32,000 nucleotides of DNA from Planctomycetales bacterium (GTDB lineage: Bacteria > 4484-113 > JAFGCY01). This document shows, piece by piece, positions 1 to 32,000 of the stretch. The position numbers and the translations under genes were made by a program. The notes under the pieces were generated by a model that saw nothing but the letters and a program-made list of their open reading frames with translations, was not told where the DNA came from and searched no databases. Where the stretch lies: NCBI GenBank assembly GCA_022646745.1, contig CP060262.1, positions 1,320,001 to 1,352,000 on the forward strand. Direction: 5' to 3'. Every line of letters starts with the position of its first letter. Positions within the stretch are counted from its first letter, which is position 1.

Positions 1-285
1 TATGCAACCTGCCTGGCTCATGAACTCAGTCTGAGGAACATCCAGTTCAGTATGGAAGTTCCGGTCCCGATAGAGTACAAATCCTGCAAGTTGGCAACCG
101 CTTTCAGGTTGGATCTGCTGGTTCAAGATGAGTTGGTTGTCGAACTGAAGTCCAGCAAGGGAATTGAGAAGTTGCACCAGGCGCAACTACTGACATACCT
201 GAGACTGGCAAACCTTAGAAAAGGCCTGATAATAAACTTCAATGTCACGAGCCTCCGGCAGGGCATACAGCGAATTGTGAGATAA
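1..285 (+). CDS. GxxExxY-family protein (PD-(D/E)XK nuclease-like), N-terminus cut by left window edge
   Basis: Frame 1 is open from nt 1 (YATCLAHELSLRNIQFS precedes the listed Met at 52) to TAA 283-285. The core RLDLLVQDELVVELKS...HQAQLLTYLRLANLRKGLIINFN matches the conserved pattern of the GxxExxY family. Two hand-counted 60-nt lines give 43-47% GC, below the rest of the window. Confidence 0.8.
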   Translation, partial: YATCLAHELSLRNIQFSMEVPVPIEYKSCKLATAFRLDLLVQDELVVELKSSKGIEKLHQAQLLTYLRLANLRKGLIINFNVTSLRQGIQRIVR

Positions 286-407
286 CTCTGCTTCACAGAA
301 GGACGCATCGTTAAGCATCTTCCTCCGTGGCTCTATGTGGATCTCTTTGGAACTCTGTGTTGACCATGTAGTTCCGTCAGGCAGGATTCAGCATTTAGAA
401 TCGTCGC

Positions 408-1985
408 ATGCTGCAATCGGACAGGCGCAGGCTGCTCAAGAGGCTCGGGGTCGGATGGCTCTGCCTCGTCTGCCTGCTGGCAATCACTGCCGCCGTGCAG
501 CGCCAGCGTGAACTGACCGGTGTTGAGCGCACGCTGATCGAGAGCCGCTACCGTCACTTCGGGGAGATCGGCCGCCATGCCCGTGAGGAATGGCCGACCT
601 ACCGCCACTCCTACGCGCTTTATCTGATTGAGAACGGCCGCCGCAAGCCGGAGCTATTGCGCCTGATGCTGATCAGCGAGGCCTGCGTCGTCAAGCATGA
701 CAGCTACATGAACCGCTACAGCATGAACCTCGACCTGCGCCGGATGCTGATGCGCGAGGTGTTGCCTGCCAACCGTGATGACGCGCTGGTGCACTGGGCC
801 GCCGGGGTCTGCCTGATGAATGCCAGCCAGTTCGGCGAGGCTGCGGATGAACTGAAGCGCTCGCTGGAACTCGGGCTGGACCTGGACCGCTTCGGCATCG
901 AGAAACGCGACATACTGCTGCGCATCATGCTGGCAGCGGCGATGGATGGTGACCCTGCCGAGACAATGCAATGGGTGCGTGAAACGCAACTTGGCGAGGA
1001 CCATGCCCTGAACATGATCTATGCGGACCTGCTGTGCCGCCTGTACCTGTATGGTGACTGCATTGACTTCCTGGCGGATGCCGCAGATCCAGCCGACCTC
1101 TCCTGGGTGATCAATGATCCGCTGGCCCCCCAGCCTGCGGGAATGGCAATAGCCAGGCAGTCCAGAGGTGGCCGGATCTACCTGCGTGCGCTCTGGTACG
1201 ACGGGCACTACGGGGAGTTCGGTGAGTTCATGGAGCAGTTTGGCAGCGCTTTGCAGTCAGGCAATCCCATGGTGGAACTGATCACGCAATCAAGTCCCGG
1301 CTGGTTCGGTGGTGTCTATGAAGACGGAGCGGCATTCATGCCGACGATCCGGGCGTCACTGCTGGATGGCAGTCCGCCGGGAAGCGTGGACCAGCTGTTC
1401 TCCGAAACGAACGAGATCAGCATCCGCCACCGCCTGATGGGACTGGCTGAGGGCTATGCCCTGCTCGGCAGGATTGATTGCCACGACCGGCTTGCTGACT
1501 TGCTGGCCAGCGGCAAGCAGCGCCTGGCGGACGGAGCCTACGGCATGCCAAACGAACTGGACTGGTCCGAGCGCAACCAGCTGCAGCAGCTCACCGGCCG
1601 GGCCTACGGACAGCTGTTGCGCGCGGAGGTGCTGCGCCATGACTGGACTGCGGTGCAGCAGCTGATGGATGACAACGAGGACCTTTACTTCTGGCCGACC
1701 CCGCTTGCAATCAGCAGCGCCGGCTTCCTGCTCGGCATCGTCAACGGTGCGGAGGTCGCCGAACTGGCCTCCACACTGGATGGCTGCATCGAGGCCGCGC
1801 CCTTCCTGCTGCATTCGCCGGAGTACTTAGCTGCCTGCGCTGAAGGCGGGCAGGACCCGGACGAGTTGCGTCGTGCACTCGTCAAGGAGCTTTCCCGACC
1901 CAATGACCCGGACGACGGCTGGTACGGTGGCAACGCAGCCTACTGGGACAGTGCCAACGGTGAACTGGACTGGGGCAGCGTCTAA
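408..1985 (+). CDS. hypothetical membrane-anchored protein (N-terminal TM/signal anchor, helical repeat-like body)
   Basis: 525-aa ORF with a basic N-terminus followed by a hydrophobic stretch (RRRLLKRLGVGWLCLVCLLAITAAV). Codon composition matches the window. No motif I can name and no clear SD, so the start is uncertain. Its stop TAA (1983-1985) overlaps the stop of the convergent PL1 gene. Confidence 0.6.
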   Translation: MLQSDRRRLLKRLGVGWLCLVCLLAITAAVQRQRELTGVERTLIESRYRHFGEIGRHAREEWPTYRHSYALYLIENGRRKPELLRLMLISEACVVKHDSYMNRYSMNLDLRRMLMREVLPANRDDALVHWAAGVCLMNASQFGEAADELKRSLELGLDLDRFGIEKRDILLRIMLAAAMDGDPAETMQWVRETQLGEDHALNMIYADLLCRLYLYGDCIDFLADAADPADLSWVINDPLAPQPAGMAIARQSRGGRIYLRALWYDGHYGEFGEFMEQFGSALQSGNPMVELITQSSPGWFGGVYEDGAAFMPTIRASLLDGSPPGSVDQLFSETNEISIRHRLMGLAEGYALLGRIDCHDRLADLLASGKQRLADGAYGMPNELDWSERNQLQQLTGRAYGQLLRAEVLRHDWTAVQQLMDDNEDLYFWPTPLAISSAGFLLGIVNGAEVAELASTLDGCIEAAPFLLHSPEYLAACAEGGQDPDELRRALVKELSRPNDPDDGWYGGNAAYWDSANGELDWGSV

Positions 1986-3640
1986 GGCATCGGCAGCGGC
2001 GGTACCTGCGGTGCAATCGTGCCGAAGATAATCTGCCCGTCGTCCGTCCGGCGGTAGAACACGGCGGGATTGCCATTCAATTCGAAGAGCACGGGGCTGC
2101 CGAAACCACCGGCATTGCCATTAAGCTGCACATCCTGCCAGCCAAGCGGTTCCTGTGGCTGGGGTGTGCCGCAATCAGCCAGTTGCAGCTTGCCGCCAAA
2201 GGCATCCACTCCCAGCAGCAGCAGCCGGCTGCCAACCAGCTCCATCCGCGGGTAGCTGAGCTCGCCCGGCTCTATCAGAGCGCCTTCACTCCAGTCCGCG
2301 GCCAGCTCGCCGCCGCTGGTCGAAGCCCGAACATATCGCCCATAGGAAAGTGAGACCAATAGATCGTCGTCAGCGGCATGGAAGCCGATCACCGGAGAGC
2401 CGGCGAAGAAGCGCAGGGTGGGCATGGCCTGCATGGCCTCCAGGTCATCCGCTGCCACCACTGCCTGTTCGGGCCAGTCGTGTGACAGGACCCCGTCAAC
2501 GGAACTGCTGCGCATGTACAGTACCTGGCTGCTGAGCAGGGGCTGCTGCGGATTGCTCAGGTACCAGGCCACAGCCGGGTTGCCATCCACGATGCTAAGC
2601 GAGGGGCAGCCCAGCACATAGCCCGGCCCGAGGACTGCGAGAGCTGCCTTCTTGTCCCAGTCGTCATCCGTCCCGCCCTCCGCACTGAGGCTGCGGACAT
2701 ACAGCAGGTCAGCCTGCTCGCCAATGAAGCAGATCGCCGGCTTGCCATCCACCTCAGCCAGTGAATGCAGCGGGGCATGGTCCGTGAAGGAGGCCACATT
2801 GACCGATTTGCCCCAGCCGTCCGTTCCATCCGCTATGCCGCAGCGCACGTAACGCAGCTTCTTGTCATTGCCACTATGGTAACTGAGGGCCGGGTTGCCA
2901 CCGATCAGTGCCATGTCCAGCCACTCGCCCCCAGCAGCCTCCTCCAGCACGGTTGGCTCACCCCAGTCAGACTGGCCGAATCCATTGCCGTCCGCGCGCA
3001 GAAAGGCCGTACTGCCATTGTCATCAAGGAACGCCAGCGCGGGATTGCCTGCAACCTCAAGTGCGGCCATCCGGCTGTATCCGCCGCTGCTGAGCGCCAC
3101 ACCGGTCTCATTGAACTGCCAGCCATTCTCATGGCTGAGCTCGAAGCCGTCGATGTATGCACTGTTGCCGGGTGCTGCCAGCAGCGCGATATAGAGCTGC
3201 TCCGTGCCGGAGTACATCAGCTTGCTCGGCTGCAGGTCCATCACGTCGTCAGTGTGCGGGCCGCTGAATAGCCAGCGTCCAGTCTCGTAATCCGGCAGCG
3301 CCAGCCACAGCCCTTCACCGCTGGCATTGTCGATCTTCACGTTGATTCCCGTGATTTCACTGGAGTGCAGGCTCAGTTCATAGATCGCCCACTCCGATGC
3401 AGCAGCGGAGTCAAGCAGCAGGGTCGAACCGTCATCCGTGGCACCCGGCGAGCGCAGGTAGGTCTGATTGCCACGAACAGGCAGGGTCTGCAGCACCATG
3501 CTGCCCCTGAGGACATCCAGCGCGGGCAGCGTATTGCCGCCAGCCGCCGGACCATGCACGGCCGGCCTGCCGTCACCGGTAGCGCTGCAGCCATACAGCA
3601 GCACAGCACCAAGCAGCCAGAGGATTGTCATTTTCCGCAT
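1982..3640 (-). CDS. PL1: propeller lipoprotein (N-terminal RW-signature domain + Asp-box-like beta-propeller)
   Basis: AGGAG lies 8 nt upstream of ATG 3640. Lipoprotein signal MRKMTILWLLGAVLLYG|C. N-domain signature LALPDYETGRWLF. Blade strands EVAGNPALAF, LIGGNPALSY, EVDGKPAICF, IVDGNPAVAW, ELNGNPAVFY, with interspersed D-x-x-G-x-x-W-type turns (IADGTDGWGK, EGGTDDDWDK). Only 32 nt downstream of PL2, so probably one operon. Confidence 0.85.
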   Translation of the reverse strand: MRKMTILWLLGAVLLYGCSATGDGRPAVHGPAAGGNTLPALDVLRGSMVLQTLPVRGNQTYLRSPGATDDGSTLLLDSAAASEWAIYELSLHSSEITGINVKIDNASGEGLWLALPDYETGRWLFSGPHTDDVMDLQPSKLMYSGTEQLYIALLAAPGNSAYIDGFELSHENGWQFNETGVALSSGGYSRMAALEVAGNPALAFLDDNGSTAFLRADGNGFGQSDWGEPTVLEEAAGGEWLDMALIGGNPALSYHSGNDKKLRYVRCGIADGTDGWGKSVNVASFTDHAPLHSLAEVDGKPAICFIGEQADLLYVRSLSAEGGTDDDWDKKAALAVLGPGYVLGCPSLSIVDGNPAVAWYLSNPQQPLLSSQVLYMRSSSVDGVLSHDWPEQAVVAADDLEAMQAMPTLRFFAGSPVIGFHAADDDLLVSLSYGRYVRASTSGGELAADWSEGALIEPGELSYPRMELVGSRLLLLGVDAFGGKLQLADCGTPQPQEPLGWQDVQLNGNAGGFGSPVLFELNGNPAVFYRRTDDGQIIFGTIAPQVPPLPMP

Positions 3641-3672
3641 GTCTTGTACTCCTGGATTGTCCCGGCGGACAG

Positions 3673-5334
3673 TTACTGCTTTGCCTGCTTGAAGCTGAAG
3701 TCACGCGCATAACGCAGCTTTCCGTCGCCTGTCACGTAGAAGAAGGCCGGGCAATCGTCCACGGCGAGCATGTCGCATGCCAGTACACTGGGGGAACCGG
3801 GCAGTGGATACTCAGGGTATCCATAGATGAATGGTGAATTCGGCAACTCCCGTTGCACTCTGACGTCCAGGCTGTCGGTGGCGTCCCTGGAATATGCAAT
3901 TGCGATGTAGTCACCGAGACCGATCCCTGACAGCAGGCCGCTTCCCGGGCTGAGGCTATAGAACAATGACGTTGTCAGGCTCCAGTCCTGGTCCTCGTTC
4001 CCGTTTCCACCCTGGATCTGGCGGAAGCGCAGGTTCGGGTCCGTGTTGCTGGCACTGTCAGCGTGCATAAGATACATGGTCGGCTTGCTGTTGAGCGACA
4101 GCAGGTCTGCCCAGCTGTGTTCCAGCAGGTCTCCTTCGGTGACCACGGCGGGCTGGGCCGGCCATGCACTGAGCTTGTCACCGGAGGCTGTATCCGCTGC
4201 CATGAACAGCTGGCGGCCGTTCTGCTTGTCATAGAAGCTGACTGCCGGCTTTCCGCGGATCACCTGCAGGCTCGGGTTCAGCGCGCTGACACCGCCCCCG
4301 GAGTGGATCACCAGAGCGGCCTGCCAGTCAGCTGCCAGGTTGCCATCCGGACTGCTGCTGTGCCGGTATGTCAGGTTCAGGTCGGGCGACAGGTAGGCAA
4401 GCGCCGGCGTGCCGTCCACCTGCGCAAGGGAGCATTCCGGCACGTGGTCCAGCGGGGCATTGTCGATCTTCACCGGGCTCGGCCAGTCCGTTGTGAGCGC
4501 ACCCTCGGGGCTGCCGCAGCGGACGTAGCGCAGTTCCGCTGAGTTGTCATCATGGTAGGCGATCGCCGGGTTACCGTTGATTATCCGCATGTCAATCCAC
4601 TGACCGCTGGCAGTGGCGTCAACGAGCACCGGCGTGCCCCAGTCCCCGGGCTGCATTCCGTCGGCCGTTGCCGCGCGGAGATAACTCAGGCCGTTGGCAT
4701 CAAAGAATGCCACCGCCGGATGCCCAGCGACTTCAATCGCGCCGAGTGGTGACTGCACGATGTAGGACGGCAGCTCAATCCCGGTTTCAGCGCTATCCCA
4801 GCCATTGTCAAGCATGGTGCTGACCCCCTGGATGCTGAGGTAGCCATTACCCTCCGCCAGCAGGCAGATGTAGGTGCTGCCCTTTGCACTGCGCTGGGCC
4901 GGAGTTACCTGCACTTCCTCCATGCTGGCAGGGGCGGGCTGGAACTGCCAGCGGCCCGTCTGGAAGTCAGCAATCCCGAGGTACAGGTCGATGTCCGTGT
5001 TTTCGGTGTAATTGATGGAGAATGAGTCAACCGTGCTGCCATCCTCCGTCAGTTGCCAGATGGTCCAGCTGTTGTTCTGGCTGTCAGGGATCAGGTCCAC
5101 ATCAAACGTGATCAAATAGATGGAGGCGTTCGCGGACTTCTCCACCACTGAGGCCCCGTCTTTGTACTGGTTGTACAGGGATCCTGCATGGCGCAGCGGG
5201 GCCGCAGGACCGGATGCGTCAAGCTGGCCGGGTGCAGGCAGGAGAACTGTTTCCAGGGGCAAGGTCCGTGCGCCGCAGGCGCACAGCGAAACCGCAAGCA
5301 GCGTGGGCAGCCAGTATGGGATCGTTCGATTCAT
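3673..5334 (-). CDS. PL2: propeller lipoprotein, paralogue of PL1
   Basis: The ORF track starts at GTG 5337. ATG 5334 is preferred because GAGGA lies 6 nt upstream. Signal MNRTIPYWLPTLLAVSLCA|C. N-domain LGIADFQTGRWQF. Blades EVAGHPAVAF, IINGNPAIAYHDDNSAELRYVRCG, QVDGTPALAY, VIRGKPAVSF. Turns ATADGMQPGDWGTP, SSPDGNLAADW. Confidence 0.85.
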   Translation of the reverse strand: MNRTIPYWLPTLLAVSLCACGARTLPLETVLLPAPGQLDASGPAAPLRHAGSLYNQYKDGASVVEKSANASIYLITFDVDLIPDSQNNSWTIWQLTEDGSTVDSFSINYTENTDIDLYLGIADFQTGRWQFQPAPASMEEVQVTPAQRSAKGSTYICLLAEGNGYLSIQGVSTMLDNGWDSAETGIELPSYIVQSPLGAIEVAGHPAVAFFDANGLSYLRAATADGMQPGDWGTPVLVDATASGQWIDMRIINGNPAIAYHDDNSAELRYVRCGSPEGALTTDWPSPVKIDNAPLDHVPECSLAQVDGTPALAYLSPDLNLTYRHSSSPDGNLAADWQAALVIHSGGGVSALNPSLQVIRGKPAVSFYDKQNGRQLFMAADTASGDKLSAWPAQPAVVTEGDLLEHSWADLLSLNSKPTMYLMHADSASNTDPNLRFRQIQGGNGNEDQDWSLTTSLFYSLSPGSGLLSGIGLGDYIAIAYSRDATDSLDVRVQRELPNSPFIYGYPEYPLPGSPSVLACDMLAVDDCPAFFYVTGDGKLRYARDFSFKQAKQ

Positions 5335-5582
5335 CACCGGTCCTCAGGGGTCGGGTCGCTCCAGGGTGCGCTACTTCTACCCCGCTTGATTATCCCCGTG
5401 TATGGTTGGATGCCGGCATACACTTCTGCGTGATTTTGGCAATACACAGTACACCTGCAGCTGTATTGCCGAAATGCCCTTCAGGTGTACTGTCAACACT
5501 AGGCGGGTCCGGGCATAAGGGATGGTCGGGAGCAGTCCCGATACATCACTCCCGTGACTCTTTCGCGGGGAAGGACCATCCT

Positions 5583-6029
5583 ATGTACCGTTCCATTGCC
5601 AACATGGCCTGCCTGCTGGCGGCGATCCTGCTGACTGCCTGTGGTACGGCCAGTCCTGCAGCCGGAACAGGCCGTGAGGCTGCTGCATCCTATGAGCATG
5701 TGACAGGCAAGGCCTGGTCAGACTACTGGGGCATGGTGGCCCAGTCCTATGCCGTGGTGGAATTCGAGGATCTGCAAAGCGGAACCGTCTACAGCACCAC
5801 CGCTGACGGGATGGGGGACTGGGAGTTGCGGTTGCCCGCCGGGGACTACGAGTTCCGCGTTGTGAAGGGCATCTACCTGATGGACCCGCCGGCCGGCGAG
5901 GCGATTGACAAGCTGCCCACCAAGCTGCGCCTGAAGAACGGGCTGGTGTACTTCCTCGGGTATAACCCGCCGCAGTATCCCTACGGTTTCGTTGTACAGC
6001 AGCCGATCACCACGGCGCAGGATTACTGA
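5583..6029 (+). CDS. small lipoprotein with carboxypeptidase-regulatory-like beta-sandwich motif
   Basis: GGGGAAGGA lies 7 nt upstream of ATG 5583. Signal MYRSIANMACLLAAILLTA|C. The stretch GTVYSTTADGMGDWELRLPAGDYEFRVVKG resembles the CarboxypepD_reg-type sandwich. The listed ORF start at 5214 is an upstream extension with no signal peptide logic. Confidence 0.75.
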   Translation: MYRSIANMACLLAAILLTACGTASPAAGTGREAAASYEHVTGKAWSDYWGMVAQSYAVVEFEDLQSGTVYSTTADGMGDWELRLPAGDYEFRVVKGIYLMDPPAGEAIDKLPTKLRLKNGLVYFLGYNPPQYPYGFVVQQPITTAQDY

Positions 6030-6086
6030 GCTATCCCATCCGATCCGGGGCCGGAGCATGCCCAGCGCTCCGGTCCCGCTTCCGCA

Positions 6087-8330
6087 TCATTCGTACCAGC
6101 AGCAGTTCAGTGTCTGGCTGCTGCCGTCGTAGTACACCACGGTCAGGTTTCCATCAGCACCGGACATCCGCGGTGCATTCGCGATCCCGTCCCCGTAGGC
6201 AACAAGTTGTGGAGCATCCCAGCTGTCGCCACTGGAAGTGGAACGGACGACGGCCACCCCGCCCCTGGCAATGTCGTAATAGCAGATGTAGAAATGGTTG
6301 CCTGAATAGAACTGCGGGTTGTCGCCAGCCAGGTCGCCGATCTGTGATGCTGCCACGCTCCAGTCAGTCGCATCCTGGTTCTGTGCCTTTGCTCCCAGCA
6401 ACGGCCAGCCGAAGGGCTGGCCATAGACGAGGAGCGGCACGCTGCCGTTGAATGCGAGGTCGCTGCCGGAAATCTGCACTTCACTGACTGCTACGGGGTC
6501 CAGCCAGCTGCCGAGGAACAGGTTTGTCGTGCGCAGCAGTTGCTGTTGCCTCACACCGGCCTGCTGGCTGTCAACCAGCATCGCCGCGCTCAGTCCACTG
6601 GCCGGGTTCCAGTTGCCGCAGTCCAGTTCGTAGATCGAGTCGCCGGCCGGCAGGGCCAGCGCCGTCACCGCAGCTTCCCAGCCAGTGGCGTCATTGTCAG
6701 TCGCCGCGTAGCAGACCGCGCTCATCGGCTGGCCGAAGTTCCACTGGTTGACGATGCCGCCGATGTACAGGATGTTGTCAACGGCACCGATCTCCGCCAG
6801 ACGGACGTTCTCGCTGCCGCTGACCTTGTCGCTGGCATCCCACAGTTCGCCGGTGTCCGTGAAGGAGCGTACGATGTGGATTTCGAAAGCCAGTGTATCG
6901 GTGTTCATCCTGTCATAGGCGATGCGGAACAGCGAGCCATGGCGCACGATGTCAAGCCGGGCCTTGTTGTCATAACTGATATCCTGTCCGACGGGGTAGC
7001 GGCGGTTGTTCCAGGCTGAGCCTTCCGTGTTGGCGGAGAGCCTGAACACCAGGTCATTGCTGCTGCCGTCAAAGTAGGCCAGCCCGATCCGTGCAGCGCT
7101 GCCGGCACCGATCCGCGCCAGGTCGGGCTCGCCCTTCAGGTTCAGTCCGCTTTCGATCACGGCGCTGCGCCAGCCGGCGGTCACCTCGATCGGGGCGCTG
7201 ATATAGTTCTCGGCGAGGTTGTTGTCAACCACGGTCAGCTCAACCGTATTGAAGCCGTACTGGTCGAAGTTCCACTGCACGGATTCGTCAGTGCTGGTCA
7301 CCACGTCCGGTTCACCGTCATCCGTGAAGTCCCAGCGGTACTCAATGATTTCACCGTCAAGGTCCGAGCTGCCGGATGGGTCGAAACTGACAGTCAGCGG
7401 TGCCACGCCGGAAATCACGTCACTGATGAAGGAGGCAACCGGCGGACTGTTTTCAGGGTCGATGATCAGGAAGTCCAGGCTGACCGTGTCGCTGTTGCCT
7501 TCCGTGTCATTCACGCGCACAACCGCCGAGTAATTGCCCGGCCCATACAGGTGACTCTCGATGCCATCCGCGTCCCCGATTTCCTCATATGTACCGTCGC
7601 CATCGAAATCGAAATCGTAGCCGGCGATCGGATGCACCAGTACCTCACTGAAGCTGGCATCGAAGGTCACGGTCAGCGGGCCGATGTTCATGGTCGGGTC
7701 CTCGTCCAGGTCAGTCCGCGCATACAGGTACGGCGGCGGTTCACCAATGACGAGGGTGTTCAGTCCGTGGAATTCCGTACCGGTCAGCAGAACCAGCACA
7801 TTCACGGAGCCGAAGCCGTCCTTCAGCTCCGCCAGTTCGCCGATGTCAACGCTGCGCCCGGTCATCGCATGCCATTCCCAGCGACCGCTGCTGAAGTTGG
7901 CAACGGCGACGAAGCAGCTGCCGGGTTCCGGCCCGCTGTCCAGCCAGTTGAGTGTCAGTGGCACGTTTCCCCCCAGCTCCGGCGGGGTGTAGAACCGGTA
8001 CGCCGAATAGGCCGGCTGGAACAATCCCATTTCCGGATCGTAGTTCGGGGTGAAGGTGCCACCCAGCACATTCCGCGCCGGAATGATGGAGGACGAAACG
8101 GATGATGTGATCCAGTAGCCGGCGTAATCCGCGGGCTCACTGGCCTGGCGCTGCAGTTCCGATATGGCCGGCAGCTCGGGCATGCCCTGCAGTGCCGGCT
8201 CGTTCAGGGGCGGGCTGTCCAGCACCACCGGTCCGTTTGAGCCCTGAATTTCGCTGTCTTTTCCTGATCCGCAGGAAACTGCAATCAGGAGCAGGCTGGC
8301 AAGCAACCAGGGGAGGGCGTGTCTGTGCAT
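6087..8330 (-). CDS. PL3: propeller lipoprotein with two inserted PKD domains
   Basis: GAGGA lies 7 nt upstream of ATG 8330. Signal MHRHALPWLLASLLLIAVS|C. N-domain FVAVANFSSGRWEW. Two PKD units, then a degenerate propeller (RIGLAYFDGSSNDLVFRLSANTEGSAWN, STSSGDSWDAPQ, LTVVYYDGSSQTL). Confidence 0.85.
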   Translation of the reverse strand: MHRHALPWLLASLLLIAVSCGSGKDSEIQGSNGPVVLDSPPLNEPALQGMPELPAISELQRQASEPADYAGYWITSSVSSSIIPARNVLGGTFTPNYDPEMGLFQPAYSAYRFYTPPELGGNVPLTLNWLDSGPEPGSCFVAVANFSSGRWEWHAMTGRSVDIGELAELKDGFGSVNVLVLLTGTEFHGLNTLVIGEPPPYLYARTDLDEDPTMNIGPLTVTFDASFSEVLVHPIAGYDFDFDGDGTYEEIGDADGIESHLYGPGNYSAVVRVNDTEGNSDTVSLDFLIIDPENSPPVASFISDVISGVAPLTVSFDPSGSSDLDGEIIEYRWDFTDDGEPDVVTSTDESVQWNFDQYGFNTVELTVVDNNLAENYISAPIEVTAGWRSAVIESGLNLKGEPDLARIGAGSAARIGLAYFDGSSNDLVFRLSANTEGSAWNNRRYPVGQDISYDNKARLDIVRHGSLFRIAYDRMNTDTLAFEIHIVRSFTDTGELWDASDKVSGSENVRLAEIGAVDNILYIGGIVNQWNFGQPMSAVCYAATDNDATGWEAAVTALALPAGDSIYELDCGNWNPASGLSAAMLVDSQQAGVRQQQLLRTTNLFLGSWLDPVAVSEVQISGSDLAFNGSVPLLVYGQPFGWPLLGAKAQNQDATDWSVAASQIGDLAGDNPQFYSGNHFYICYYDIARGGVAVVRSTSSGDSWDAPQLVAYGDGIANAPRMSGADGNLTVVYYDGSSQTLNCCWYE
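7179..7724 (-). other. tandem PKD domains inside PL3
   Basis: PLTVTFDASFSE...YDFDFDGDGTYE...YSAVVRVNDTEGNSDT and APLTVSFDPSGSSDLDGEIIEYRWDFTDDGEPD...NTVELTVVDNNLA carry the classic PKD hallmarks (P-L-x-V-x-F-D, W-D-F-x-D-G, V-x-D). Coordinates were converted from aa 203-384. Confidence 0.8.
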
Positions 8331-8443
8331 CAGTCAATCCTCGCAGGTACAGCTATGTGGCTGGTTAATCCAGGACCCCTGACATTATATGTATTTGGGG
8401 CAGGCAGAATATAACACAGGGCCCATCCTGCTGCGGTGCGGAC

Positions 8444-9121
8444 TCAGATCGTGCGCATGGTGATGCTCCAGCGCTGCCGCTTTACGGGGGCGATGCTGTG
8501 CTGCCAGCGGGAGCGCGAAGCCCCGGCCATCTCATACAGCGAACGGGCCTCGGCCTGGAAACTGATTACCGAGCTGCGGTTGCGCTGCGTCTCGAACTGC
8601 GGGCGCAGCCGGAAAGTGCAATCACTGCCCAGCGACAGACCGATGATCGAGCGGTGCGGCGGGCTGTCCCGGTGCCAGCCGATCGGCGCCCCCGGCGGGT
8701 ACTCCGTCAGCAGGGCATGGCAGATGCTGCCGCGCTCATAGCCGAGGAAGTCCGCCACCCGCTCGGACAGCTCCTTCATCCAGGCAGGGGCCGCCTCGGT
8801 CTGCACGGGTTTCGACTCCACGGTGCCGTCGTCTCGCTGCCGGGGATTGTCGCTCAGCGTGGCGCTGCCCTTGTTCGGGTCAGCCTTATATGTCTCCGGC
8901 ACGCTTTCGCTGAGAGCGAAACTGGCGATCCGGCGCTTGGCCGCATAGCCGTTCCAGACTGCGGTGCGCAGCGCAATGGCCCGGATCTCACGCAGCATGC
9001 GGCGCTCCTCAGCCTCAGAAATGAACTCAGGCTGGTAGATGAAGCCCTGCGGCAGGGGCGGCAGCAGCTGCCGGGAAGCCGGCATCTCGGGAAACAGGCT
9101 GGCGCAACTCAGACTAGACAT
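8444..9121 (-). CDS. alkB: AlkB-family Fe(II)/2-oxoglutarate dioxygenase
   Basis: EYPPGAPIGWHRD (H-x-D), WQHSI (distal His) and RWSITMRT (R-x-S-x-T-x-R) match the AlkB/2OG-FeII_Oxy_2 signature. ATG 9121 is chosen because the ORF-track extension to 9277 is Arg/Pro-rich junk running into a repeat region. There is no SD, but a promoter abuts the ATG. Confidence 0.75.
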   Translation of the reverse strand: MSSLSCASLFPEMPASRQLLPPLPQGFIYQPEFISEAEERRMLREIRAIALRTAVWNGYAAKRRIASFALSESVPETYKADPNKGSATLSDNPRQRDDGTVESKPVQTEAAPAWMKELSERVADFLGYERGSICHALLTEYPPGAPIGWHRDSPPHRSIIGLSLGSDCTFRLRPQFETQRNRSSVISFQAEARSLYEMAGASRSRWQHSIAPVKRQRWSITMRTI

Positions 9122-9127
9122 ATGTTT

Positions 9128-9155
9128 AGTATAACGAAAAATGAGGAAAAAGCAA
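9128..9155 (-). promoter_or_regulatory. sigma70-like promoter, TTGCTT-N16-TATACT, 6 nt before the alkB ATG (leaderless-type)
   Basis: The minus strand reads TTGCTT (9155-9150), a 16-nt AT-rich spacer, TATACT (9133-9128), aaacat, then ATG. There is no Shine-Dalgarno sequence. Confidence 0.35.
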
Positions 9156-9188
9156 GGGAGTAAGGAGCGCCGATCGCCGGATCGGCCT

Positions 9189-9328
9189 GGAGCGCGAAGC
9201 TCCCGCTTCGCAGGACCGCGGGCATCCTGCCCGCCTGGCTCGCGACTCTGGACTCGGGACTCGGGTTTACGGCCCACGGTTCACGGCTCACGGGTTTCCG
9301 GGAAGGAGCGCGAACCTCCAGTTCGCAG
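9189..9328. repeat. two copies of a GGAGCGCGAA-S-CTCC-N-TTCGCAG double-hairpin motif flanking a degenerate heptamer array
   Basis: Copy 1 is 9189-9213 (ggagcgcgaaGctcccgCttcgcag) and copy 2 is 9305-9328 (ggagcgcgaaCctccaGttcgcag). The G/C swap is compensated on the other arm. The region 9251-9292 holds six 7-nt units: gactcgg gactcgg gtttacg gcccacg gttcacg gctcacg. Confidence 0.6.
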
Positions 9329-9385
9329 ACATGCGAGCCTTATGCTCGCGCAACGCTGTTGCAGGTCCGGCCGGGCAGTGCGGAC

Positions 9386-9517
9386 GGGCCTGTCGGGAAA
9401 AGTTACCGATGGCAGCAGGCGGAGCTGCTGCCCTAACATGTGCCCCAGCGGCGCAGAATTCATTGGTGGCTCCGAATTCATTCGGCGATTGATTCCGCTA
9501 ATGAATTCGCGGCCACC
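9386..9517. repeat. direct repeat copy A (left flank of AT-rich cassette)
   Basis: ...cgggaaaagttaccgatGGCAGCAGgcggagCTGCTGCCctaacatgtgcc...ccgaattcattcggcgattgattccgctaatgaattcgcggccacc aligns with 10304-10415. Copy A has an extra internal agaattcattggtggct duplication. It contains a perfect 8-bp hairpin (9411-9418 with 9425-9432) and the palindrome ccgaattcattcgg. Confidence 0.75.
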
Positions 9518-9540
9518 CAGAAGAGCAGTCTTCTGTTGAG

Positions 9541-9624
9541 CATGGACGGATTGATCCCAATCAGAGTGGCTTGACTTGGGAGCAGTTGATCGTCCTTTTG
9601 CGAGATGCAACATGCTACGAGTAG
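9541..9624 (+). pseudogene. C-terminal relic of a paralogue of the 9800-10102 gene
   Basis: In frame it reads ...HGRIDPNQSGLTWEQLIVLLRDATCYE*, against ...ANGIINQNAEGLTWDQLMKLLRYATEYE* in the intact gene. That is 12 of the last 18 residues identical, with the stop at the same position. Upstream, the frame runs into repeat copy A and a stop at 9502-9504, so there is no N-terminal part. Confidence 0.6.
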
Positions 9625-9799
9625 TATCGAGTTCTTGCCATGAATGGCCAGTGTTATGAAAATACTGTTGTTAAGGGCATACCAGGCTGGAAAAATATCT
9701 TGGGTGCTACAGTATTGAAAGAGTTGTCAATTTTCCTGTCCATACGATCCGAAGAACGAGTAATGCTTGAAATCGTTCATGTGAAAGGAGGTGAATTCC

Positions 9800-10102
9800 A
9801 TGAATTCTCTGAAGGATTACTTTGAAAGGGGAGATGAATCGAGTCTGGAATTCAGACGATTCCTGTTAACACTTATAGAGGAAGCTCGCAATGGGTTTAT
9901 CCATAAAGGAATAAACTCTGAGACTGGTGAAGAATATGAAACTCGATGGGAGAATGACAGTATCGAGGGTTTATTAAGTGCAATCGGAAGGCTGTTGGTT
10001 GCGGATTCTGAGTTTGCAAATGGAATTATTAATCAAAACGCTGAAGGCCTGACTTGGGATCAATTGATGAAGTTACTTAGGTACGCGACAGAGTACGAAT
10101 AG
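9800..10102 (+). CDS. small acidic hypothetical protein of the 'WEN...YE-COOH' type (possibly an immunity-like DUF family)
   Basis: AAAGGAGGTG lies 6 nt upstream of ATG 9800; the track lists GTG 9791. About 38-40% GC in hand-counted lines. The motifs RWENDSIEGLLSAIGRLL and a C-terminal ...W..L..LL..A..YE resemble a small-protein family I recall as DUF7660-like. That recollection is not verified. Confidence 0.6.
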   Translation: MNSLKDYFERGDESSLEFRRFLLTLIEEARNGFIHKGINSETGEEYETRWENDSIEGLLSAIGRLLVADSEFANGIINQNAEGLTWDQLMKLLRYATEYE

Positions 10103-10303
10103 TAATTTCTGCGCTCAATACTAAGCGTAACTTGAGCTTACGGCAGTCCCGGCATTGGTGGAACTTCTCATACGGCTAAACCCATACTTCCAGGCAGCGC
10201 TGGAGGAGTTCAGCTTGGACCAGTCCCTTTATGACAGTTTCAGCCTGAGTGGCAACATTAACAAGTGGTCAGACCCCTGAACTCCGGCGATTGCCTACGC
10301 CAA

Positions 10304-10415
10304 GGCCCGCCGGGAAATGTTGCCAATGGCAGCAGGCGGAGCTGCTGCCCTACCATGTGCCTCGGCGGCGCCGAATTCATTCGGCGATAGATTCCGCGAT
10401 TAAATTCGCGGCTAC
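10304..10415. repeat. direct repeat copy B (right flank of AT-rich cassette)
   Basis: ...ccgggaaatgttgccaatGGCAGCAGgcggagCTGCTGCCctaccatgtgcc...ccgaattcattcggcgatagattccgcgattaaattcgcggctacc, in the same orientation as copy A. The hairpin is 10328-10335 with 10342-10349. Confidence 0.75.
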
Positions 10416-10463
10416 CTTGTAAGGCCGGAGGCCGCGCAGCACGCCATAGGCGGGGAAAGAGAT

Positions 10464-10574
10464 GGCAGAACGCAGACAGCAGAGAGCAGACCACTCTGCC
10501 CGGTGCCTCGAGTCTGCCAATTGCACCGAGCCTATTTTATTAGCGAGTCCGCTTTCTGCTATCTGCTTTCTTCC
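10464..10574 (-). terminator. long imperfect purine-rich/pyrimidine-rich hairpin 3' of the hydrolase-cupin gene (terminator-like, no U-tract)
   Basis: Arm ggcagaacgcagacagcagagagcagac (10464-10491) faces arm gctttctgctatctgctttcttcc (10551-10574). The element is homologous to the one at 26319-26388 (shared AGCAGATAGCAGA-R-AGC on the minus strand). Confidence 0.4.
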
Positions 10575-10596
10575 CGCTTCCCCGGTCCCTGAAAAC

Positions 10597-12099
10597 TCAG
10601 TTCCTGAGGTACTGCTCGTCCGTGACATGCTCCAGCCAGTCCACCGCCTTGCCGTCCAGCGCTTCCTGGATCGCGATGTGGCTCATCGCTTCCGTGGCCG
10701 ATGCGCCGTGCCAGTGCTTCTCCTGCGGTGCGAAGCGCACCACGTCACCCGGCCTGACAATCTCAATCGGCCCGCCTTCACGCTGCACCCAGCCGGTGCC
10801 TTCCGTGATGATCAGGGTCTGGCCCAGCGGATGGGTATGCCATGCGGTGCGAGCGCCGGCGCTGAAGCTCACGTTGGCAGCACCGAGGCGCGAGGGCAGC
10901 TCGGTCGTTGCCAGCATTTCAATCTTCACCTCACCGCTGAACCAGTCGGCGGGACCATCCATTTCGCCACGTGATTCGGCGCGACTGATCGCCATGCCCC
11001 GGTTGGCGGCCAGGTACCTGCTGAAGAATGCCTCCAGCTTGTCAAACGGGATCATGTCCAGCCTGTCGTACAGGTCGATGTGCCGCGCACCGGGCACCAC
11101 ATACAGCTCCTTCGGCTCAGCCGCCAGCTCGTAGGCGTCCTCGGTGAAGTAGCGCGAGTGCGCATTCTCACCCATGATGAACAGGATCGGTCGCGGTGAG
11201 ATGCTCGCGAGGTCGCTGTTCAGCCGGAAGTTCGTGAAGGCCATGCTGCTGACCTGTGTGAAGGCCGCGATCGCGCGGGGATGGTGTCCGCGCTGCATGG
11301 CGTAGTACTCGAAGAACTCACTTGTGATCGGGTCCAGGCCCGGCGGGATGCTGCCGGCCGGCTCATTCGGGAAGGCCGGTGTCAGTGCCGGAGTGCCGGC
11401 TTCGAAGTCCTCCCAGCGCTGGTAGGCCAGCTGCCTGAGGTTCTGTGCGCGCTGCGCATCCGTCATCGAATCCATCCAGCCCTTGCGGATCATGTGGCTC
11501 ATGTCGTACATGCTGGCCGTTGCCACCGCCTTGATGCGCGGGTCCACCTGCGCCGCCGTCAGCGCGAAGGCGCCGCTGCCGCAGATGCCGATCACGCCGA
11601 TGCGCTCGCGGTCCACGAAGGGCCGCGTGCCGAGGAAGTCCACACCCGCGCTGAAGTCCTCCACGAAGATGTCCGGGGAGGAGACGCGCCGCGGCGTACC
11701 GCCGCTCTCGCCGTTGTAGGACTCGTCGAAGGCGATCGCAATGAAGCCGCGCTCCGCCATCGCCTGGGCGTAGATACCCGCGCCCTGCTCCTTGACGCCG
11801 CCGTAGGGCGTGCCCACGATCAGCGCGGCGTAGCTGCCGGAGCCGTCAAAGTCGGCGGGCTTGTACATGTCCGCCGCGATCGTGATCCCATAGCGATTGG
11901 GGTAACTCACCTTTTCGTGGATCACCTTCTCGCTGAGCGGGAAGGTCTTGTCCCATGTCGTGTTCAGTGTCGTAGTCATTGTGTTTACCTCCGTCCTGCT
12001 TCTGTTGTCCGCCTCGGCTTCGAAGGGACTGGCTGCTGCAATCGTCGCAGCAATTGTCAGTGTCGTGGCTGTTGCCAGGATTCCTTTCTGCGCTGTCAT
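10597..12099 (-). CDS. secreted alpha/beta-hydrolase (dienelactone-hydrolase-like, Cys nucleophile elbow) fused to a C-terminal cupin domain
   Basis: GGAGG lies 6 nt upstream of ATG 12099; the track start at 12117 adds 6 aa. Signal-like N-terminus MTAQKGILATATTLTIAATIAAASPFEAEA. Nucleophile elbow GVIGICGSGAF. C-terminal cupin motifs are GARTAWHTHPLGQTLIITEG and GDVVRFAPQEKHWHGA. Confidence 0.8.
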   Translation of the reverse strand: MTAQKGILATATTLTIAATIAAASPFEAEADNRSRTEVNTMTTTLNTTWDKTFPLSEKVIHEKVSYPNRYGITIAADMYKPADFDGSGSYAALIVGTPYGGVKEQGAGIYAQAMAERGFIAIAFDESYNGESGGTPRRVSSPDIFVEDFSAGVDFLGTRPFVDRERIGVIGICGSGAFALTAAQVDPRIKAVATASMYDMSHMIRKGWMDSMTDAQRAQNLRQLAYQRWEDFEAGTPALTPAFPNEPAGSIPPGLDPITSEFFEYYAMQRGHHPRAIAAFTQVSSMAFTNFRLNSDLASISPRPILFIMGENAHSRYFTEDAYELAAEPKELYVVPGARHIDLYDRLDMIPFDKLEAFFSRYLAANRGMAISRAESRGEMDGPADWFSGEVKIEMLATTELPSRLGAANVSFSAGARTAWHTHPLGQTLIITEGTGWVQREGGPIEIVRPGDVVRFAPQEKHWHGASATEAMSHIAIQEALDGKAVDWLEHVTDEQYLRN

Positions 12100-12120
12100 T
12101 TCATGCCTCCAGTGCATGCG

Positions 12121-12205
12121 AGCAATGAGTAATGATGAGTGAGCAATGAGTGTTGCCGGCGAGCCGGAAGTCTGGCTCAGTTCTCATTGCTCCCTACTCA
12201 TTGCT
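12121..12205 (-). terminator. bipartite long hairpin spanning the yahK stop codon
   Basis: There are two perfect 10-bp pairings. agcaatgagt (12121-12130) pairs with actcattgct (12196-12205), and gagcaatgag (12141-12150) pairs with ctcattgctc (12183-12192). An inner ccgg-cgag-ccgg mini-hairpin is also present. There is no U-tract. Confidence 0.4.
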
Positions 12206-13249
12206 GTTCAGTGTCGCCATGTCAATCACGAAGCGGTACTTCACGTCGCTTCTCAGCATCCGCTCGTAGGCCTCGTTGATCTGATCCATCCTGATTGTCT
12301 CGATGTCGCTGACGATGCCGTGCTCCCCGCAGAAGTCCAGCAGTTCCTGGGTCTCCGGGATCCCGCCGATCAGCGAGCCGGCGATGGACTTGCGGCCCAT
12401 GATCAGCGGCCGGGTGTTCAGCATCTCGTCAAGGTTGCCAAGGAAGCCCACCAGCACCAGGGTGCCGCTGGTTGACAGCAGGGGGATGTAGGGGTTGAGC
12501 TCGTGCATATTGGGGACGGTGTCAATGATCAGCTCGAACTTGCCCTTCACGGCCGCCATCTGTACCTCATCCGTGGAAATGACAACCTCGGATGCCCCGA
12601 GCCGCCGTGCGTCATCCGCCTTGCCGGGTGAGCGGCTGATCAGCGTGACCTCCGCGCCGAGCGCCTTCGCCAGCTTGAGCGCCATGTGCCCCAGGCCACC
12701 GAGCCCGACCACGGCCACCCTGCTGCCCGGGCCGACCTTCCAGTGGCGCAGCGGCGACCAGGTCGTGATCCCGGCGCACAGCACCGGTGCCACTGCGGCG
12801 AGGTCCAGCCCGTCCGGCACACTCAGCACGAAGTCCTCGCTGACAACGATCCTGTCGGAGTAGCCGCCGTAGGTCGGCATGCCGTCATGGCGGTCCTTGC
12901 CGTTGTAGGTGAAGGTCGCGGAATTCTCGCAGTACTGCTCCAGGCCCGCCTCGCAGTTATGGCAATGCCGGCAGGAATCCACCATGCAGCCCACCGCCAC
13001 GATCTGGCCGACGCTGAACTTGCCCACAGCGCTGCCGGTTTCCAGCACGCGGCCGACGATTTCATGCCCCGGCACCACCGGGTACTTCGTACCGCCCCAG
13101 TCATTGCGGGCGGTGTGCAGGTCGGAGTGGCAGACCCCGCAGTAGAGGATCTCGATCAGCACGTCATTGCTGCGCAGTTCGCGCCTCTCAAAGCTGAATG
13201 GGGCGATCTCGCTCGTGGCTGACTGTGCTGCATATCCGTGTACATTCAT
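12194..13249 (-). CDS. yahK: NAD(P)-dependent Zn alcohol/aldehyde reductase, YahK/cinnamyl-ADH family
   Basis: GGGAGAG lies 6 nt upstream of ATG 13249. CGVCHSDLH...PVVPGHEIVGRV is the catalytic Zn motif, CRHCHNCEAGLEQYC the structural Zn motif, and GLGGLGHMALKLA the Rossmann motif. The C-terminus GGIPETQELLDFCGEHGIVSDIE...INEAYERMLRSDVKYRFVID is close to my recollection of E. coli YahK. Confidence 0.9.
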   Translation of the reverse strand: MNVHGYAAQSATSEIAPFSFERRELRSNDVLIEILYCGVCHSDLHTARNDWGGTKYPVVPGHEIVGRVLETGSAVGKFSVGQIVAVGCMVDSCRHCHNCEAGLEQYCENSATFTYNGKDRHDGMPTYGGYSDRIVVSEDFVLSVPDGLDLAAVAPVLCAGITTWSPLRHWKVGPGSRVAVVGLGGLGHMALKLAKALGAEVTLISRSPGKADDARRLGASEVVISTDEVQMAAVKGKFELIIDTVPNMHELNPYIPLLSTSGTLVLVGFLGNLDEMLNTRPLIMGRKSIAGSLIGGIPETQELLDFCGEHGIVSDIETIRMDQINEAYERMLRSDVKYRFVIDMATLNSNE

Positions 13250-13475
13250 TTCGTTCTCTCCCTGAACCCGGGTCCCGCCGCCTGGCCCTCCGCTTTTCCG
13301 GCTGGCGGGGCAGCTCGCCCTTGCTGCCTAGTTTGTACCGCCCATGGCCGCCGATCCGGTATATCAATCCTCCGCAATCATTGCCTGATCCTCCAGACAT
13401 CCAGGGAAAGCAGTTTCATGCTCCGGAAATCGCTGGTATCATCCTCCTGTCCAGCAAGCGCTGAGACGTGATGGA

Positions 13476-14405
13476 ATGGTGACTCAGATGAACATAGAGC
13501 AACAGGATTTTGCAGCAGCCCAACAGGCACTGGCCCAGCGGATTGCCCGATACACCGCAGGGCAGGAACAATTGGAGGCGGCCATTCCCGGGCTTAAGCT
13601 CTACAACTTCGCCCAGCCGACCGAGCCCAGCAGCTATACGATGCCGGCCAGCATCTGCCTGATCGGCCAGGGCAGCAAGCGCCTGACCGTCGGCGACGAG
13701 AGTTACATGTATGACGTCTCGCGCTACCTCATCACTGCCGTAGACCTGCCGGTGGTGGCCAACATCGTCGAGGCCAGCCCGGACAGGCCCTATCTCGGCC
13801 TGTCATATGAACTTGACCCGCGCGCCATCCGCCAGCTGATGCTGGACAGTGGCAAGCCCCCGGCGCGGGCCGCCGAATCCCAGCGCGGGATCGCCGTCAG
13901 CCAGGCCCCGCTGGCAATCCTCGACGCCTTCAGCCGCCTGCTGGACCTGCTGGCCCAGCCCGCCGACATCCCGGTGCTGGCACCTCTGCTGAACCGCGAG
14001 ATCCTCTACCGCCTGCTGCAGGGTGAACAGGGCGCACGGCTGATGCGCATTGCCGAGATCGGCAGCCAGAGCGAGCAGATTGCGCGCGCCATCGGCATGA
14101 TCAGGGAACGCTACAGCCGGCCCTTCAAGGTGGATGAGCTGGCAACGGAGGTCGGCATGAGCAGCTCCAGCTTCCACCAGCACTTCCGCGCCACCACCAC
14201 GCTCAGCCCGCTGCAGTTCGTCAAGCGCCTGCGCCTGAACGAGGCCCGTCGCCTGATGCTGATGGAGAATTGCGATGCGGCAACCGCCGCGATCCAGGTC
14301 GGCTATGAAAGCGCCTCACAGTTCAGCCGCGAGTACAGCCGCCAGTTCGGCGCCCCGCCCCTGCGCGACATCCGCGAACTGCAGGGCAGTGTGGCCCAGG
14401 GCTGA
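13476..14405 (+). CDS. AraC-family transcriptional regulator (AraC_N-type sensor domain + HTH)
   Basis: C-terminal dual HTH: VDELATEVGMSSSSFHQHFRATTTLSPLQFVKRLRLNEARRLML...IQVGYESASQFSREYSRQFGAPP. Divergent from yahK across a 226-bp spacer. Confidence 0.9.
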   Translation: MVTQMNIEQQDFAAAQQALAQRIARYTAGQEQLEAAIPGLKLYNFAQPTEPSSYTMPASICLIGQGSKRLTVGDESYMYDVSRYLITAVDLPVVANIVEASPDRPYLGLSYELDPRAIRQLMLDSGKPPARAAESQRGIAVSQAPLAILDAFSRLLDLLAQPADIPVLAPLLNREILYRLLQGEQGARLMRIAEIGSQSEQIARAIGMIRERYSRPFKVDELATEVGMSSSSFHQHFRATTTLSPLQFVKRLRLNEARRLMLMENCDAATAAIQVGYESASQFSREYSRQFGAPPLRDIRELQGSVAQG

Positions 14406-14509
14406 TGCGCGGTTGCCAGCCAGACTGCCGGCCGGAACGACCTTGGCCCCGGCGGATCAGTCCGGCTGCCGCTGGTACTGAATCACGGCAGGCTGCATAA
14501 TGCTTGGCG

Positions 14510-15532
14510 ATGCTTAGGACCACCGTACTTGTCCTGCTGCTCATGGCAGCAATGTATGAACCCTGCCTGGCCTGGACCCCGGAAATCGGCAACCGCGCGC
14601 TGCCACTGTACGGCACTGACAGGGTAAGCGGCCAGTCGATCGAGCTGGACAGCATGAAGGGCAAGTGGGTACTCCTTGAAGCCTGGGCCACCTGGTGAGG
14701 GCCCTGCATGAGGCAGTTGCCTCTCCTGATCGAACAGACCGCTGATCTCCGGCAGCGCACGGACTTCGCGCTGCTGAGCCTGTGCTTTGACGACCCCTCA
14801 CGCCGCGAGCTGGTGGACCGGGCGATCGCGGACTACGGCATCAGCCATGCCGTGCTCTGGAACGAGACCGGCAGCCCGGAGCGCTCCAACATGGCGGACT
14901 GGAACATCCCCGGCTTCCCGACGACGCTGCTGATCGACGCGCAGGGCAACATCGTGATGGAGCTGGCCGTTGACAACTACCTGCGGGAGAACCTGCTGTT
15001 CTTCCTCGACCACTGGAGCGGTGCCGCCGGCTTCAGCCTGCAGATAGAACCCTACCGGGCGGCCGGATCTGGCAATGCTGCTGAAGCGGATTCCACCGCC
15101 GAGGTGGATTCCGTCCTCGGGAATGACCCCTTTGCCACCCAGCGCATTGCGCCGGACGCGAACCAGTCGATCCGCGTCGGCATCGTGCTCTACAACCCGG
15201 ACCATCAGCCGCTGGATGTGCAGGTCGACGTGCGGATGCAGAAGACGGAGTTGTTTGACGAAGGCCCGGTCCACAAAATAATGGGCGTGATGCATGATGT
15301 TGACTACCGCGCGCAGGGCCGGCTGCTGGACTACCGGGCCGGGTTCCCGGTGTTTGGCGATGAGCATCACGTGATCGTGGTGGATGATCTTGATGGTGTG
15401 CTGAACTTCGAGGTCGAAGTGGCGGTGCCCGTTCCCGGCTCGGAGGCCCTCAATGCTGGGCAGGGCCTGTTCTACAGGAAGAAGGCGCATGTGTTCACGA
15501 CCACGGCCTACATCATGTACCAGCTGGACTAG
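14510..15532 (+). CDS. TlpA/ResA-like thioredoxin-fold thiol:disulfide oxidoreductase, predicted selenoprotein (UGA 14696-14698 read as Sec) with ~170-aa uncharacterised C-terminal extension
   Basis: Track ORFs 14504-14698 and 14708-15532 are in the same frame, separated only by TGA GGG CCC TGC. The joined sequence reads KWVLLEAWATW-U-GPCMRQLP..., which is the W-C-x-x-C redoxin motif with TGA at the first Cys. Downstream fold markers are present (GFPTTLLIDAQGNIV cis-Pro loop). Signal peptide MLRTTVLVLLLMAAMYEPCLA. Start is ATG 14510, with TTG 14504 as an alternative. Confidence 0.65.
14710..14723 (+). promoter_or_regulatory. candidate apical stem-loop of a bacterial SECIS element
   Basis: GAGGC-AGUU-GCCUC is a 5-bp stem starting 11 nt after the UGA. 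A G-U sits in the tetraloop about 18-19 nt from the UGA, within the geometry described for bacterial SECIS. The stem is short and I could not extend it by eye. Confidence 0.3.
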
Positions 15533-15558
15533 TAGTTATGCAATACCGGTGGAGGGGG

Positions 15559-15711
15559 TTTGAGGTTCCAGACTGGAACCTCAAAACGTAGCAATTCGGC
15601 CAATACACGCTTTGAGGTGCCAATTTGGCACCTCAGGTTTACCCTGCCAGATTGGCGTAGTCAACAAGGATCAAGGCTTCACCGCTTGAGGTTTCAGATT
15701 GAAACCTCAAG
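15559..15711. repeat. three related palindromic hairpins (REP-like) between convergent genes
   Basis: H1 is 15559-15585, tttgaggttcca-gac-tggaacctcaaa. H2 is 15613-15635, tgaggtgccaa-t-ttggcacctca. H3 is 15685-15711, cttgaggtttca-gat-tgaaacctcaag. The outer TTGAGGT/ACCTCAA is conserved, and the inner stem differs with compensating changes. H3 ends 7 nt from the guaA stop. Confidence 0.8.
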
Positions 15712-15717
15712 TGCAAA

Positions 15718-17292
15718 TTACTCCCACTCGATCGTGCCCGGGGGCTTGGATGTGATGTCCATGCAGACGCGGTTGATGCCCGGCACCTCGCCGATCACGC
15801 GTGAGGCGATCTTCTCGAGGTTCTTGTACGGGATCTTCGACCAGTCCGCCGTCATCGCGTCCTCGGAGCTGACCGCGCGCACCACCAGCGGGTAGCCATA
15901 AGTGCGCTTGTCGCCCATCACGCCCACGCTCTTGATGGCGGGCAGCACCGCGAAGTACTGCCAGGGCCGCTCCATCTCCGCCATCTCGATCTCATCGCGT
16001 ACGATGCGGTCCGCCTGGCGCAGGATCTTCAGCCGTTCCGCCGTCACCTCGCCGATGATGCGGATCGCGAGCCCCGGCCCGGGGAAGGGCTGGCGGTAGA
16101 CCATCGGGCGCGGCAGCTCAAGCTCGATGCCGAGCCGGCGCACCTCATCCTTGAACAGGTCGCGCAGCGGTTCGACGAGCGCCAGCTTCATGCGCTTCGG
16201 CAGCCCGCCGACGTTATGGTGGCTCTTGATCACATGCGCATGCATGCCGATCCCGCTCGATTCAATCACGTCCGGGTAGAGCGTGCCCTGCGCGAGGTAC
16301 TTGGCCCCGCGCACCTTGCGGCTCTCCTCCTCGAACACCTTGATGAACTCGCGGCCGATGATCTTGCGCTTGCGCTCCGGGTCGGTCACGCCCTTCAGTT
16401 CATCGAGGAAGCGCTTGCCGGCGCGCACGCGAACCAGCCGGCTCTTGAAATGCCCCTTCCAGGCCTCCACCACCTTGTCGCCCTCATCCATCCTGAGGAA
16501 GCCGTGGTCCACGAAGATCGGGTGCAGGCGGTGCCCGATCGCGCGGTCGATGATCGCGGCCGTGCACAAACTGTCAACACCGCCGCTGACCGCGCAGATC
16601 ACCTCGCCATCCTCGCCGACCTGCTCACGGATGCTTTCGATCGACTGCTCGATGAAGTTGCCCATCGTCCAGTCGCCGGTCGCCTGGCAGACGCCCATCA
16701 CGAAGTTGCGCAGCAGGTCGATGCCCCAGGGCGTATGGCTCACCTCGGGGTGGAACTGCACGGCGTACATGTTCTTCTTCGGGTATTCAAAGGCCGCCAC
16801 CTTGGTGGCGTCCGTATGCGCAGTGATCCTTGCCCCGCGCGGCGCCGTCACCAGCGCGTCGCCATGGCTCATCCAGCAGATCAGGTTCGGGTTCAGCCCG
16901 CGGAACAGCACCGAGTCATCCTGGTTGTCCACCCACAGCTCGGTGCGCCCGAACTCGCTGCGCTTCGCCGCCTCCAGCCTGCCGCCGTGCATGCTGCCGA
17001 GCAGCTGCAGGCCGTAGCAGATGCCAAGGATAGGGATTTCGAGGGCGAGCAGCTTCTTGTCGATCTGCGGGGAGCCGTACTTGTGGGCGGAGTTCGGGCC
17101 GCCGGAGAGGATCAGGCCGATCACGTTCCCGCGGCGCTTCACCTCGGCTGCCGTCAGCTTGTTGTCCACAACCTCTGAATGGACATTGAGTTCTCGGATG
17201 CGGCGCGCGATCAGCTGTGTGTACTGGGAGCCCAGGTCAATGATGAGGATGCTTTGAAAGCGGCCTGAAACGGCCTCTGGTGCGCTTGCCAT
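15718..17292 (-). CDS. guaA: GMP synthase (glutamine-hydrolysing)
   Basis: Full-length 524 aa. The GATase-1 part has GICYGLQ and the HPEV catalytic-triad region. The ATP-PPase P-loop is SGGVDS. The C-terminal dimerisation domain ends in the canonical ...KPPGTIEWE. Confidence 0.97.
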   Translation of the reverse strand: MASAPEAVSGRFQSILIIDLGSQYTQLIARRIRELNVHSEVVDNKLTAAEVKRRGNVIGLILSGGPNSAHKYGSPQIDKKLLALEIPILGICYGLQLLGSMHGGRLEAAKRSEFGRTELWVDNQDDSVLFRGLNPNLICWMSHGDALVTAPRGARITAHTDATKVAAFEYPKKNMYAVQFHPEVSHTPWGIDLLRNFVMGVCQATGDWTMGNFIEQSIESIREQVGEDGEVICAVSGGVDSLCTAAIIDRAIGHRLHPIFVDHGFLRMDEGDKVVEAWKGHFKSRLVRVRAGKRFLDELKGVTDPERKRKIIGREFIKVFEEESRKVRGAKYLAQGTLYPDVIESSGIGMHAHVIKSHHNVGGLPKRMKLALVEPLRDLFKDEVRRLGIELELPRPMVYRQPFPGPGLAIRIIGEVTAERLKILRQADRIVRDEIEMAEMERPWQYFAVLPAIKSVGVMGDKRTYGYPLVVRAVSSEDAMTADWSKIPYKNLEKIASRVIGEVPGINRVCMDITSKPPGTIEWE

Positions 17293-17297
17293 GCGGG

Positions 17298-17306
17298 ATT
17301 ATATCA
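17298..17306 (-). promoter_or_regulatory. extended -10 (TGATATAAT) 5 nt upstream of the guaA ATG (leaderless-type)
   Basis: The minus strand reads ...gcgTGaTATAATcccgcATG. There is no SD between the -10 and the start codon. Confidence 0.4.
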
Positions 17307-17376
17307 CGCAAAATCCGGGCTTCATCCTGAAGCTGCACTGCAAAGATGCTGATTGCCCGCGACTTGCGCGGCCTGC

Positions 17377-19113
17377 TCAGTGCAGGGTGTCCACCGTCAT
17401 CAGCAGGCGGTTGCCGCTCACGTACAGCATGTGCCGCGTGGGCCCGAGGTCCAGAAGCGGGCAGTGGATGTCCAGCAGGTCATAGCAGCTGATCTGCTCC
17501 GGCTTGCTCCAGCTGGTGGTGCCGCCATCCGCGCCGTGCACCAGCACGTTGCGGTGGAAGCGCCACTGCTGGATGGCAACCTGCGGCACTCCCTCATACA
17601 CGTACATGCCCTGCGGCCGCGCCCCGCCATCCACCCCGAGGAAGGTCTGGCTGATGGACTGCGGCACGGACCAGGTCTCTCCGGCGCTGCTTGTCGCGGC
17701 GGAGTACAGCGTGTTGTCACCGCCGCTGCCATCGTATGTGACCGCCGGCAGTCCGTTGTACTCGACCAGGTACTGCTGCGTACCCTGGCCCATCGCGCCA
17801 TCCACCAGGTTGGCAAAGTTCCACTCGCTGCCGCTCGAATCCTTCGCGCGCACGTAGTACAGCTTGTCACCCTCGAAGTTGCGGATCAGCGTCGCCGGGT
17901 TGCCGTCGATGATCGCCAGCGGGGTCATTGCATCCGCGTTGCCATTCGCGCCGACCGACGCCAGTGAGATCGGCTCCGGCCAGGCCATGCCCTCCGGGTC
18001 ACTGGCGCGCACATAGTTCGCGCTGCGGAAGCCGCCGATGAAGCTGATCTCCAGCCCGAACAGGATCGCCGGGTTGCCGTTGACAACCTTCAGCACCGGG
18101 TCATGCCCGCTGTCCTCCAGCGCGTCGACGATCTCCGTGTCATCCCACACACTGCCGTTCTGGTCCATGCTGCGGATGTACTTCAGCTTGCCGGTGCCAT
18201 GCCCCTCGCCATCCTGCTGCGGGTCCTGGAAGGCGACCGCCGGCTTGCCGTTCACCTCGGCCATCGACACCCCGCCAACGTCATCGATGGAGGTCAGCAC
18301 CACCGGAAAGCCCCACTGGCTGCCAAGTACATTCAGGCTGCGGGAGTACTTCATGTCGAACTTGCCCGGCACATCCCCCGGCTCCAGATAGACCACGGCC
18401 GGATTGCCATTCACCAGCGCCGCGTCATAGCTGTGCTTCGCCTGCGGCGGGTCAGCCGTGAACTGGTACACATCGGACGCTTTCCAGGGCACGCCCAGCC
18501 CGACGCTGCCCAGCCCGGCCTCGTCATCCCCGAGGTACAGCACCAGCATGTAGGCCTGGCCAGCCGGCCCGGCATACTGCTCGAGTCCCGGCAGCTCCAC
18601 GAATTCAGGCTGCTGCGGCCGGTACCAGTCCCAGCGGTTCGTGTCGAAGTTGCCCAGTCCCACGAACAGCAGGTCCTGCCGTTGCGGCACCTTGTGCCAG
18701 CCCATGCTGGCGCAGGGCAGCTGCGGCAGTTCGCTCATGTCAAGCAGGAAGGTGGCATATGCCATGTCGCCGCCCTGCCGGGTATTGAACCAGTCACTGT
18801 TCATCCTGAGGAAGTGGTTCAGCTCATCGATGCTGACATTGCGGTTCGGCAGCTCGGTGTCGTAGTCGTCAAAGTAGGCCGGTGCTTCCCGGTGGCTGGA
18901 GCTGGCCAGCCTGGTGCCATTGCTCCGCGCTGCCAGTTCCAGCGGGGCGGGCAGTTCCAGTCCGTTTGCTGCCGACAGGCCAGTGTCATCCGGCAGCGAA
19001 GCGCCAGCCTGCTGCGGCATCGCATCGACGGGAGGTGCATCTGTGCCCTGTCCGGCGCAGGCGCAGGACAGGATGGCAATCAGCAGGCAGGCCAGGTGGT
19101 TGTGCAGGCGCAT
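17377..19113 (-). CDS. PL4: propeller lipoprotein
   Basis: GGAG lies 7 nt upstream of ATG 19113. Signal MRLHNHLACLLIAILS|C. N-domain FVGLGNFDTNRWDW. Blades VNGNPAVVY, EVNGKPAVAF, VVNGNPAILF, IIDGNPATLI, EYNGLPAVTY, YEGVPQVAI. Turns SMDQNGSVWDD, ASDPEGMAWPE, AKDSSGSEWNF, SSAGETWSV, GADGGTTSWSK. Confidence 0.88.
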   Translation of the reverse strand: MRLHNHLACLLIAILSCACAGQGTDAPPVDAMPQQAGASLPDDTGLSAANGLELPAPLELAARSNGTRLASSSHREAPAYFDDYDTELPNRNVSIDELNHFLRMNSDWFNTRQGGDMAYATFLLDMSELPQLPCASMGWHKVPQRQDLLFVGLGNFDTNRWDWYRPQQPEFVELPGLEQYAGPAGQAYMLVLYLGDDEAGLGSVGLGVPWKASDVYQFTADPPQAKHSYDAALVNGNPAVVYLEPGDVPGKFDMKYSRSLNVLGSQWGFPVVLTSIDDVGGVSMAEVNGKPAVAFQDPQQDGEGHGTGKLKYIRSMDQNGSVWDDTEIVDALEDSGHDPVLKVVNGNPAILFGLEISFIGGFRSANYVRASDPEGMAWPEPISLASVGANGNADAMTPLAIIDGNPATLIRNFEGDKLYYVRAKDSSGSEWNFANLVDGAMGQGTQQYLVEYNGLPAVTYDGSGGDNTLYSAATSSAGETWSVPQSISQTFLGVDGGARPQGMYVYEGVPQVAIQQWRFHRNVLVHGADGGTTSWSKPEQISCYDLLDIHCPLLDLGPTRHMLYVSGNRLLMTVDTLH

Positions 19114-19207
19114 GGGGGGGCTCCGGTTGGTGTTCGCGGTTTGCTTCCCGGGATTCTATGGCAGGTCGGCCCGCCGCGTCACCCCCGCCGGGGTCCCGGG
19201 TGCTCCG

Positions 19208-19225
19208 TTTAACCGGAATTTGGGA
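19208..19225 (-). promoter_or_regulatory. conserved upstream motif TCCCAAAT-Y-CCGGTTAAA (PL4 copy)
   Basis: tttaaccggaatttggga at 19208-19225 and tttaaccgggatttggga at 21062-21079 are 17/18 identical. Each lies about 90-115 nt upstream of its start codon (19113 and 20971). Confidence 0.45.
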
Positions 19226-19237
19226 AATGCGCGCAGC

Positions 19238-20971
19238 TTACTCCAGCTGGCTGAAGATCAGCTGGCCTCCGCTGACATACAGGAAGGAAGGCACGCCGCC
19301 CAGCTCCAGCATGTCACTCTGGCCACTGAATTCCTGCGTGTTGCAGACATGCTCCGGCGCGCCCCAGCTCGTGCCGCCGGCGTCGTCCGAGCGCACGAAT
19401 ACGAGGCGGTTGGCATTGTACTGGTCCACCAGCACCGCCGGCTTGCCGTCCAGCATCACCAGCCCGCGCGGCTGTGACCCGGGATCATCGACGAAGTCGC
19501 TCTGATAGACCAGCACCGGGTCGTTCCAGCTGCCGCCATCGGCATCCTGCGCCAGACGCCAGTAGGTGTTGTCCGTGTTGTCAGTGTCGTACACCATCGC
19601 CGGCAGGCCACCCACGTCCATCAGGTACAGGCTGAAGCCGGAGCGCTGGGGCACGAAGAACGGGGTGCCGGATCCCCAGGCGGTCCCGTTGGCATCGGTG
19701 GCACGGATGTAGCCGACGGTCTCCTGGTTCAGGCCGGACTGGTAGGCGATTGCCGGAAAACCGTCAATCACGGCCAGCGGTGAGTTGTAGATCCCGTAGC
19801 CGCCGCTCACCGGACCCTTCACCGTGACCGGGCTGTTCCAGCTGCTGCCGTCCGCGGCACTGGCCTGTACGTACATCAGGCCCTTGCTGAATCCGTCAAG
19901 GTCCTCATTCGCGTAGGAGACTGCCGGCATACCGTTGACAATCGTCATGTATGGTGAGATTCCGTGGTTGTCTCCCATGCCGTCGTCAATCGTCATGCTG
20001 CTGCCCCAGGCAGTGCCCTGCGGGTCAGCCGAGCGGACGAACCTGAGTGAACCGTGGGCCACGAAGCCGTCGCCGGGGTTCACATATTCGAATTCCTGCC
20101 AGGCTATCGCCGGATTTCCATCAACAATGGCCAGGGAGATGTACGGCATGAACTCAGCGGGTCCCAGCACGTCGATCGCCGCGCCCCAGGCATTGCCGGC
20201 GCTGTCCAGCGCACGGGCGAACTTGACCGTGAACATTTCCGCGGCGAAGTCCTCCGCAATCCAGGCGATGGCCGGCTTGCCATCCGCCAGCACCAGTTCA
20301 ATGTCCTGGTCCAGCTGGATCTCGTCGAACTCGCCGTAATCCACCACCGGGCTTGTGCTCCACTCGCTGCCGACGCTCACGCTGCCGAGCTGCAGGGTGT
20401 TCGGGCCGCTCTGCAGCACCAGAACAAGCATCCGGCTGGCGGCATCAGTGTACGGATCAAGGGAGGAAAGCTCGGCAACCTTGGCGGAATTGAACCATTC
20501 CCAGCGATTGCTGTCAAAGTTGGCAACTGCGAAATAGGCCATGCCCTCATACGGACCGGCGACCCAGTCCACCCGCACCCGCGGCAGCGGGCTGAGCCCG
20601 GACAGGTCGAAGCTGAACATCGCGAAACCGAGGTCGGCCGGGTCATGGCTGCTTGACCAGCCCCCGGGGATGTACAGCGTGTCCTCGCCGAACAGGCTGA
20701 ATACACCCTGGCTGGGCAGGCTGGCGTCATAGTCCCTGCCGAGGAGCAGGGCGAAGTCACCGGCCGCACTGGACTGTCGTGATGGTCCGGCGCCAGCGGG
20801 CAGCGCCAACGGGTCCGGCAGGCCAGGTATGAACTGCGGGGCTCCAGGGCTGTCATCAGCCTGCAGATTGACCACCGCATCAGGCATAGGCTGTGGGGAC
20901 TGCTGGCCTCCACAGGCACTGAGCGCGATCATCGAAATCAGCAAGGGAAGAATCCTGGCAATCCTGGGCAT
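19238..20971 (-). CDS. PL5: propeller lipoprotein (7 recognisable blades)
   Basis: GGAGAG lies 4 nt upstream of ATG 20971. Classic lipobox MPRIARILPLLISMIALSA|C. N-domain YFAVANFDSNRWEW. G-x-P-A strands occur at aa 231, 285, 347, 404, 455, 509 and 559, spaced 50-62 aa apart. Turns SADPQGTAWGS, SAADGSSWNS, ATDANGTAWGS, AQDADGGSWND, SDDAGGTSWGA. Confidence 0.9.
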   Translation of the reverse strand: MPRIARILPLLISMIALSACGGQQSPQPMPDAVVNLQADDSPGAPQFIPGLPDPLALPAGAGPSRQSSAAGDFALLLGRDYDASLPSQGVFSLFGEDTLYIPGGWSSSHDPADLGFAMFSFDLSGLSPLPRVRVDWVAGPYEGMAYFAVANFDSNRWEWFNSAKVAELSSLDPYTDAASRMLVLVLQSGPNTLQLGSVSVGSEWSTSPVVDYGEFDEIQLDQDIELVLADGKPAIAWIAEDFAAEMFTVKFARALDSAGNAWGAAIDVLGPAEFMPYISLAIVDGNPAIAWQEFEYVNPGDGFVAHGSLRFVRSADPQGTAWGSSMTIDDGMGDNHGISPYMTIVNGMPAVSYANEDLDGFSKGLMYVQASAADGSSWNSPVTVKGPVSGGYGIYNSPLAVIDGFPAIAYQSGLNQETVGYIRATDANGTAWGSGTPFFVPQRSGFSLYLMDVGGLPAMVYDTDNTDNTYWRLAQDADGGSWNDPVLVYQSDFVDDPGSQPRGLVMLDGKPAVLVDQYNANRLVFVRSDDAGGTSWGAPEHVCNTQEFSGQSDMLELGGVPSFLYVSGGQLIFSQLE

Positions 20972-21061
20972 GCAACTCTCCGGTCAGAACATCTTTCTGT
21001 CGGGAGAATGTTAGGCCAGGGCTGGCTCGCCGGTCCTGTCCAGTGCTCAATTGAGAATCAA

Positions 21062-21079
21062 TTTAACCGGGATTTGGGA
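21062..21079 (-). promoter_or_regulatory. conserved upstream motif TCCCAAAT-Y-CCGGTTAAA (PL5 copy), in the divergent spacer with the Ig-like lipoprotein gene
   Basis: See 19208-19225. Confidence 0.45.
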
Positions 21080-21170
21080 TTAGCTGTTTAGCGCCTGGGG
21101 GCTGCGGGTAACAAACATGGTTGCCGCAGGAGGCAACCCCCAAACAGTAATCTCCATCAAGGATGTGTGT

Positions 21171-21707
21171 ATGTACAGGAATGTACTGATGATGATTTCC
21201 CTTGTGATCGTGCTGTTTGCCGCTTCCTGCGGGGGCGGCGGGTTCACGGTCGGCGATCCCGGTGGCGGCGGCACTCCCGCTGACAACACAGCCCCCGAGG
21301 TCGTGATCAGCGGCATCAGCGAAGGCAGTGCCTACGGCGAGCAGCAGCCCGGCGTCAACTTCCTCAATGTGAAGGGTGTGGCGGCTGACACCGGCGGTGT
21401 CGCCAACATGGCGATGCGCATCAACGGCACGCTGGTCGCTGCCAGCAATGACAGCGAGCTCAGCTTCGGCTGGGACGTGACCGGCTATGATGACGGTGCC
21501 TACGAGGTGGCGGTGCAGGCCAGCGATGCCAGCGGCAACGTGGCTGAGGAGGTCGTCAACGTGATTGTTGACAACGACCTGATCTTCATCCCGCCGGGCA
21601 GCTTCTGGCCTGAGCTGGACCTCGACTTCGGCATCGAGGACCCGATCCCCGACCCGGATCCGGGCCCGTGGGTGCCGGACCTCGACATCATCTTCCCCGG
21701 CCTGTAA
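21171..21707 (+). CDS. small lipoprotein with bacterial Ig-like domain
   Basis: AAGGA lies 7 nt upstream of ATG 21171; the track start at 21117 adds 18 aa. Signal MYRNVLMMISLVIVLFAAS|C followed by a Gly-rich linker. DNTAPEVVISGI...VKGVAADTGGVANMAMRINGT...WDVTGYDDGAYEVAVQASDASGNVAEEVVNVIVDN is a typical Big/cadherin-like Ig pattern. Confidence 0.8.
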   Translation: MYRNVLMMISLVIVLFAASCGGGGFTVGDPGGGGTPADNTAPEVVISGISEGSAYGEQQPGVNFLNVKGVAADTGGVANMAMRINGTLVAASNDSELSFGWDVTGYDDGAYEVAVQASDASGNVAEEVVNVIVDNDLIFIPPGSFWPELDLDFGIEDPIPDPDPGPWVPDLDIIFPGL

Positions 21708-21771
21708 GCCGGACCCCACCGGATAAGCGGCCTGTGCGGGATGCACGCGCCGCCCCGGAAACCTTGAAAAG

Positions 21772-21797
21772 AAAGCCTGCTCCACGGAGCAGGCTTT
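21772..21797. terminator. bidirectional intrinsic terminator between convergent genes
   Basis: aaagcctgctc-cacg-gagcaggcttt is a perfect 11-bp stem. It is flanked by gaaaag on the left and tttaccttt on the right, which gives T-runs in both orientations. It overlaps the TAA (21796-21798) of the cohesin-like gene. Confidence 0.55.
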
Positions 21798-23022
21798 ACC
21801 TTTCCTCTGGGCTCCGCCTGTTCCCATGCTGCATGTCCGAACTCCATACGGGCCGCTGGACCGGCAGGGGCAGGACATTGTCACCGCTGGCATCCAGTAC
21901 GTAGCGCGATCCCGCTTCCATCAACATTGTCAACCTGCAGTCCGCAGGGTCCCTGATATCCTGCCTGGCACTGAACCTGAGCTGGGCAATCCGCCCCTCG
22001 CCCGCCGGTTCCGCCTGCGGGGAGCGGCTGTCGATTGCCAGCAGCACCCGCCCGTATTCCTTGTCCGGCTGGGCGAAGTAGATGCGGGCATCAGCACAGT
22101 CATCGAAGAAGCCACCGAGCTGCGCATCCCGGAAGCTGAGCTTCGTCCTGTCAAACTCAATCACGAACAGCCCCTTGCCGAAAGCCGGCAGCCCTGTGGC
22201 ATCCAGCTCGACGTAGAGATCCCCGTCCTCACGCAGCGTTTCAGGCAGCTCAGTGACAAGTTCTACCAGCGGATCCGGCTCCCGCACCACGACTTCCATC
22301 TCCAGGAAATCCGTCAGAGCCTCGCCATCCGCCAGGGCCCGGACCCTGATGCGCGCCGGCCCCGGCCTGTCCGGTGTCCACCTCAGCTGCGGTTCAGTTG
22401 TAGTGACCCTTGTTGCTTCATCAATTCCGGCATCTGGCAACAGTGTGTCATTGGCAGGCTGGATAAGTGGCTCAACTAGCGCCTGCCTGCCGGAGAATGC
22501 CACTGTCACAGCGGGATCCGCTGGCTCATCATCCGGCGTTCCGGCCAGTGACGCCAGTGCCGATTCCAGCCCGCTTCCCACCGTACCGAGTGCTTCAGCA
22601 AGCGTATCCGTCCCCGGACCGGCGCTATCTGGGCCGGCCTCTGCCGCTGCCTGATCCACGGGCAAGGGACTGACCTGGTCCGCTGCGGAGCTGGCACCGC
22701 TGTCAAGCTGCCATTCATATTCAAGCTCCCGGTCTGAGGGGTTGTCATCCTCGAGCAGGATAAGGTAGCTTTCTCCGGGGTGCACATCACCGGTTTCCAT
22801 GTACAGCCGCCCAAGCCTGACAACAGCCTGCGCTTCCACAGGCTCACTTTCCGCTGATGCTTCCTCCCCCTCGCTGTCCCCACCCGTCGGGGTGCGGTAC
22901 TGCTCCTCTCTTCCGGCAGTATCCGCCGCATCGGCTCCGGCCGGAGTGCCGCTGCTGGTGCAGGCGCCGAAGAGCACAGAGCTGAGCATGATGCCAAGAG
23001 CTGCGAACCTGAGAACTCCCAC
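21796..23022 (-). CDS. lipoprotein with acidic linker and C-terminal cohesin-like module
   Basis: GGGAGGA lies 6 nt upstream of GTG 23022. Signal (M)GVLRFAALGIMLSSVLFGA|C. Acidic low-complexity region (DSEGEEASAESEPVE). The cohesin-like segment is at aa 252-385. Confidence 0.8.
   Translation of the reverse strand: MGVLRFAALGIMLSSVLFGACTSSGTPAGADAADTAGREEQYRTPTGGDSEGEEASAESEPVEAQAVVRLGRLYMETGDVHPGESYLILLEDDNPSDRELEYEWQLDSGASSAADQVSPLPVDQAAAEAGPDSAGPGTDTLAEALGTVGSGLESALASLAGTPDDEPADPAVTVAFSGRQALVEPLIQPANDTLLPDAGIDEATRVTTTEPQLRWTPDRPGPARIRVRALADGEALTDFLEMEVVVREPDPLVELVTELPETLREDGDLYVELDATGLPAFGKGLFVIEFDRTKLSFRDAQLGGFFDDCADARIYFAQPDKEYGRVLLAIDSRSPQAEPAGEGRIAQLRFSARQDIRDPADCRLTMLMEAGSRYVLDASGDNVLPLPVQRPVWSSDMQHGNRRSPEER
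21868..22269 (-). other. cohesin-like module
   Basis: LYVELDATGLPAFGKGLFVIEFDRTKLSFRDAQLGGFFDD...IYFAQPDKEYGRVLLAIDSRS...GEGRIAQLRFSAR follows the cohesin strand pattern. That pattern is (h-x-h-x-[YF]-D-x-x-x-h) ... (G-x-h-x-h-x-h) ... (G-x-h-A-x-h-x-F). Confidence 0.55.
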
Positions 23023-23234
23023 AGGCCGTCCTCCCCTGTCAATCCGTGATAGACAGCAATGACGCGGCCGGGACGGTCACGTTCAACGGAGTGTTAGTCT
23101 GAGGCCGACCCGGCCCAATTGCTCCCAGGAGCCACACAGCAACTCCAGCTGCTTCTCATTCTGCTTCTGCTTCTCATTCTGCCAAAGGCCTACTGATTTC
23201 TGCCCACTGACCACTGCCCACAGACTACTGATTG

Positions 23235-23251
23235 CCAGGCTTACAGCCTGG
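23235..23251 (-). terminator. short hairpin 7 nt after the stop of the 23259-24623 gene
   Basis: ccaggct-tac-agcctgg is a 7-bp stem with no U-tract. The next gene starts 212 nt further on. Confidence 0.3.
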
Positions 23252-23258
23252 CCTCCTC

Positions 23259-24623
23259 CTACGGCACCTGCACGAACTCGCAGACCGGCCCCAGCTCCTC
23301 GCCGAGGTACGGCCTGAGGTAGAGGTAGCTGCCGCTGGCCGGGGTGAAGGGAAGTTCGTACGAGAATGTCAGCGGCAGGGGTAAATCGAGATAGCCCATG
23401 CTCAGCAATGGAGTGTTGCTCTCCTCACCCCAGTAGCCATCAGGAAGCTGGGCCTCGCTGGCAGCGAAATACAGTCTGTAGCCCTCGAAACCGCCACCGA
23501 AGTGCAGGCCCAAAGGTGAGAGGTCGGCGATACTCACCTGGCTATCCTGATTGTAGTCAGCGTACTGCACCTCGCCCGTTGGATCGCTTTTGGATGAATC
23601 GCCCAGGTACCTGCCAATCATTGTCAAGTCAGTCGCATCAACGATGCCGTCCCGGTTGCCATCGCCAGCGAAGTACTGATGCCAGCTGAGCATGTTCGCT
23701 GTCTCACTGTACTGAAGTGCGGTGCTTTCGACCCTGACTGGCAGAAGCAGGCCGAAAGCCGACTCGTACAGTCCGCCACTGCGGGAGAAACAGGCCACGC
23801 GGTCCTTGGTATCCGGTCCGTCGTCCACATACACCCAGTAGCGGCTTGCCAACTCTCCCACTAATTCAAGTTCAAACTGCTTCTGGCCCCCCGGCCCGGT
23901 GCTCGCCATTTCCAGCGGGACCGCCCTGCTTGCCAACCCGGCATCGCTGCTGCCTGGGTAGCGCGTCATGCCGCCGGTGACCGTACAGCCCTCAAAGTCG
24001 CGCCCGAAATTCCGGGCAATGGCCACGATGTCCGACAGGTTGATCTCCCCGTCGAAGTTGCCATCCACCACATACTGCATTGACCCTGCCGGGAACCAGC
24101 CGTAGTCCAGCGCGACATTCCTGTCAGCCGATTCCCCGATGTGCTTGGAAAGGGGCACAAGATCAGCTGCATTCACGCTGCCATTCTGGTCATAGTCGCC
24201 ACCGAACAGGTACAGCCAACGCAGTGTCCGGGCCTGGTGATTGACCCGCAGGTGCAGGTCATCACCATAAAGTGGAATGCGCTTGCTGTAAGCGAAGGAT
24301 GCTGAGCGGGTCCCGTCAGCATCTGCTTCTTCCAGCAGCCTCGCCAGCTCCGCCTTCAGCTCCGCGAACACTTCCGCATCGACATCCGCAGGCGTTTCCA
24401 GCGCGGCGATCTCGCGCATCGCGGCGGTGAGGTCGATTGCCACAGTTCCCGATTCCGATACCTGCTGCACAATCTCAGCGGGGTCCGGCATCCTGCCGGA
24501 CTGAGCCAGATCAGTGGTATCGACACCACTGCCGCAGCCGCCTGCCAACATGCTTGCCAGAATGCATGCAGCACTTGCCATCAGTCCGGCAATCCTACAT
24601 TCACTACTCGTTCTCTTTTCCAT
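23259..24623 (-). CDS. Doc1: lipoprotein with two dockerin modules, each followed by an ~80-110-aa module
   Basis: GGGAGA lies upstream of ATG 24623; the track start at 24689 adds 22 aa. Signal MEKRTSSECRIAGLMASAACILASMLAGG|C. Dockerin A spans 24003-24200 (DYDQNGSVNAADLVPLSKHIG / DGNFDGEINLSDIVAIARNFG). Dockerin B spans 23496-23666 (DGNRDGIVDATDLTMIGRYLG / DYNQDSQVSIADLSPLGLHFG). Confidence 0.85.
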   Translation of the reverse strand: MEKRTSSECRIAGLMASAACILASMLAGGCGSGVDTTDLAQSGRMPDPAEIVQQVSESGTVAIDLTAAMREIAALETPADVDAEVFAELKAELARLLEEADADGTRSASFAYSKRIPLYGDDLHLRVNHQARTLRWLYLFGGDYDQNGSVNAADLVPLSKHIGESADRNVALDYGWFPAGSMQYVVDGNFDGEINLSDIVAIARNFGRDFEGCTVTGGMTRYPGSSDAGLASRAVPLEMASTGPGGQKQFELELVGELASRYWVYVDDGPDTKDRVACFSRSGGLYESAFGLLLPVRVESTALQYSETANMLSWHQYFAGDGNRDGIVDATDLTMIGRYLGDSSKSDPTGEVQYADYNQDSQVSIADLSPLGLHFGGGFEGYRLYFAASEAQLPDGYWGEESNTPLLSMGYLDLPLPLTFSYELPFTPASGSYLYLRPYLGEELGPVCEFVQVP

Positions 24624-24739
24624 GTCCGTCTCCCGTCTCGTCAGTCCTCGACATTCCAACTGGCTGGTCTGCTCTCTGCTCTCTGCCAACGCATTCTCCT
24701 TCTGCTTCTCATTCTGCCAACTGCCTACTGCCCACTCGC

Positions 24740-26209
24740 CTACGGAATCTGGATCACTTCGGAGGGATAGCCCAGCACCTGCAAGCTGCTGCCAGGAATG
24801 TCAACCACCGGGCGCAGCCAGAGCCAAGCACCGCTCGGTAGATCCTCCAGTATGAGTTCGTGCCACAGAAGCGAATCCGGTAGATGTGCGGCGTAGTTCT
24901 GATACCACTCCGTCGCCTCGTATGCCTCCTGGCTGGGAAAGTCCTCACGCAGAGGTCCGCCGCGCCTGATATAGATCGTGACAAAGCTCGCGTAGGGTGC
25001 GGGTCCTTCCGACACCGGTATCTGTGCGTTCAGCGGCAGCTCAGCTTCATCCAGGGTCATGTAAACGTTTGTCGTAGGCCGCCACGCGGTAAAGAACATG
25101 GGCAGAGAAATGATGTCCGTGGAGCCGATATGGCCGTCACGGTTGAAGTCCAGACCAGCAAGGAAAGGCGACTCGGCCGCATCCGAATAAGTCTTGTCCA
25201 TGTGGATGGCCCAGTCGTCAATGTCAGCGACATTCACTTCCGAGTTCCTGTCGGAATCTCCGACCGCAACCTCGTCATATGTGAGTGCCCGGCTTGCTGG
25301 ATCGTAGCTCAGGCGGCTGTAGCTTGTGTAGCGGATCTGCAGCGGGTCATAGCACAGCTGGCTGACACGTCCGGAACCGGCAGTGCCGACCCAGTAGTAC
25401 ATTTCCGGCTGGTCCGCGAAACCGCTGAAGCTGAACTGCCGCAGGCCGCTTTCCGATGTACTTGCCTCCTGGGGCGGATCGCTTGCCAACGGAGCAATCA
25501 GGGTCGGTCCGCTGCCCTGCCACGGGTAGTCACGGATGTCCTTCGATCCGTACAGCAGCATCCTGGGCGAGGTGCCGTAGTTGCGGGCAATAGGCACGAT
25601 GTCCGCAATGTTGATGATGCCGTTGCGGTCACCGTCAATGTGGCGCAGCAGGCGGTTCTTGCCGGGGCTGCGTCCGATGTTGATTGCCAGTGGCACGAGG
25701 TCGGCGGCGTTGACGATCCCGTTCTGATCGTAGTCTCCGTCCACGCAGTACTCCGCCGTGAGCAGCGGGCTGGAACTGGTGAAGCTGGTCACGGGACGGC
25801 TCAAGTGCTCATCGTAGGCATCCATGTCGGAATCCCAGAATTCGGCATCACTGGTGGATCGCGGCTCATCTCCGAGGCCTGGTGCTGATACCTCAGTCAA
25901 ATTCTCAGGGATGCTTCCGGTCGTCAGCAGCCTCGCCAGCTCCGCCTTCAGTTCGGCGAACACTTCCGCGTCGACATCCGCGGGAGCCTCCAGCACAGCG
26001 ATTTCGCGCAGGGCGGCGGGGAGGTAGATTGGGGCGTCTGGGGCGGTAACTAATCCAGTGGCAGTCTCAGAGTCCGATCCGGCTGCATTGCCGGTCTGGA
26101 TTGCAGCTTCGCCAGCCGCAGGAAGCTCAGGCGTGCGCGCATCTCCGCCGCAGCTCCCGAGGAGCAGCATCACCAGTATCAGTGTCCCGTATCCGATCCG
26201 TCCGCACAT
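24740..26209 (-). CDS. Doc2: lipoprotein with two dockerin modules, tandem paralogue of Doc1
   Basis: GGGGGA lies 6 nt upstream of ATG 26209. Signal MCGRIGYGTLILVMLLLGS|C. Dockerin A spans 25571-25744 (DGDYDQNGIVNAADLVPLAINIG / DGDRNGIINIADIVPIARNYG). Dockerin B spans 25094-25261 (DSDRNSEVNVADI / DFNRDGHIGSTDIISL). Confidence 0.85.
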   Translation of the reverse strand: MCGRIGYGTLILVMLLLGSCGGDARTPELPAAGEAAIQTGNAAGSDSETATGLVTAPDAPIYLPAALREIAVLEAPADVDAEVFAELKAELARLLTTGSIPENLTEVSAPGLGDEPRSTSDAEFWDSDMDAYDEHLSRPVTSFTSSSPLLTAEYCVDGDYDQNGIVNAADLVPLAINIGRSPGKNRLLRHIDGDRNGIINIADIVPIARNYGTSPRMLLYGSKDIRDYPWQGSGPTLIAPLASDPPQEASTSESGLRQFSFSGFADQPEMYYWVGTAGSGRVSQLCYDPLQIRYTSYSRLSYDPASRALTYDEVAVGDSDRNSEVNVADIDDWAIHMDKTYSDAAESPFLAGLDFNRDGHIGSTDIISLPMFFTAWRPTTNVYMTLDEAELPLNAQIPVSEGPAPYASFVTIYIRRGGPLREDFPSQEAYEATEWYQNYAAHLPDSLLWHELILEDLPSGAWLWLRPVVDIPGSSLQVLGYPSEVIQIP

Positions 26210-26318
26210 GGTCTTATCCCCCGTGCAATCACACTATCAGCCCATCAAATCCTACAGGAAAAGGCAGGCTATTACAGGGGACACTTGCGCGGCAGTTTGC
26301 GGCTGACACTTCGTAGCT

Positions 26319-26388
26319 GGCAGAAAGCAGAGCGCTGAAAGCAGACTCGGTGTGCGAATATAGCGGTCTGCTCTCTGCTATCTGCTCC
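26319..26388 (-). terminator. long imperfect purine/pyrimidine hairpin directly 3' of PL6
   Basis: Arm ggcagaaagcagagcgctgaaagcagac (26319-26346) faces arm gtctgctctctgctatctgctcc (26367-26388). On the minus strand this gives a GCAGAC/GUCUGC core extended by A-U and G-U pairs. It starts 8 nt after the stop at 26396-26398. Confidence 0.4.
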
Positions 26389-26395
26389 CTGATCT

Positions 26396-29248
26396 CTAAG
26401 GCACGAAGTACCGCGCCACCTTCAGCTCCGCCGCTGCCAGGTCGTGGTAGACAACGAGCGGCTTGCCCAGCGCACTGCCGACGGACAGGTAGGCCGACTC
26501 GTGCGCATCCGTGTCATACTCGCCGACGCCCGTTGCCACCACACCGCCCACCGGGAAGTCATCGCTGATCTCCGGCGTCTGGGTCGCGCGGTATGTCACC
26601 GCCTGCTCTTCCGTCGAGTAGTAGGCCAGCCCGAGGAAGCCCGCCACGTTGGCACTCGCCAGGTGGTAGCCGTAGTCGTCGGACTCGCTGTCCGGGATGT
26701 ACAGCGGCGCTGTCCAGTCCGTGGTTGAAAGGTCGTTCGCCTTGCGCACCAGCAGCCCGCCGGTCGTCTTGTTGCGCGCCAGCAGGTAGGGCCGGTCGGT
26801 GATGCTCGTCGCCGCGGCGAACTGCAGTTCGTGGTCGCCCGGGGTGTTGTTGCCAAGCGAGTAGGGCAAAAGCGTCCAGTTCGTGCCCTGGTTGTTCACG
26901 GCCTTGCTGAAGTAGGCCCGCCAGGGTGTGTTGTACTGGTCATTGTTCAGCACGTACCACACCGCCGGACGCCCGTCCGTGCCAAGCGTATTGGCCTCGC
27001 AGGTCGTCAGCGCGGTCTTGTCGAGGTGGAAGTCGCTGCCCTTCCAGACAGTGCCGCCGTTGAACAGGTCCCAGTCGCCTCCGGTCGTTGCCACCGGGTC
27101 CGTCGCCCGCACGTAGTAGATGCTGTACGGGTCATCCACGTCGCCGGTATGCCAGACGTAGGCCAGCGCAGGGTTGCCATCGATGATGTTCAGGCTCGGG
27201 CTGTGGTCCAGCCCGTCACTGGTGATCTGCACCTGCTGGAAGCTGGTGGCGTCCGCCGCGTTGCCGACTACGTAGTAGATGCCGGGGTTGGCACCGACCC
27301 GCTGGTAGGCCATCGCCGGCCGGCCGCCGGCAAGTTCCCTGAGCGAGATGTGCTTCGCAGTCACCGACAGCGGCACGGCCTGCGGGATGTTCCACTCCGT
27401 GCCCTGCGGGTTGGCGGCGCGCACGTACTTCAGTGCATTGAACTGGCGGTAGGCGATCGCCGGGTTGCCGTCAATCACGCTCATCATCGGGTCGGCCGGG
27501 CTGGTGTCCGACACGTTGTCAATCGCCGTGGACAGCCAGCCTTCGGTGGACAGCTGCAGCGTATCCACCGCCGTCGCCAGGTCGTCATCCGTCACCCGCA
27601 GGCGCACGGTGTGGAAGCCGCCGCCTGTCAGGTCGATCTCCTGCACCTGCGCGCCATCCTCGATCTCATATGTGCCGTCCCCGTCCAGGTCCCAGTCGTA
27701 CTGCTCAATGCTACCGTCCAGGTCGTCACTCATCGTGGCTGACAGCGTGGCGGTCCAGGGTGCCACGCCGCTAGTGCTGTCCGCGGTGATATGCGCCACC
27801 GGGGCCAGGTTGTCAAGGTCCGGCGCGTAGAGGTACAGCGTGTTGGAGATGCGGCCCTTGTAGGTGGCGACCACACTGAAGTTGCCCTGGAAGATGTCAA
27901 CGATGTCCATCTCCGCCGTTTCCTGGTTGATCTCGCCCACGTTCGGCACCACGAAGCCCGAGCCGATCAGGCCCGCGCTGACTTCGCGGATGCGGATGAT
28001 CTCACCGCCGCCCGTGCCGGATCCGCCGCCCGTTGAGAAGCCGCCGATCAGGAAGTACTGCGACTCATCGTTGATGGTGACGTCGCCATCCACGGAGTGG
28101 TTCAGCATCAGGAAGTAGTTGAAGTTCGGGTCGACGAAGTAGGGGTTGCTCTCGCTGCCGCTGCCTGACAGCGGGGCCGTGTCCAGGTCCAGCACCGGCC
28201 CCGGCGCGCCTGCCAGCTCAACCACCTGGCTGACCGTGCCCTCATTGCCTTCGCTGTCAACCGGCCGCGCCCAGAGCGTGACCGGCCCGGCCGGGGCGGA
28301 GGGCTGGATGTAGCCGTAGACCAGCCTGTCCGTGACCGTGTCGCCGACGCCGTTGGCAAACGGCACGCTGCTGGCCGCCGGGATGGTGCTCGCCGCATCG
28401 GAGGAGGCGGGCACGTCATCCGGGTTGCTGCTGGCGTAGATGTTGTAGCCTCCCAGGGCGTCATTGCCGAAGTTCTGCCCGATCACGGTCAGGTCGGCCA
28501 GGTTGATCTCACCGTTGCCATCGCCGTCCACCACGGTCTCCACCGGGTAGCTCTCCACGCCGATGAACAGCAGGTCCTCGCCGAAGGGCCCGCTCTTGCC
28601 GAAGTGCAGGCCGAGCGGGGTCAGGTCGGCGATCGTGACCACGCCGTTCTGGTCATAGTCACCGGGGTTGGTGTACTGCACGGTGCTGATCAGCGCATCG
28701 CTGCCGGAGAACATCGGCCCGGCCAGCGCGCTCATCGGGGCGCTGGCATTCACGTTGCGCGGCACCATCGCCGTGCGCCGCATGGCCGGCTGCGGCCCGC
28801 GGCTGAAGTGCAGCGTTGCCAGCGTGCCGGATGAATCGAGCGGCTCAGCCAGGTCGAAGTTCGGCAGCACATGTCCGGTCTGCACCAGGCCCGGCTGCAC
28901 ATTCACGCCAAGCGACAGCAGCTGCCTGCCATCGAGCCCGGCCGCGGTCTCGATGCTGTCCAGGCTGTACTGCCGCGGGTCATAGGCAATGTCGGTGTAT
29001 AGCGTATTCAGCTGGGCAGCTTTCGCCAGGTCAATCGTGGCGGTGATCCCGCCATCGTCCTCCACCATGCTGAACCGCACGGCGGAGCGGTCGCCAAGCA
29101 GTGATCCATCCGCAATGCTCAGCGTCGGCTTTTCTGGATACTGTGCGCGTTCCGCCGCCGCATCCGGCAGGCTGTTGTTGCCCGCTCCGCACGCGGCAAG
29201 CAGCAGCAGGGCGACGCCTGCCGCCAGGTTCCTGGTCATAGCAATCAT
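26396..29248 (-). CDS. PL6: lipoprotein with cohesin-like module + dockerin + PKD + propeller
   Basis: Start ATG 29248 (MIAMTRNLAAGVALLLLAA|C) has GGAGAG 6 nt upstream. ATG 29254 is possible. The track start GTG 29341 reads through a noncoding motif that is conserved, out of frame, upstream of PL7. Blades are VIDGNPAIAY, LAGGRPAMAY, IIDGNPALAY, TDGRPAVWY, with turns AANPQGTEWN and VNNQGTNWT. Confidence 0.85.
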   Translation of the reverse strand: MIAMTRNLAAGVALLLLAACGAGNNSLPDAAAERAQYPEKPTLSIADGSLLGDRSAVRFSMVEDDGGITATIDLAKAAQLNTLYTDIAYDPRQYSLDSIETAAGLDGRQLLSLGVNVQPGLVQTGHVLPNFDLAEPLDSSGTLATLHFSRGPQPAMRRTAMVPRNVNASAPMSALAGPMFSGSDALISTVQYTNPGDYDQNGVVTIADLTPLGLHFGKSGPFGEDLLFIGVESYPVETVVDGDGNGEINLADLTVIGQNFGNDALGGYNIYASSNPDDVPASSDAASTIPAASSVPFANGVGDTVTDRLVYGYIQPSAPAGPVTLWARPVDSEGNEGTVSQVVELAGAPGPVLDLDTAPLSGSGSESNPYFVDPNFNYFLMLNHSVDGDVTINDESQYFLIGGFSTGGGSGTGGGEIIRIREVSAGLIGSGFVVPNVGEINQETAEMDIVDIFQGNFSVVATYKGRISNTLYLYAPDLDNLAPVAHITADSTSGVAPWTATLSATMSDDLDGSIEQYDWDLDGDGTYEIEDGAQVQEIDLTGGGFHTVRLRVTDDDLATAVDTLQLSTEGWLSTAIDNVSDTSPADPMMSVIDGNPAIAYRQFNALKYVRAANPQGTEWNIPQAVPLSVTAKHISLRELAGGRPAMAYQRVGANPGIYYVVGNAADATSFQQVQITSDGLDHSPSLNIIDGNPALAYVWHTGDVDDPYSIYYVRATDPVATTGGDWDLFNGGTVWKGSDFHLDKTALTTCEANTLGTDGRPAVWYVLNNDQYNTPWRAYFSKAVNNQGTNWTLLPYSLGNNTPGDHELQFAAATSITDRPYLLARNKTTGGLLVRKANDLSTTDWTAPLYIPDSESDDYGYHLASANVAGFLGLAYYSTEEQAVTYRATQTPEISDDFPVGGVVATGVGEYDTDAHESAYLSVGSALGKPLVVYHDLAAAELKVARYFVP
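27548..27808 (-). other. PKD domain of PL6
   Basis: APVAHITADSTSGVAPWTATLSATMSDDLDGSIEQYDWDLDGDGTYE...HTVRLRVTDDDLATA. Confidence 0.8.
28463..28666 (-). other. dockerin module of PL6
   Basis: GDYDQNGVVTIADLTPLGLHFGK ... DGDGNGEINLADLTVIGQNFGN. These are two EF-hand-like 12-residue loops (D-x-D/N-x-N/D-G-x-h-x-x-x-D), each followed by a helix. Confidence 0.85.
28796..29128 (-). other. cohesin-like module of PL6
   Basis: ITATIDLAKAAQLNTLYTDIAYDPRQYSLDSIETAAGLDG...LLSLGVNVQPGLVQTGHVL...SGTLATLHFSRG. Confidence 0.55.
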
Positions 29249-29321
29249 GTTCATCTCTCCGTCTGGCGGGCCTGTTTGGCCCACTTCCACCCGTGCGGTC
29301 TGTGCGCCGCCGGGCAACCGA

Positions 29322-29363
29322 CTGTCATACCCATTATCCACATCAGGTTAAGCAATGGTTAAA
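29322..29363 (-). promoter_or_regulatory. conserved 42-bp upstream module (PL6 copy): TTTAACC-ATTGC-TTAACC-N7-GATAAT-GGGTAT
   Basis: 39/42 identical to 31412-31453. The minus strand reads TTTAACCATTGCTTAACCtGaTGTGGATAATGGGTATgACAG. This gives a direct TTAACC repeat spaced 11 bp centre to centre. GATAAT lies 18 nt after the first TTAACC, which is sigma70-like geometry. Confidence 0.5.
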
Positions 29364-29386
29364 TGCTACCGGAATCATTTCCAGCA

Positions 29387-31378
29387 TCAGTAGAACACAT
29401 AGAAATTCACGAACTTGATGCCGCCACTTTCCACGGTGAAGGCCATGCATGGATGCGGCCCCAGCAGGCGCATCTCCTTCAGCTCCACCACCGGGATCTG
29501 CTCAATCACGGGCCCGGTCAGCACATAGCCCGCCGCAGAGCCATCCGCACTGAAGGCGCTGGCCACCTGCATCGCATTCACATCCGTCCATGTGGCCATC
29601 AGCCCGCCGTAGGCCGCCAGCAGCTCCGGTGCAAACTGCCCGGGCTGTGAAACCGACAGGTCCACCGGAGCATCCCAGTTGCCGCCGCTGAGGTCGCTCG
29701 ACTCATACTGCTGCAGCATGTTGCTCGCATCATAGGCCGCTAACCCGATGACCTGCCCACCGTACTCGCAGATCCCACCGGGCCGCACATTGGTGCTGGC
29801 CGCGCCGAGCTGGATCGCCTGCTCAGCCGGCAGGTCATTGCCGTCCCAGTTGTAGCGGCGCACATAGGCCAGCGAATCCTGGCTGTCGCGGTAGAAGGCG
29901 AGGAAGCTGTCTCCCTGCTGCAGCAGGCTGCCCATCTGCAGCTTGGTGGTGTAACCCAGCTCCGTGAACAGCGTGGCTGCGGGGGCGTCGCCAAGGTAGA
30001 AGTAAAGCGTTGTCATCCCGTTGTGGCCGAACACCAGCGGCCGTCCGGCGATCTCCATCATCGCGAACTGGTCCTCATTGGACACGCTGGACTTCACCAT
30101 CGGGCTCCAGCTGCTGCCGTCGCCATCAGCGCCAATCGTGTAGTAGCAGGTCTGGCCCACGTCCACGGGCACGCTGATCGCCGGCCGGTTGTCAACCACA
30201 CCGAGCTCCGGCTGCCAGGCATCGGTATATGTGCCGGGCAGCTCGACTTTCGGTTCCCAGAGCAGGCCGGCCCGGTCTACGGACCGGCAATAGTACAGCC
30301 GGCGGTCGCCATTGCCGGCGGACCAGGCAGCCGCAGGCCGGTTGTCAATTATTTCAAGCCGTGGCTCAGTGACGGACCAGCTTGCGTCGTAATGCTCAAT
30401 CTCGGTGAGGTGCCACTGCTTCTCCCATTCTTGAGTCAGGTTGCCCGCCGGTCCCTCCCCAGCGGAACTGCCTGCCCGGACCCAGTAGCGATCGGCGAAG
30501 GCGGGGCTGAGGTCTGTATGGCGGAACTGCTTGCGCTCAGCAGGACTATTGTCAATGTCTGCCAGGGCCAGGCTGACGACATTACGTGTCCCGGCGCCGT
30601 TGGCAGCCGTTGCCTCGGAGGGATAGCCCTGGCCCTCCACACCAGCGTACAGAGTGTATCCTTCCACCAGGTTGCCGAAATGCACTGCGATCGGCGTGAT
30701 ATCCGATACGTTGATCTCCCCGTTGCCATCGCCGTCGACCATGTACTCCATCTGGCCTTCACTGAAGGGCCCGCTGCGGCCGAGGTTGATCCCGAGCGGG
30801 GTCAGGTCGGCGATGTTCACCTCGCCATTCTGGTCGTAGTCCCCGGGGTTCGTGTAGTACCAGCTGAGGATGCTCCAGCGCGCATTGCGTGATAGCTGTG
30901 GCTGCGCATCGGCCACCGCGCTGGGCTTGCGCCGGACTTCCGCTCCGCGCCGGAACTCAATCGTCGCCAGCAGGCCGCTGCCATCCACGCCCGGCGGGTC
31001 AGCTCCCGGCTGCAGCTCACCGTACTGCACTCTGCCGCCGCCATTGCCCGCCAGCAGGTGGATCGCTTCGCTGCCCAGCAGCCCGGCACTGTCCGCCTCG
31101 CCTGCGGTCCACTGTGAGCTGTCGTAGGCGATCTCCAGGTAGGCATGGCTCAGGGCCTTTGCATTGGCAGCCTCGATGCTGACAATCGCTCGCTCGGCAT
31201 CCCGTTCAACCGACATCCGGAACTCAGCGCTGCCACCCATCGCAAAGCTCTCCGGCAGCACGCGCAGGCTGAATTCCTTGGCGCCTGCTGACTGCTCCGG
31301 ACCCGGGCCTGCCGCTCCGCAAGCGGCGAGCATGATGGCAAGCAGGCTTGCCTGCAGTAGTGTAATCAGTCTGTACAT
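29387..31378 (-). CDS. PL7: lipoprotein with cohesin-like module + dockerin + divergent propeller
   Basis: GGAG lies 7 nt upstream of ATG 31378. Signal MYRLITLLQASLLAIMLAA|C. Cohesin-like module at 30944-31276 (YLEIAYDSSQWTAGEADSAGLLG...GSGLLATIEFRRG). Dockerin at 30671-30850 (GDYDQNGEVNIADLTPLGINLG / DGDGNGEINVSDITPIAVHFG). Degenerate blades IIDNRPAAAW, VVDNRPAISV, EIAGRPLVF, with turn GADGDGSSWSP. Confidence 0.85.
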   Translation of the reverse strand: MYRLITLLQASLLAIMLAACGAAGPGPEQSAGAKEFSLRVLPESFAMGGSAEFRMSVERDAERAIVSIEAANAKALSHAYLEIAYDSSQWTAGEADSAGLLGSEAIHLLAGNGGGRVQYGELQPGADPPGVDGSGLLATIEFRRGAEVRRKPSAVADAQPQLSRNARWSILSWYYTNPGDYDQNGEVNIADLTPLGINLGRSGPFSEGQMEYMVDGDGNGEINVSDITPIAVHFGNLVEGYTLYAGVEGQGYPSEATAANGAGTRNVVSLALADIDNSPAERKQFRHTDLSPAFADRYWVRAGSSAGEGPAGNLTQEWEKQWHLTEIEHYDASWSVTEPRLEIIDNRPAAAWSAGNGDRRLYYCRSVDRAGLLWEPKVELPGTYTDAWQPELGVVDNRPAISVPVDVGQTCYYTIGADGDGSSWSPMVKSSVSNEDQFAMMEIAGRPLVFGHNGMTTLYFYLGDAPAATLFTELGYTTKLQMGSLLQQGDSFLAFYRDSQDSLAYVRRYNWDGNDLPAEQAIQLGAASTNVRPGGICEYGGQVIGLAAYDASNMLQQYESSDLSGGNWDAPVDLSVSQPGQFAPELLAAYGGLMATWTDVNAMQVASAFSADGSAAGYVLTGPVIEQIPVVELKEMRLLGPHPCMAFTVESGGIKFVNFYVFY

Positions 31379-31411
31379 GGCATTGCTCCTGCCCCCGCAT
31401 GGGGCAAACCG

Positions 31412-31453
31412 CTGTAATACCCATTATCCACAGCGGGTTAAGCAATGGTTAAA
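31412..31453 (-). promoter_or_regulatory. conserved 42-bp upstream module (PL7 copy)
   Basis: ctgtaatacccattatccacagcgggttaagcaatggttaaa. Its proximal end is 34 nt upstream of ATG 31378. Confidence 0.5.
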
Positions 31454-31485
31454 CACATGCGCAGAAGCCGCGGAATGCCGTGCCG

Positions 31486-32000
31486 TTACAGCGCAGCTTC
31501 ACTGCCGGTTGGGCGGCGCCGGGCGAGCCATTTCTCCACCGGCAGTTCGCTGATCACCATCGCCAGCACGATCAGCAGGCCGCCCACGGCGCGTACCTTC
31601 ACCATCTCCTCGCCGCCGAGTGTCCAGGCGAAGATCGCGGCGAACACCGGCTCCAGGCAGAACACCAGCGCGGTCGTGACCGGCGGCACGCCCTGCTGCG
31701 CCGTCAGCTGCAGCATGAAGGCGGATAGTGTCGGGATCAGCGTCAGGAACAGCACCCAGCCCATTGTCTCGGTGCTGCCGATGCCGAATGGCCGGCCCAT
31801 CGCCACTCCGCAGATCAGCGCCGTCAGGCCGGTGAACAGCAGCTGCTGGAAGTTCAGCACATGCACATTCATCCCGCTGTTGGTGTAGCGGTCGGCGTAC
31901 AGCACATGCGCGGCGTATGTCACGGCTGCCACGAGCGTCAGCATGTCGCCATAGTTGGCCTCGTGGAAGCCGCCGGTCAGCAGCCACAGCCCACAGATTG
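31486..32000 (-). CDS. DMT-superfamily (EamA-like) transporter, N-terminus beyond right window edge
   Basis: The frame is open from nt 32000 (ICGLWLLTGGFHEANYGD precedes the listed Met at 31944) to TAA 31486-31488. The sequence is hydrophobic and multi-TM, with the EamA-type C-terminal half (LIPTLSAFMLQLTAQQGVPPVTTALVFCLEPVFAAIFAW). Confidence 0.8.
   Translation of the reverse strand, partial: ICGLWLLTGGFHEANYGDMLTLVAAVTYAAHVLYADRYTNSGMNVHVLNFQQLLFTGLTALICGVAMGRPFGIGSTETMGWVLFLTLIPTLSAFMLQLTAQQGVPPVTTALVFCLEPVFAAIFAWTLGGEEMVKVRAVGGLLIVLAMVISELPVEKWLARRRPTGSEAAL

Follow-up and report, generated by a model that had tools for sequence, protein, structure and literature searches.

Propellers occur in lipoproteins such as BamB and Ycf48, which combine a lipoprotein with a propeller, and in glycoside hydrolases such as those of family GH145, whose blades are not regular repeats. 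In the BNR_2/sialidase clan (PF13088), which includes the GH33 enzymes NanB, NanC and Neu2, the blades are four-stranded and an Asp-containing turn between strands C and D ends in Trp. BNR_2/GH33 propellers have six blades and an Asp box, GH33 enzymes carry a FRIP motif and non-periodic catalytic residues, and in NanB and NanC an N-terminal β-sandwich stands ahead of the propeller. The Photorhabdus PLL/PHL lectins (PDB 5c9l, 6rfz, 8q83; PMC6943638, PMC5584973) are composed of seven highly similar blades, and sugars are bound between them (PMC6943638). We compared with these systems a group of lipoproteins, PL1 to PL7, encoded within a 32-kb stretch of DNA (the window).

The ORFs of PL1 to PL5, all on the minus strand, were confirmed where a preliminary description had placed them: PL1 at 1982–3640 (552 aa; lipobox LYGC, Cys18), PL2 at 3673–5337, separated by 32 bp from the downstream PL1 gene (554 aa; LCAC), PL3 at 6087–8330 (747 aa; AVSC), PL4 at 17377–19113 (578 aa; SCAC) and PL5, the protein used for modelling, at 19238–20971 (577 aa; LSAC). 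Their proposed common plan, in which a lipobox is followed by an N-terminal 'RW' domain (N-domain) and a propeller of 6–7 blades, was retained with the number of blades set at seven; as noted above, NanB and NanC also have a β-sandwich ahead of the propeller. The N-domain was placed by HMM at residues 40–174 of PL1 (nt 3119–3523), 44–180 of PL2 (nt 4798–5208), 57–200 of PL3 (nt 7731–8162), 63–210 of PL4 (nt 18484–18927) and 60–204 of PL5 (nt 20360–20794), and the seven-bladed propeller occupies residues ~179–552 of PL1 (nt 1985–3106), ~189–554 of PL2 (nt 3676–4773), 211–578 of PL4 (nt 17380–18483) and 205–577 of PL5 (nt 19241–20359). PL3 departs from this plan, because two PKD domains (residues ~205–385, nt 7176–7718) separate its N-domain from a degenerate propeller (residues ~386–747, nt 6090–7175). 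Paralogy among PL1 to PL5 was far above chance (BLASTP E-values of 4e-53 for PL1/PL2, 2e-76 for PL4/PL5 and 1e-8 to 1e-14 for cross-pairs). All seven PLs matched one propeller HMM (1e-96 to 1e-34; PL3, 5e-14). The earlier count of seven paralogues over ~13.5 kb holds for genes sharing the propeller, and their extent is corrected to about 14.0 kb.

In each PL the blade motifs are repeated seven times, at intervals of about 50–60 aa, and the blades are 24–30% identical to one another. Each protein has seven G-x-P-A anchors, and the blade consensus is S-L-x-V-[VI]-N-G-x-P-A-[IV]-[AS]-[YW] ... L-x-Y-[VI]-R-A-x-D-x-x-G-x-x-W-G-x-P. The PLs share with the BNR_2 clan the four-stranded blade and the Asp-containing C–D turn ending in Trp, but their turn, D-x-x-G-x-x-W, is one residue longer. 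The form [SA]-x-D-x-x-G-x-x-W, previously attributed to the blades in general, was found in PL4, PL5 and the wider family; in PL1 and PL2 the turn is a longer variant. Among 120 propeller homologues, D-x-x-G-x-x-W was counted 752 times versus once for the classic Asp box (S-x-D-x-G-x-T-W), which was present in none of the PLs. The A–B and C–D turns are conserved and of invariable length (2 and 11 aa, respectively), and the B–C and D–A loops are variable. The repeats had been expected to form a propeller, and the AlphaFold model of PL5 (pLDDT 85) confidently predicts one with seven blades and velcro closure (pTM 0.82). The best structural matches for this propeller were the PLL/PHL lectins, likewise seven-bladed, with TM scores of 0.72–0.78 over the whole lectin. 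Foldseek identity was 10–14%, and neither phmmer nor a profile search of the PDB returned a PLL-family chain. Unlike PL1 to PL5, PLLs are soluble and have no lipid anchor or N-domain. BT3686-type GH145 proteins (PDB 5muk, 5mul, 5mvh), which are seven-bladed and belong to a surface or periplasmic glycan-utilisation setting, matched with TM scores of 0.60–0.65 and showed no sequence similarity to the PLs.

Hundreds of homologues of the propeller were found in Bacteroidota, Chloroflexi and Verrucomicrobia, those of Bacteroidota and Chloroflexi being on secreted proteins. Homologues have a T9SS C-terminal domain or SLH as a signal for export or anchoring, or are fused to H-type lectins, and are therefore extracellular; names given to some of them are 'sialidase family protein' and 'exo-alpha-sialidase'. 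PL1 to PL7 had no PF13088 match in Pfam at E ≤ 1. The homologues scored 26.6–33.0 bits against BNR_2, for which the gathering threshold is 31.4 bits, and only P0017 passed, indicating a distant relative and not a member by the Pfam criterion. We conclude that the propeller is a divergent BNR_2/sialidase-like module and is not lineage-specific. The suggestion of a sialidase/BNR-like fold without a catalytic motif agrees with the borderline PF13088 scores of the homologues and with the motif searches: the FRIP/RIP motif ([FYWLVI]R[IVL]P) was absent from every PL and occurred in 2/120 homologues, [FY]R[IV]P likewise being present in only 2 of the 120. Columns conserved at ≥70% were all periodic across blades, and alignments of 78 and 12 sequences revealed no conserved non-periodic residue, although slippage of the register among repeats could mask a non-periodic active site.

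The N-domain of PL1 to PL5 is ~140 aa long and is predicted to be a β-sandwich. The signatures by which it had been recognised, including the Trp of GRW/NRW, fall in one alignment column, and this Trp is the sole invariant residue in alignments of 12, 38, 68 and 100 sequences; conserved aromatic residues form a W-x-W hairpin. Its description as uncharacterised stands, since no Pfam or NCBIfam match was obtained at E ≤ 1, and in searches of PDB sequences at E ≤ 10 the PL5 domain gave nothing better than chance-level matches (best E 0.43), the PL1 domain no match at all. A profile built from 38 sequences likewise had no Pfam or PDB sequence match above chance; the best E-values over the PDB sequence searches were 0.43 and 0.83. 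The AlphaFold model (pLDDT 82.9) is a jelly-roll β-sandwich of 9–10 strands, for which Foldseek returned generic jelly rolls only (TM 0.5–0.59, ~10% identity, probability ~1), among them Cry toxin domain III, CBM6, CBM36, the Eph ligand-binding domain and phage baseplate/tail-fibre proteins. The N-domain is therefore like the galactose-binding-domain-like jelly rolls (CBM6, CBM36, Cry toxin domain III, Eph) in predicted fold but differs from them in sequence, with ~10% identity and no sequence match; similarity to CBM6 and CBM36 was at TM 0.44–0.51. Judged by sequence, the N-domain is a previously undescribed family.

An exhaustive profile search retrieved the N-domain in 1,874 protein clusters (E ≤ 1e-3), where it always started within about residue 4 to 115, just past the lipobox. 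It is present in a single copy per protein, N-terminal and nearest the membrane. Its cargo included PKD domains in 45/68 proteins, as well as PQQ-like, SBBP or CGLA propellers, Peptidase_C1 (papain-type proteases) and PPC, and a BNR-like propeller accompanied it in 30/146 representatives and 25/66 locus ORFs. The N-domain is not confined to propeller proteins and is a general N-terminal module of the lipoproteins of this lineage. A lipobox-like motif preceded 59/62 N-domain ORFs in related MAGs, and a regular expression detected a lipobox in 106 of the best 146 representatives. In a survey of 185,579 species genomes, the N-domain was confirmed solely in seven related, unclassified MAGs (71 motif loci checked; 48 confirmed, all within the seven), with at least 1–18 distinct copies per MAG and at least 12–18 in the three richest. 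The window is 95–98% identical to one of them, MAG 'UBP7 HKST-UBA01', and its own species has at least 8 further copies elsewhere. The lineage, labelled 'UBP7' by the submitter, is uncultured and unclassified, and its source was saline activated sludge (wastewater). The proposed lineage-specific expansion applies to the N-domain family, which extends well beyond the window, and not to the propeller. Between orthologues, overall dN/dS was 0.10–0.25, and the N-domain was the most constrained part (0.10 and 0.18, versus 0.14 and 0.235 for the propeller). The linker that follows the lipobox (median 36 aa, A/P/G/S-rich) had values of 0.37–0.44; in the PL5 model it spans residues 21–59 with pLDDT <50 and is predicted to be disordered.

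PL6 (26396–29341, minus strand; up to 981 aa; propeller from residue ~594 to 907 or beyond; one PKD domain) and PL7 (29387–31378, minus strand; 663 aa; propeller at residues ~270–658) had been counted as family members. These lipoproteins do share the propeller of PL1 to PL5, but the N-domain HMM did not find its domain in either, and hhalign gave chance-level values only (E 0.097 and 0.32). Their N-terminal module is different and includes dockerin-type repeats, those in the N-terminal half of PL6 being common to PL7 and to the ORFs at 23259 and 24740. Dockerin_1 was matched at 1.6e-14 in ORF 23259–24689 and marginally in ORF 24740–26209 and PL7 (residues 178–228); no cohesin was found by Pfam or PDB sequence search. 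On the plus strand, two small lipoproteins are divergent from PL genes: S1 (5583–6029; 148 aa; lipobox LTAC) from PL2, and S2 (21171–21707; 178 aa), which has an Ig-like domain (Big_7, 1e-06), from PL5. A lipobox (signal peptide ending in [LVI][ASTVI][GAS]C) was recognised in all seven PLs, S1 and S2, which are predicted SPII/Lgt-LspA substrates. The small neighbours are real lipoproteins as first described, but they are mutually unrelated and their pairing with PL genes is weak. S1, with a CarboxypepD_reg-like β-sandwich match under the Pfam cut-off, was found elsewhere only in the same species. Three other MAGs have S2-like genes adjacent to N-domain genes: AC1.30 retains an S2 orthologue at the same position, with the divergent S2/PL5 layout, and in SJ870 and CAZEJB the S2-like and N-domain genes share a strand. 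No conserved partner gene was found near N-domain genes.

We propose, with a probability of about one half, that PL1 to PL5 are tethered, lipid-anchored envelope binding proteins whose N-domain is a common membrane-proximal docking, anchoring or sorting module. The propeller would be a non-catalytic binding scaffold, lectin-like or else binding another ligand or a protein, in which the fixed-length A–B and C–D turns hold the fold together and the variable B–C and D–A loops, lying on the opposite face, give each paralogue its own binding surfaces. The multivalent inter-blade sites of PLLs offer a model for the working of such regular propellers. The N-domain would be shared among the lipoproteins of the lineage in a docking, anchoring or sorting role rather than as a substrate-binding CBM, because it is membrane-proximal, single-copy, joined to unrelated cargo and most constrained between orthologues. 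In its logic, such a role would resemble that of SLH domains, T9SS C-terminal domains or dockerins. That it might instead be a CBM for glycans or cell-wall polymers, tethering the proteins to a substrate or to a polymer of the organism's own envelope, with no part in sorting, is possible but doubtful. The predicted galactose-binding-domain-like jelly roll, as in CBM6, CBM36 and phage receptor-binding proteins, is what a glycan-binding module would be expected to look like too, and the invariant Trp and the aromatic residues of the W-x-W hairpin would suit such a role. However, TM scores are just 0.5–0.6 at ~10% identity, there is no sequence match to any CBM family, and strict N-terminal, single-copy placement on non-glycosidase cargo is atypical for substrate-targeting CBMs. 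The self-envelope-anchor form of this explanation overlaps with the docking module.

An unlikely alternative is that PL1 to PL5 are sialidase-type surface glycoside hydrolases, with a catalytic propeller and the N-domain as substrate-targeting CBM, like CBM40 plus GH33 in pneumococcal NanB/NanC. Foldseek matches to NanB, NanC, Neu2, KDNase, GH145 BT3686 and GH93, the homologues that reach or approach the BNR_2 cut-off or are named sialidases, and the similarity of the N-domain to CBM6 and CBM36 would agree with this. The PLs, however, have seven blades instead of the six of GH33 sialidases, contain neither FRIP/RIP nor the classic Asp box nor a conserved non-periodic residue, and resemble sialidases (TM 0.3–0.55) less than lectin propellers; the N-domain, moreover, is also found on proteases and PQQ-like propellers, always in the same membrane-proximal, single-copy position. 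Even less probable is a role as periplasmic housekeeping scaffolds for protein–protein interactions in envelope biogenesis, away from the surface and from nutrient binding. By analogy, the PL plan is that of BamB and Ycf48, PQQ_2 'BamB-like' propellers are present on some N-domain proteins, and the PL genes lie interspersed among housekeeping genes and evolve under purifying selection. Nevertheless, such a role fits poorly with the number of N-domain lipoproteins per genome and their diverse cargo, including papain-like proteases, and strain-to-strain variation in gene content beside the locus and the T9SS or SLH signals and lectin fusions of propeller homologues in other phyla also argue against it.

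An extension of the docking-module proposal, which we put forward only tentatively and regard as unlikely in its full form, is that a lipoprotein surface-display system specific to this deep-branching uncultured lineage uses the RW domain as its module for recognition or anchoring. The RW jelly roll would dock dozens of different cargo proteins per cell, comprising binding propellers, proteases and PKD stalks, onto one common envelope receptor or export machine. By analogy, SLH, the T9SS C-terminal domain and dockerin are each a single terminal module carried by many unrelated extracellular proteins, as is the N-domain; the first two are used by homologous propellers in other phyla, and dockerin-type repeats take the equivalent N-terminal position in PL6 and PL7. 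The likeness is in logic only, as these modules have no sequence or fold relation to the N-domain, which, unlike them, is N-terminal and placed right after the lipid anchor. If the surface-display proposal were true, the RW domain would be a functional analogue, with an unrelated fold, of T9SS C-terminal domains, SLH domains or Slam-dependent export.

The seven large minus-strand ORFs PL1 (1982-3640), PL2 (3673-5337), PL3 (6087-8330), PL4 (17377-19113), PL5 (19238-20971), PL6 (26396-29341) and PL7 (29387-31378) each open with a signal peptide leading to a lipobox cysteine. All-against-all BLASTP identified two old tandem pairs, PL1/PL2 (4e-53, 33% identity) and PL4/PL5 (2e-76, 30% identity), and joined all seven proteins by weaker links (1e-8 to 1e-15). 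A propeller HMM matched every one of them (PL5, 4e-96; PL3, 5e-14), and an HMM of the N-terminal 'RW' domain (N-domain) located that domain at aa 40-174 of PL1, 44-180 of PL2, 57-200 of PL3, 63-210 of PL4 and 60-204 of PL5, with no match in PL6 or PL7. The possibility that a divergent copy lay hidden in PL6 and PL7 was discarded, as hhalign gave chance-level scores (probability <1%, E-values of 0.097 and 0.32). The plan given for PL1-PL5 in the preliminary description, N-domain followed by propeller, is confined to those five among the seven paralogues counted there; the N-domain is missing from PL6 and PL7.

The N-terminal half of PL6 and PL7 differs from that of PL1-PL5 and is instead common to two paralogous minus-strand lipoproteins with dockerin-type calcium-binding repeats, at 23259-24689 and 24740-26209. 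The former gave a Dockerin_1 match of 1.6e-14, and a segment of ~150 aa carrying such repeats is common to both proteins and to PL6 and PL7 (BLAST E-values down to 6e-22). Neither Pfam nor PDB sequence searches found a cohesin partner for these proteins, and a cohesin-like domain suspected by eye in PL6, PL7 and the ORF at 21796 was not supported by the same searches. PKD domains are present in PL3 (two, between N-domain and propeller) and in PL6 (one).

The propeller was described as having six or seven blades; the number can now be set at seven. Each protein contains seven G-x-P-A anchors at intervals of 50-60 aa, with a mean blade-to-blade identity of 24-30%, and an AlphaFold2 model of full-length PL5, computed from a 78-sequence alignment, shows seven four-stranded blades (mean pLDDT 85, pTM 0.82), with the strand that directly follows the N-domain closing the last blade. 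The PLs had no Pfam or NCBIfam match at E<=1, and no PDB chain matched the propeller by sequence, even in a profile search. Foldseek ranked the Photorhabdus seven-bladed lectins PLL/PHL first (TM 0.72-0.78, lectin-normalised), the GH145 enzyme BT3686 second (TM 0.60-0.65) and the sialidases NanB, NanC, Neu2 and KDNase, together with GH93, third (TM 0.3-0.57).

A search with PL5 detected 238 homologues, most of them covered over the propeller only. Many are Bacteroidota proteins of 900-1000 aa with a T9SS sorting domain; others come from Chloroflexi and carry SLH domains, or from Verrucomicrobia and carry H-type lectin domains. The propeller itself is therefore not lineage-specific, a refinement of the lineage-specific expansion that had been proposed. 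A few homologues bear the name 'sialidase family protein'. The homologues scored 26.6-33.0 bits against BNR_2 (PF13088), around its cut-off of 31.4. In the PLs we found neither a FRIP-type motif nor the classic S-x-D-x-G-x-T-W Asp box, and in 120 homologues the turn motif D-x-x-G-x-x-W occurred 752 times versus a single classic Asp box. Because the homologues are exported proteins with borderline PF13088 scores, the propeller, as judged from sequence, is a remote branch of the sialidase/BNR clan that has no solved structure and is found in several phyla. The suggestion of a sialidase/BNR-like fold devoid of catalytic motif stands in that form, as distant kinship with the clan and with neither FRIP nor Asp box detected.

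Conservation within the propeller follows the repeat. In the 78-sequence alignment all columns conserved at >=70% occupy equivalent blade positions, and in a 12-sequence full-length alignment only the lipobox cysteine and the N-domain tryptophan are invariant outside the repeat. In PL5 the A-B turn (always 2 residues; top-residue frequency 0.76) and the C-D turn (always 11 residues; 0.59) are conserved, whereas the B-C loops (2-6 residues; 0.21, with an occupancy of 0.61) and the D-A loops (4-13 residues; 0.29) are variable. Canonical blades have their A-B and C-D connections on one side of the propeller and their B-C and D-A connections on the opposite side. With the faces assigned by analogy to that topology, the scaffold would be conserved and just one of its faces variable, a pattern more in keeping with a binding module than with an enzyme that has one asymmetric active site.

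The N-domain, queried as the five window copies and as a 38-sequence profile, matched no Pfam or NCBIfam family and gave no PDB sequence match beyond chance. Its AlphaFold2 model (pLDDT 82.9, pTM 0.82) is a beta-sandwich of 9-10 strands, in which the signature ...[FY]-x-[AG]-[LV]-A-N-[FW] / x-x-[NDG]-R-W-[DE]-W-[FY] is predicted to form a beta-hairpin. Foldseek returned solely generic galactose-binding-domain-like jelly rolls (TM 0.5-0.59, ~10% identity). An exhaustive HMMER census of 1.84 billion representative proteins yielded 1,874 clusters at 50% identity with E<=1e-3 (767 with E<=1e-10), a sizeable family not described in databases. The domain starts at about residue 4-115 in all of the best 150 proteins, which are usually 500-1,200 aa long; of the 146 that were new, 106 have a lipobox recognised by a regular expression, and many of the others are N-terminally truncated. 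Between the lipobox cysteine and the N-domain lies an Ala-, Pro-, Gly- and Ser-rich linker (median 36 aa), and no acidic export motif was found after the cysteine in these linkers. Downstream cargo is diverse: Pfam identified PKD domains in 45 of 68 proteins, along with PQQ-/BamB-like propellers (7), Peptidase_C1 (7), PPC (6), SBBP propellers (5), lambda-carrageenase-type propellers (5) and further types, and 30 of the 146 representatives carry a BNR-like propeller. Given this diversity, the available sequences indicate that the RW domain is a promiscuous N-terminal lipoprotein module not private to the propeller family. It had been presented as an uncharacterised domain of that family; uncharacterised it is, in belonging to no known family, but its cargo extends to PKD domains and proteases. 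Many N-domain lipoproteins of ~700 aa (MAG loci L002-L072, representatives P0121-P0266) combine the N-domain and PKD domains with a C-terminal region of ~400 aa that has no Pfam match, and they make up another large cargo class of the lineage, likewise uncharacterised.

We scanned one genome per species, 185,579 species in all, using a degenerate DNA motif that targets the hairpin and by our estimate catches ~18% of family members. Of 71 motif loci, 48 were confirmed by HMM, all within seven MAGs; the 23 others, mostly in Actinobacteria and otherwise scattered over MAGs of other phyla, contained no HMM domain and were set aside as chance matches. Distinct N-domain ORFs numbered at least 12 in JAGRNR ('UBP7 HKST-UBA01'), 7 in JAGRNT ('UBP7 HKST-UBA03'), 8 in JAWLAZ (AC1.30), 18 in JADZFO (SJ870), 18 in CAZEJB, 2 in CAYXMN and 1 in CAZSSB. 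They often occur two or three per 8-kb locus, and 25 of the 66 ORFs from the seven MAGs have a propeller. At the DNA level the window shares 95-98% identity with JAGRNR010000018 and so belongs to the same species as HKST-UBA01, whose genome contains at least eight more N-domain ORFs outside the window, two with a propeller. Expansion beyond the window, for which a genome-wide count had been suggested, is thereby borne out. The label 'UBP7', given by the submitter, goes back to work on saline activated sludge that recovered three UBP7 MAGs (PMC8495973). NCBI taxonomy has no 'UBP7' taxon, and we did not adopt the label as a phylum because the size and GC content of GTDB UBP7 (PMC11382960) are unlike those of a lineage with 62% GC and contigs >1.9 Mb. 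Relatives of GuaA, encoded in the window, at >=70% identity comprised one partial match labelled Boseongicola sp. and others with no taxon beyond '[bacterium]'; the next matches, of mixed phyla, were <=64% identical.

PL4, PL5 and the small lipoprotein gene S2 (21171-21707, plus strand) are syntenic in AC1.30, with 82-90% amino-acid identity, and Nei-Gojobori dN/dS was calculated for this single pair of genomes. Values were 0.165 for PL5 (N-domain 0.10, propeller 0.14, signal plus linker 0.44), 0.247 for PL4 (0.18, 0.235 and 0.37, respectively) and 0.15 for S2. These are genuine constrained genes, and the N-domain is their most constrained part. This one pairwise comparison, of whole genes and their segments, gave no sign of positive, diversifying selection: dN/dS was 0.10-0.25, and propeller loops (0.11) evolved no faster than strands (0.16).

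Two PL loci had been noted as divergently paired with small lipoprotein genes, S1 (5583-6029, plus strand) opposite PL2 and S2 opposite PL5. Both encode real lipoproteins, which are mutually unrelated: S1 (148 aa) has a weak CarboxypepD_reg-like match and S2 (178 aa) a Big_7 Ig-like match (1e-06). S2-like genes adjoin N-domain genes in AC1.30, SJ870 and CAZEJB; the divergent arrangement with PL5 is kept in AC1.30, but in SJ870 and CAZEJB the two genes lie on the same strand. Since these genomes are dense in lipoprotein genes, the association is suggestive at most. ORF clustering over the 48 loci found no conserved partner gene, the clusters being mostly antisense artefacts and S2-like genes, and one further N-domain locus is flanked by housekeeping genes.

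The 32-kb window itself (GC ~62%) shows an unusually high density of lipoprotein genes: ~12 of its ~20 genes encode lipobox proteins (PL1-PL7, S1, S2 and the ORFs at 21796, 23259 and 24740). Among the remaining genes are those for GuaA, a Zn-dependent alcohol dehydrogenase, an AraC regulator, a hydrolase-cupin fusion and a 2OG-Fe(II) oxygenase. The fusion (10597-12117, minus strand; 506 aa), a dienelactone hydrolase-like alpha/beta-hydrolase with a C-terminal cupin, adjoins the alcohol dehydrogenase and the divergent AraC-family gene. A plus-strand ORF at 408-1985 (525 aa) converges with PL1, their stop regions sharing 4 bp; its product has a hydrophobic segment near the N-terminus and matches nothing in Pfam. 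Rfam and tRNA scans of the whole window gave no matches. A low-GC (~0.55) segment of 1.46 kb at 9135-10595, with no Pfam-bearing ORF, corresponds to an unrelated 529-bp stretch in the HKST-UBA01 contig (locus L055, 5668-6196), which is 95% identical elsewhere; the segment looks like a strain-variable insertion or replacement. That genome also departs from the window after position 21803 (window 21796-23022 versus locus L002, 5909-7547), where it encodes a 546-aa BNR-like propeller protein lacking the N-domain and absent from the window, which has an unrelated 408-aa lipoprotein at 21796-23022; this reflects either a strain difference in gene content beside PL5/S2 or a MAG mis-assembly.

Taken together, the observation behind the preliminary description is confirmed and its interpretation supported, with corrections to the N-domain, the propeller and PL6/PL7. 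We picture PL1-PL5 as tethered binding propellers that share a docking or sorting module, a reading to which we give a probability of about 0.5. The plan itself is shown by the analysis: a flexible tether leads from the lipobox to the conserved jelly-roll domain, which is followed, in some proteins after PKD spacers, by a regular seven-bladed propeller. The propeller would bind its ligand through the variable face or inter-blade pockets. A glycan is the most plausible ligand in view of the clan, the lectin-like top fold match and, in other phyla, the fusions to H-type lectin domains and the export signals; the paralogues would differ in specificity. The N-domain would serve in docking, anchoring or sorting rather than as a substrate-targeting carbohydrate-binding module, given its fixed, membrane-proximal, single-copy place, its unrelated cargo, proteases included, and its strongest constraint. 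The dockerin-type repeats of PL6 and PL7, in the equivalent position, fit the same docking logic.

That the PLs are enzymes with an attached carbohydrate-binding module would accord with the GH145 and sialidase fold matches and with the carbohydrate-binding jelly rolls resembling the N-domain; the variable-face pattern and the varied cargo of the N-domain argue for binding and docking, and we regard the enzymatic alternative as unlikely. Somewhat more credit, still short of favour, goes to the idea that the N-domain itself binds a glycan or envelope polymer: its generic galactose-binding-like fold agrees with this, its constancy in front of unrelated cargo suits docking, and the two views partly overlap. 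Least probable of all are periplasmic housekeeping scaffolds, with which the purifying selection and the BamB-like propellers among the cargo would be compatible, set against propeller homologues that are exported in several phyla. If the N-domain is indeed a docking or sorting module, it would represent an undescribed mode of protein display on the bacterial envelope.

The lipoprotein repertoire of an uncultured lineage is organised around the RW domain; this lineage is unclassified at NCBI, and its GuaA shares no more than 64% identity with any outside relative found. The D-x-x-G-x-x-W seven-bladed propeller, in turn, is a definable large branch of the sialidase clan, widespread on secreted Bacteroidota and Chloroflexi proteins and mis-named 'sialidase' in some annotations. 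Both modules could become Pfam-style families and thereby improve the annotation of wastewater and marine metagenomes.

In relation to known systems, the N-domain is new as a sequence family, whereas its fold class and modular envelope lipoproteins as such are known; its function is what we infer. Its fold resembles Cry toxin domain III, CBM6, CBM36, the Eph ligand-binding domain and the PNGase C-terminal domain, and also a phage phi812 baseplate protein and phage tail-fibre/receptor-binding proteins (BFVD), a viral fold library giving nothing beyond generic jelly-roll tail-fibre matches. The propeller has seven blades in common with the PLL/PHL lectins, at 10-14% identity, and differs in this respect from the sialidases, whose propellers have six.

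Follow-up and report, generated by a model that had tools for sequence, protein, structure and literature searches.

The UxxC TlpA-like selenoproteins described in published surveys combine a Redoxin/TlpA-like fold with selenocysteine (Sec) at the position of the first Cys of a CxxC motif, have Cys homologues, and carry their SECIS element within the coding region just past the UGA. The criterion set of selenoproteome surveys is a UGA aligned with Cys together with a SECIS-like hairpin (PMC1088965). A ResA-like selenoprotein, the WAxxUGC family NF041054, shares a ResA-like fold and a near-identical W-A-x-x-U context with the gene considered here (W-A-T-W-U), but has U-G-C where the present gene has U-G-P-C, a UxxC motif. 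ResA of Bacillus subtilis and TlpA of Bradyrhizobium, periplasmic or extracytoplasmic reductases acting on thiols and disulfides, resemble the protein described below in the CxxC-type motif, the cis-Pro loop and the export signal at the N-terminus, while the latter differs from them in a predicted Sec in place of Cys and in an extra C-terminal domain.

The consensus for bacterial SECIS elements is a loop of 3-9 nt on a stem of 4-16 bp, with 16-37 nt from UGA to loop, and with a G among the first two loop bases that is often followed by U (PMC13188914). In the minimal element of E. coli the upper stem-loop lies 11 nt from the UGA, and G23 and U24 of the loop are essential (PMC8659212).

A redoxin gene with an in-frame UGA

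The window, a stretch of 32,000 nucleotides, contains two called ORFs (14504-14698 and 14708-15532) that on translation lie in a common frame, as the initial annotation had stated, and the DNA at 14678-14710 reads as given there (GAA GCC TGG GCC ACC TGG TGA GGG CCC TGC ATG). In the 340-codon translation of 14510-15532 the sole internal stop falls at codon 63 (KWVLLEAWATW*GPCM). Gene callers have rendered this gene and its paralogues, in all public assemblies examined, as an ORF of 62-64 residues and a 'hypothetical protein' of 220-275 residues without a domain. Judged from its sequence, the gene that the callers split into two hypothetical proteins is almost certainly a real but fairly ordinary selenoprotein, an exported thioredoxin-fold enzyme, and joining the two ORFs recovers what is predicted to be a functional redox enzyme. 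The features of the locus are as follows.

14510..15532, + strand: complete predicted selenoprotein gene, 340 codons and a TAG stop, with the UGA at codon 63 read through
14510..14572, + strand: predicted signal peptide MLRTTVLVLLLMAAMYEPCLA, by inspection (basic N-terminus, hydrophobic core, CLA before W)
14618..14959, + strand: thioredoxin-fold domain (Redoxin/AhpC-TSA, TlpA/ResA-like), residues 37-150, Pfam matches above gathering scores
14696..14698, + strand: UGA codon 63, predicted to be read as Sec; aligned with the first CxxC Cys of the Cys homologues and of ResA, and conserved as TGA across the five clades (14 distinct Sec forms)
14696..14707, + strand: putative redox motif U-G-P-C (U63-G-P-C66), with spacer codons that vary synonymously or from Pro to Gly
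14710..14723, + strand: candidate SECIS hairpin GAGGC-AGUU-GCCUC, stem 14710-14714 / 14719-14723, loop 14715-14718
14912..14926, + strand: cis-Pro loop GFPTT, opposite the LPTS loop of B. subtilis ResA
15035..15529, + strand: C-terminal extension, a low-complexity linker (residues ~195-218) followed by a seven-strand beta-sandwich (~219-330), from conservation and AlphaFold2

With Cys substituted at codon 63 for the domain searches, residues 37-150 matched AhpC-TSA at 42 bits (cut-off 26), Redoxin at 38.6 (26.6) and Thioredoxin_8 at 30.5 (27), and these matches above curated thresholds place the protein in the TlpA-like/Redoxin superfamily (PF08534, PF00578; cd02966). Its closest sequence matches in the PDB were ResA, TlpA and CycY, with ResA and TlpA at E about 1e-10. 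In the alignment with ResA (4nmu) W-U-G-P-C falls over W-C-K-P-C and G-F-P-T-T over P-L-P-T-S, so that the CxxC-type active site and the cis-Pro loop both occupy their canonical superfamily positions; Pro fills the cis-Pro column in 15 of 18 aligned family members. The TlpA/ResA fold with a GFPTT cis-Pro loop that had been read from the letters is thus borne out by the Pfam matches and by the ResA alignment.

The cut-offs for ResA and TlpA orthologues (NCBIfam NF002854 and NF047696) were missed by a wide margin, at 56.4 bits against 170 and 44.4 against 230, and the protein is therefore a relative of ResA and TlpA at the level of the superfamily only. It also scored 30.8 bits against the cut-off of 300 for the WAxxUGC_long selenoprotein family NF041054, with the motif U-G-P-C rather than U-G-C, and is consequently no member of that family. 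No cytochrome-maturation or CcdA/DsbD genes appeared among the flanking ORFs scanned with Pfam (17 in the window and 10 in the related locus L018).

Cleavage of the signal peptide is predicted by inspection to follow an A-x-A-like site, whose counterparts in paralogues are PALA followed by F and TANA followed by Q. The signal peptide region diverges quickly (pN 0.40 between the window and the relative L001), as is usual for signal peptides.

Conservation of the UGA and its Cys counterparts

An identical UGA is present in nine independent assemblies of close relatives (94-99% amino-acid identity) and recurs in the more distant clades B to E (22-41% identity). Three paralogues of a single genome, UBP7 HKST-UBA01 (L015, L017 and L020), carry it, and other genomes checked have two or three Sec forms each (A, B and C in AC1.30; B and C in Ww346). 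The subfamily is set apart from the surveyed UxxC TlpA-like selenoproteins, by description, in its three Sec paralogues and one Cys paralogue per UBP7 genome and in a conserved C-terminal beta-sandwich of ~120-170 residues.

In every case, across 22-41% divergence, the two called ORFs stand in the same frame and 9 nt apart. The 9-nt spacer between them is composed of GGG, GGT, GGA or GGC, then CCC, CCA or GGC, then TGC, and since its changes are only synonymous or from Pro to Gly, the spacer must be translated in the redoxin frame. Purifying selection acts in this same frame on both sides of the TGA (pN/pS ~0.1), as calculated between the window and L001 for the mature N-terminal part (pS 0.29, pN 0.027) and for the C-terminal domain (pS 0.23, pN 0.032).

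The alignment for which the initial annotation had called did find Cys at the position of codon 63 in homologues. Cys homologues of the same architecture are P0034, P0036, P0042, P0059, L018:4564-5472 and L013:489-1379, and in all six, as in ResA, the first Cys of CxxC lies opposite U63. P0046 and P0047, at first sight further truncated Sec forms, turned out to encode Cys, one of them having its start miscalled and the other a frameshift in a contig of 2x coverage. TGA is otherwise a normal stop in the window, as had been noted, ending 6 of its 15 long genes (TAG ends 5 and TAA 4). When the ~150 kb of window and related loci were scanned for further ORFs that combine a TGA interruption, a redox-like motif and a hairpin downstream, only members of this same family and obvious high-GC noise came up.

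Given the conserved TGA, the Cys homologues, the two-sided selection and the covarying hairpin described below, the earlier proposal that a TGA falling on the nucleophile marks a U-x-x-C selenoprotein gains support, and these comparisons indicate that the UGA at codon 63 very probably encodes Sec as the active-site nucleophile of a presumably exported, 340-residue TlpA/ResA-like thiol-disulfide oxidoreductase.

The hairpin downstream of the UGA

The hairpin GAGGC-AGTT-GCCTC of the initial annotation is indeed found at 14710-14723, beginning 11 nt past the UGA, with 16 nt from UGA to loop. All 14 Sec forms have it at the same 11-nt offset and with an invariant AGUU loop, and in all 14 the geometry agrees with the bacterial consensus (a 4-nt loop with G at position 2 followed by U, a 5-bp stem and a spacing of 16 nt). 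Every one of the 70 cells formed by the 14 Sec forms and the five stem pairs is base-paired, with compensatory changes at two pairs: the first is GC in nine sequences, GU in four and CG in one, and the second AU in seven, GC in five and CG in two. Neither the observed pairing nor the covariation score was reached in any of 500 shuffles, stems slid to other registers had only 43-81% of cells paired, and RNAalifold recovered the same helix independently.

Some 0.05% of window positions carry an NGUN tetraloop on a perfect 5-bp stem, and among the 477 plus-strand TGA triplets only one, that of codon 63, has such a hairpin at +11, which puts the hairpin beyond chance. It constrains about five codons, [M/V]-[R/G]-Q-L-P, and the codons that compose it are rare in the window (AGG 12%, TTG 4.2%, CCT 8%); yet all 14 Sec forms use TTG, which makes up 4.2% of the Leu codons in the window. 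For this peptide at the codon usage of the window, the stem with its AGUU loop has a probability of 0.006.

Six of seven Cys forms lack the hairpin. In a Cys form with the identical peptide GPCMRQLPLL the codons are CGG CAA CTG CCC, so that the stem is broken and the loop reads AACU, and the Cys paralogues on L018 (the AC1.30 genome) and on contigs L013 and L027 pair at one or two of the five stem positions. The Cys form P0034 keeps a perfect hairpin; the hairpin is therefore not strictly exclusive to UGA forms, and from its sequence the P0034 hairpin looks like a fossil SECIS in a recent Sec-to-Cys convert.

Taken alone, the hairpin has a folding energy of -7.1 kcal/mol in the window (narrowly missing the bSECIS threshold of <= -7.5) and of -6.8 to -9.2 kcal/mol across the family. 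Local folds of 45 nt range from -11.8 to -18.7 kcal/mol and contain the hairpin in eight of nine cases from clades A-D and in the clade E form, while the minimum-energy 45-nt fold of the window itself picks a competing structure over it. Relative to shuffles, the 81-nt region 14690-14770 shows no gain in stability (z = -0.45). What singles out the hairpin is the comparative evidence; thermodynamics by itself would not. The initial annotation had called it a weak SECIS candidate; with its position and loop kept in five clades and its compensatory changes, it is the best-supported part of the case.

No SECIS family was matched in Rfam, either at the gathering score over the whole window or at E <= 10 within 14640-14820, where only chance matches (mir-7177, 7SK) appeared. 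The bacterial SECIS models of Rfam derive from other lineages. Since, in addition, published bacterial SECIS elements are reported to bear little resemblance to one another (PMC13188914), this negative result weighs little.

With the fdhF SECIS of E. coli, as represented by its minimal 17-nt upper stem-loop, the hairpin shares a start 11 nt after the UGA inside the coding sequence and a loop of four bases whose second and third are G-U (GGUC in E. coli, AGUU in the window). It differs in a stem of only 5 bp and lacks both a consistently bulged U and a conserved lower stem, and no Rfam or sequence similarity between the two was found. A GCA/UGC lower stem is present in three of five clade B sequences (L008, L017 and L024), and one with a bulged U in L013. 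We do not claim a conserved lower stem or an E. coli-like bulged U for the family, these being absent from the clade of the window and from clade C. RNAalifold also drew a helix around the UGA (GGGCC...GG.CCC), which we regard as a by-product: it is made of W-A and G-P codons, shows almost no covariation, and does not stay intact in clades D and E.

Readings of codon 63 and the role of the beta-sandwich

Neither selA, selB, selC nor selD was found in the 32-kb window (ARAGORN; Pfam on 17 ORFs), no tRNA-Sec was found by ARAGORN in the window or in 16 related loci (the latter about 200 kb), and the ten ORFs of L018 contained no sel genes (Pfam). With E. coli SelA as the query, all 120 matches listed, among the best 8000 candidates by shared words, were from Enterobacteriaceae.

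An erroneous TGA at what is really a TGC or TGT codon, a concern of the initial annotation, is a reading already refuted: the identical TGA stands in assemblies of NCBI, ENA, JGI and Logan that derive from separate samples and sequencing runs, and its recurrence in nine independent assemblies means that it is no read error. The annotation had also raised the possibility of a pseudogene, a redoxin gene in decay with a nonsense mutation, and one relative (L007) does have a frameshift in the C-terminal domain. However, five divergent clades share the TGA at this codon, as do three paralogues within a single genome, no other disruption is seen in any of the 14 distinct Sec-form sequences, and pN/pS is ~0.1 on each side; purifying selection on both sides, together with otherwise intact frames in relatives with the same TGA, excludes a pseudogene, and the conservation pattern leaves that interpretation effectively refuted. 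The annotation of the gene callers in every assembly is instead what two genes would give, with the UGA ending a secreted peptide of 62 residues and a second protein starting from the AUG at 14708 (GUG in clade D), possibly by termination-reinitiation via the SD-like GAGG in UGAGGG, 7 nt upstream of the AUG. The downstream product would then be without strand beta-1, U63 and C66 and could not be a redoxin. Nor would two genes account for a 9-nt spacer that always encodes G-P-C or G-G-C with synonymous variation, or for ORFs that are always in frame at this distance, and in the full-length Cys homologues the two halves are seen to belong to a single protein. We consider two genes extremely unlikely.

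A full-length protein might also be made without selenium, by SelB-independent recoding with a near-cognate tRNA (Trp or Cys) or by hairpin-stimulated read-through. In other systems read-through can be stimulated by a hairpin that follows the stop codon, and no Sec machinery was seen in the window or the related loci scanned. Yet codon 63 is that of the catalytic nucleophile, at which Trp or Gly would inactivate the enzyme, and for Cys a plain TGC would do, the codon that paralogues in the same genome in fact have. The geometry and the G-U loop of the hairpin moreover fit the SelB-dependent consensus specifically, and a Cys-aligned UGA with a SECIS-like hairpin is what the surveys look for (PMC1088965). 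Recoding of this kind we hold to be quite improbable, and we prefer the reading of codon 63 as Sec.

If codon 63 is Sec, the 14-nt hairpin 11 nt downstream would act as a bacterial SECIS during translation, binding SelB that carries Sec-tRNA(Sec) and presenting to it the G-U of the tetraloop. SelB would deliver Sec to the UGA in the A-site in place of release factor 2, whereupon G-P-C, the remainder of the redoxin domain and the C-terminal beta-sandwich would be translated. After export via the signal peptide, the U-x-x-C pair would cycle between the selenol/thiol and selenenylsulfide states, and may thereby reduce, or exchange with, periplasmic disulfides or oxidised targets.

The established picture of bacterial selenoproteins is unchanged by this family, UxxC TlpA-like selenoproteins being already known, and the merged gene implies the use of selenocysteine in the candidate phylum UBP7. 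The family provides a well-controlled example of a minimal SECIS, with two compensatory pairs, rare codons, loss in a Cys homologue of identical peptide and an apparent fossil in one convert. It is a more tentative suggestion, and one we would not yet favour, that the SECIS of this family ranks among the smallest conserved naturally in bacteria (14 nt, 5 bp and AGUU, at a fixed 11 nt), having been maintained across three gene duplications in the uncultured phylum UBP7 on a previously undescribed two-domain exported selenoenzyme of Sec-redoxin and beta-sandwich. Were this true, the Sec forms, Cys forms and fossil SECIS would make a clean natural series for Sec-to-Cys conversion, and if the cognate SelB needs the hairpin alone, the latter would be a compact, portable Sec-insertion tag.

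The C-terminal extension of ~170 residues had been described as lacking a recognised motif and, while it has no Pfam or NCBIfam match, alignments and AlphaFold2 correct this description, for it is a conserved, family-defining beta-sandwich domain, kept in both Sec and Cys family members and bearing the conserved motif PG[ST]E.L..G.G. In the structure model, built from the 274-residue downstream fragment, the strands of the sandwich have pLDDT values of 83-91, and the Foldseek hits, to sandwiches of the macroglobulin, Fn3, arrestin and ApaG types, were all weak, the best at E = 4e-4. The modelled fold suggests that the domain is probably a target-binding or anchoring module, and its conservation marks an uncharacterised subfamily of exported thiol/selenol oxidoreductases.

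Reading frame and in-frame UGA

14510-15532 (+): the putative selenoprotein gene, 340 codons
14504-14698 and 14708-15532 (+): called ORFs, in a common frame, 9 nt apart
14696-14698 (+): UGA, codon 63
14710-14723 (+): hairpin GAGGC-AGUU-GCCUC, the candidate SECIS

Direct reading of 14678-14710 gave GAA GCC TGG GCC ACC TGG TGA GGG CCC TGC ATG, and translation of 14510-15532 gave 340 codons interrupted at codon 63, in the context GKWVLLEAWATW-stop-GPCMRQLP. The TGA sequence, shared ORF frame and single internal stop described in the initial annotation are thus all borne out by the DNA and its translation.

The 15 long genes of the window (62% G+C) end in TGA (6), TAG (5) or TAA (4), and given that TGA terminates 6 of 15, the genetic code is not reassigned, in agreement with the initial annotation. 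A read error had been raised as a possibility. A 90%-identity cluster that includes the C-terminal fragment is represented on contigs of NCBI, ENA and Logan assemblies, and in the DNA fetched the same codon was TGA in all nine independent close-relative assemblies (94-99% amino-acid identity), among them the 1.88-Mb MAG contig JAWLAZ010000001.1 and the MAG UBP7 HKST-UBA01; this recurrence rules out read error. Nor can the gene be a pseudogene: in the UBP7 genome (JAGRNR01) there are three Sec paralogues of 27-41% mutual identity, namely A (the window type), B and C, and all of them would have to be 'mutated' at the catalytic codon.

Between the window and the close relative L001 (~95% DNA identity), the mature segment that precedes the TGA has 11 substitutions, 9 of them in third codon positions (pS 0.29, pN 0.027), and the C-terminal domain downstream gives pS 0.23 and pN 0.032; pN being low relative to pS on either side of the TGA, each lineage translates both halves in this frame. 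The 9 nt between the ORFs might be taken for an untranslated spacer. Among 14 distinct Sec forms (family genes with TGA at the active-site codon), these three codons read GGG/GGT/GGA/GGC, CCC/CCA (GGC in clade D) and TGC, variation that is synonymous or conservative and keeps G-P/G-C, which rules out an untranslated intergenic spacer. A separate protein starting at AUG 14708 would include neither redox residue.

A two-domain family with UGA-bearing and Cys forms

With Cys in place of the stop, residues 37-150 scored above the Pfam gathering scores for AhpC-TSA, Redoxin and Thioredoxin_8, and the best solved-structure relatives were ResA, TlpA and CycY. Alignments with these three match the stop to the first Cys of CxxC, and GFPTT to the cis-Pro loop, upholding the earlier assignment of the TGA to the nucleophilic first Cys of a redoxin motif and of GFPTT to that loop. 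By inspection, the N-terminus resembles a signal peptide that would be cleaved between MLRTTVLVLLLMAAMYEPCLA and W; the paralogue counterparts are PALA before F and TANA before Q, and the segment is fast-evolving.

The redoxin domain is followed by a low-complexity linker, longer in clade A (the Sec-form clade of the window), and then by a conserved domain, whose motifs are ..DGS..., SP.H.PL and PG[ST]E.L..G.G; the statement that the C-terminal extension lacks a recognisable motif therefore does not stand. An AlphaFold2 model of the 274-residue fragment, from a 19-sequence alignment, had a mean pLDDT of 72.5, with seven C-terminal strands at 83-91. Foldseek against the PDB returned only weak, generic beta-sandwich similarity, best to the MG4 domain of complement C5 (E = 4e-4), with further weak matches to Fn3-like domains of GH3 enzymes and C5a peptidase, arrestin and ApaG, and we call the modelled domain a putative Ig-like beta-sandwich. 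No NCBIfam family scored above its cut-off for the selenoprotein (ResA, 56 bits against 170; TlpA, 44 against 230; the WAxxUGC selenoprotein family, 30.8 against 300). In one close relative (L007, ~1063-1862) the copy is frameshifted in the beta-sandwich region and called as ORFs of 213 and 60 residues, either through an assembly error or because the copy is decaying.

A full HMMER pass with the same 274-residue fragment against 1.8 billion cluster representatives found about 30 relatives. Homologues do carry Cys at the aligned position, as the initial annotation had anticipated might be found: P0034, P0036, P0042 and P0059 are full-length W-C-G-P-C proteins with the same C-terminal domain. 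Other relatives start exactly one residue past the CxxC, the pattern that split selenoprotein genes would leave in called proteins. In the DNA of the truncated forms, TGA stood at the homologous codon in every relative proven truly truncated; P0046 and P0047 were rejected as such, as both are Cys forms, one miscalled at its start and the other frameshifted.

TGA-bearing forms in loci of relatives
L008-L010, L011-L012: truncated forms
L013, L014: truncated forms, motif U-G-G-C
L017-L020: species-representative genomes
L024: metagenome
L018:5700, L019:2258: further copies
L027:1745: short form without the C-terminal domain

The species-representative genomes with the family are UBP7 HKST-UBA01 (a MAG), bacterium AC1.30, which has Sec paralogues A, B and C and an adjacent Cys paralogue, and Planctomycetales bacterium Ww346. 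UBP7 MAGs have been reported from saline activated sludge of the Shatin plant, Hong Kong (PMC8495973), and 'HKST' in the name suggests that UBP7 HKST-UBA01 may come from there. In an unbootstrapped neighbour-joining tree Sec clades A, B and C group, D adjoins the Cys form P0034, and an all-Cys clade is sister.

The putative SECIS hairpin

A 5-bp stem with an AGUU loop starts exactly 11 nt past the UGA in 14/14 Sec forms.

Stem variants by Sec-form clade
A and C: GAGGC/GCCUC
B: GGGGC/GCCCU, GGGGC/GCCCC
D: GCGGC/GCCGC
E: CAGGC/GCCUG

In the alignment of these forms 70 of 70 cells are paired, with stem pair 1 being G-C in nine, G-U in four and C-G in one, and pair 2 A-U in seven, G-C in five and C-G in two. 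In 500 column shuffles neither the pairing nor the covariation score of the real alignment was reached, pairing fell to 43-81% when the 3' arm was shifted by 1-3 nt, and RNAalifold independently predicted the identical helix. Covariation falls on the first base of the Arg/Gly codon and the third base of the Pro codon, so compensation uses synonymous sites. The hairpin also relies on codons that are rare in window genes (AGG, 12% of Arg; CCT, 8% of Pro; and TTG, present in every Sec form despite its 4.2% share of Leu). For the peptide MRQLPL at the window's codon usage, a perfect stem closing an AGUU loop would arise by chance with probability 0.006, and the background frequency of such a hairpin is ~0.0005 per window position. 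What had been regarded as a weak SECIS candidate is thus strengthened as a position-fixed, covarying, rare-codon element. A second RNAalifold helix, GGGCC...GG.CCC at 14685-14704 with the UGA in its loop, is built from the W-A and G-P codons and is disrupted in clades D and E; it has next to no covariation and was set aside as a by-product.

Cys forms provided controls. P0042 encodes the identical peptide GPCMRQLPLL with the codons CGG CAA CTG CCC, giving a stem mismatch and the loop AACU, and Cys paralogues adjoining Sec forms pair at just 1-2 of 5 positions (L018:4564-5472 in AC1.30, L013:489-1379, L027:665-1561). The exception is P0034 (L027:2208-3086, GCA_022560355.1), which retains a perfect hairpin, CAGGC-UGUU-GCCUG, at the SECIS position, so that the hairpin is not wholly confined to UGA forms. 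P0034 lies directly downstream of the short Sec form, the tree places it among the Sec clades, and its hairpin is probably a fossil SECIS from a recent Sec-to-Cys change after tandem duplication.

The bacterial SECIS consensus comprises an apical loop of 3-9 nt with a G at one of its first two positions, often then G or U, an upper stem of 4-16 bp, 16-37 nt from UGA to loop, and an MFE <= -7.5 kcal/mol (PMC13188914). In the present element a 5-bp stem closes a 4-nt loop that has G-U at positions 2-3, and the loop lies 16 nt from the UGA. Folded by itself, the window's hairpin has -7.1 kcal/mol, and family values span -6.8 to -9.2; in 45-nt folds the hairpin is in the minimum-energy structure of 8 of 9 clade A-D forms, as it is in that of the clade E form, and the window's own sequence favours a competing fold, making the energy criterion borderline for the window. 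The minimal SECIS of E. coli consists of an upper stem-loop of 17 nt, set 11 nt from the UGA, in which loop bases G23 and U24 are essential (PMC8659212). The 11-nt offset and loop G-U are shared, whereas the bulged U and lower stem are not consistently present here. Rfam SECIS models gave no match in the window or the hairpin region. The Rfam bacterial models come from other lineages. Bacterial SECIS elements are, moreover, often dissimilar to one another (PMC13188914), and for both reasons the missing match weighs little.

Set against the published selenoproteome-survey criteria (PMC1088965), the UGA/Cys pair, UGA conservation across clades and paralogues, coding selection across the UGA, and the position-fixed, covarying, rare-codon hairpin with its fit to the bacterial SECIS consensus together reach and go beyond that benchmark. 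Together they support the initial reading as a U-x-x-C selenoprotein, and we consider it very probable that the UGA encodes selenocysteine. UxxC selenoproteins of TlpA-like/redoxin fold are already catalogued (PMC13188914), and the window selenoprotein therefore belongs to an established type; it represents an unannotated two-domain subfamily in a candidate phylum and carries an unusually compact and well-evidenced putative SECIS.

Genomic setting

No selA, selB, selC or selD was found within the 32-kb window, no tRNA-Sec in the related loci searched, and no sel gene among ten ORFs scanned in the AC1.30 locus (L018); with E. coli SelA as query, the matches listed were all enterobacterial proteins. 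No conserved operon partner was seen in the window or the relatives' loci: the window gene has an AraC-type regulator upstream and convergent guaA downstream, and relatives have a PKD protein or 2OG-Fe(II) oxygenase upstream.

The 15 nt at 14486-14500, GGCAGGCTGCATAAT, end 9 nt before the ATG and are identical in L001 despite diverged flanks; they may act as a -10-like element, in which case the leader would be very short, and were not flagged by a sigma-70 consensus scan. ORFs of 525, 552, 554, 578, 577, 276, 408 and 489 residues at 408-5337 and 17377-26209 have no Pfam match, and other large ORFs near the selenoprotein gene have PKD or dockerin modules only; many Pfam-less ORFs are typical of a poorly characterised phylum.

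Three 25-nt perfect palindromes, TTGAGGTnnCA-nnn-TGnnACCTCAA (15560-15584, 15612-15636, 15686-15710), occupy the whole interval from the selenoprotein gene to guaA; they differ from one another by compensatory changes and have a chance expectation of 0. L001, L002, L007 and L015 have 2-4 copies at the equivalent place, where relatives also hold inserted genes (ORF6N/pRha-like, Cys_rich_CPCC), and the palindromes, at what may be a variable hotspot, could be protein-binding sites or elements of REP/MITE-like type.

Family members are clustered at L018 4564-10735 and L019 2258-6953, in the order Cys paralogue, Sec paralogue C, 4HBT thioesterase, DNA alkylation repair protein, methyladenine glycosylase, Sec paralogue B, tRNA-Pro. 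At five loci from different genomes (L008 1649-1725; L013 2661-2737; L017 5948-6024; L018 10881-10957; L019 7068-7144), a tRNA-Pro(GGG) gene follows the selenoprotein gene of paralogue B or clade D at a distance of ~120-155 nt, and this is conserved synteny.

Follow-up and report, generated by a model that had tools for sequence, protein, structure and literature searches.

Five consecutive minus-strand genes (21796-31378) in the window, the whole 32,000-nucleotide stretch of DNA analysed here, form a non-cellulosomal cohesin-dockerin cluster with propeller heads in place of cellulases. The genes run P5-P4-P3-P2-P1, and their ORFs lie where the first-pass annotation had placed them. Its parts list is right: one cohesin-only lipoprotein (P1), two multi-dockerin proteins without a cohesin (P2 and P3), and two proteins combining cohesin, dockerin and propeller (P4 and P5). 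A self-assembling, membrane-tethered complex of these proteins is plausible; its form as a lattice or adhesion assembly is pure conjecture.

Genes and lipoprotein signals

21796..23022, minus strand: P1 (ORF), 408 aa; lipobox LFGAC, C-terminal cohesin
23259..24623, minus strand: P2, 454 aa from M23; lipobox, shared helical segment, dockerin 1, Ig-like module, dockerin 2, Ig-like module; no cohesin in its domain set
24740..26209, minus strand: P3 (ORF), 489 aa; lipobox, shared helical segment, dockerin 1, dockerin 2; no cohesin in its domain set
26396..29248, minus strand: P4, 950 aa from M32; lipobox, cohesin, dockerin, Ig-like module, unassigned region, PKD domain, propeller
29387..31378, minus strand: P5 (ORF, domain census), 663 aa; lipobox, cohesin, dockerin, Ig-like module, beta-propeller
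31319..31378, minus strand: P5 signal peptide, ending in lipobox MLAAC (pattern match, translation checked)

The ORFs of P2 (23259-24689) and P4 (26396-29341) have likely starts at M23 (24623) and M32 (29248), as called in public assemblies, and an identical P5 protein is called on 5 public contigs. Judging by its sequence, P1 possibly contains an Ig-like domain, split by an acidic low-complexity insert, between the lipobox and the cohesin.

In all five proteins, an n-region and an h-region precede a lipobox-like Cys (LFGAC, LAGGC, LLGSC, LLAAC and MLAAC), and the claim of five consecutive minus-strand genes with lipoprotein signals holds at the level of this pattern match. That every component is a lipoprotein likewise stands for P1-P5 but is not specific to the cluster, as the same pattern match detects lipobox-like signals in neighbouring paralogs and in 126 of 156 family members of related loci. 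In a possibly diderm host, surface exposure does not necessarily follow from being a lipoprotein.

Cohesin and dockerin modules

The first-pass annotation had proposed three cohesin-like modules and six dockerins with two Ca loops each, and both counts were upheld.

21838..22275, minus strand: P1 cohesin, residues about 250-395 (phmmer homologs matching Pfam Cohesin)
28778..29134, minus strand: P4 divergent cohesin, ORF residues 70-188 (same family as the P5 cohesin)
30929..31279, minus strand: P5 divergent cohesin, residues 34-150 (AF2 pLDDT >90, Foldseek, family profile)
23490-23675, minus strand: P2 dockerin 2
23997-24209, minus strand: P2 dockerin 1, VP-type
25082-25270, minus strand: P3 dockerin 2, divergent
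25568-25747, minus strand: P3 dockerin 1, VP-type
28463..28675, minus strand: P4 dockerin, Ca-loops at ORF residues 228 and 272
30671..30856, minus strand: P5 dockerin, residues 175-236, Ca-loops at residues 180 and 215 (Pfam Dockerin_1 E=0.016)

All three cohesins are genuine, although the confirmation is indirect. A Pfam scan of the five proteins matched Dockerin_1 in P2 and PKD_4 in P4, whereas Cohesin and BNR gave no direct match; for the P1, P4 and P5 cohesins this holds at E<=1. For the C-terminal domain of P1, phmmer found 43 homologs, and Pfam Cohesin matched 29 of 35 with 26.8-30 bits (gathering cut-off 24.1), at coordinates coinciding with the P1-aligned region. Within the N-terminal domain family of P4 and P5, 20 of 78 members match Pfam Cohesin, and cohesins account for 10 of the 12 matches of the family profile among PDB sequences (3l8q_A, 0.0011; 4uyp_A, 0.0093). 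Moreover, hhalign relates this family to that of the P1 cohesin at 96.9% probability (P=1.7e-10). The AF2 model of P5 residues 1-318, covering the cohesin, dockerin and Ig-like module, reached pLDDT 91.8 and pTM 0.84, and Foldseek matched it to the solved cohesins 4uyp_A, 5k39_A and 2y3n_A at probability 1.00. The proposed HMM and structural check thus found similarity to cohesins, by Pfam via homologs and by Foldseek. The P1 cohesin is more canonical than the divergent N-terminal type of P4 and P5.

Applied to 14 window proteins, a 12-residue Ca-loop regex detected exactly 12 loops, four each in P2 and P3 and two each in P4 and P5, and therefore six dockerins. Ca-ligand positions 1, 3, 5 and 12 are intact in 12/12 loops, and each dockerin keeps an internal two-fold symmetry. 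Pfam Dockerin_1 is significant in P2 (1.6e-14 in two stretches), sub-threshold in P3 (0.031) and P5, and without a match in P4. Against the PDB, the dockerin family profile weakly matches C. thermocellum dockerins (4fl4_A, E=0.011). The helices of the P5 dockerin are TP-type (DLTPLG / DITPIA) and lie at residues 189-198 and 224-232 of the AF2 model. VP-type loops are enriched in cohesin-less proteins (12/72 vs 4/113, p=0.0028). Furthermore, dockerins of 70 paralogs share 51% mean identity, compared with 28% for cohesins and 26% for Ig-like modules; such conservation is what would be expected of a shared docking interface.

Ig-like modules, propeller heads and enzyme content

30431..30667, minus strand: P5 Ig/FN3-like 'X' module, after the dockerin, YWVR motif (AF2 beta-sandwich, FN3 matches, family HMM census)
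27554..27811, minus strand: P4 PKD domain (Pfam PKD_4, 1.7e-6)
26399..27544, minus strand: P4 beta-propeller head, ORF residues 600-981, about 7 blades (AF2, Foldseek)
29390..30427, minus strand: P5 beta-propeller head, residues 318-663 (aligned with six window paralogs)

The described cargo, 'PKD plus Asp-box-like propellers', was borne out in part. The PKD_4 match of P4 (residues 511-592) reaches 28.4 bits, above the gathering cut-off of 27, and the propeller fold is present; in contrast, the strict Asp-box (SxDxGxTW), the FRIP motif and Pfam BNR are all absent from the propellers. Instead, a recurring [SA]xDxxGxxW, one residue longer than the Asp-box, is found, and these repeat-motif residues are all that the propeller paralogs have in common. 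The P4 propeller is a sequence orphan, with zero matches in Pfam, NCBIfam and the PDB. Its AF2 model is of moderate confidence (pLDDT 69.9, pTM 0.74), and Foldseek placed it near the PLL5 lectin 8q83 (8e-10), the pseudaminidase 3h6j/2w38 and GH145 5mul, the nearest folds being fucose lectins, sialidase/pseudaminidase, GH145 and PL42. The P5 head is predicted to share this fold, going by the model of its P4 paralog.

A Pfam scan of 17 window proteins revealed no domain of a glycoside hydrolase, CBM or protease. To that extent the annotation's 'no carbohydrate-active enzyme' stands, but it cannot be asserted for the propeller because the nearest folds include sialidase/pseudaminidase, GH145 and PL42. 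In relatives, dockerin proteins carry Peptidase_S8 (2), PQQ_2 (5), SGL/SSL, CAP and AhpC; the subtilases among them (Peptidase_S8, best E=1e-42) are encoded in MAGs that are more distantly related.

Upstream elements, gene order and family census

31402..31453, minus strand: 52-nt element upstream of P5, promoter-like TTAACC-18-GATAAT
29312-29363, minus strand: second copy of the 52-nt element, upstream of P4, 88% identical
24692..24730, minus strand: 39-nt element upstream of P2, promoter-like TTGGCA-16-GAGAAT
23157-23195, minus strand: second copy of the 39-nt element, upstream of P1, 92% identical

With gene gaps of 116-236 nt and promoter-like elements before P5, P4, P2 and P1, the cluster is not a tight operon. 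The host is an uncultured wastewater bacterium; related MAGs come from saline activated sludge and bear the depositor labels 'UBP7' or 'Planctomycetales'.

Recurrence of the gene order, which had been suggested as a check, was found: EamA-P5-(paralog)-P4-two multi-dockerin genes is kept in the related MAGs L005, L006 and L008 and partly in L007, where P5-P4 is present and the multi-dockerin genes are absent. P1 adjoins the cluster only within the same species, and two other syntenic loci stop short of that position. In L005, 96% identical over P5-P4, unrelated-looking alleles occupy the P2 and P3 positions, and the gene at the P3 position has no nucleotide similarity to P3 beyond the first ~100 nt. 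This replacement in so close a relative makes fixed partner specificities within the cluster doubtful.

Two MAGs encode at least 16 cohesin-dockerin lipoproteins per genome, repeating the layout of lipobox, cohesin, dockerin, Ig-like repeats and propeller. Across related loci, 82 proteins carry both cohesin and dockerin, 47 dockerin only and 5 cohesin only; for most dockerin-only proteins, the available cohesins are therefore those of cohesin-dockerin proteins. The census contains one cohesin per protein and no multi-cohesin scaffoldin. Additionally, 51 sequences show almost no variation in the cohesin-dockerin-X order or in a linker Trp (W173).

Proposed assembly and alternatives

We give an even chance to a membrane-tethered, self-assembling cohesin-dockerin complex with trans pairing, bivalent adaptors and two specificities, belonging to a genome-wide system. 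Lipidated P1-P5 would sit on a membrane, where the Ca2+-loaded dockerins of one chain would plug into cohesins of other chains and the bivalent P2 and P3 would act as cross-linkers or adaptors. The outcome would be a membrane-tethered multi-protein assembly with propeller heads held distally on Ig-like stalks, the heads probably being ligand- or glycan-binding rather than catalytic. TP-type dockerins would belong to cohesin-bearing proteins and VP-type to adaptors, alongside N-terminal-type and P1-type cohesins; by analogy, these two flavours of each module suggest a two-specificity code like the type I / type II cellulosome pairs. The cluster might be one local sample of a genome-wide system, in which relatives' dockerins also sit on subtilases and PQQ/BamB-like propellers.

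Trans binding is favoured by the census, by dockerin conservation and by the enrichment of VP-type loops in cohesin-less proteins. However, the pTM of the P5 cohesin-dockerin-Ig unit may reflect a dockerin packed on its own cohesin in cis, and the model of residues 1-318 would be equally compatible with one rigid intramolecular unit. In that case, cohesin, dockerin and Ig-like module of P4, P5 and their paralogs would make a rigid, self-satisfied base that merely holds the propeller and its stalk in place on the membrane; an intermolecular lattice would not arise, and P2 and P3 alone would bind a free cohesin such as that of P1. The pLDDT >90 over all three modules, a structured linker of about 30 residues, the nearly invariant module order and W173, and the usual presence of the cohesin with a dockerin in one chain (82 vs 5) fit such an intramolecular clasp. 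Against it, 47 dockerin-only proteins would face 5 cohesin-only ones and leave dockerins partnerless, dockerin helices are conserved while cohesins have diverged to 28%, which a shared trans interface explains better than private cis pairs, and the P5 intrachain contact is read from model scores rather than directly observed. We consider the clasp unlikely, at about half the probability of the trans complex.

Less probable still is a 'planctosome'-like scaffold whose anchors and adaptors recruit dockerin-bearing hydrolases encoded elsewhere while the propellers bind substrate; protein or glycan breakdown would thereby be focused at the cell envelope. The subtilases and other enzyme-like cargo of related genomes, a comparable Planctomycetes model (PMC6461901) and the closeness of the propeller fold to lectins and glycan-active enzymes speak for it. 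Nevertheless, the window and syntenic loci contain no dockerin-bearing hydrolase, the subtilases belong to more distant MAGs, the orphan propeller and not enzymes is by far the dominant cargo, and each protein has one cohesin instead of the several of a scaffoldin.

In the least probable reading, the dockerin-like modules would bind Ca2+ as structural or ligand-binding elements, would not pair with cohesins, and would co-occur with them through common descent of a modular envelope-protein family. For this reading, PMC5244752 (citing Peer et al. 2009) describes the function of non-cellulosomal modules as generally unestablished, the modules of the window have diverged and are sub-threshold or missing in Pfam, and each dockerin helix has an atypical Pro (DLTPLG). 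Against it, cohesins and dockerins expanded together in the same genomes and proteins, and ligand positions in all 12 loops and two-fold symmetry in every dockerin were retained.

Comparison with known systems

The statement that such a system had not been described was too strong. Cohesin/dockerin sets outside cellulosomes had already been established (Peer, Smith, Bayer, Lamed & Borovok 2009, as relayed in PMC5244752 and PMC10066038), a role in adhesion has been proposed for the about 80 cohesin and 149 dockerin domains of ANME archaea (PMC5244752), and the 'planctosome' hypothesis for Nemodlikiaceae Planctomycetes combines a cohesin anchor, a dockerin-cohesin adaptor and dockerin-bearing peptidases (PMC6461901). 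The present family resembles the non-cellulosomal sets, including ANME-1/ANME-2a (PMC5244752), in having no cellulose link, large lineage-specific expansions and a still hypothetical role in adhesion or complex formation. It differs from them in that nearly all its members are lipoproteins, a single cohesin and a single dockerin lie in tandem in the N-terminal part of one chain, an Ig-like stalk carries a sequence-orphan propeller as cargo, and dedicated cargo-less double-dockerin proteins are encoded alongside.

With the 'planctosome', a purely in silico model (PMC6461901), it shares an uncultured Gram-negative-type lineage, a cohesin anchor, a dockerin-plus-cohesin adaptor, the lack of cellulases and a proposed Ca-dependent assembly. 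There, however, the anchor has a lamin-tail domain and the cargo is M12B and M14 peptidases, whereas here lipobox, propellers and bivalent dockerin-only adaptors are found; the cluster has no peptidase, and subtilase-dockerin fusions occur only in distant relatives.

Similar to clostridial and ruminococcal cellulosomes and the R. bromii amylosome (PMC4611034; PMC12484212), the cluster has the cohesin jelly-roll, the duplicated EF-hand dockerin, adaptors with both module types and an Ig-like X module adjoining the dockerin. At least two apparent dockerin flavours recall type I / type II specificity. In contrast to those systems, multi-cohesin scaffoldin, CAZyme, CBM and SLH or sortase anchor are missing, the X module follows the dockerin instead of preceding it, the dockerin helices contain Pro, and the host is not a Firmicute.

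One Archaeoglobus fulgidus protein bears both a cohesin and a dockerin. The A. fulgidus pair (PMC9705933, PMC6394049) is functional and, as here, comes from a non-cellulolytic organism, but it comprises one pair or a handful of genes, is not lipoprotein-based and has no propeller cargo, compared with a family of at least 16 members here. The P4 head resembles the Photorhabdus seven-bladed fucose lectins PLL/PHL and sialidase-fold propellers (8q83, 5mxf, 3h6j/2w38, 5mul; Foldseek E 8e-10 to 1e-7, TM about 0.5-0.58). Sequence identity to them is 12-16%, the sequence profile gives no match, and a canonical Asp-box or FRIP motif is missing. Collectively, the cluster is of an already known kind, the non-cellulosomal cohesin-dockerin sets, and is set apart by lipobox anchoring, orphan-propeller cargo and cargo-less double-dockerin adaptors.

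Lipoprotein genes and their upstream elements

The cluster consists of five consecutive genes on the minus strand, P1-P5. The start sites of P4 and P2 are those of the gene calls in public assemblies with an identical P5.

Genes of the cluster
21796-23022, minus strand: P1, ORF of 408 aa, predicted cohesin only
23259-24689, minus strand: P2, ORF, 454 aa from start M23 at 24623 in public assemblies, predicted double dockerin
24740-26209, minus strand: P3, ORF of 489 aa, predicted double dockerin
26396-29341, minus strand: P4, ORF, 950 aa from start M32 at 29248 in public assemblies, predicted cohesin, dockerin and propeller
29387-31378, minus strand: P5, ORF of 663 aa, predicted cohesin, dockerin and propeller

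By pattern matching rather than a trained predictor, all five products begin with a basic n-region, from which a hydrophobic stretch leads to a lipobox-like Cys. The lipoboxes of P1-P5 match as LFGAC, LAGGC, LLGSC, LLAAC and MLAAC, of which P1 (FGAC) and P2 (AGGC) depart from the canonical L-[AS]-[GA]-C. This Cys is near-invariant in the family alignments (C20 in alignment A1; a conserved 'ACTSS' in the P1 family), and a Pfam scan of the window proteins found no match to SLH or LPXTG anchoring in its place. The first-pass annotation was right that all five components carry a lipoprotein signal; the signal is not specific to the cluster, since it also occurs on the other secreted proteins of the window and on 126 of the 156 family members of related loci.

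P1 is a compact version of its family. Most members reach 700-870 aa and have very long inserts and tails of low complexity, GGNTT repeats being one example; one homolog, P0070 (UNM07883.1), has 839 aa, and another, P0071, carries C-terminal ankyrin repeats. A reading of P1 as a truncated pseudogene of these longer homologs was rejected because all that it lacks is low-complexity sequence in inserts and tails, and the DNA downstream holds no frameshifted remnant. Adjoining P1 is a divergently oriented gene for a small lipoprotein (21117-21707, plus strand) with a bacterial Ig domain (Big_7, 1.3e-6); at this position, the related locus L005 has another cohesin-dockerin gene instead.

Two types of short conserved elements, each present as a pair, precede four of the genes.

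Upstream elements
31402-31453: 52-nt element, TTAACC-18-GATAAT, before P5
29312-29363: 52-nt element, TTAACC-18-GATAAT, before P4
24692-24730: 39-nt element, TTGGCA-16-GAGAAT/CAGAAT, before P2
23157-23195: 39-nt element, TTGGCA-16-GAGAAT/CAGAAT, before P1

This arrangement suggests pairwise co-regulation rather than a single operon. Across all loci searched, both elements are restricted to contigs of the same species, and we therefore rejected them as a family-wide regulatory motif. Rfam matched nothing in the window. Elsewhere in the window, two direct repeats of about 130 nt (9387-9517 and 10304-10416; 87-88% identical) each contain strong hairpins (DNA fold z = -3.4 and -2.8). Between the repeats lies a segment of about 0.8 kb and low GC (0.55) with a 103-aa ORF at 9791-10102 on the plus strand; this arrangement may represent a mobile insertion of attC-like or cassette-like type.

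Divergent cohesin modules in P1, P4, and P5

Pfam Cohesin (PF00963; gathering score 24.1 bits) gave no match at E<=1 for P1, P4, P5 or any other window protein, and direct NCBIfam and Pfam scans of P1-P5 called neither cohesin nor BNR. Relied on alone, these scans would have wrongly refuted the cohesin modules. Word-indexed searches with full-length P1 and with its C-terminal domain returned the ortholog only. For the C-terminal domain of P1, an exhaustive phmmer search of 1.84 billion representatives retrieved 43 homologs, with E-values below 1e-30 for 18. Pfam Cohesin matched 29 of 35 such homologs at E<=0.01 (best 2.6e-38), with P0071 (28.4 bits), P0074 (26.8), P0078 (30.0) and P0099 (29.6) all above the gathering score; the matches fall on the stretch aligned to P1 (residues 488-580 of P0071 and 585-681 of P0078).

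The N-terminal region of P5 has 67 homologs. Modelling of P5 residues 1-318 with AF2 from a 51-sequence alignment reached a pLDDT of 91.8 and a pTM of 0.84, with pLDDT >90 over residues 37-144, which adopt the nine-stranded beta jelly-roll fold of cohesins in this model. In single-domain matches, Foldseek paired the model with eight cohesin chains (4uyp_A, 5k39_A, 2y3n_A, 2b59_A, 4fl4_B, 5nrm_A, 6kgf_C, and 3ghp_B) at probability 1.00, E of 2e-3 to 8e-3 and target-normalised TM of 0.40-0.52; the other matches were tandem FN3 domains of lower probability. Among N-terminal domains of the P4/P5 type cut from related loci, 20 of 78 match Pfam Cohesin at E<=0.1 (best 3.4e-9), the window copies being negative. 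Against PDB sequences, P5 alone gave just calmodulin-like noise on its dockerin, and the N-terminal family profile gave cohesins in 10 of 12 matches (3l8q_A 0.0011, 4uyp_A 0.0093). A cohesin-only profile was required here, as a mixed-domain profile (A2) retrieved dockerins only.

The two families are also linked to each other. The P1-family HMM reaches N-terminal domains directly, down to 2.8e-7, and hhalign aligns the P1 family with the N-terminal family at 96.9% (P=1.7e-10, 92 columns) and with the Pfam-positive cohesin set at 89%; early hhalign runs with thin profiles gave P of about 1e-3. Collectively, the Pfam matches of homologs, the PDB profile search, the modeled fold of P5 and the hhalign link argue that all three modules are divergent yet genuine cohesins, as first proposed from sequence inspection.

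Six dockerins in two flavours

A regular expression for 12-residue EF-hand-type loops (D1, D/N3, D/N/S5, D12) that also covers the beginning of the helix found exactly 12 loops in 14 window proteins, all of them in P2-P5.

Dockerin loops, by first residue
P2: 165, 209, 343, 378
P3: 159, 192, 318, 354
P4: 228, 272
P5: 180, 215

The loops form six pairs spaced 33-44 residues apart, that is, six two-loop dockerins, and a helix follows each loop of P5 in the AF2 model. In a type I dockerin (Pfam PF00404; gathering score 22.9 bits), a Ca loop followed by a helix makes up a segment of about 22 residues, and two such segments lie in tandem. Dockerin_1 matched P2 above this cut-off in two stretches (54.3 bits, 1.6e-14), fell below it for P3 (14.9 bits) and P5 (15.8 bits) and gave no match for P4. 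Precomputed PF00404 matches are present in relatives of P4/P5, and 8 of 33 dockerin proteins of relatives match the profile. In addition, the family profile matched the C. thermocellum dockerins 4fl4_A (0.011) and 2ccl_B (0.041). The paired loops bear out the six predicted dockerins; database support differs from protein to protein.

The dockerins come in two flavours. DLTPLG/DITPIG (TP-type) is found on cohesin-bearing proteins, and DLVPLA/DIVPIA (VP-type) on the first dockerin of the cohesin-less adaptors in 4/4 syntenic loci. VP-type loops account for 12/72 in cohesin-less proteins versus 4/113 (p=0.0028).

Strain-variable double-dockerin genes

P2 and P3 share a helical N-terminal segment, ETPADVDAEVFAELKAELARLL, at 87% DNA identity. 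Comparison of the window with L005, a syntenic locus of a related MAG, shows about 96% identity over P5 and P4 and 89% over P1; in contrast, 23259-26209 of the window and 15139-18563 of L005 have no detectable nucleotide similarity over P3 and most of P2. Only the 5' ends of P2 and P3 are conserved; they encode the signal peptide and the helical segment common to both genes (24333-24439 and 25925-26031). The P3 and P2 proteins are 38% and 47% identical to their L005 counterparts. The double-dockerin genes look as if they had been replaced as cassettes or were under diversifying selection.

Propeller, PKD, and Ig-like modules

Every dockerin is followed by X, an Ig/FN3-like beta-sandwich module with a YWVRP motif. 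PKD cargo was confirmed in P4 (PKD_4, 28.4 bits). The C-terminal 350-380 or so residues of P4 and P5 belong to one family with five lipoprotein paralogs of the window that have neither dockerin nor cohesin.

Dockerin-less propeller lipoproteins
1982-3640, minus strand: propeller lipoprotein
3673-5337, minus strand: propeller lipoprotein
6087-8330, minus strand: propeller lipoprotein, also with two PKD domains
17377-19113, minus strand: propeller lipoprotein
19238-20971, minus strand: propeller lipoprotein

The N-terminal domain of each paralog, about 200 aa long, is a putative beta-sandwich as read from its sequence. Together with P4 and P5, at least 7 of the roughly 20 window genes thus belong to one propeller family that carries no database annotation; no match to it was found in Pfam, NCBIfam or PDB sequences, a profile search of PDB included.

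As modelled by AF2 from an 8-sequence alignment (pLDDT 69.9, pTM 0.74), the P4 head has about seven four-stranded blades. Foldseek matched the model at probability 1.00 to lectin and sialidase-type propellers; the matches include Photorhabdus fucose lectins (8q83, 8e-10), the P. aeruginosa pseudaminidase (3h6j, 2w38), GH145 (5mul), PL42 (7esl) and sialidases. The BNR match anticipated for these propellers was not found, as Pfam BNR hit no window protein. A repeat one residue longer than the Asp-box, [SA]xDxxGxxW, recurs in the window paralogs; 'Asp-box-like' is a fair label. The strict Asp-box S-x-D-x-G-x-T-W and the FRIP/RIP motif are absent from all seven, and a sialidase identity is therefore unsupported by sequence, although structurally conceivable. 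The propeller may be glycan-binding or even catalytic; however, the paralogs have no invariant residues other than those of the repeat motif. This bears on the proposal that the cluster contains no carbohydrate-active enzyme. No GH, PL, CE or CBM Pfam domain occurs in the window proteins or in 33 dockerin proteins of relatives, which agrees with it, but the orphan propeller fold is GH33/GH145/PL42- and lectin-like.

Conservation and census in relatives

The gene order recurs in relatives. EamA, P5, P4 and two multi-dockerin genes follow one another in the syntenic loci L005, L006 and L008, with an extra cohesin-dockerin paralog after P5 in some; L007 has the P5-P4 part only and lacks the multi-dockerin genes. 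P1 comes next only in L005; L006 and L008 stop short of that position. The relatives are MAGs with labels such as 'UBP7 HKST-UBA01/03', 'Planctomycetales bacterium Ww346' and 'AC1.30', the HKST MAGs originating from saline activated sludge (PMC8495973). The depositors' 'UBP7' label of L005/L006 (JAGRNR01, JAGRNT01) does not agree with GTDB UBP7 (Ca. Bimafiota), for which 0.83-1.39 Mb and 36-53% GC have been published (PMC11382960). The label is doubtful because the relatives include a 4.1-Mb contig and the window has about 62% GC. Other MAGs of this lineage are labelled Planctomycetales.

In a census of 70 loci, the main architecture is a lipobox, a cohesin, a dockerin, one to about 10 copies of X and a propeller. 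Both modules occur in 82 proteins, a dockerin only in 47 and a cohesin only in 5, with at least 16 cohesin-dockerin proteins per genome in two MAGs. No window protein has more than one cohesin; no multi-cohesin scaffoldin was seen in the window or among the 156 family members, bar two proteins with two cohesin-type matches. Among relatives, including more distant MAGs, further cargo on dockerin proteins consists of Peptidase_S8, PQQ/BamB-like and SGL/strictosidine-synthase-like propellers, CAP, AhpC/redoxin and fn3 domains, none of which is a CAZyme. In particular, a 1768-aa protein of the more distant locus L033 (1156-6462, minus strand) combines a dockerin with a Peptidase_S8 subtilase (3.3e-36), fn3 domains and the propeller. 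Such subtilase-dockerin fusions are confined to distant relatives, and the cluster itself has no peptidase. Given this range, the dockerin system of the lineage serves varied cargo.

Module pairing and a proposed assembly

The first-pass annotation had read the five genes as a self-assembling cohesin-dockerin network. Its foundation stands, namely, the identity, order, conservation and expansion of the modules. Cohesins and dockerins of different chains would pair in a Ca-dependent manner, and three observations favour pairing in trans: dockerin-only proteins outnumber cohesin-only ones, dockerins are much more conserved than cohesins (mean identity among 70 paralogs of 51% versus 28%), and there are two dockerin flavours. 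As there are two dockerin and two cohesin flavours, a two-specificity code is suggested. An intramolecular clasp, in which the cohesin packs against the dockerin of its own chain, agrees equally well with the pTM of 0.84 of the cohesin-dockerin-X unit, and the network interpretation is supported in part.

If pairing occurs between chains, dozens of paralogous lipoproteins, each with a membrane-proximal cohesin and a dockerin, might polymerise head to tail in a Ca2+-dependent manner, and the resulting two-dimensional network would be equivalent in function to an S-layer. Variable propeller heads would then be displayed on Ig-like stalks, and the double-dockerin lipoproteins, which vary between strains, would serve as exchangeable cross-linkers through which the network is rewired. 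Taken whole, a polymerised lipoprotein coat with propeller display and exchangeable cross-linkers would be unlike any seen elsewhere, and we consider it improbable in this complete form.

Significance and comparison with known systems

Few known protein-protein interactions are as strong as those of cohesin-dockerin pairs, which have found wide use in synthetic biology; to our knowledge, their natural role beyond cellulosomes is an open question. The cluster offers an unusually clean test case, with a compact set of five genes, three cohesins, six dockerins of at least two flavours, predicted lipid anchors on every protein, no confounding enzymes and many paralogs for mapping specificity. If binding proves true, cohesin-dockerin pairing would serve an uncultured bacterium of Gram-negative type as a general means of envelope assembly, and the cluster would provide new orthogonal pairs, including dockerins with Pro-containing helices, along with a new beta-propeller sequence family. 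If no binding occurs, the negative would be informative for many 'non-cellulosomal' metagenome annotations.

Non-cellulosomal cohesin and dockerin modules are described across all domains of life, with function unknown, in the work of Peer et al. (2009) as cited in PMC5244752 and PMC10066038. Large expansions in ANME archaea have a proposed role in adhesion (PMC5244752). Our search found no literature linking UBP7 with dockerins. A further parallel is the hypothetical 'planctosome', in which peptidases bearing dockerins are combined with an anchor carrying a cohesin and an adaptor carrying both modules (PMC6461901). The cluster contains a cohesin-only protein and dockerin-plus-cohesin proteins, and no peptidase. 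Unlike the cellulosome, it has no multi-cohesin scaffoldin, no dockerin-borne CAZyme or CBM and no SLH or sortase anchor. The new features here are predicted anchoring by a lipobox in all members, a tandem of cohesin, dockerin and X at the N-terminus of at least 16 paralogs per genome, cargo in the form of an orphan propeller and the radical difference of cargo-less double-dockerin lipoproteins between near-identical strains.
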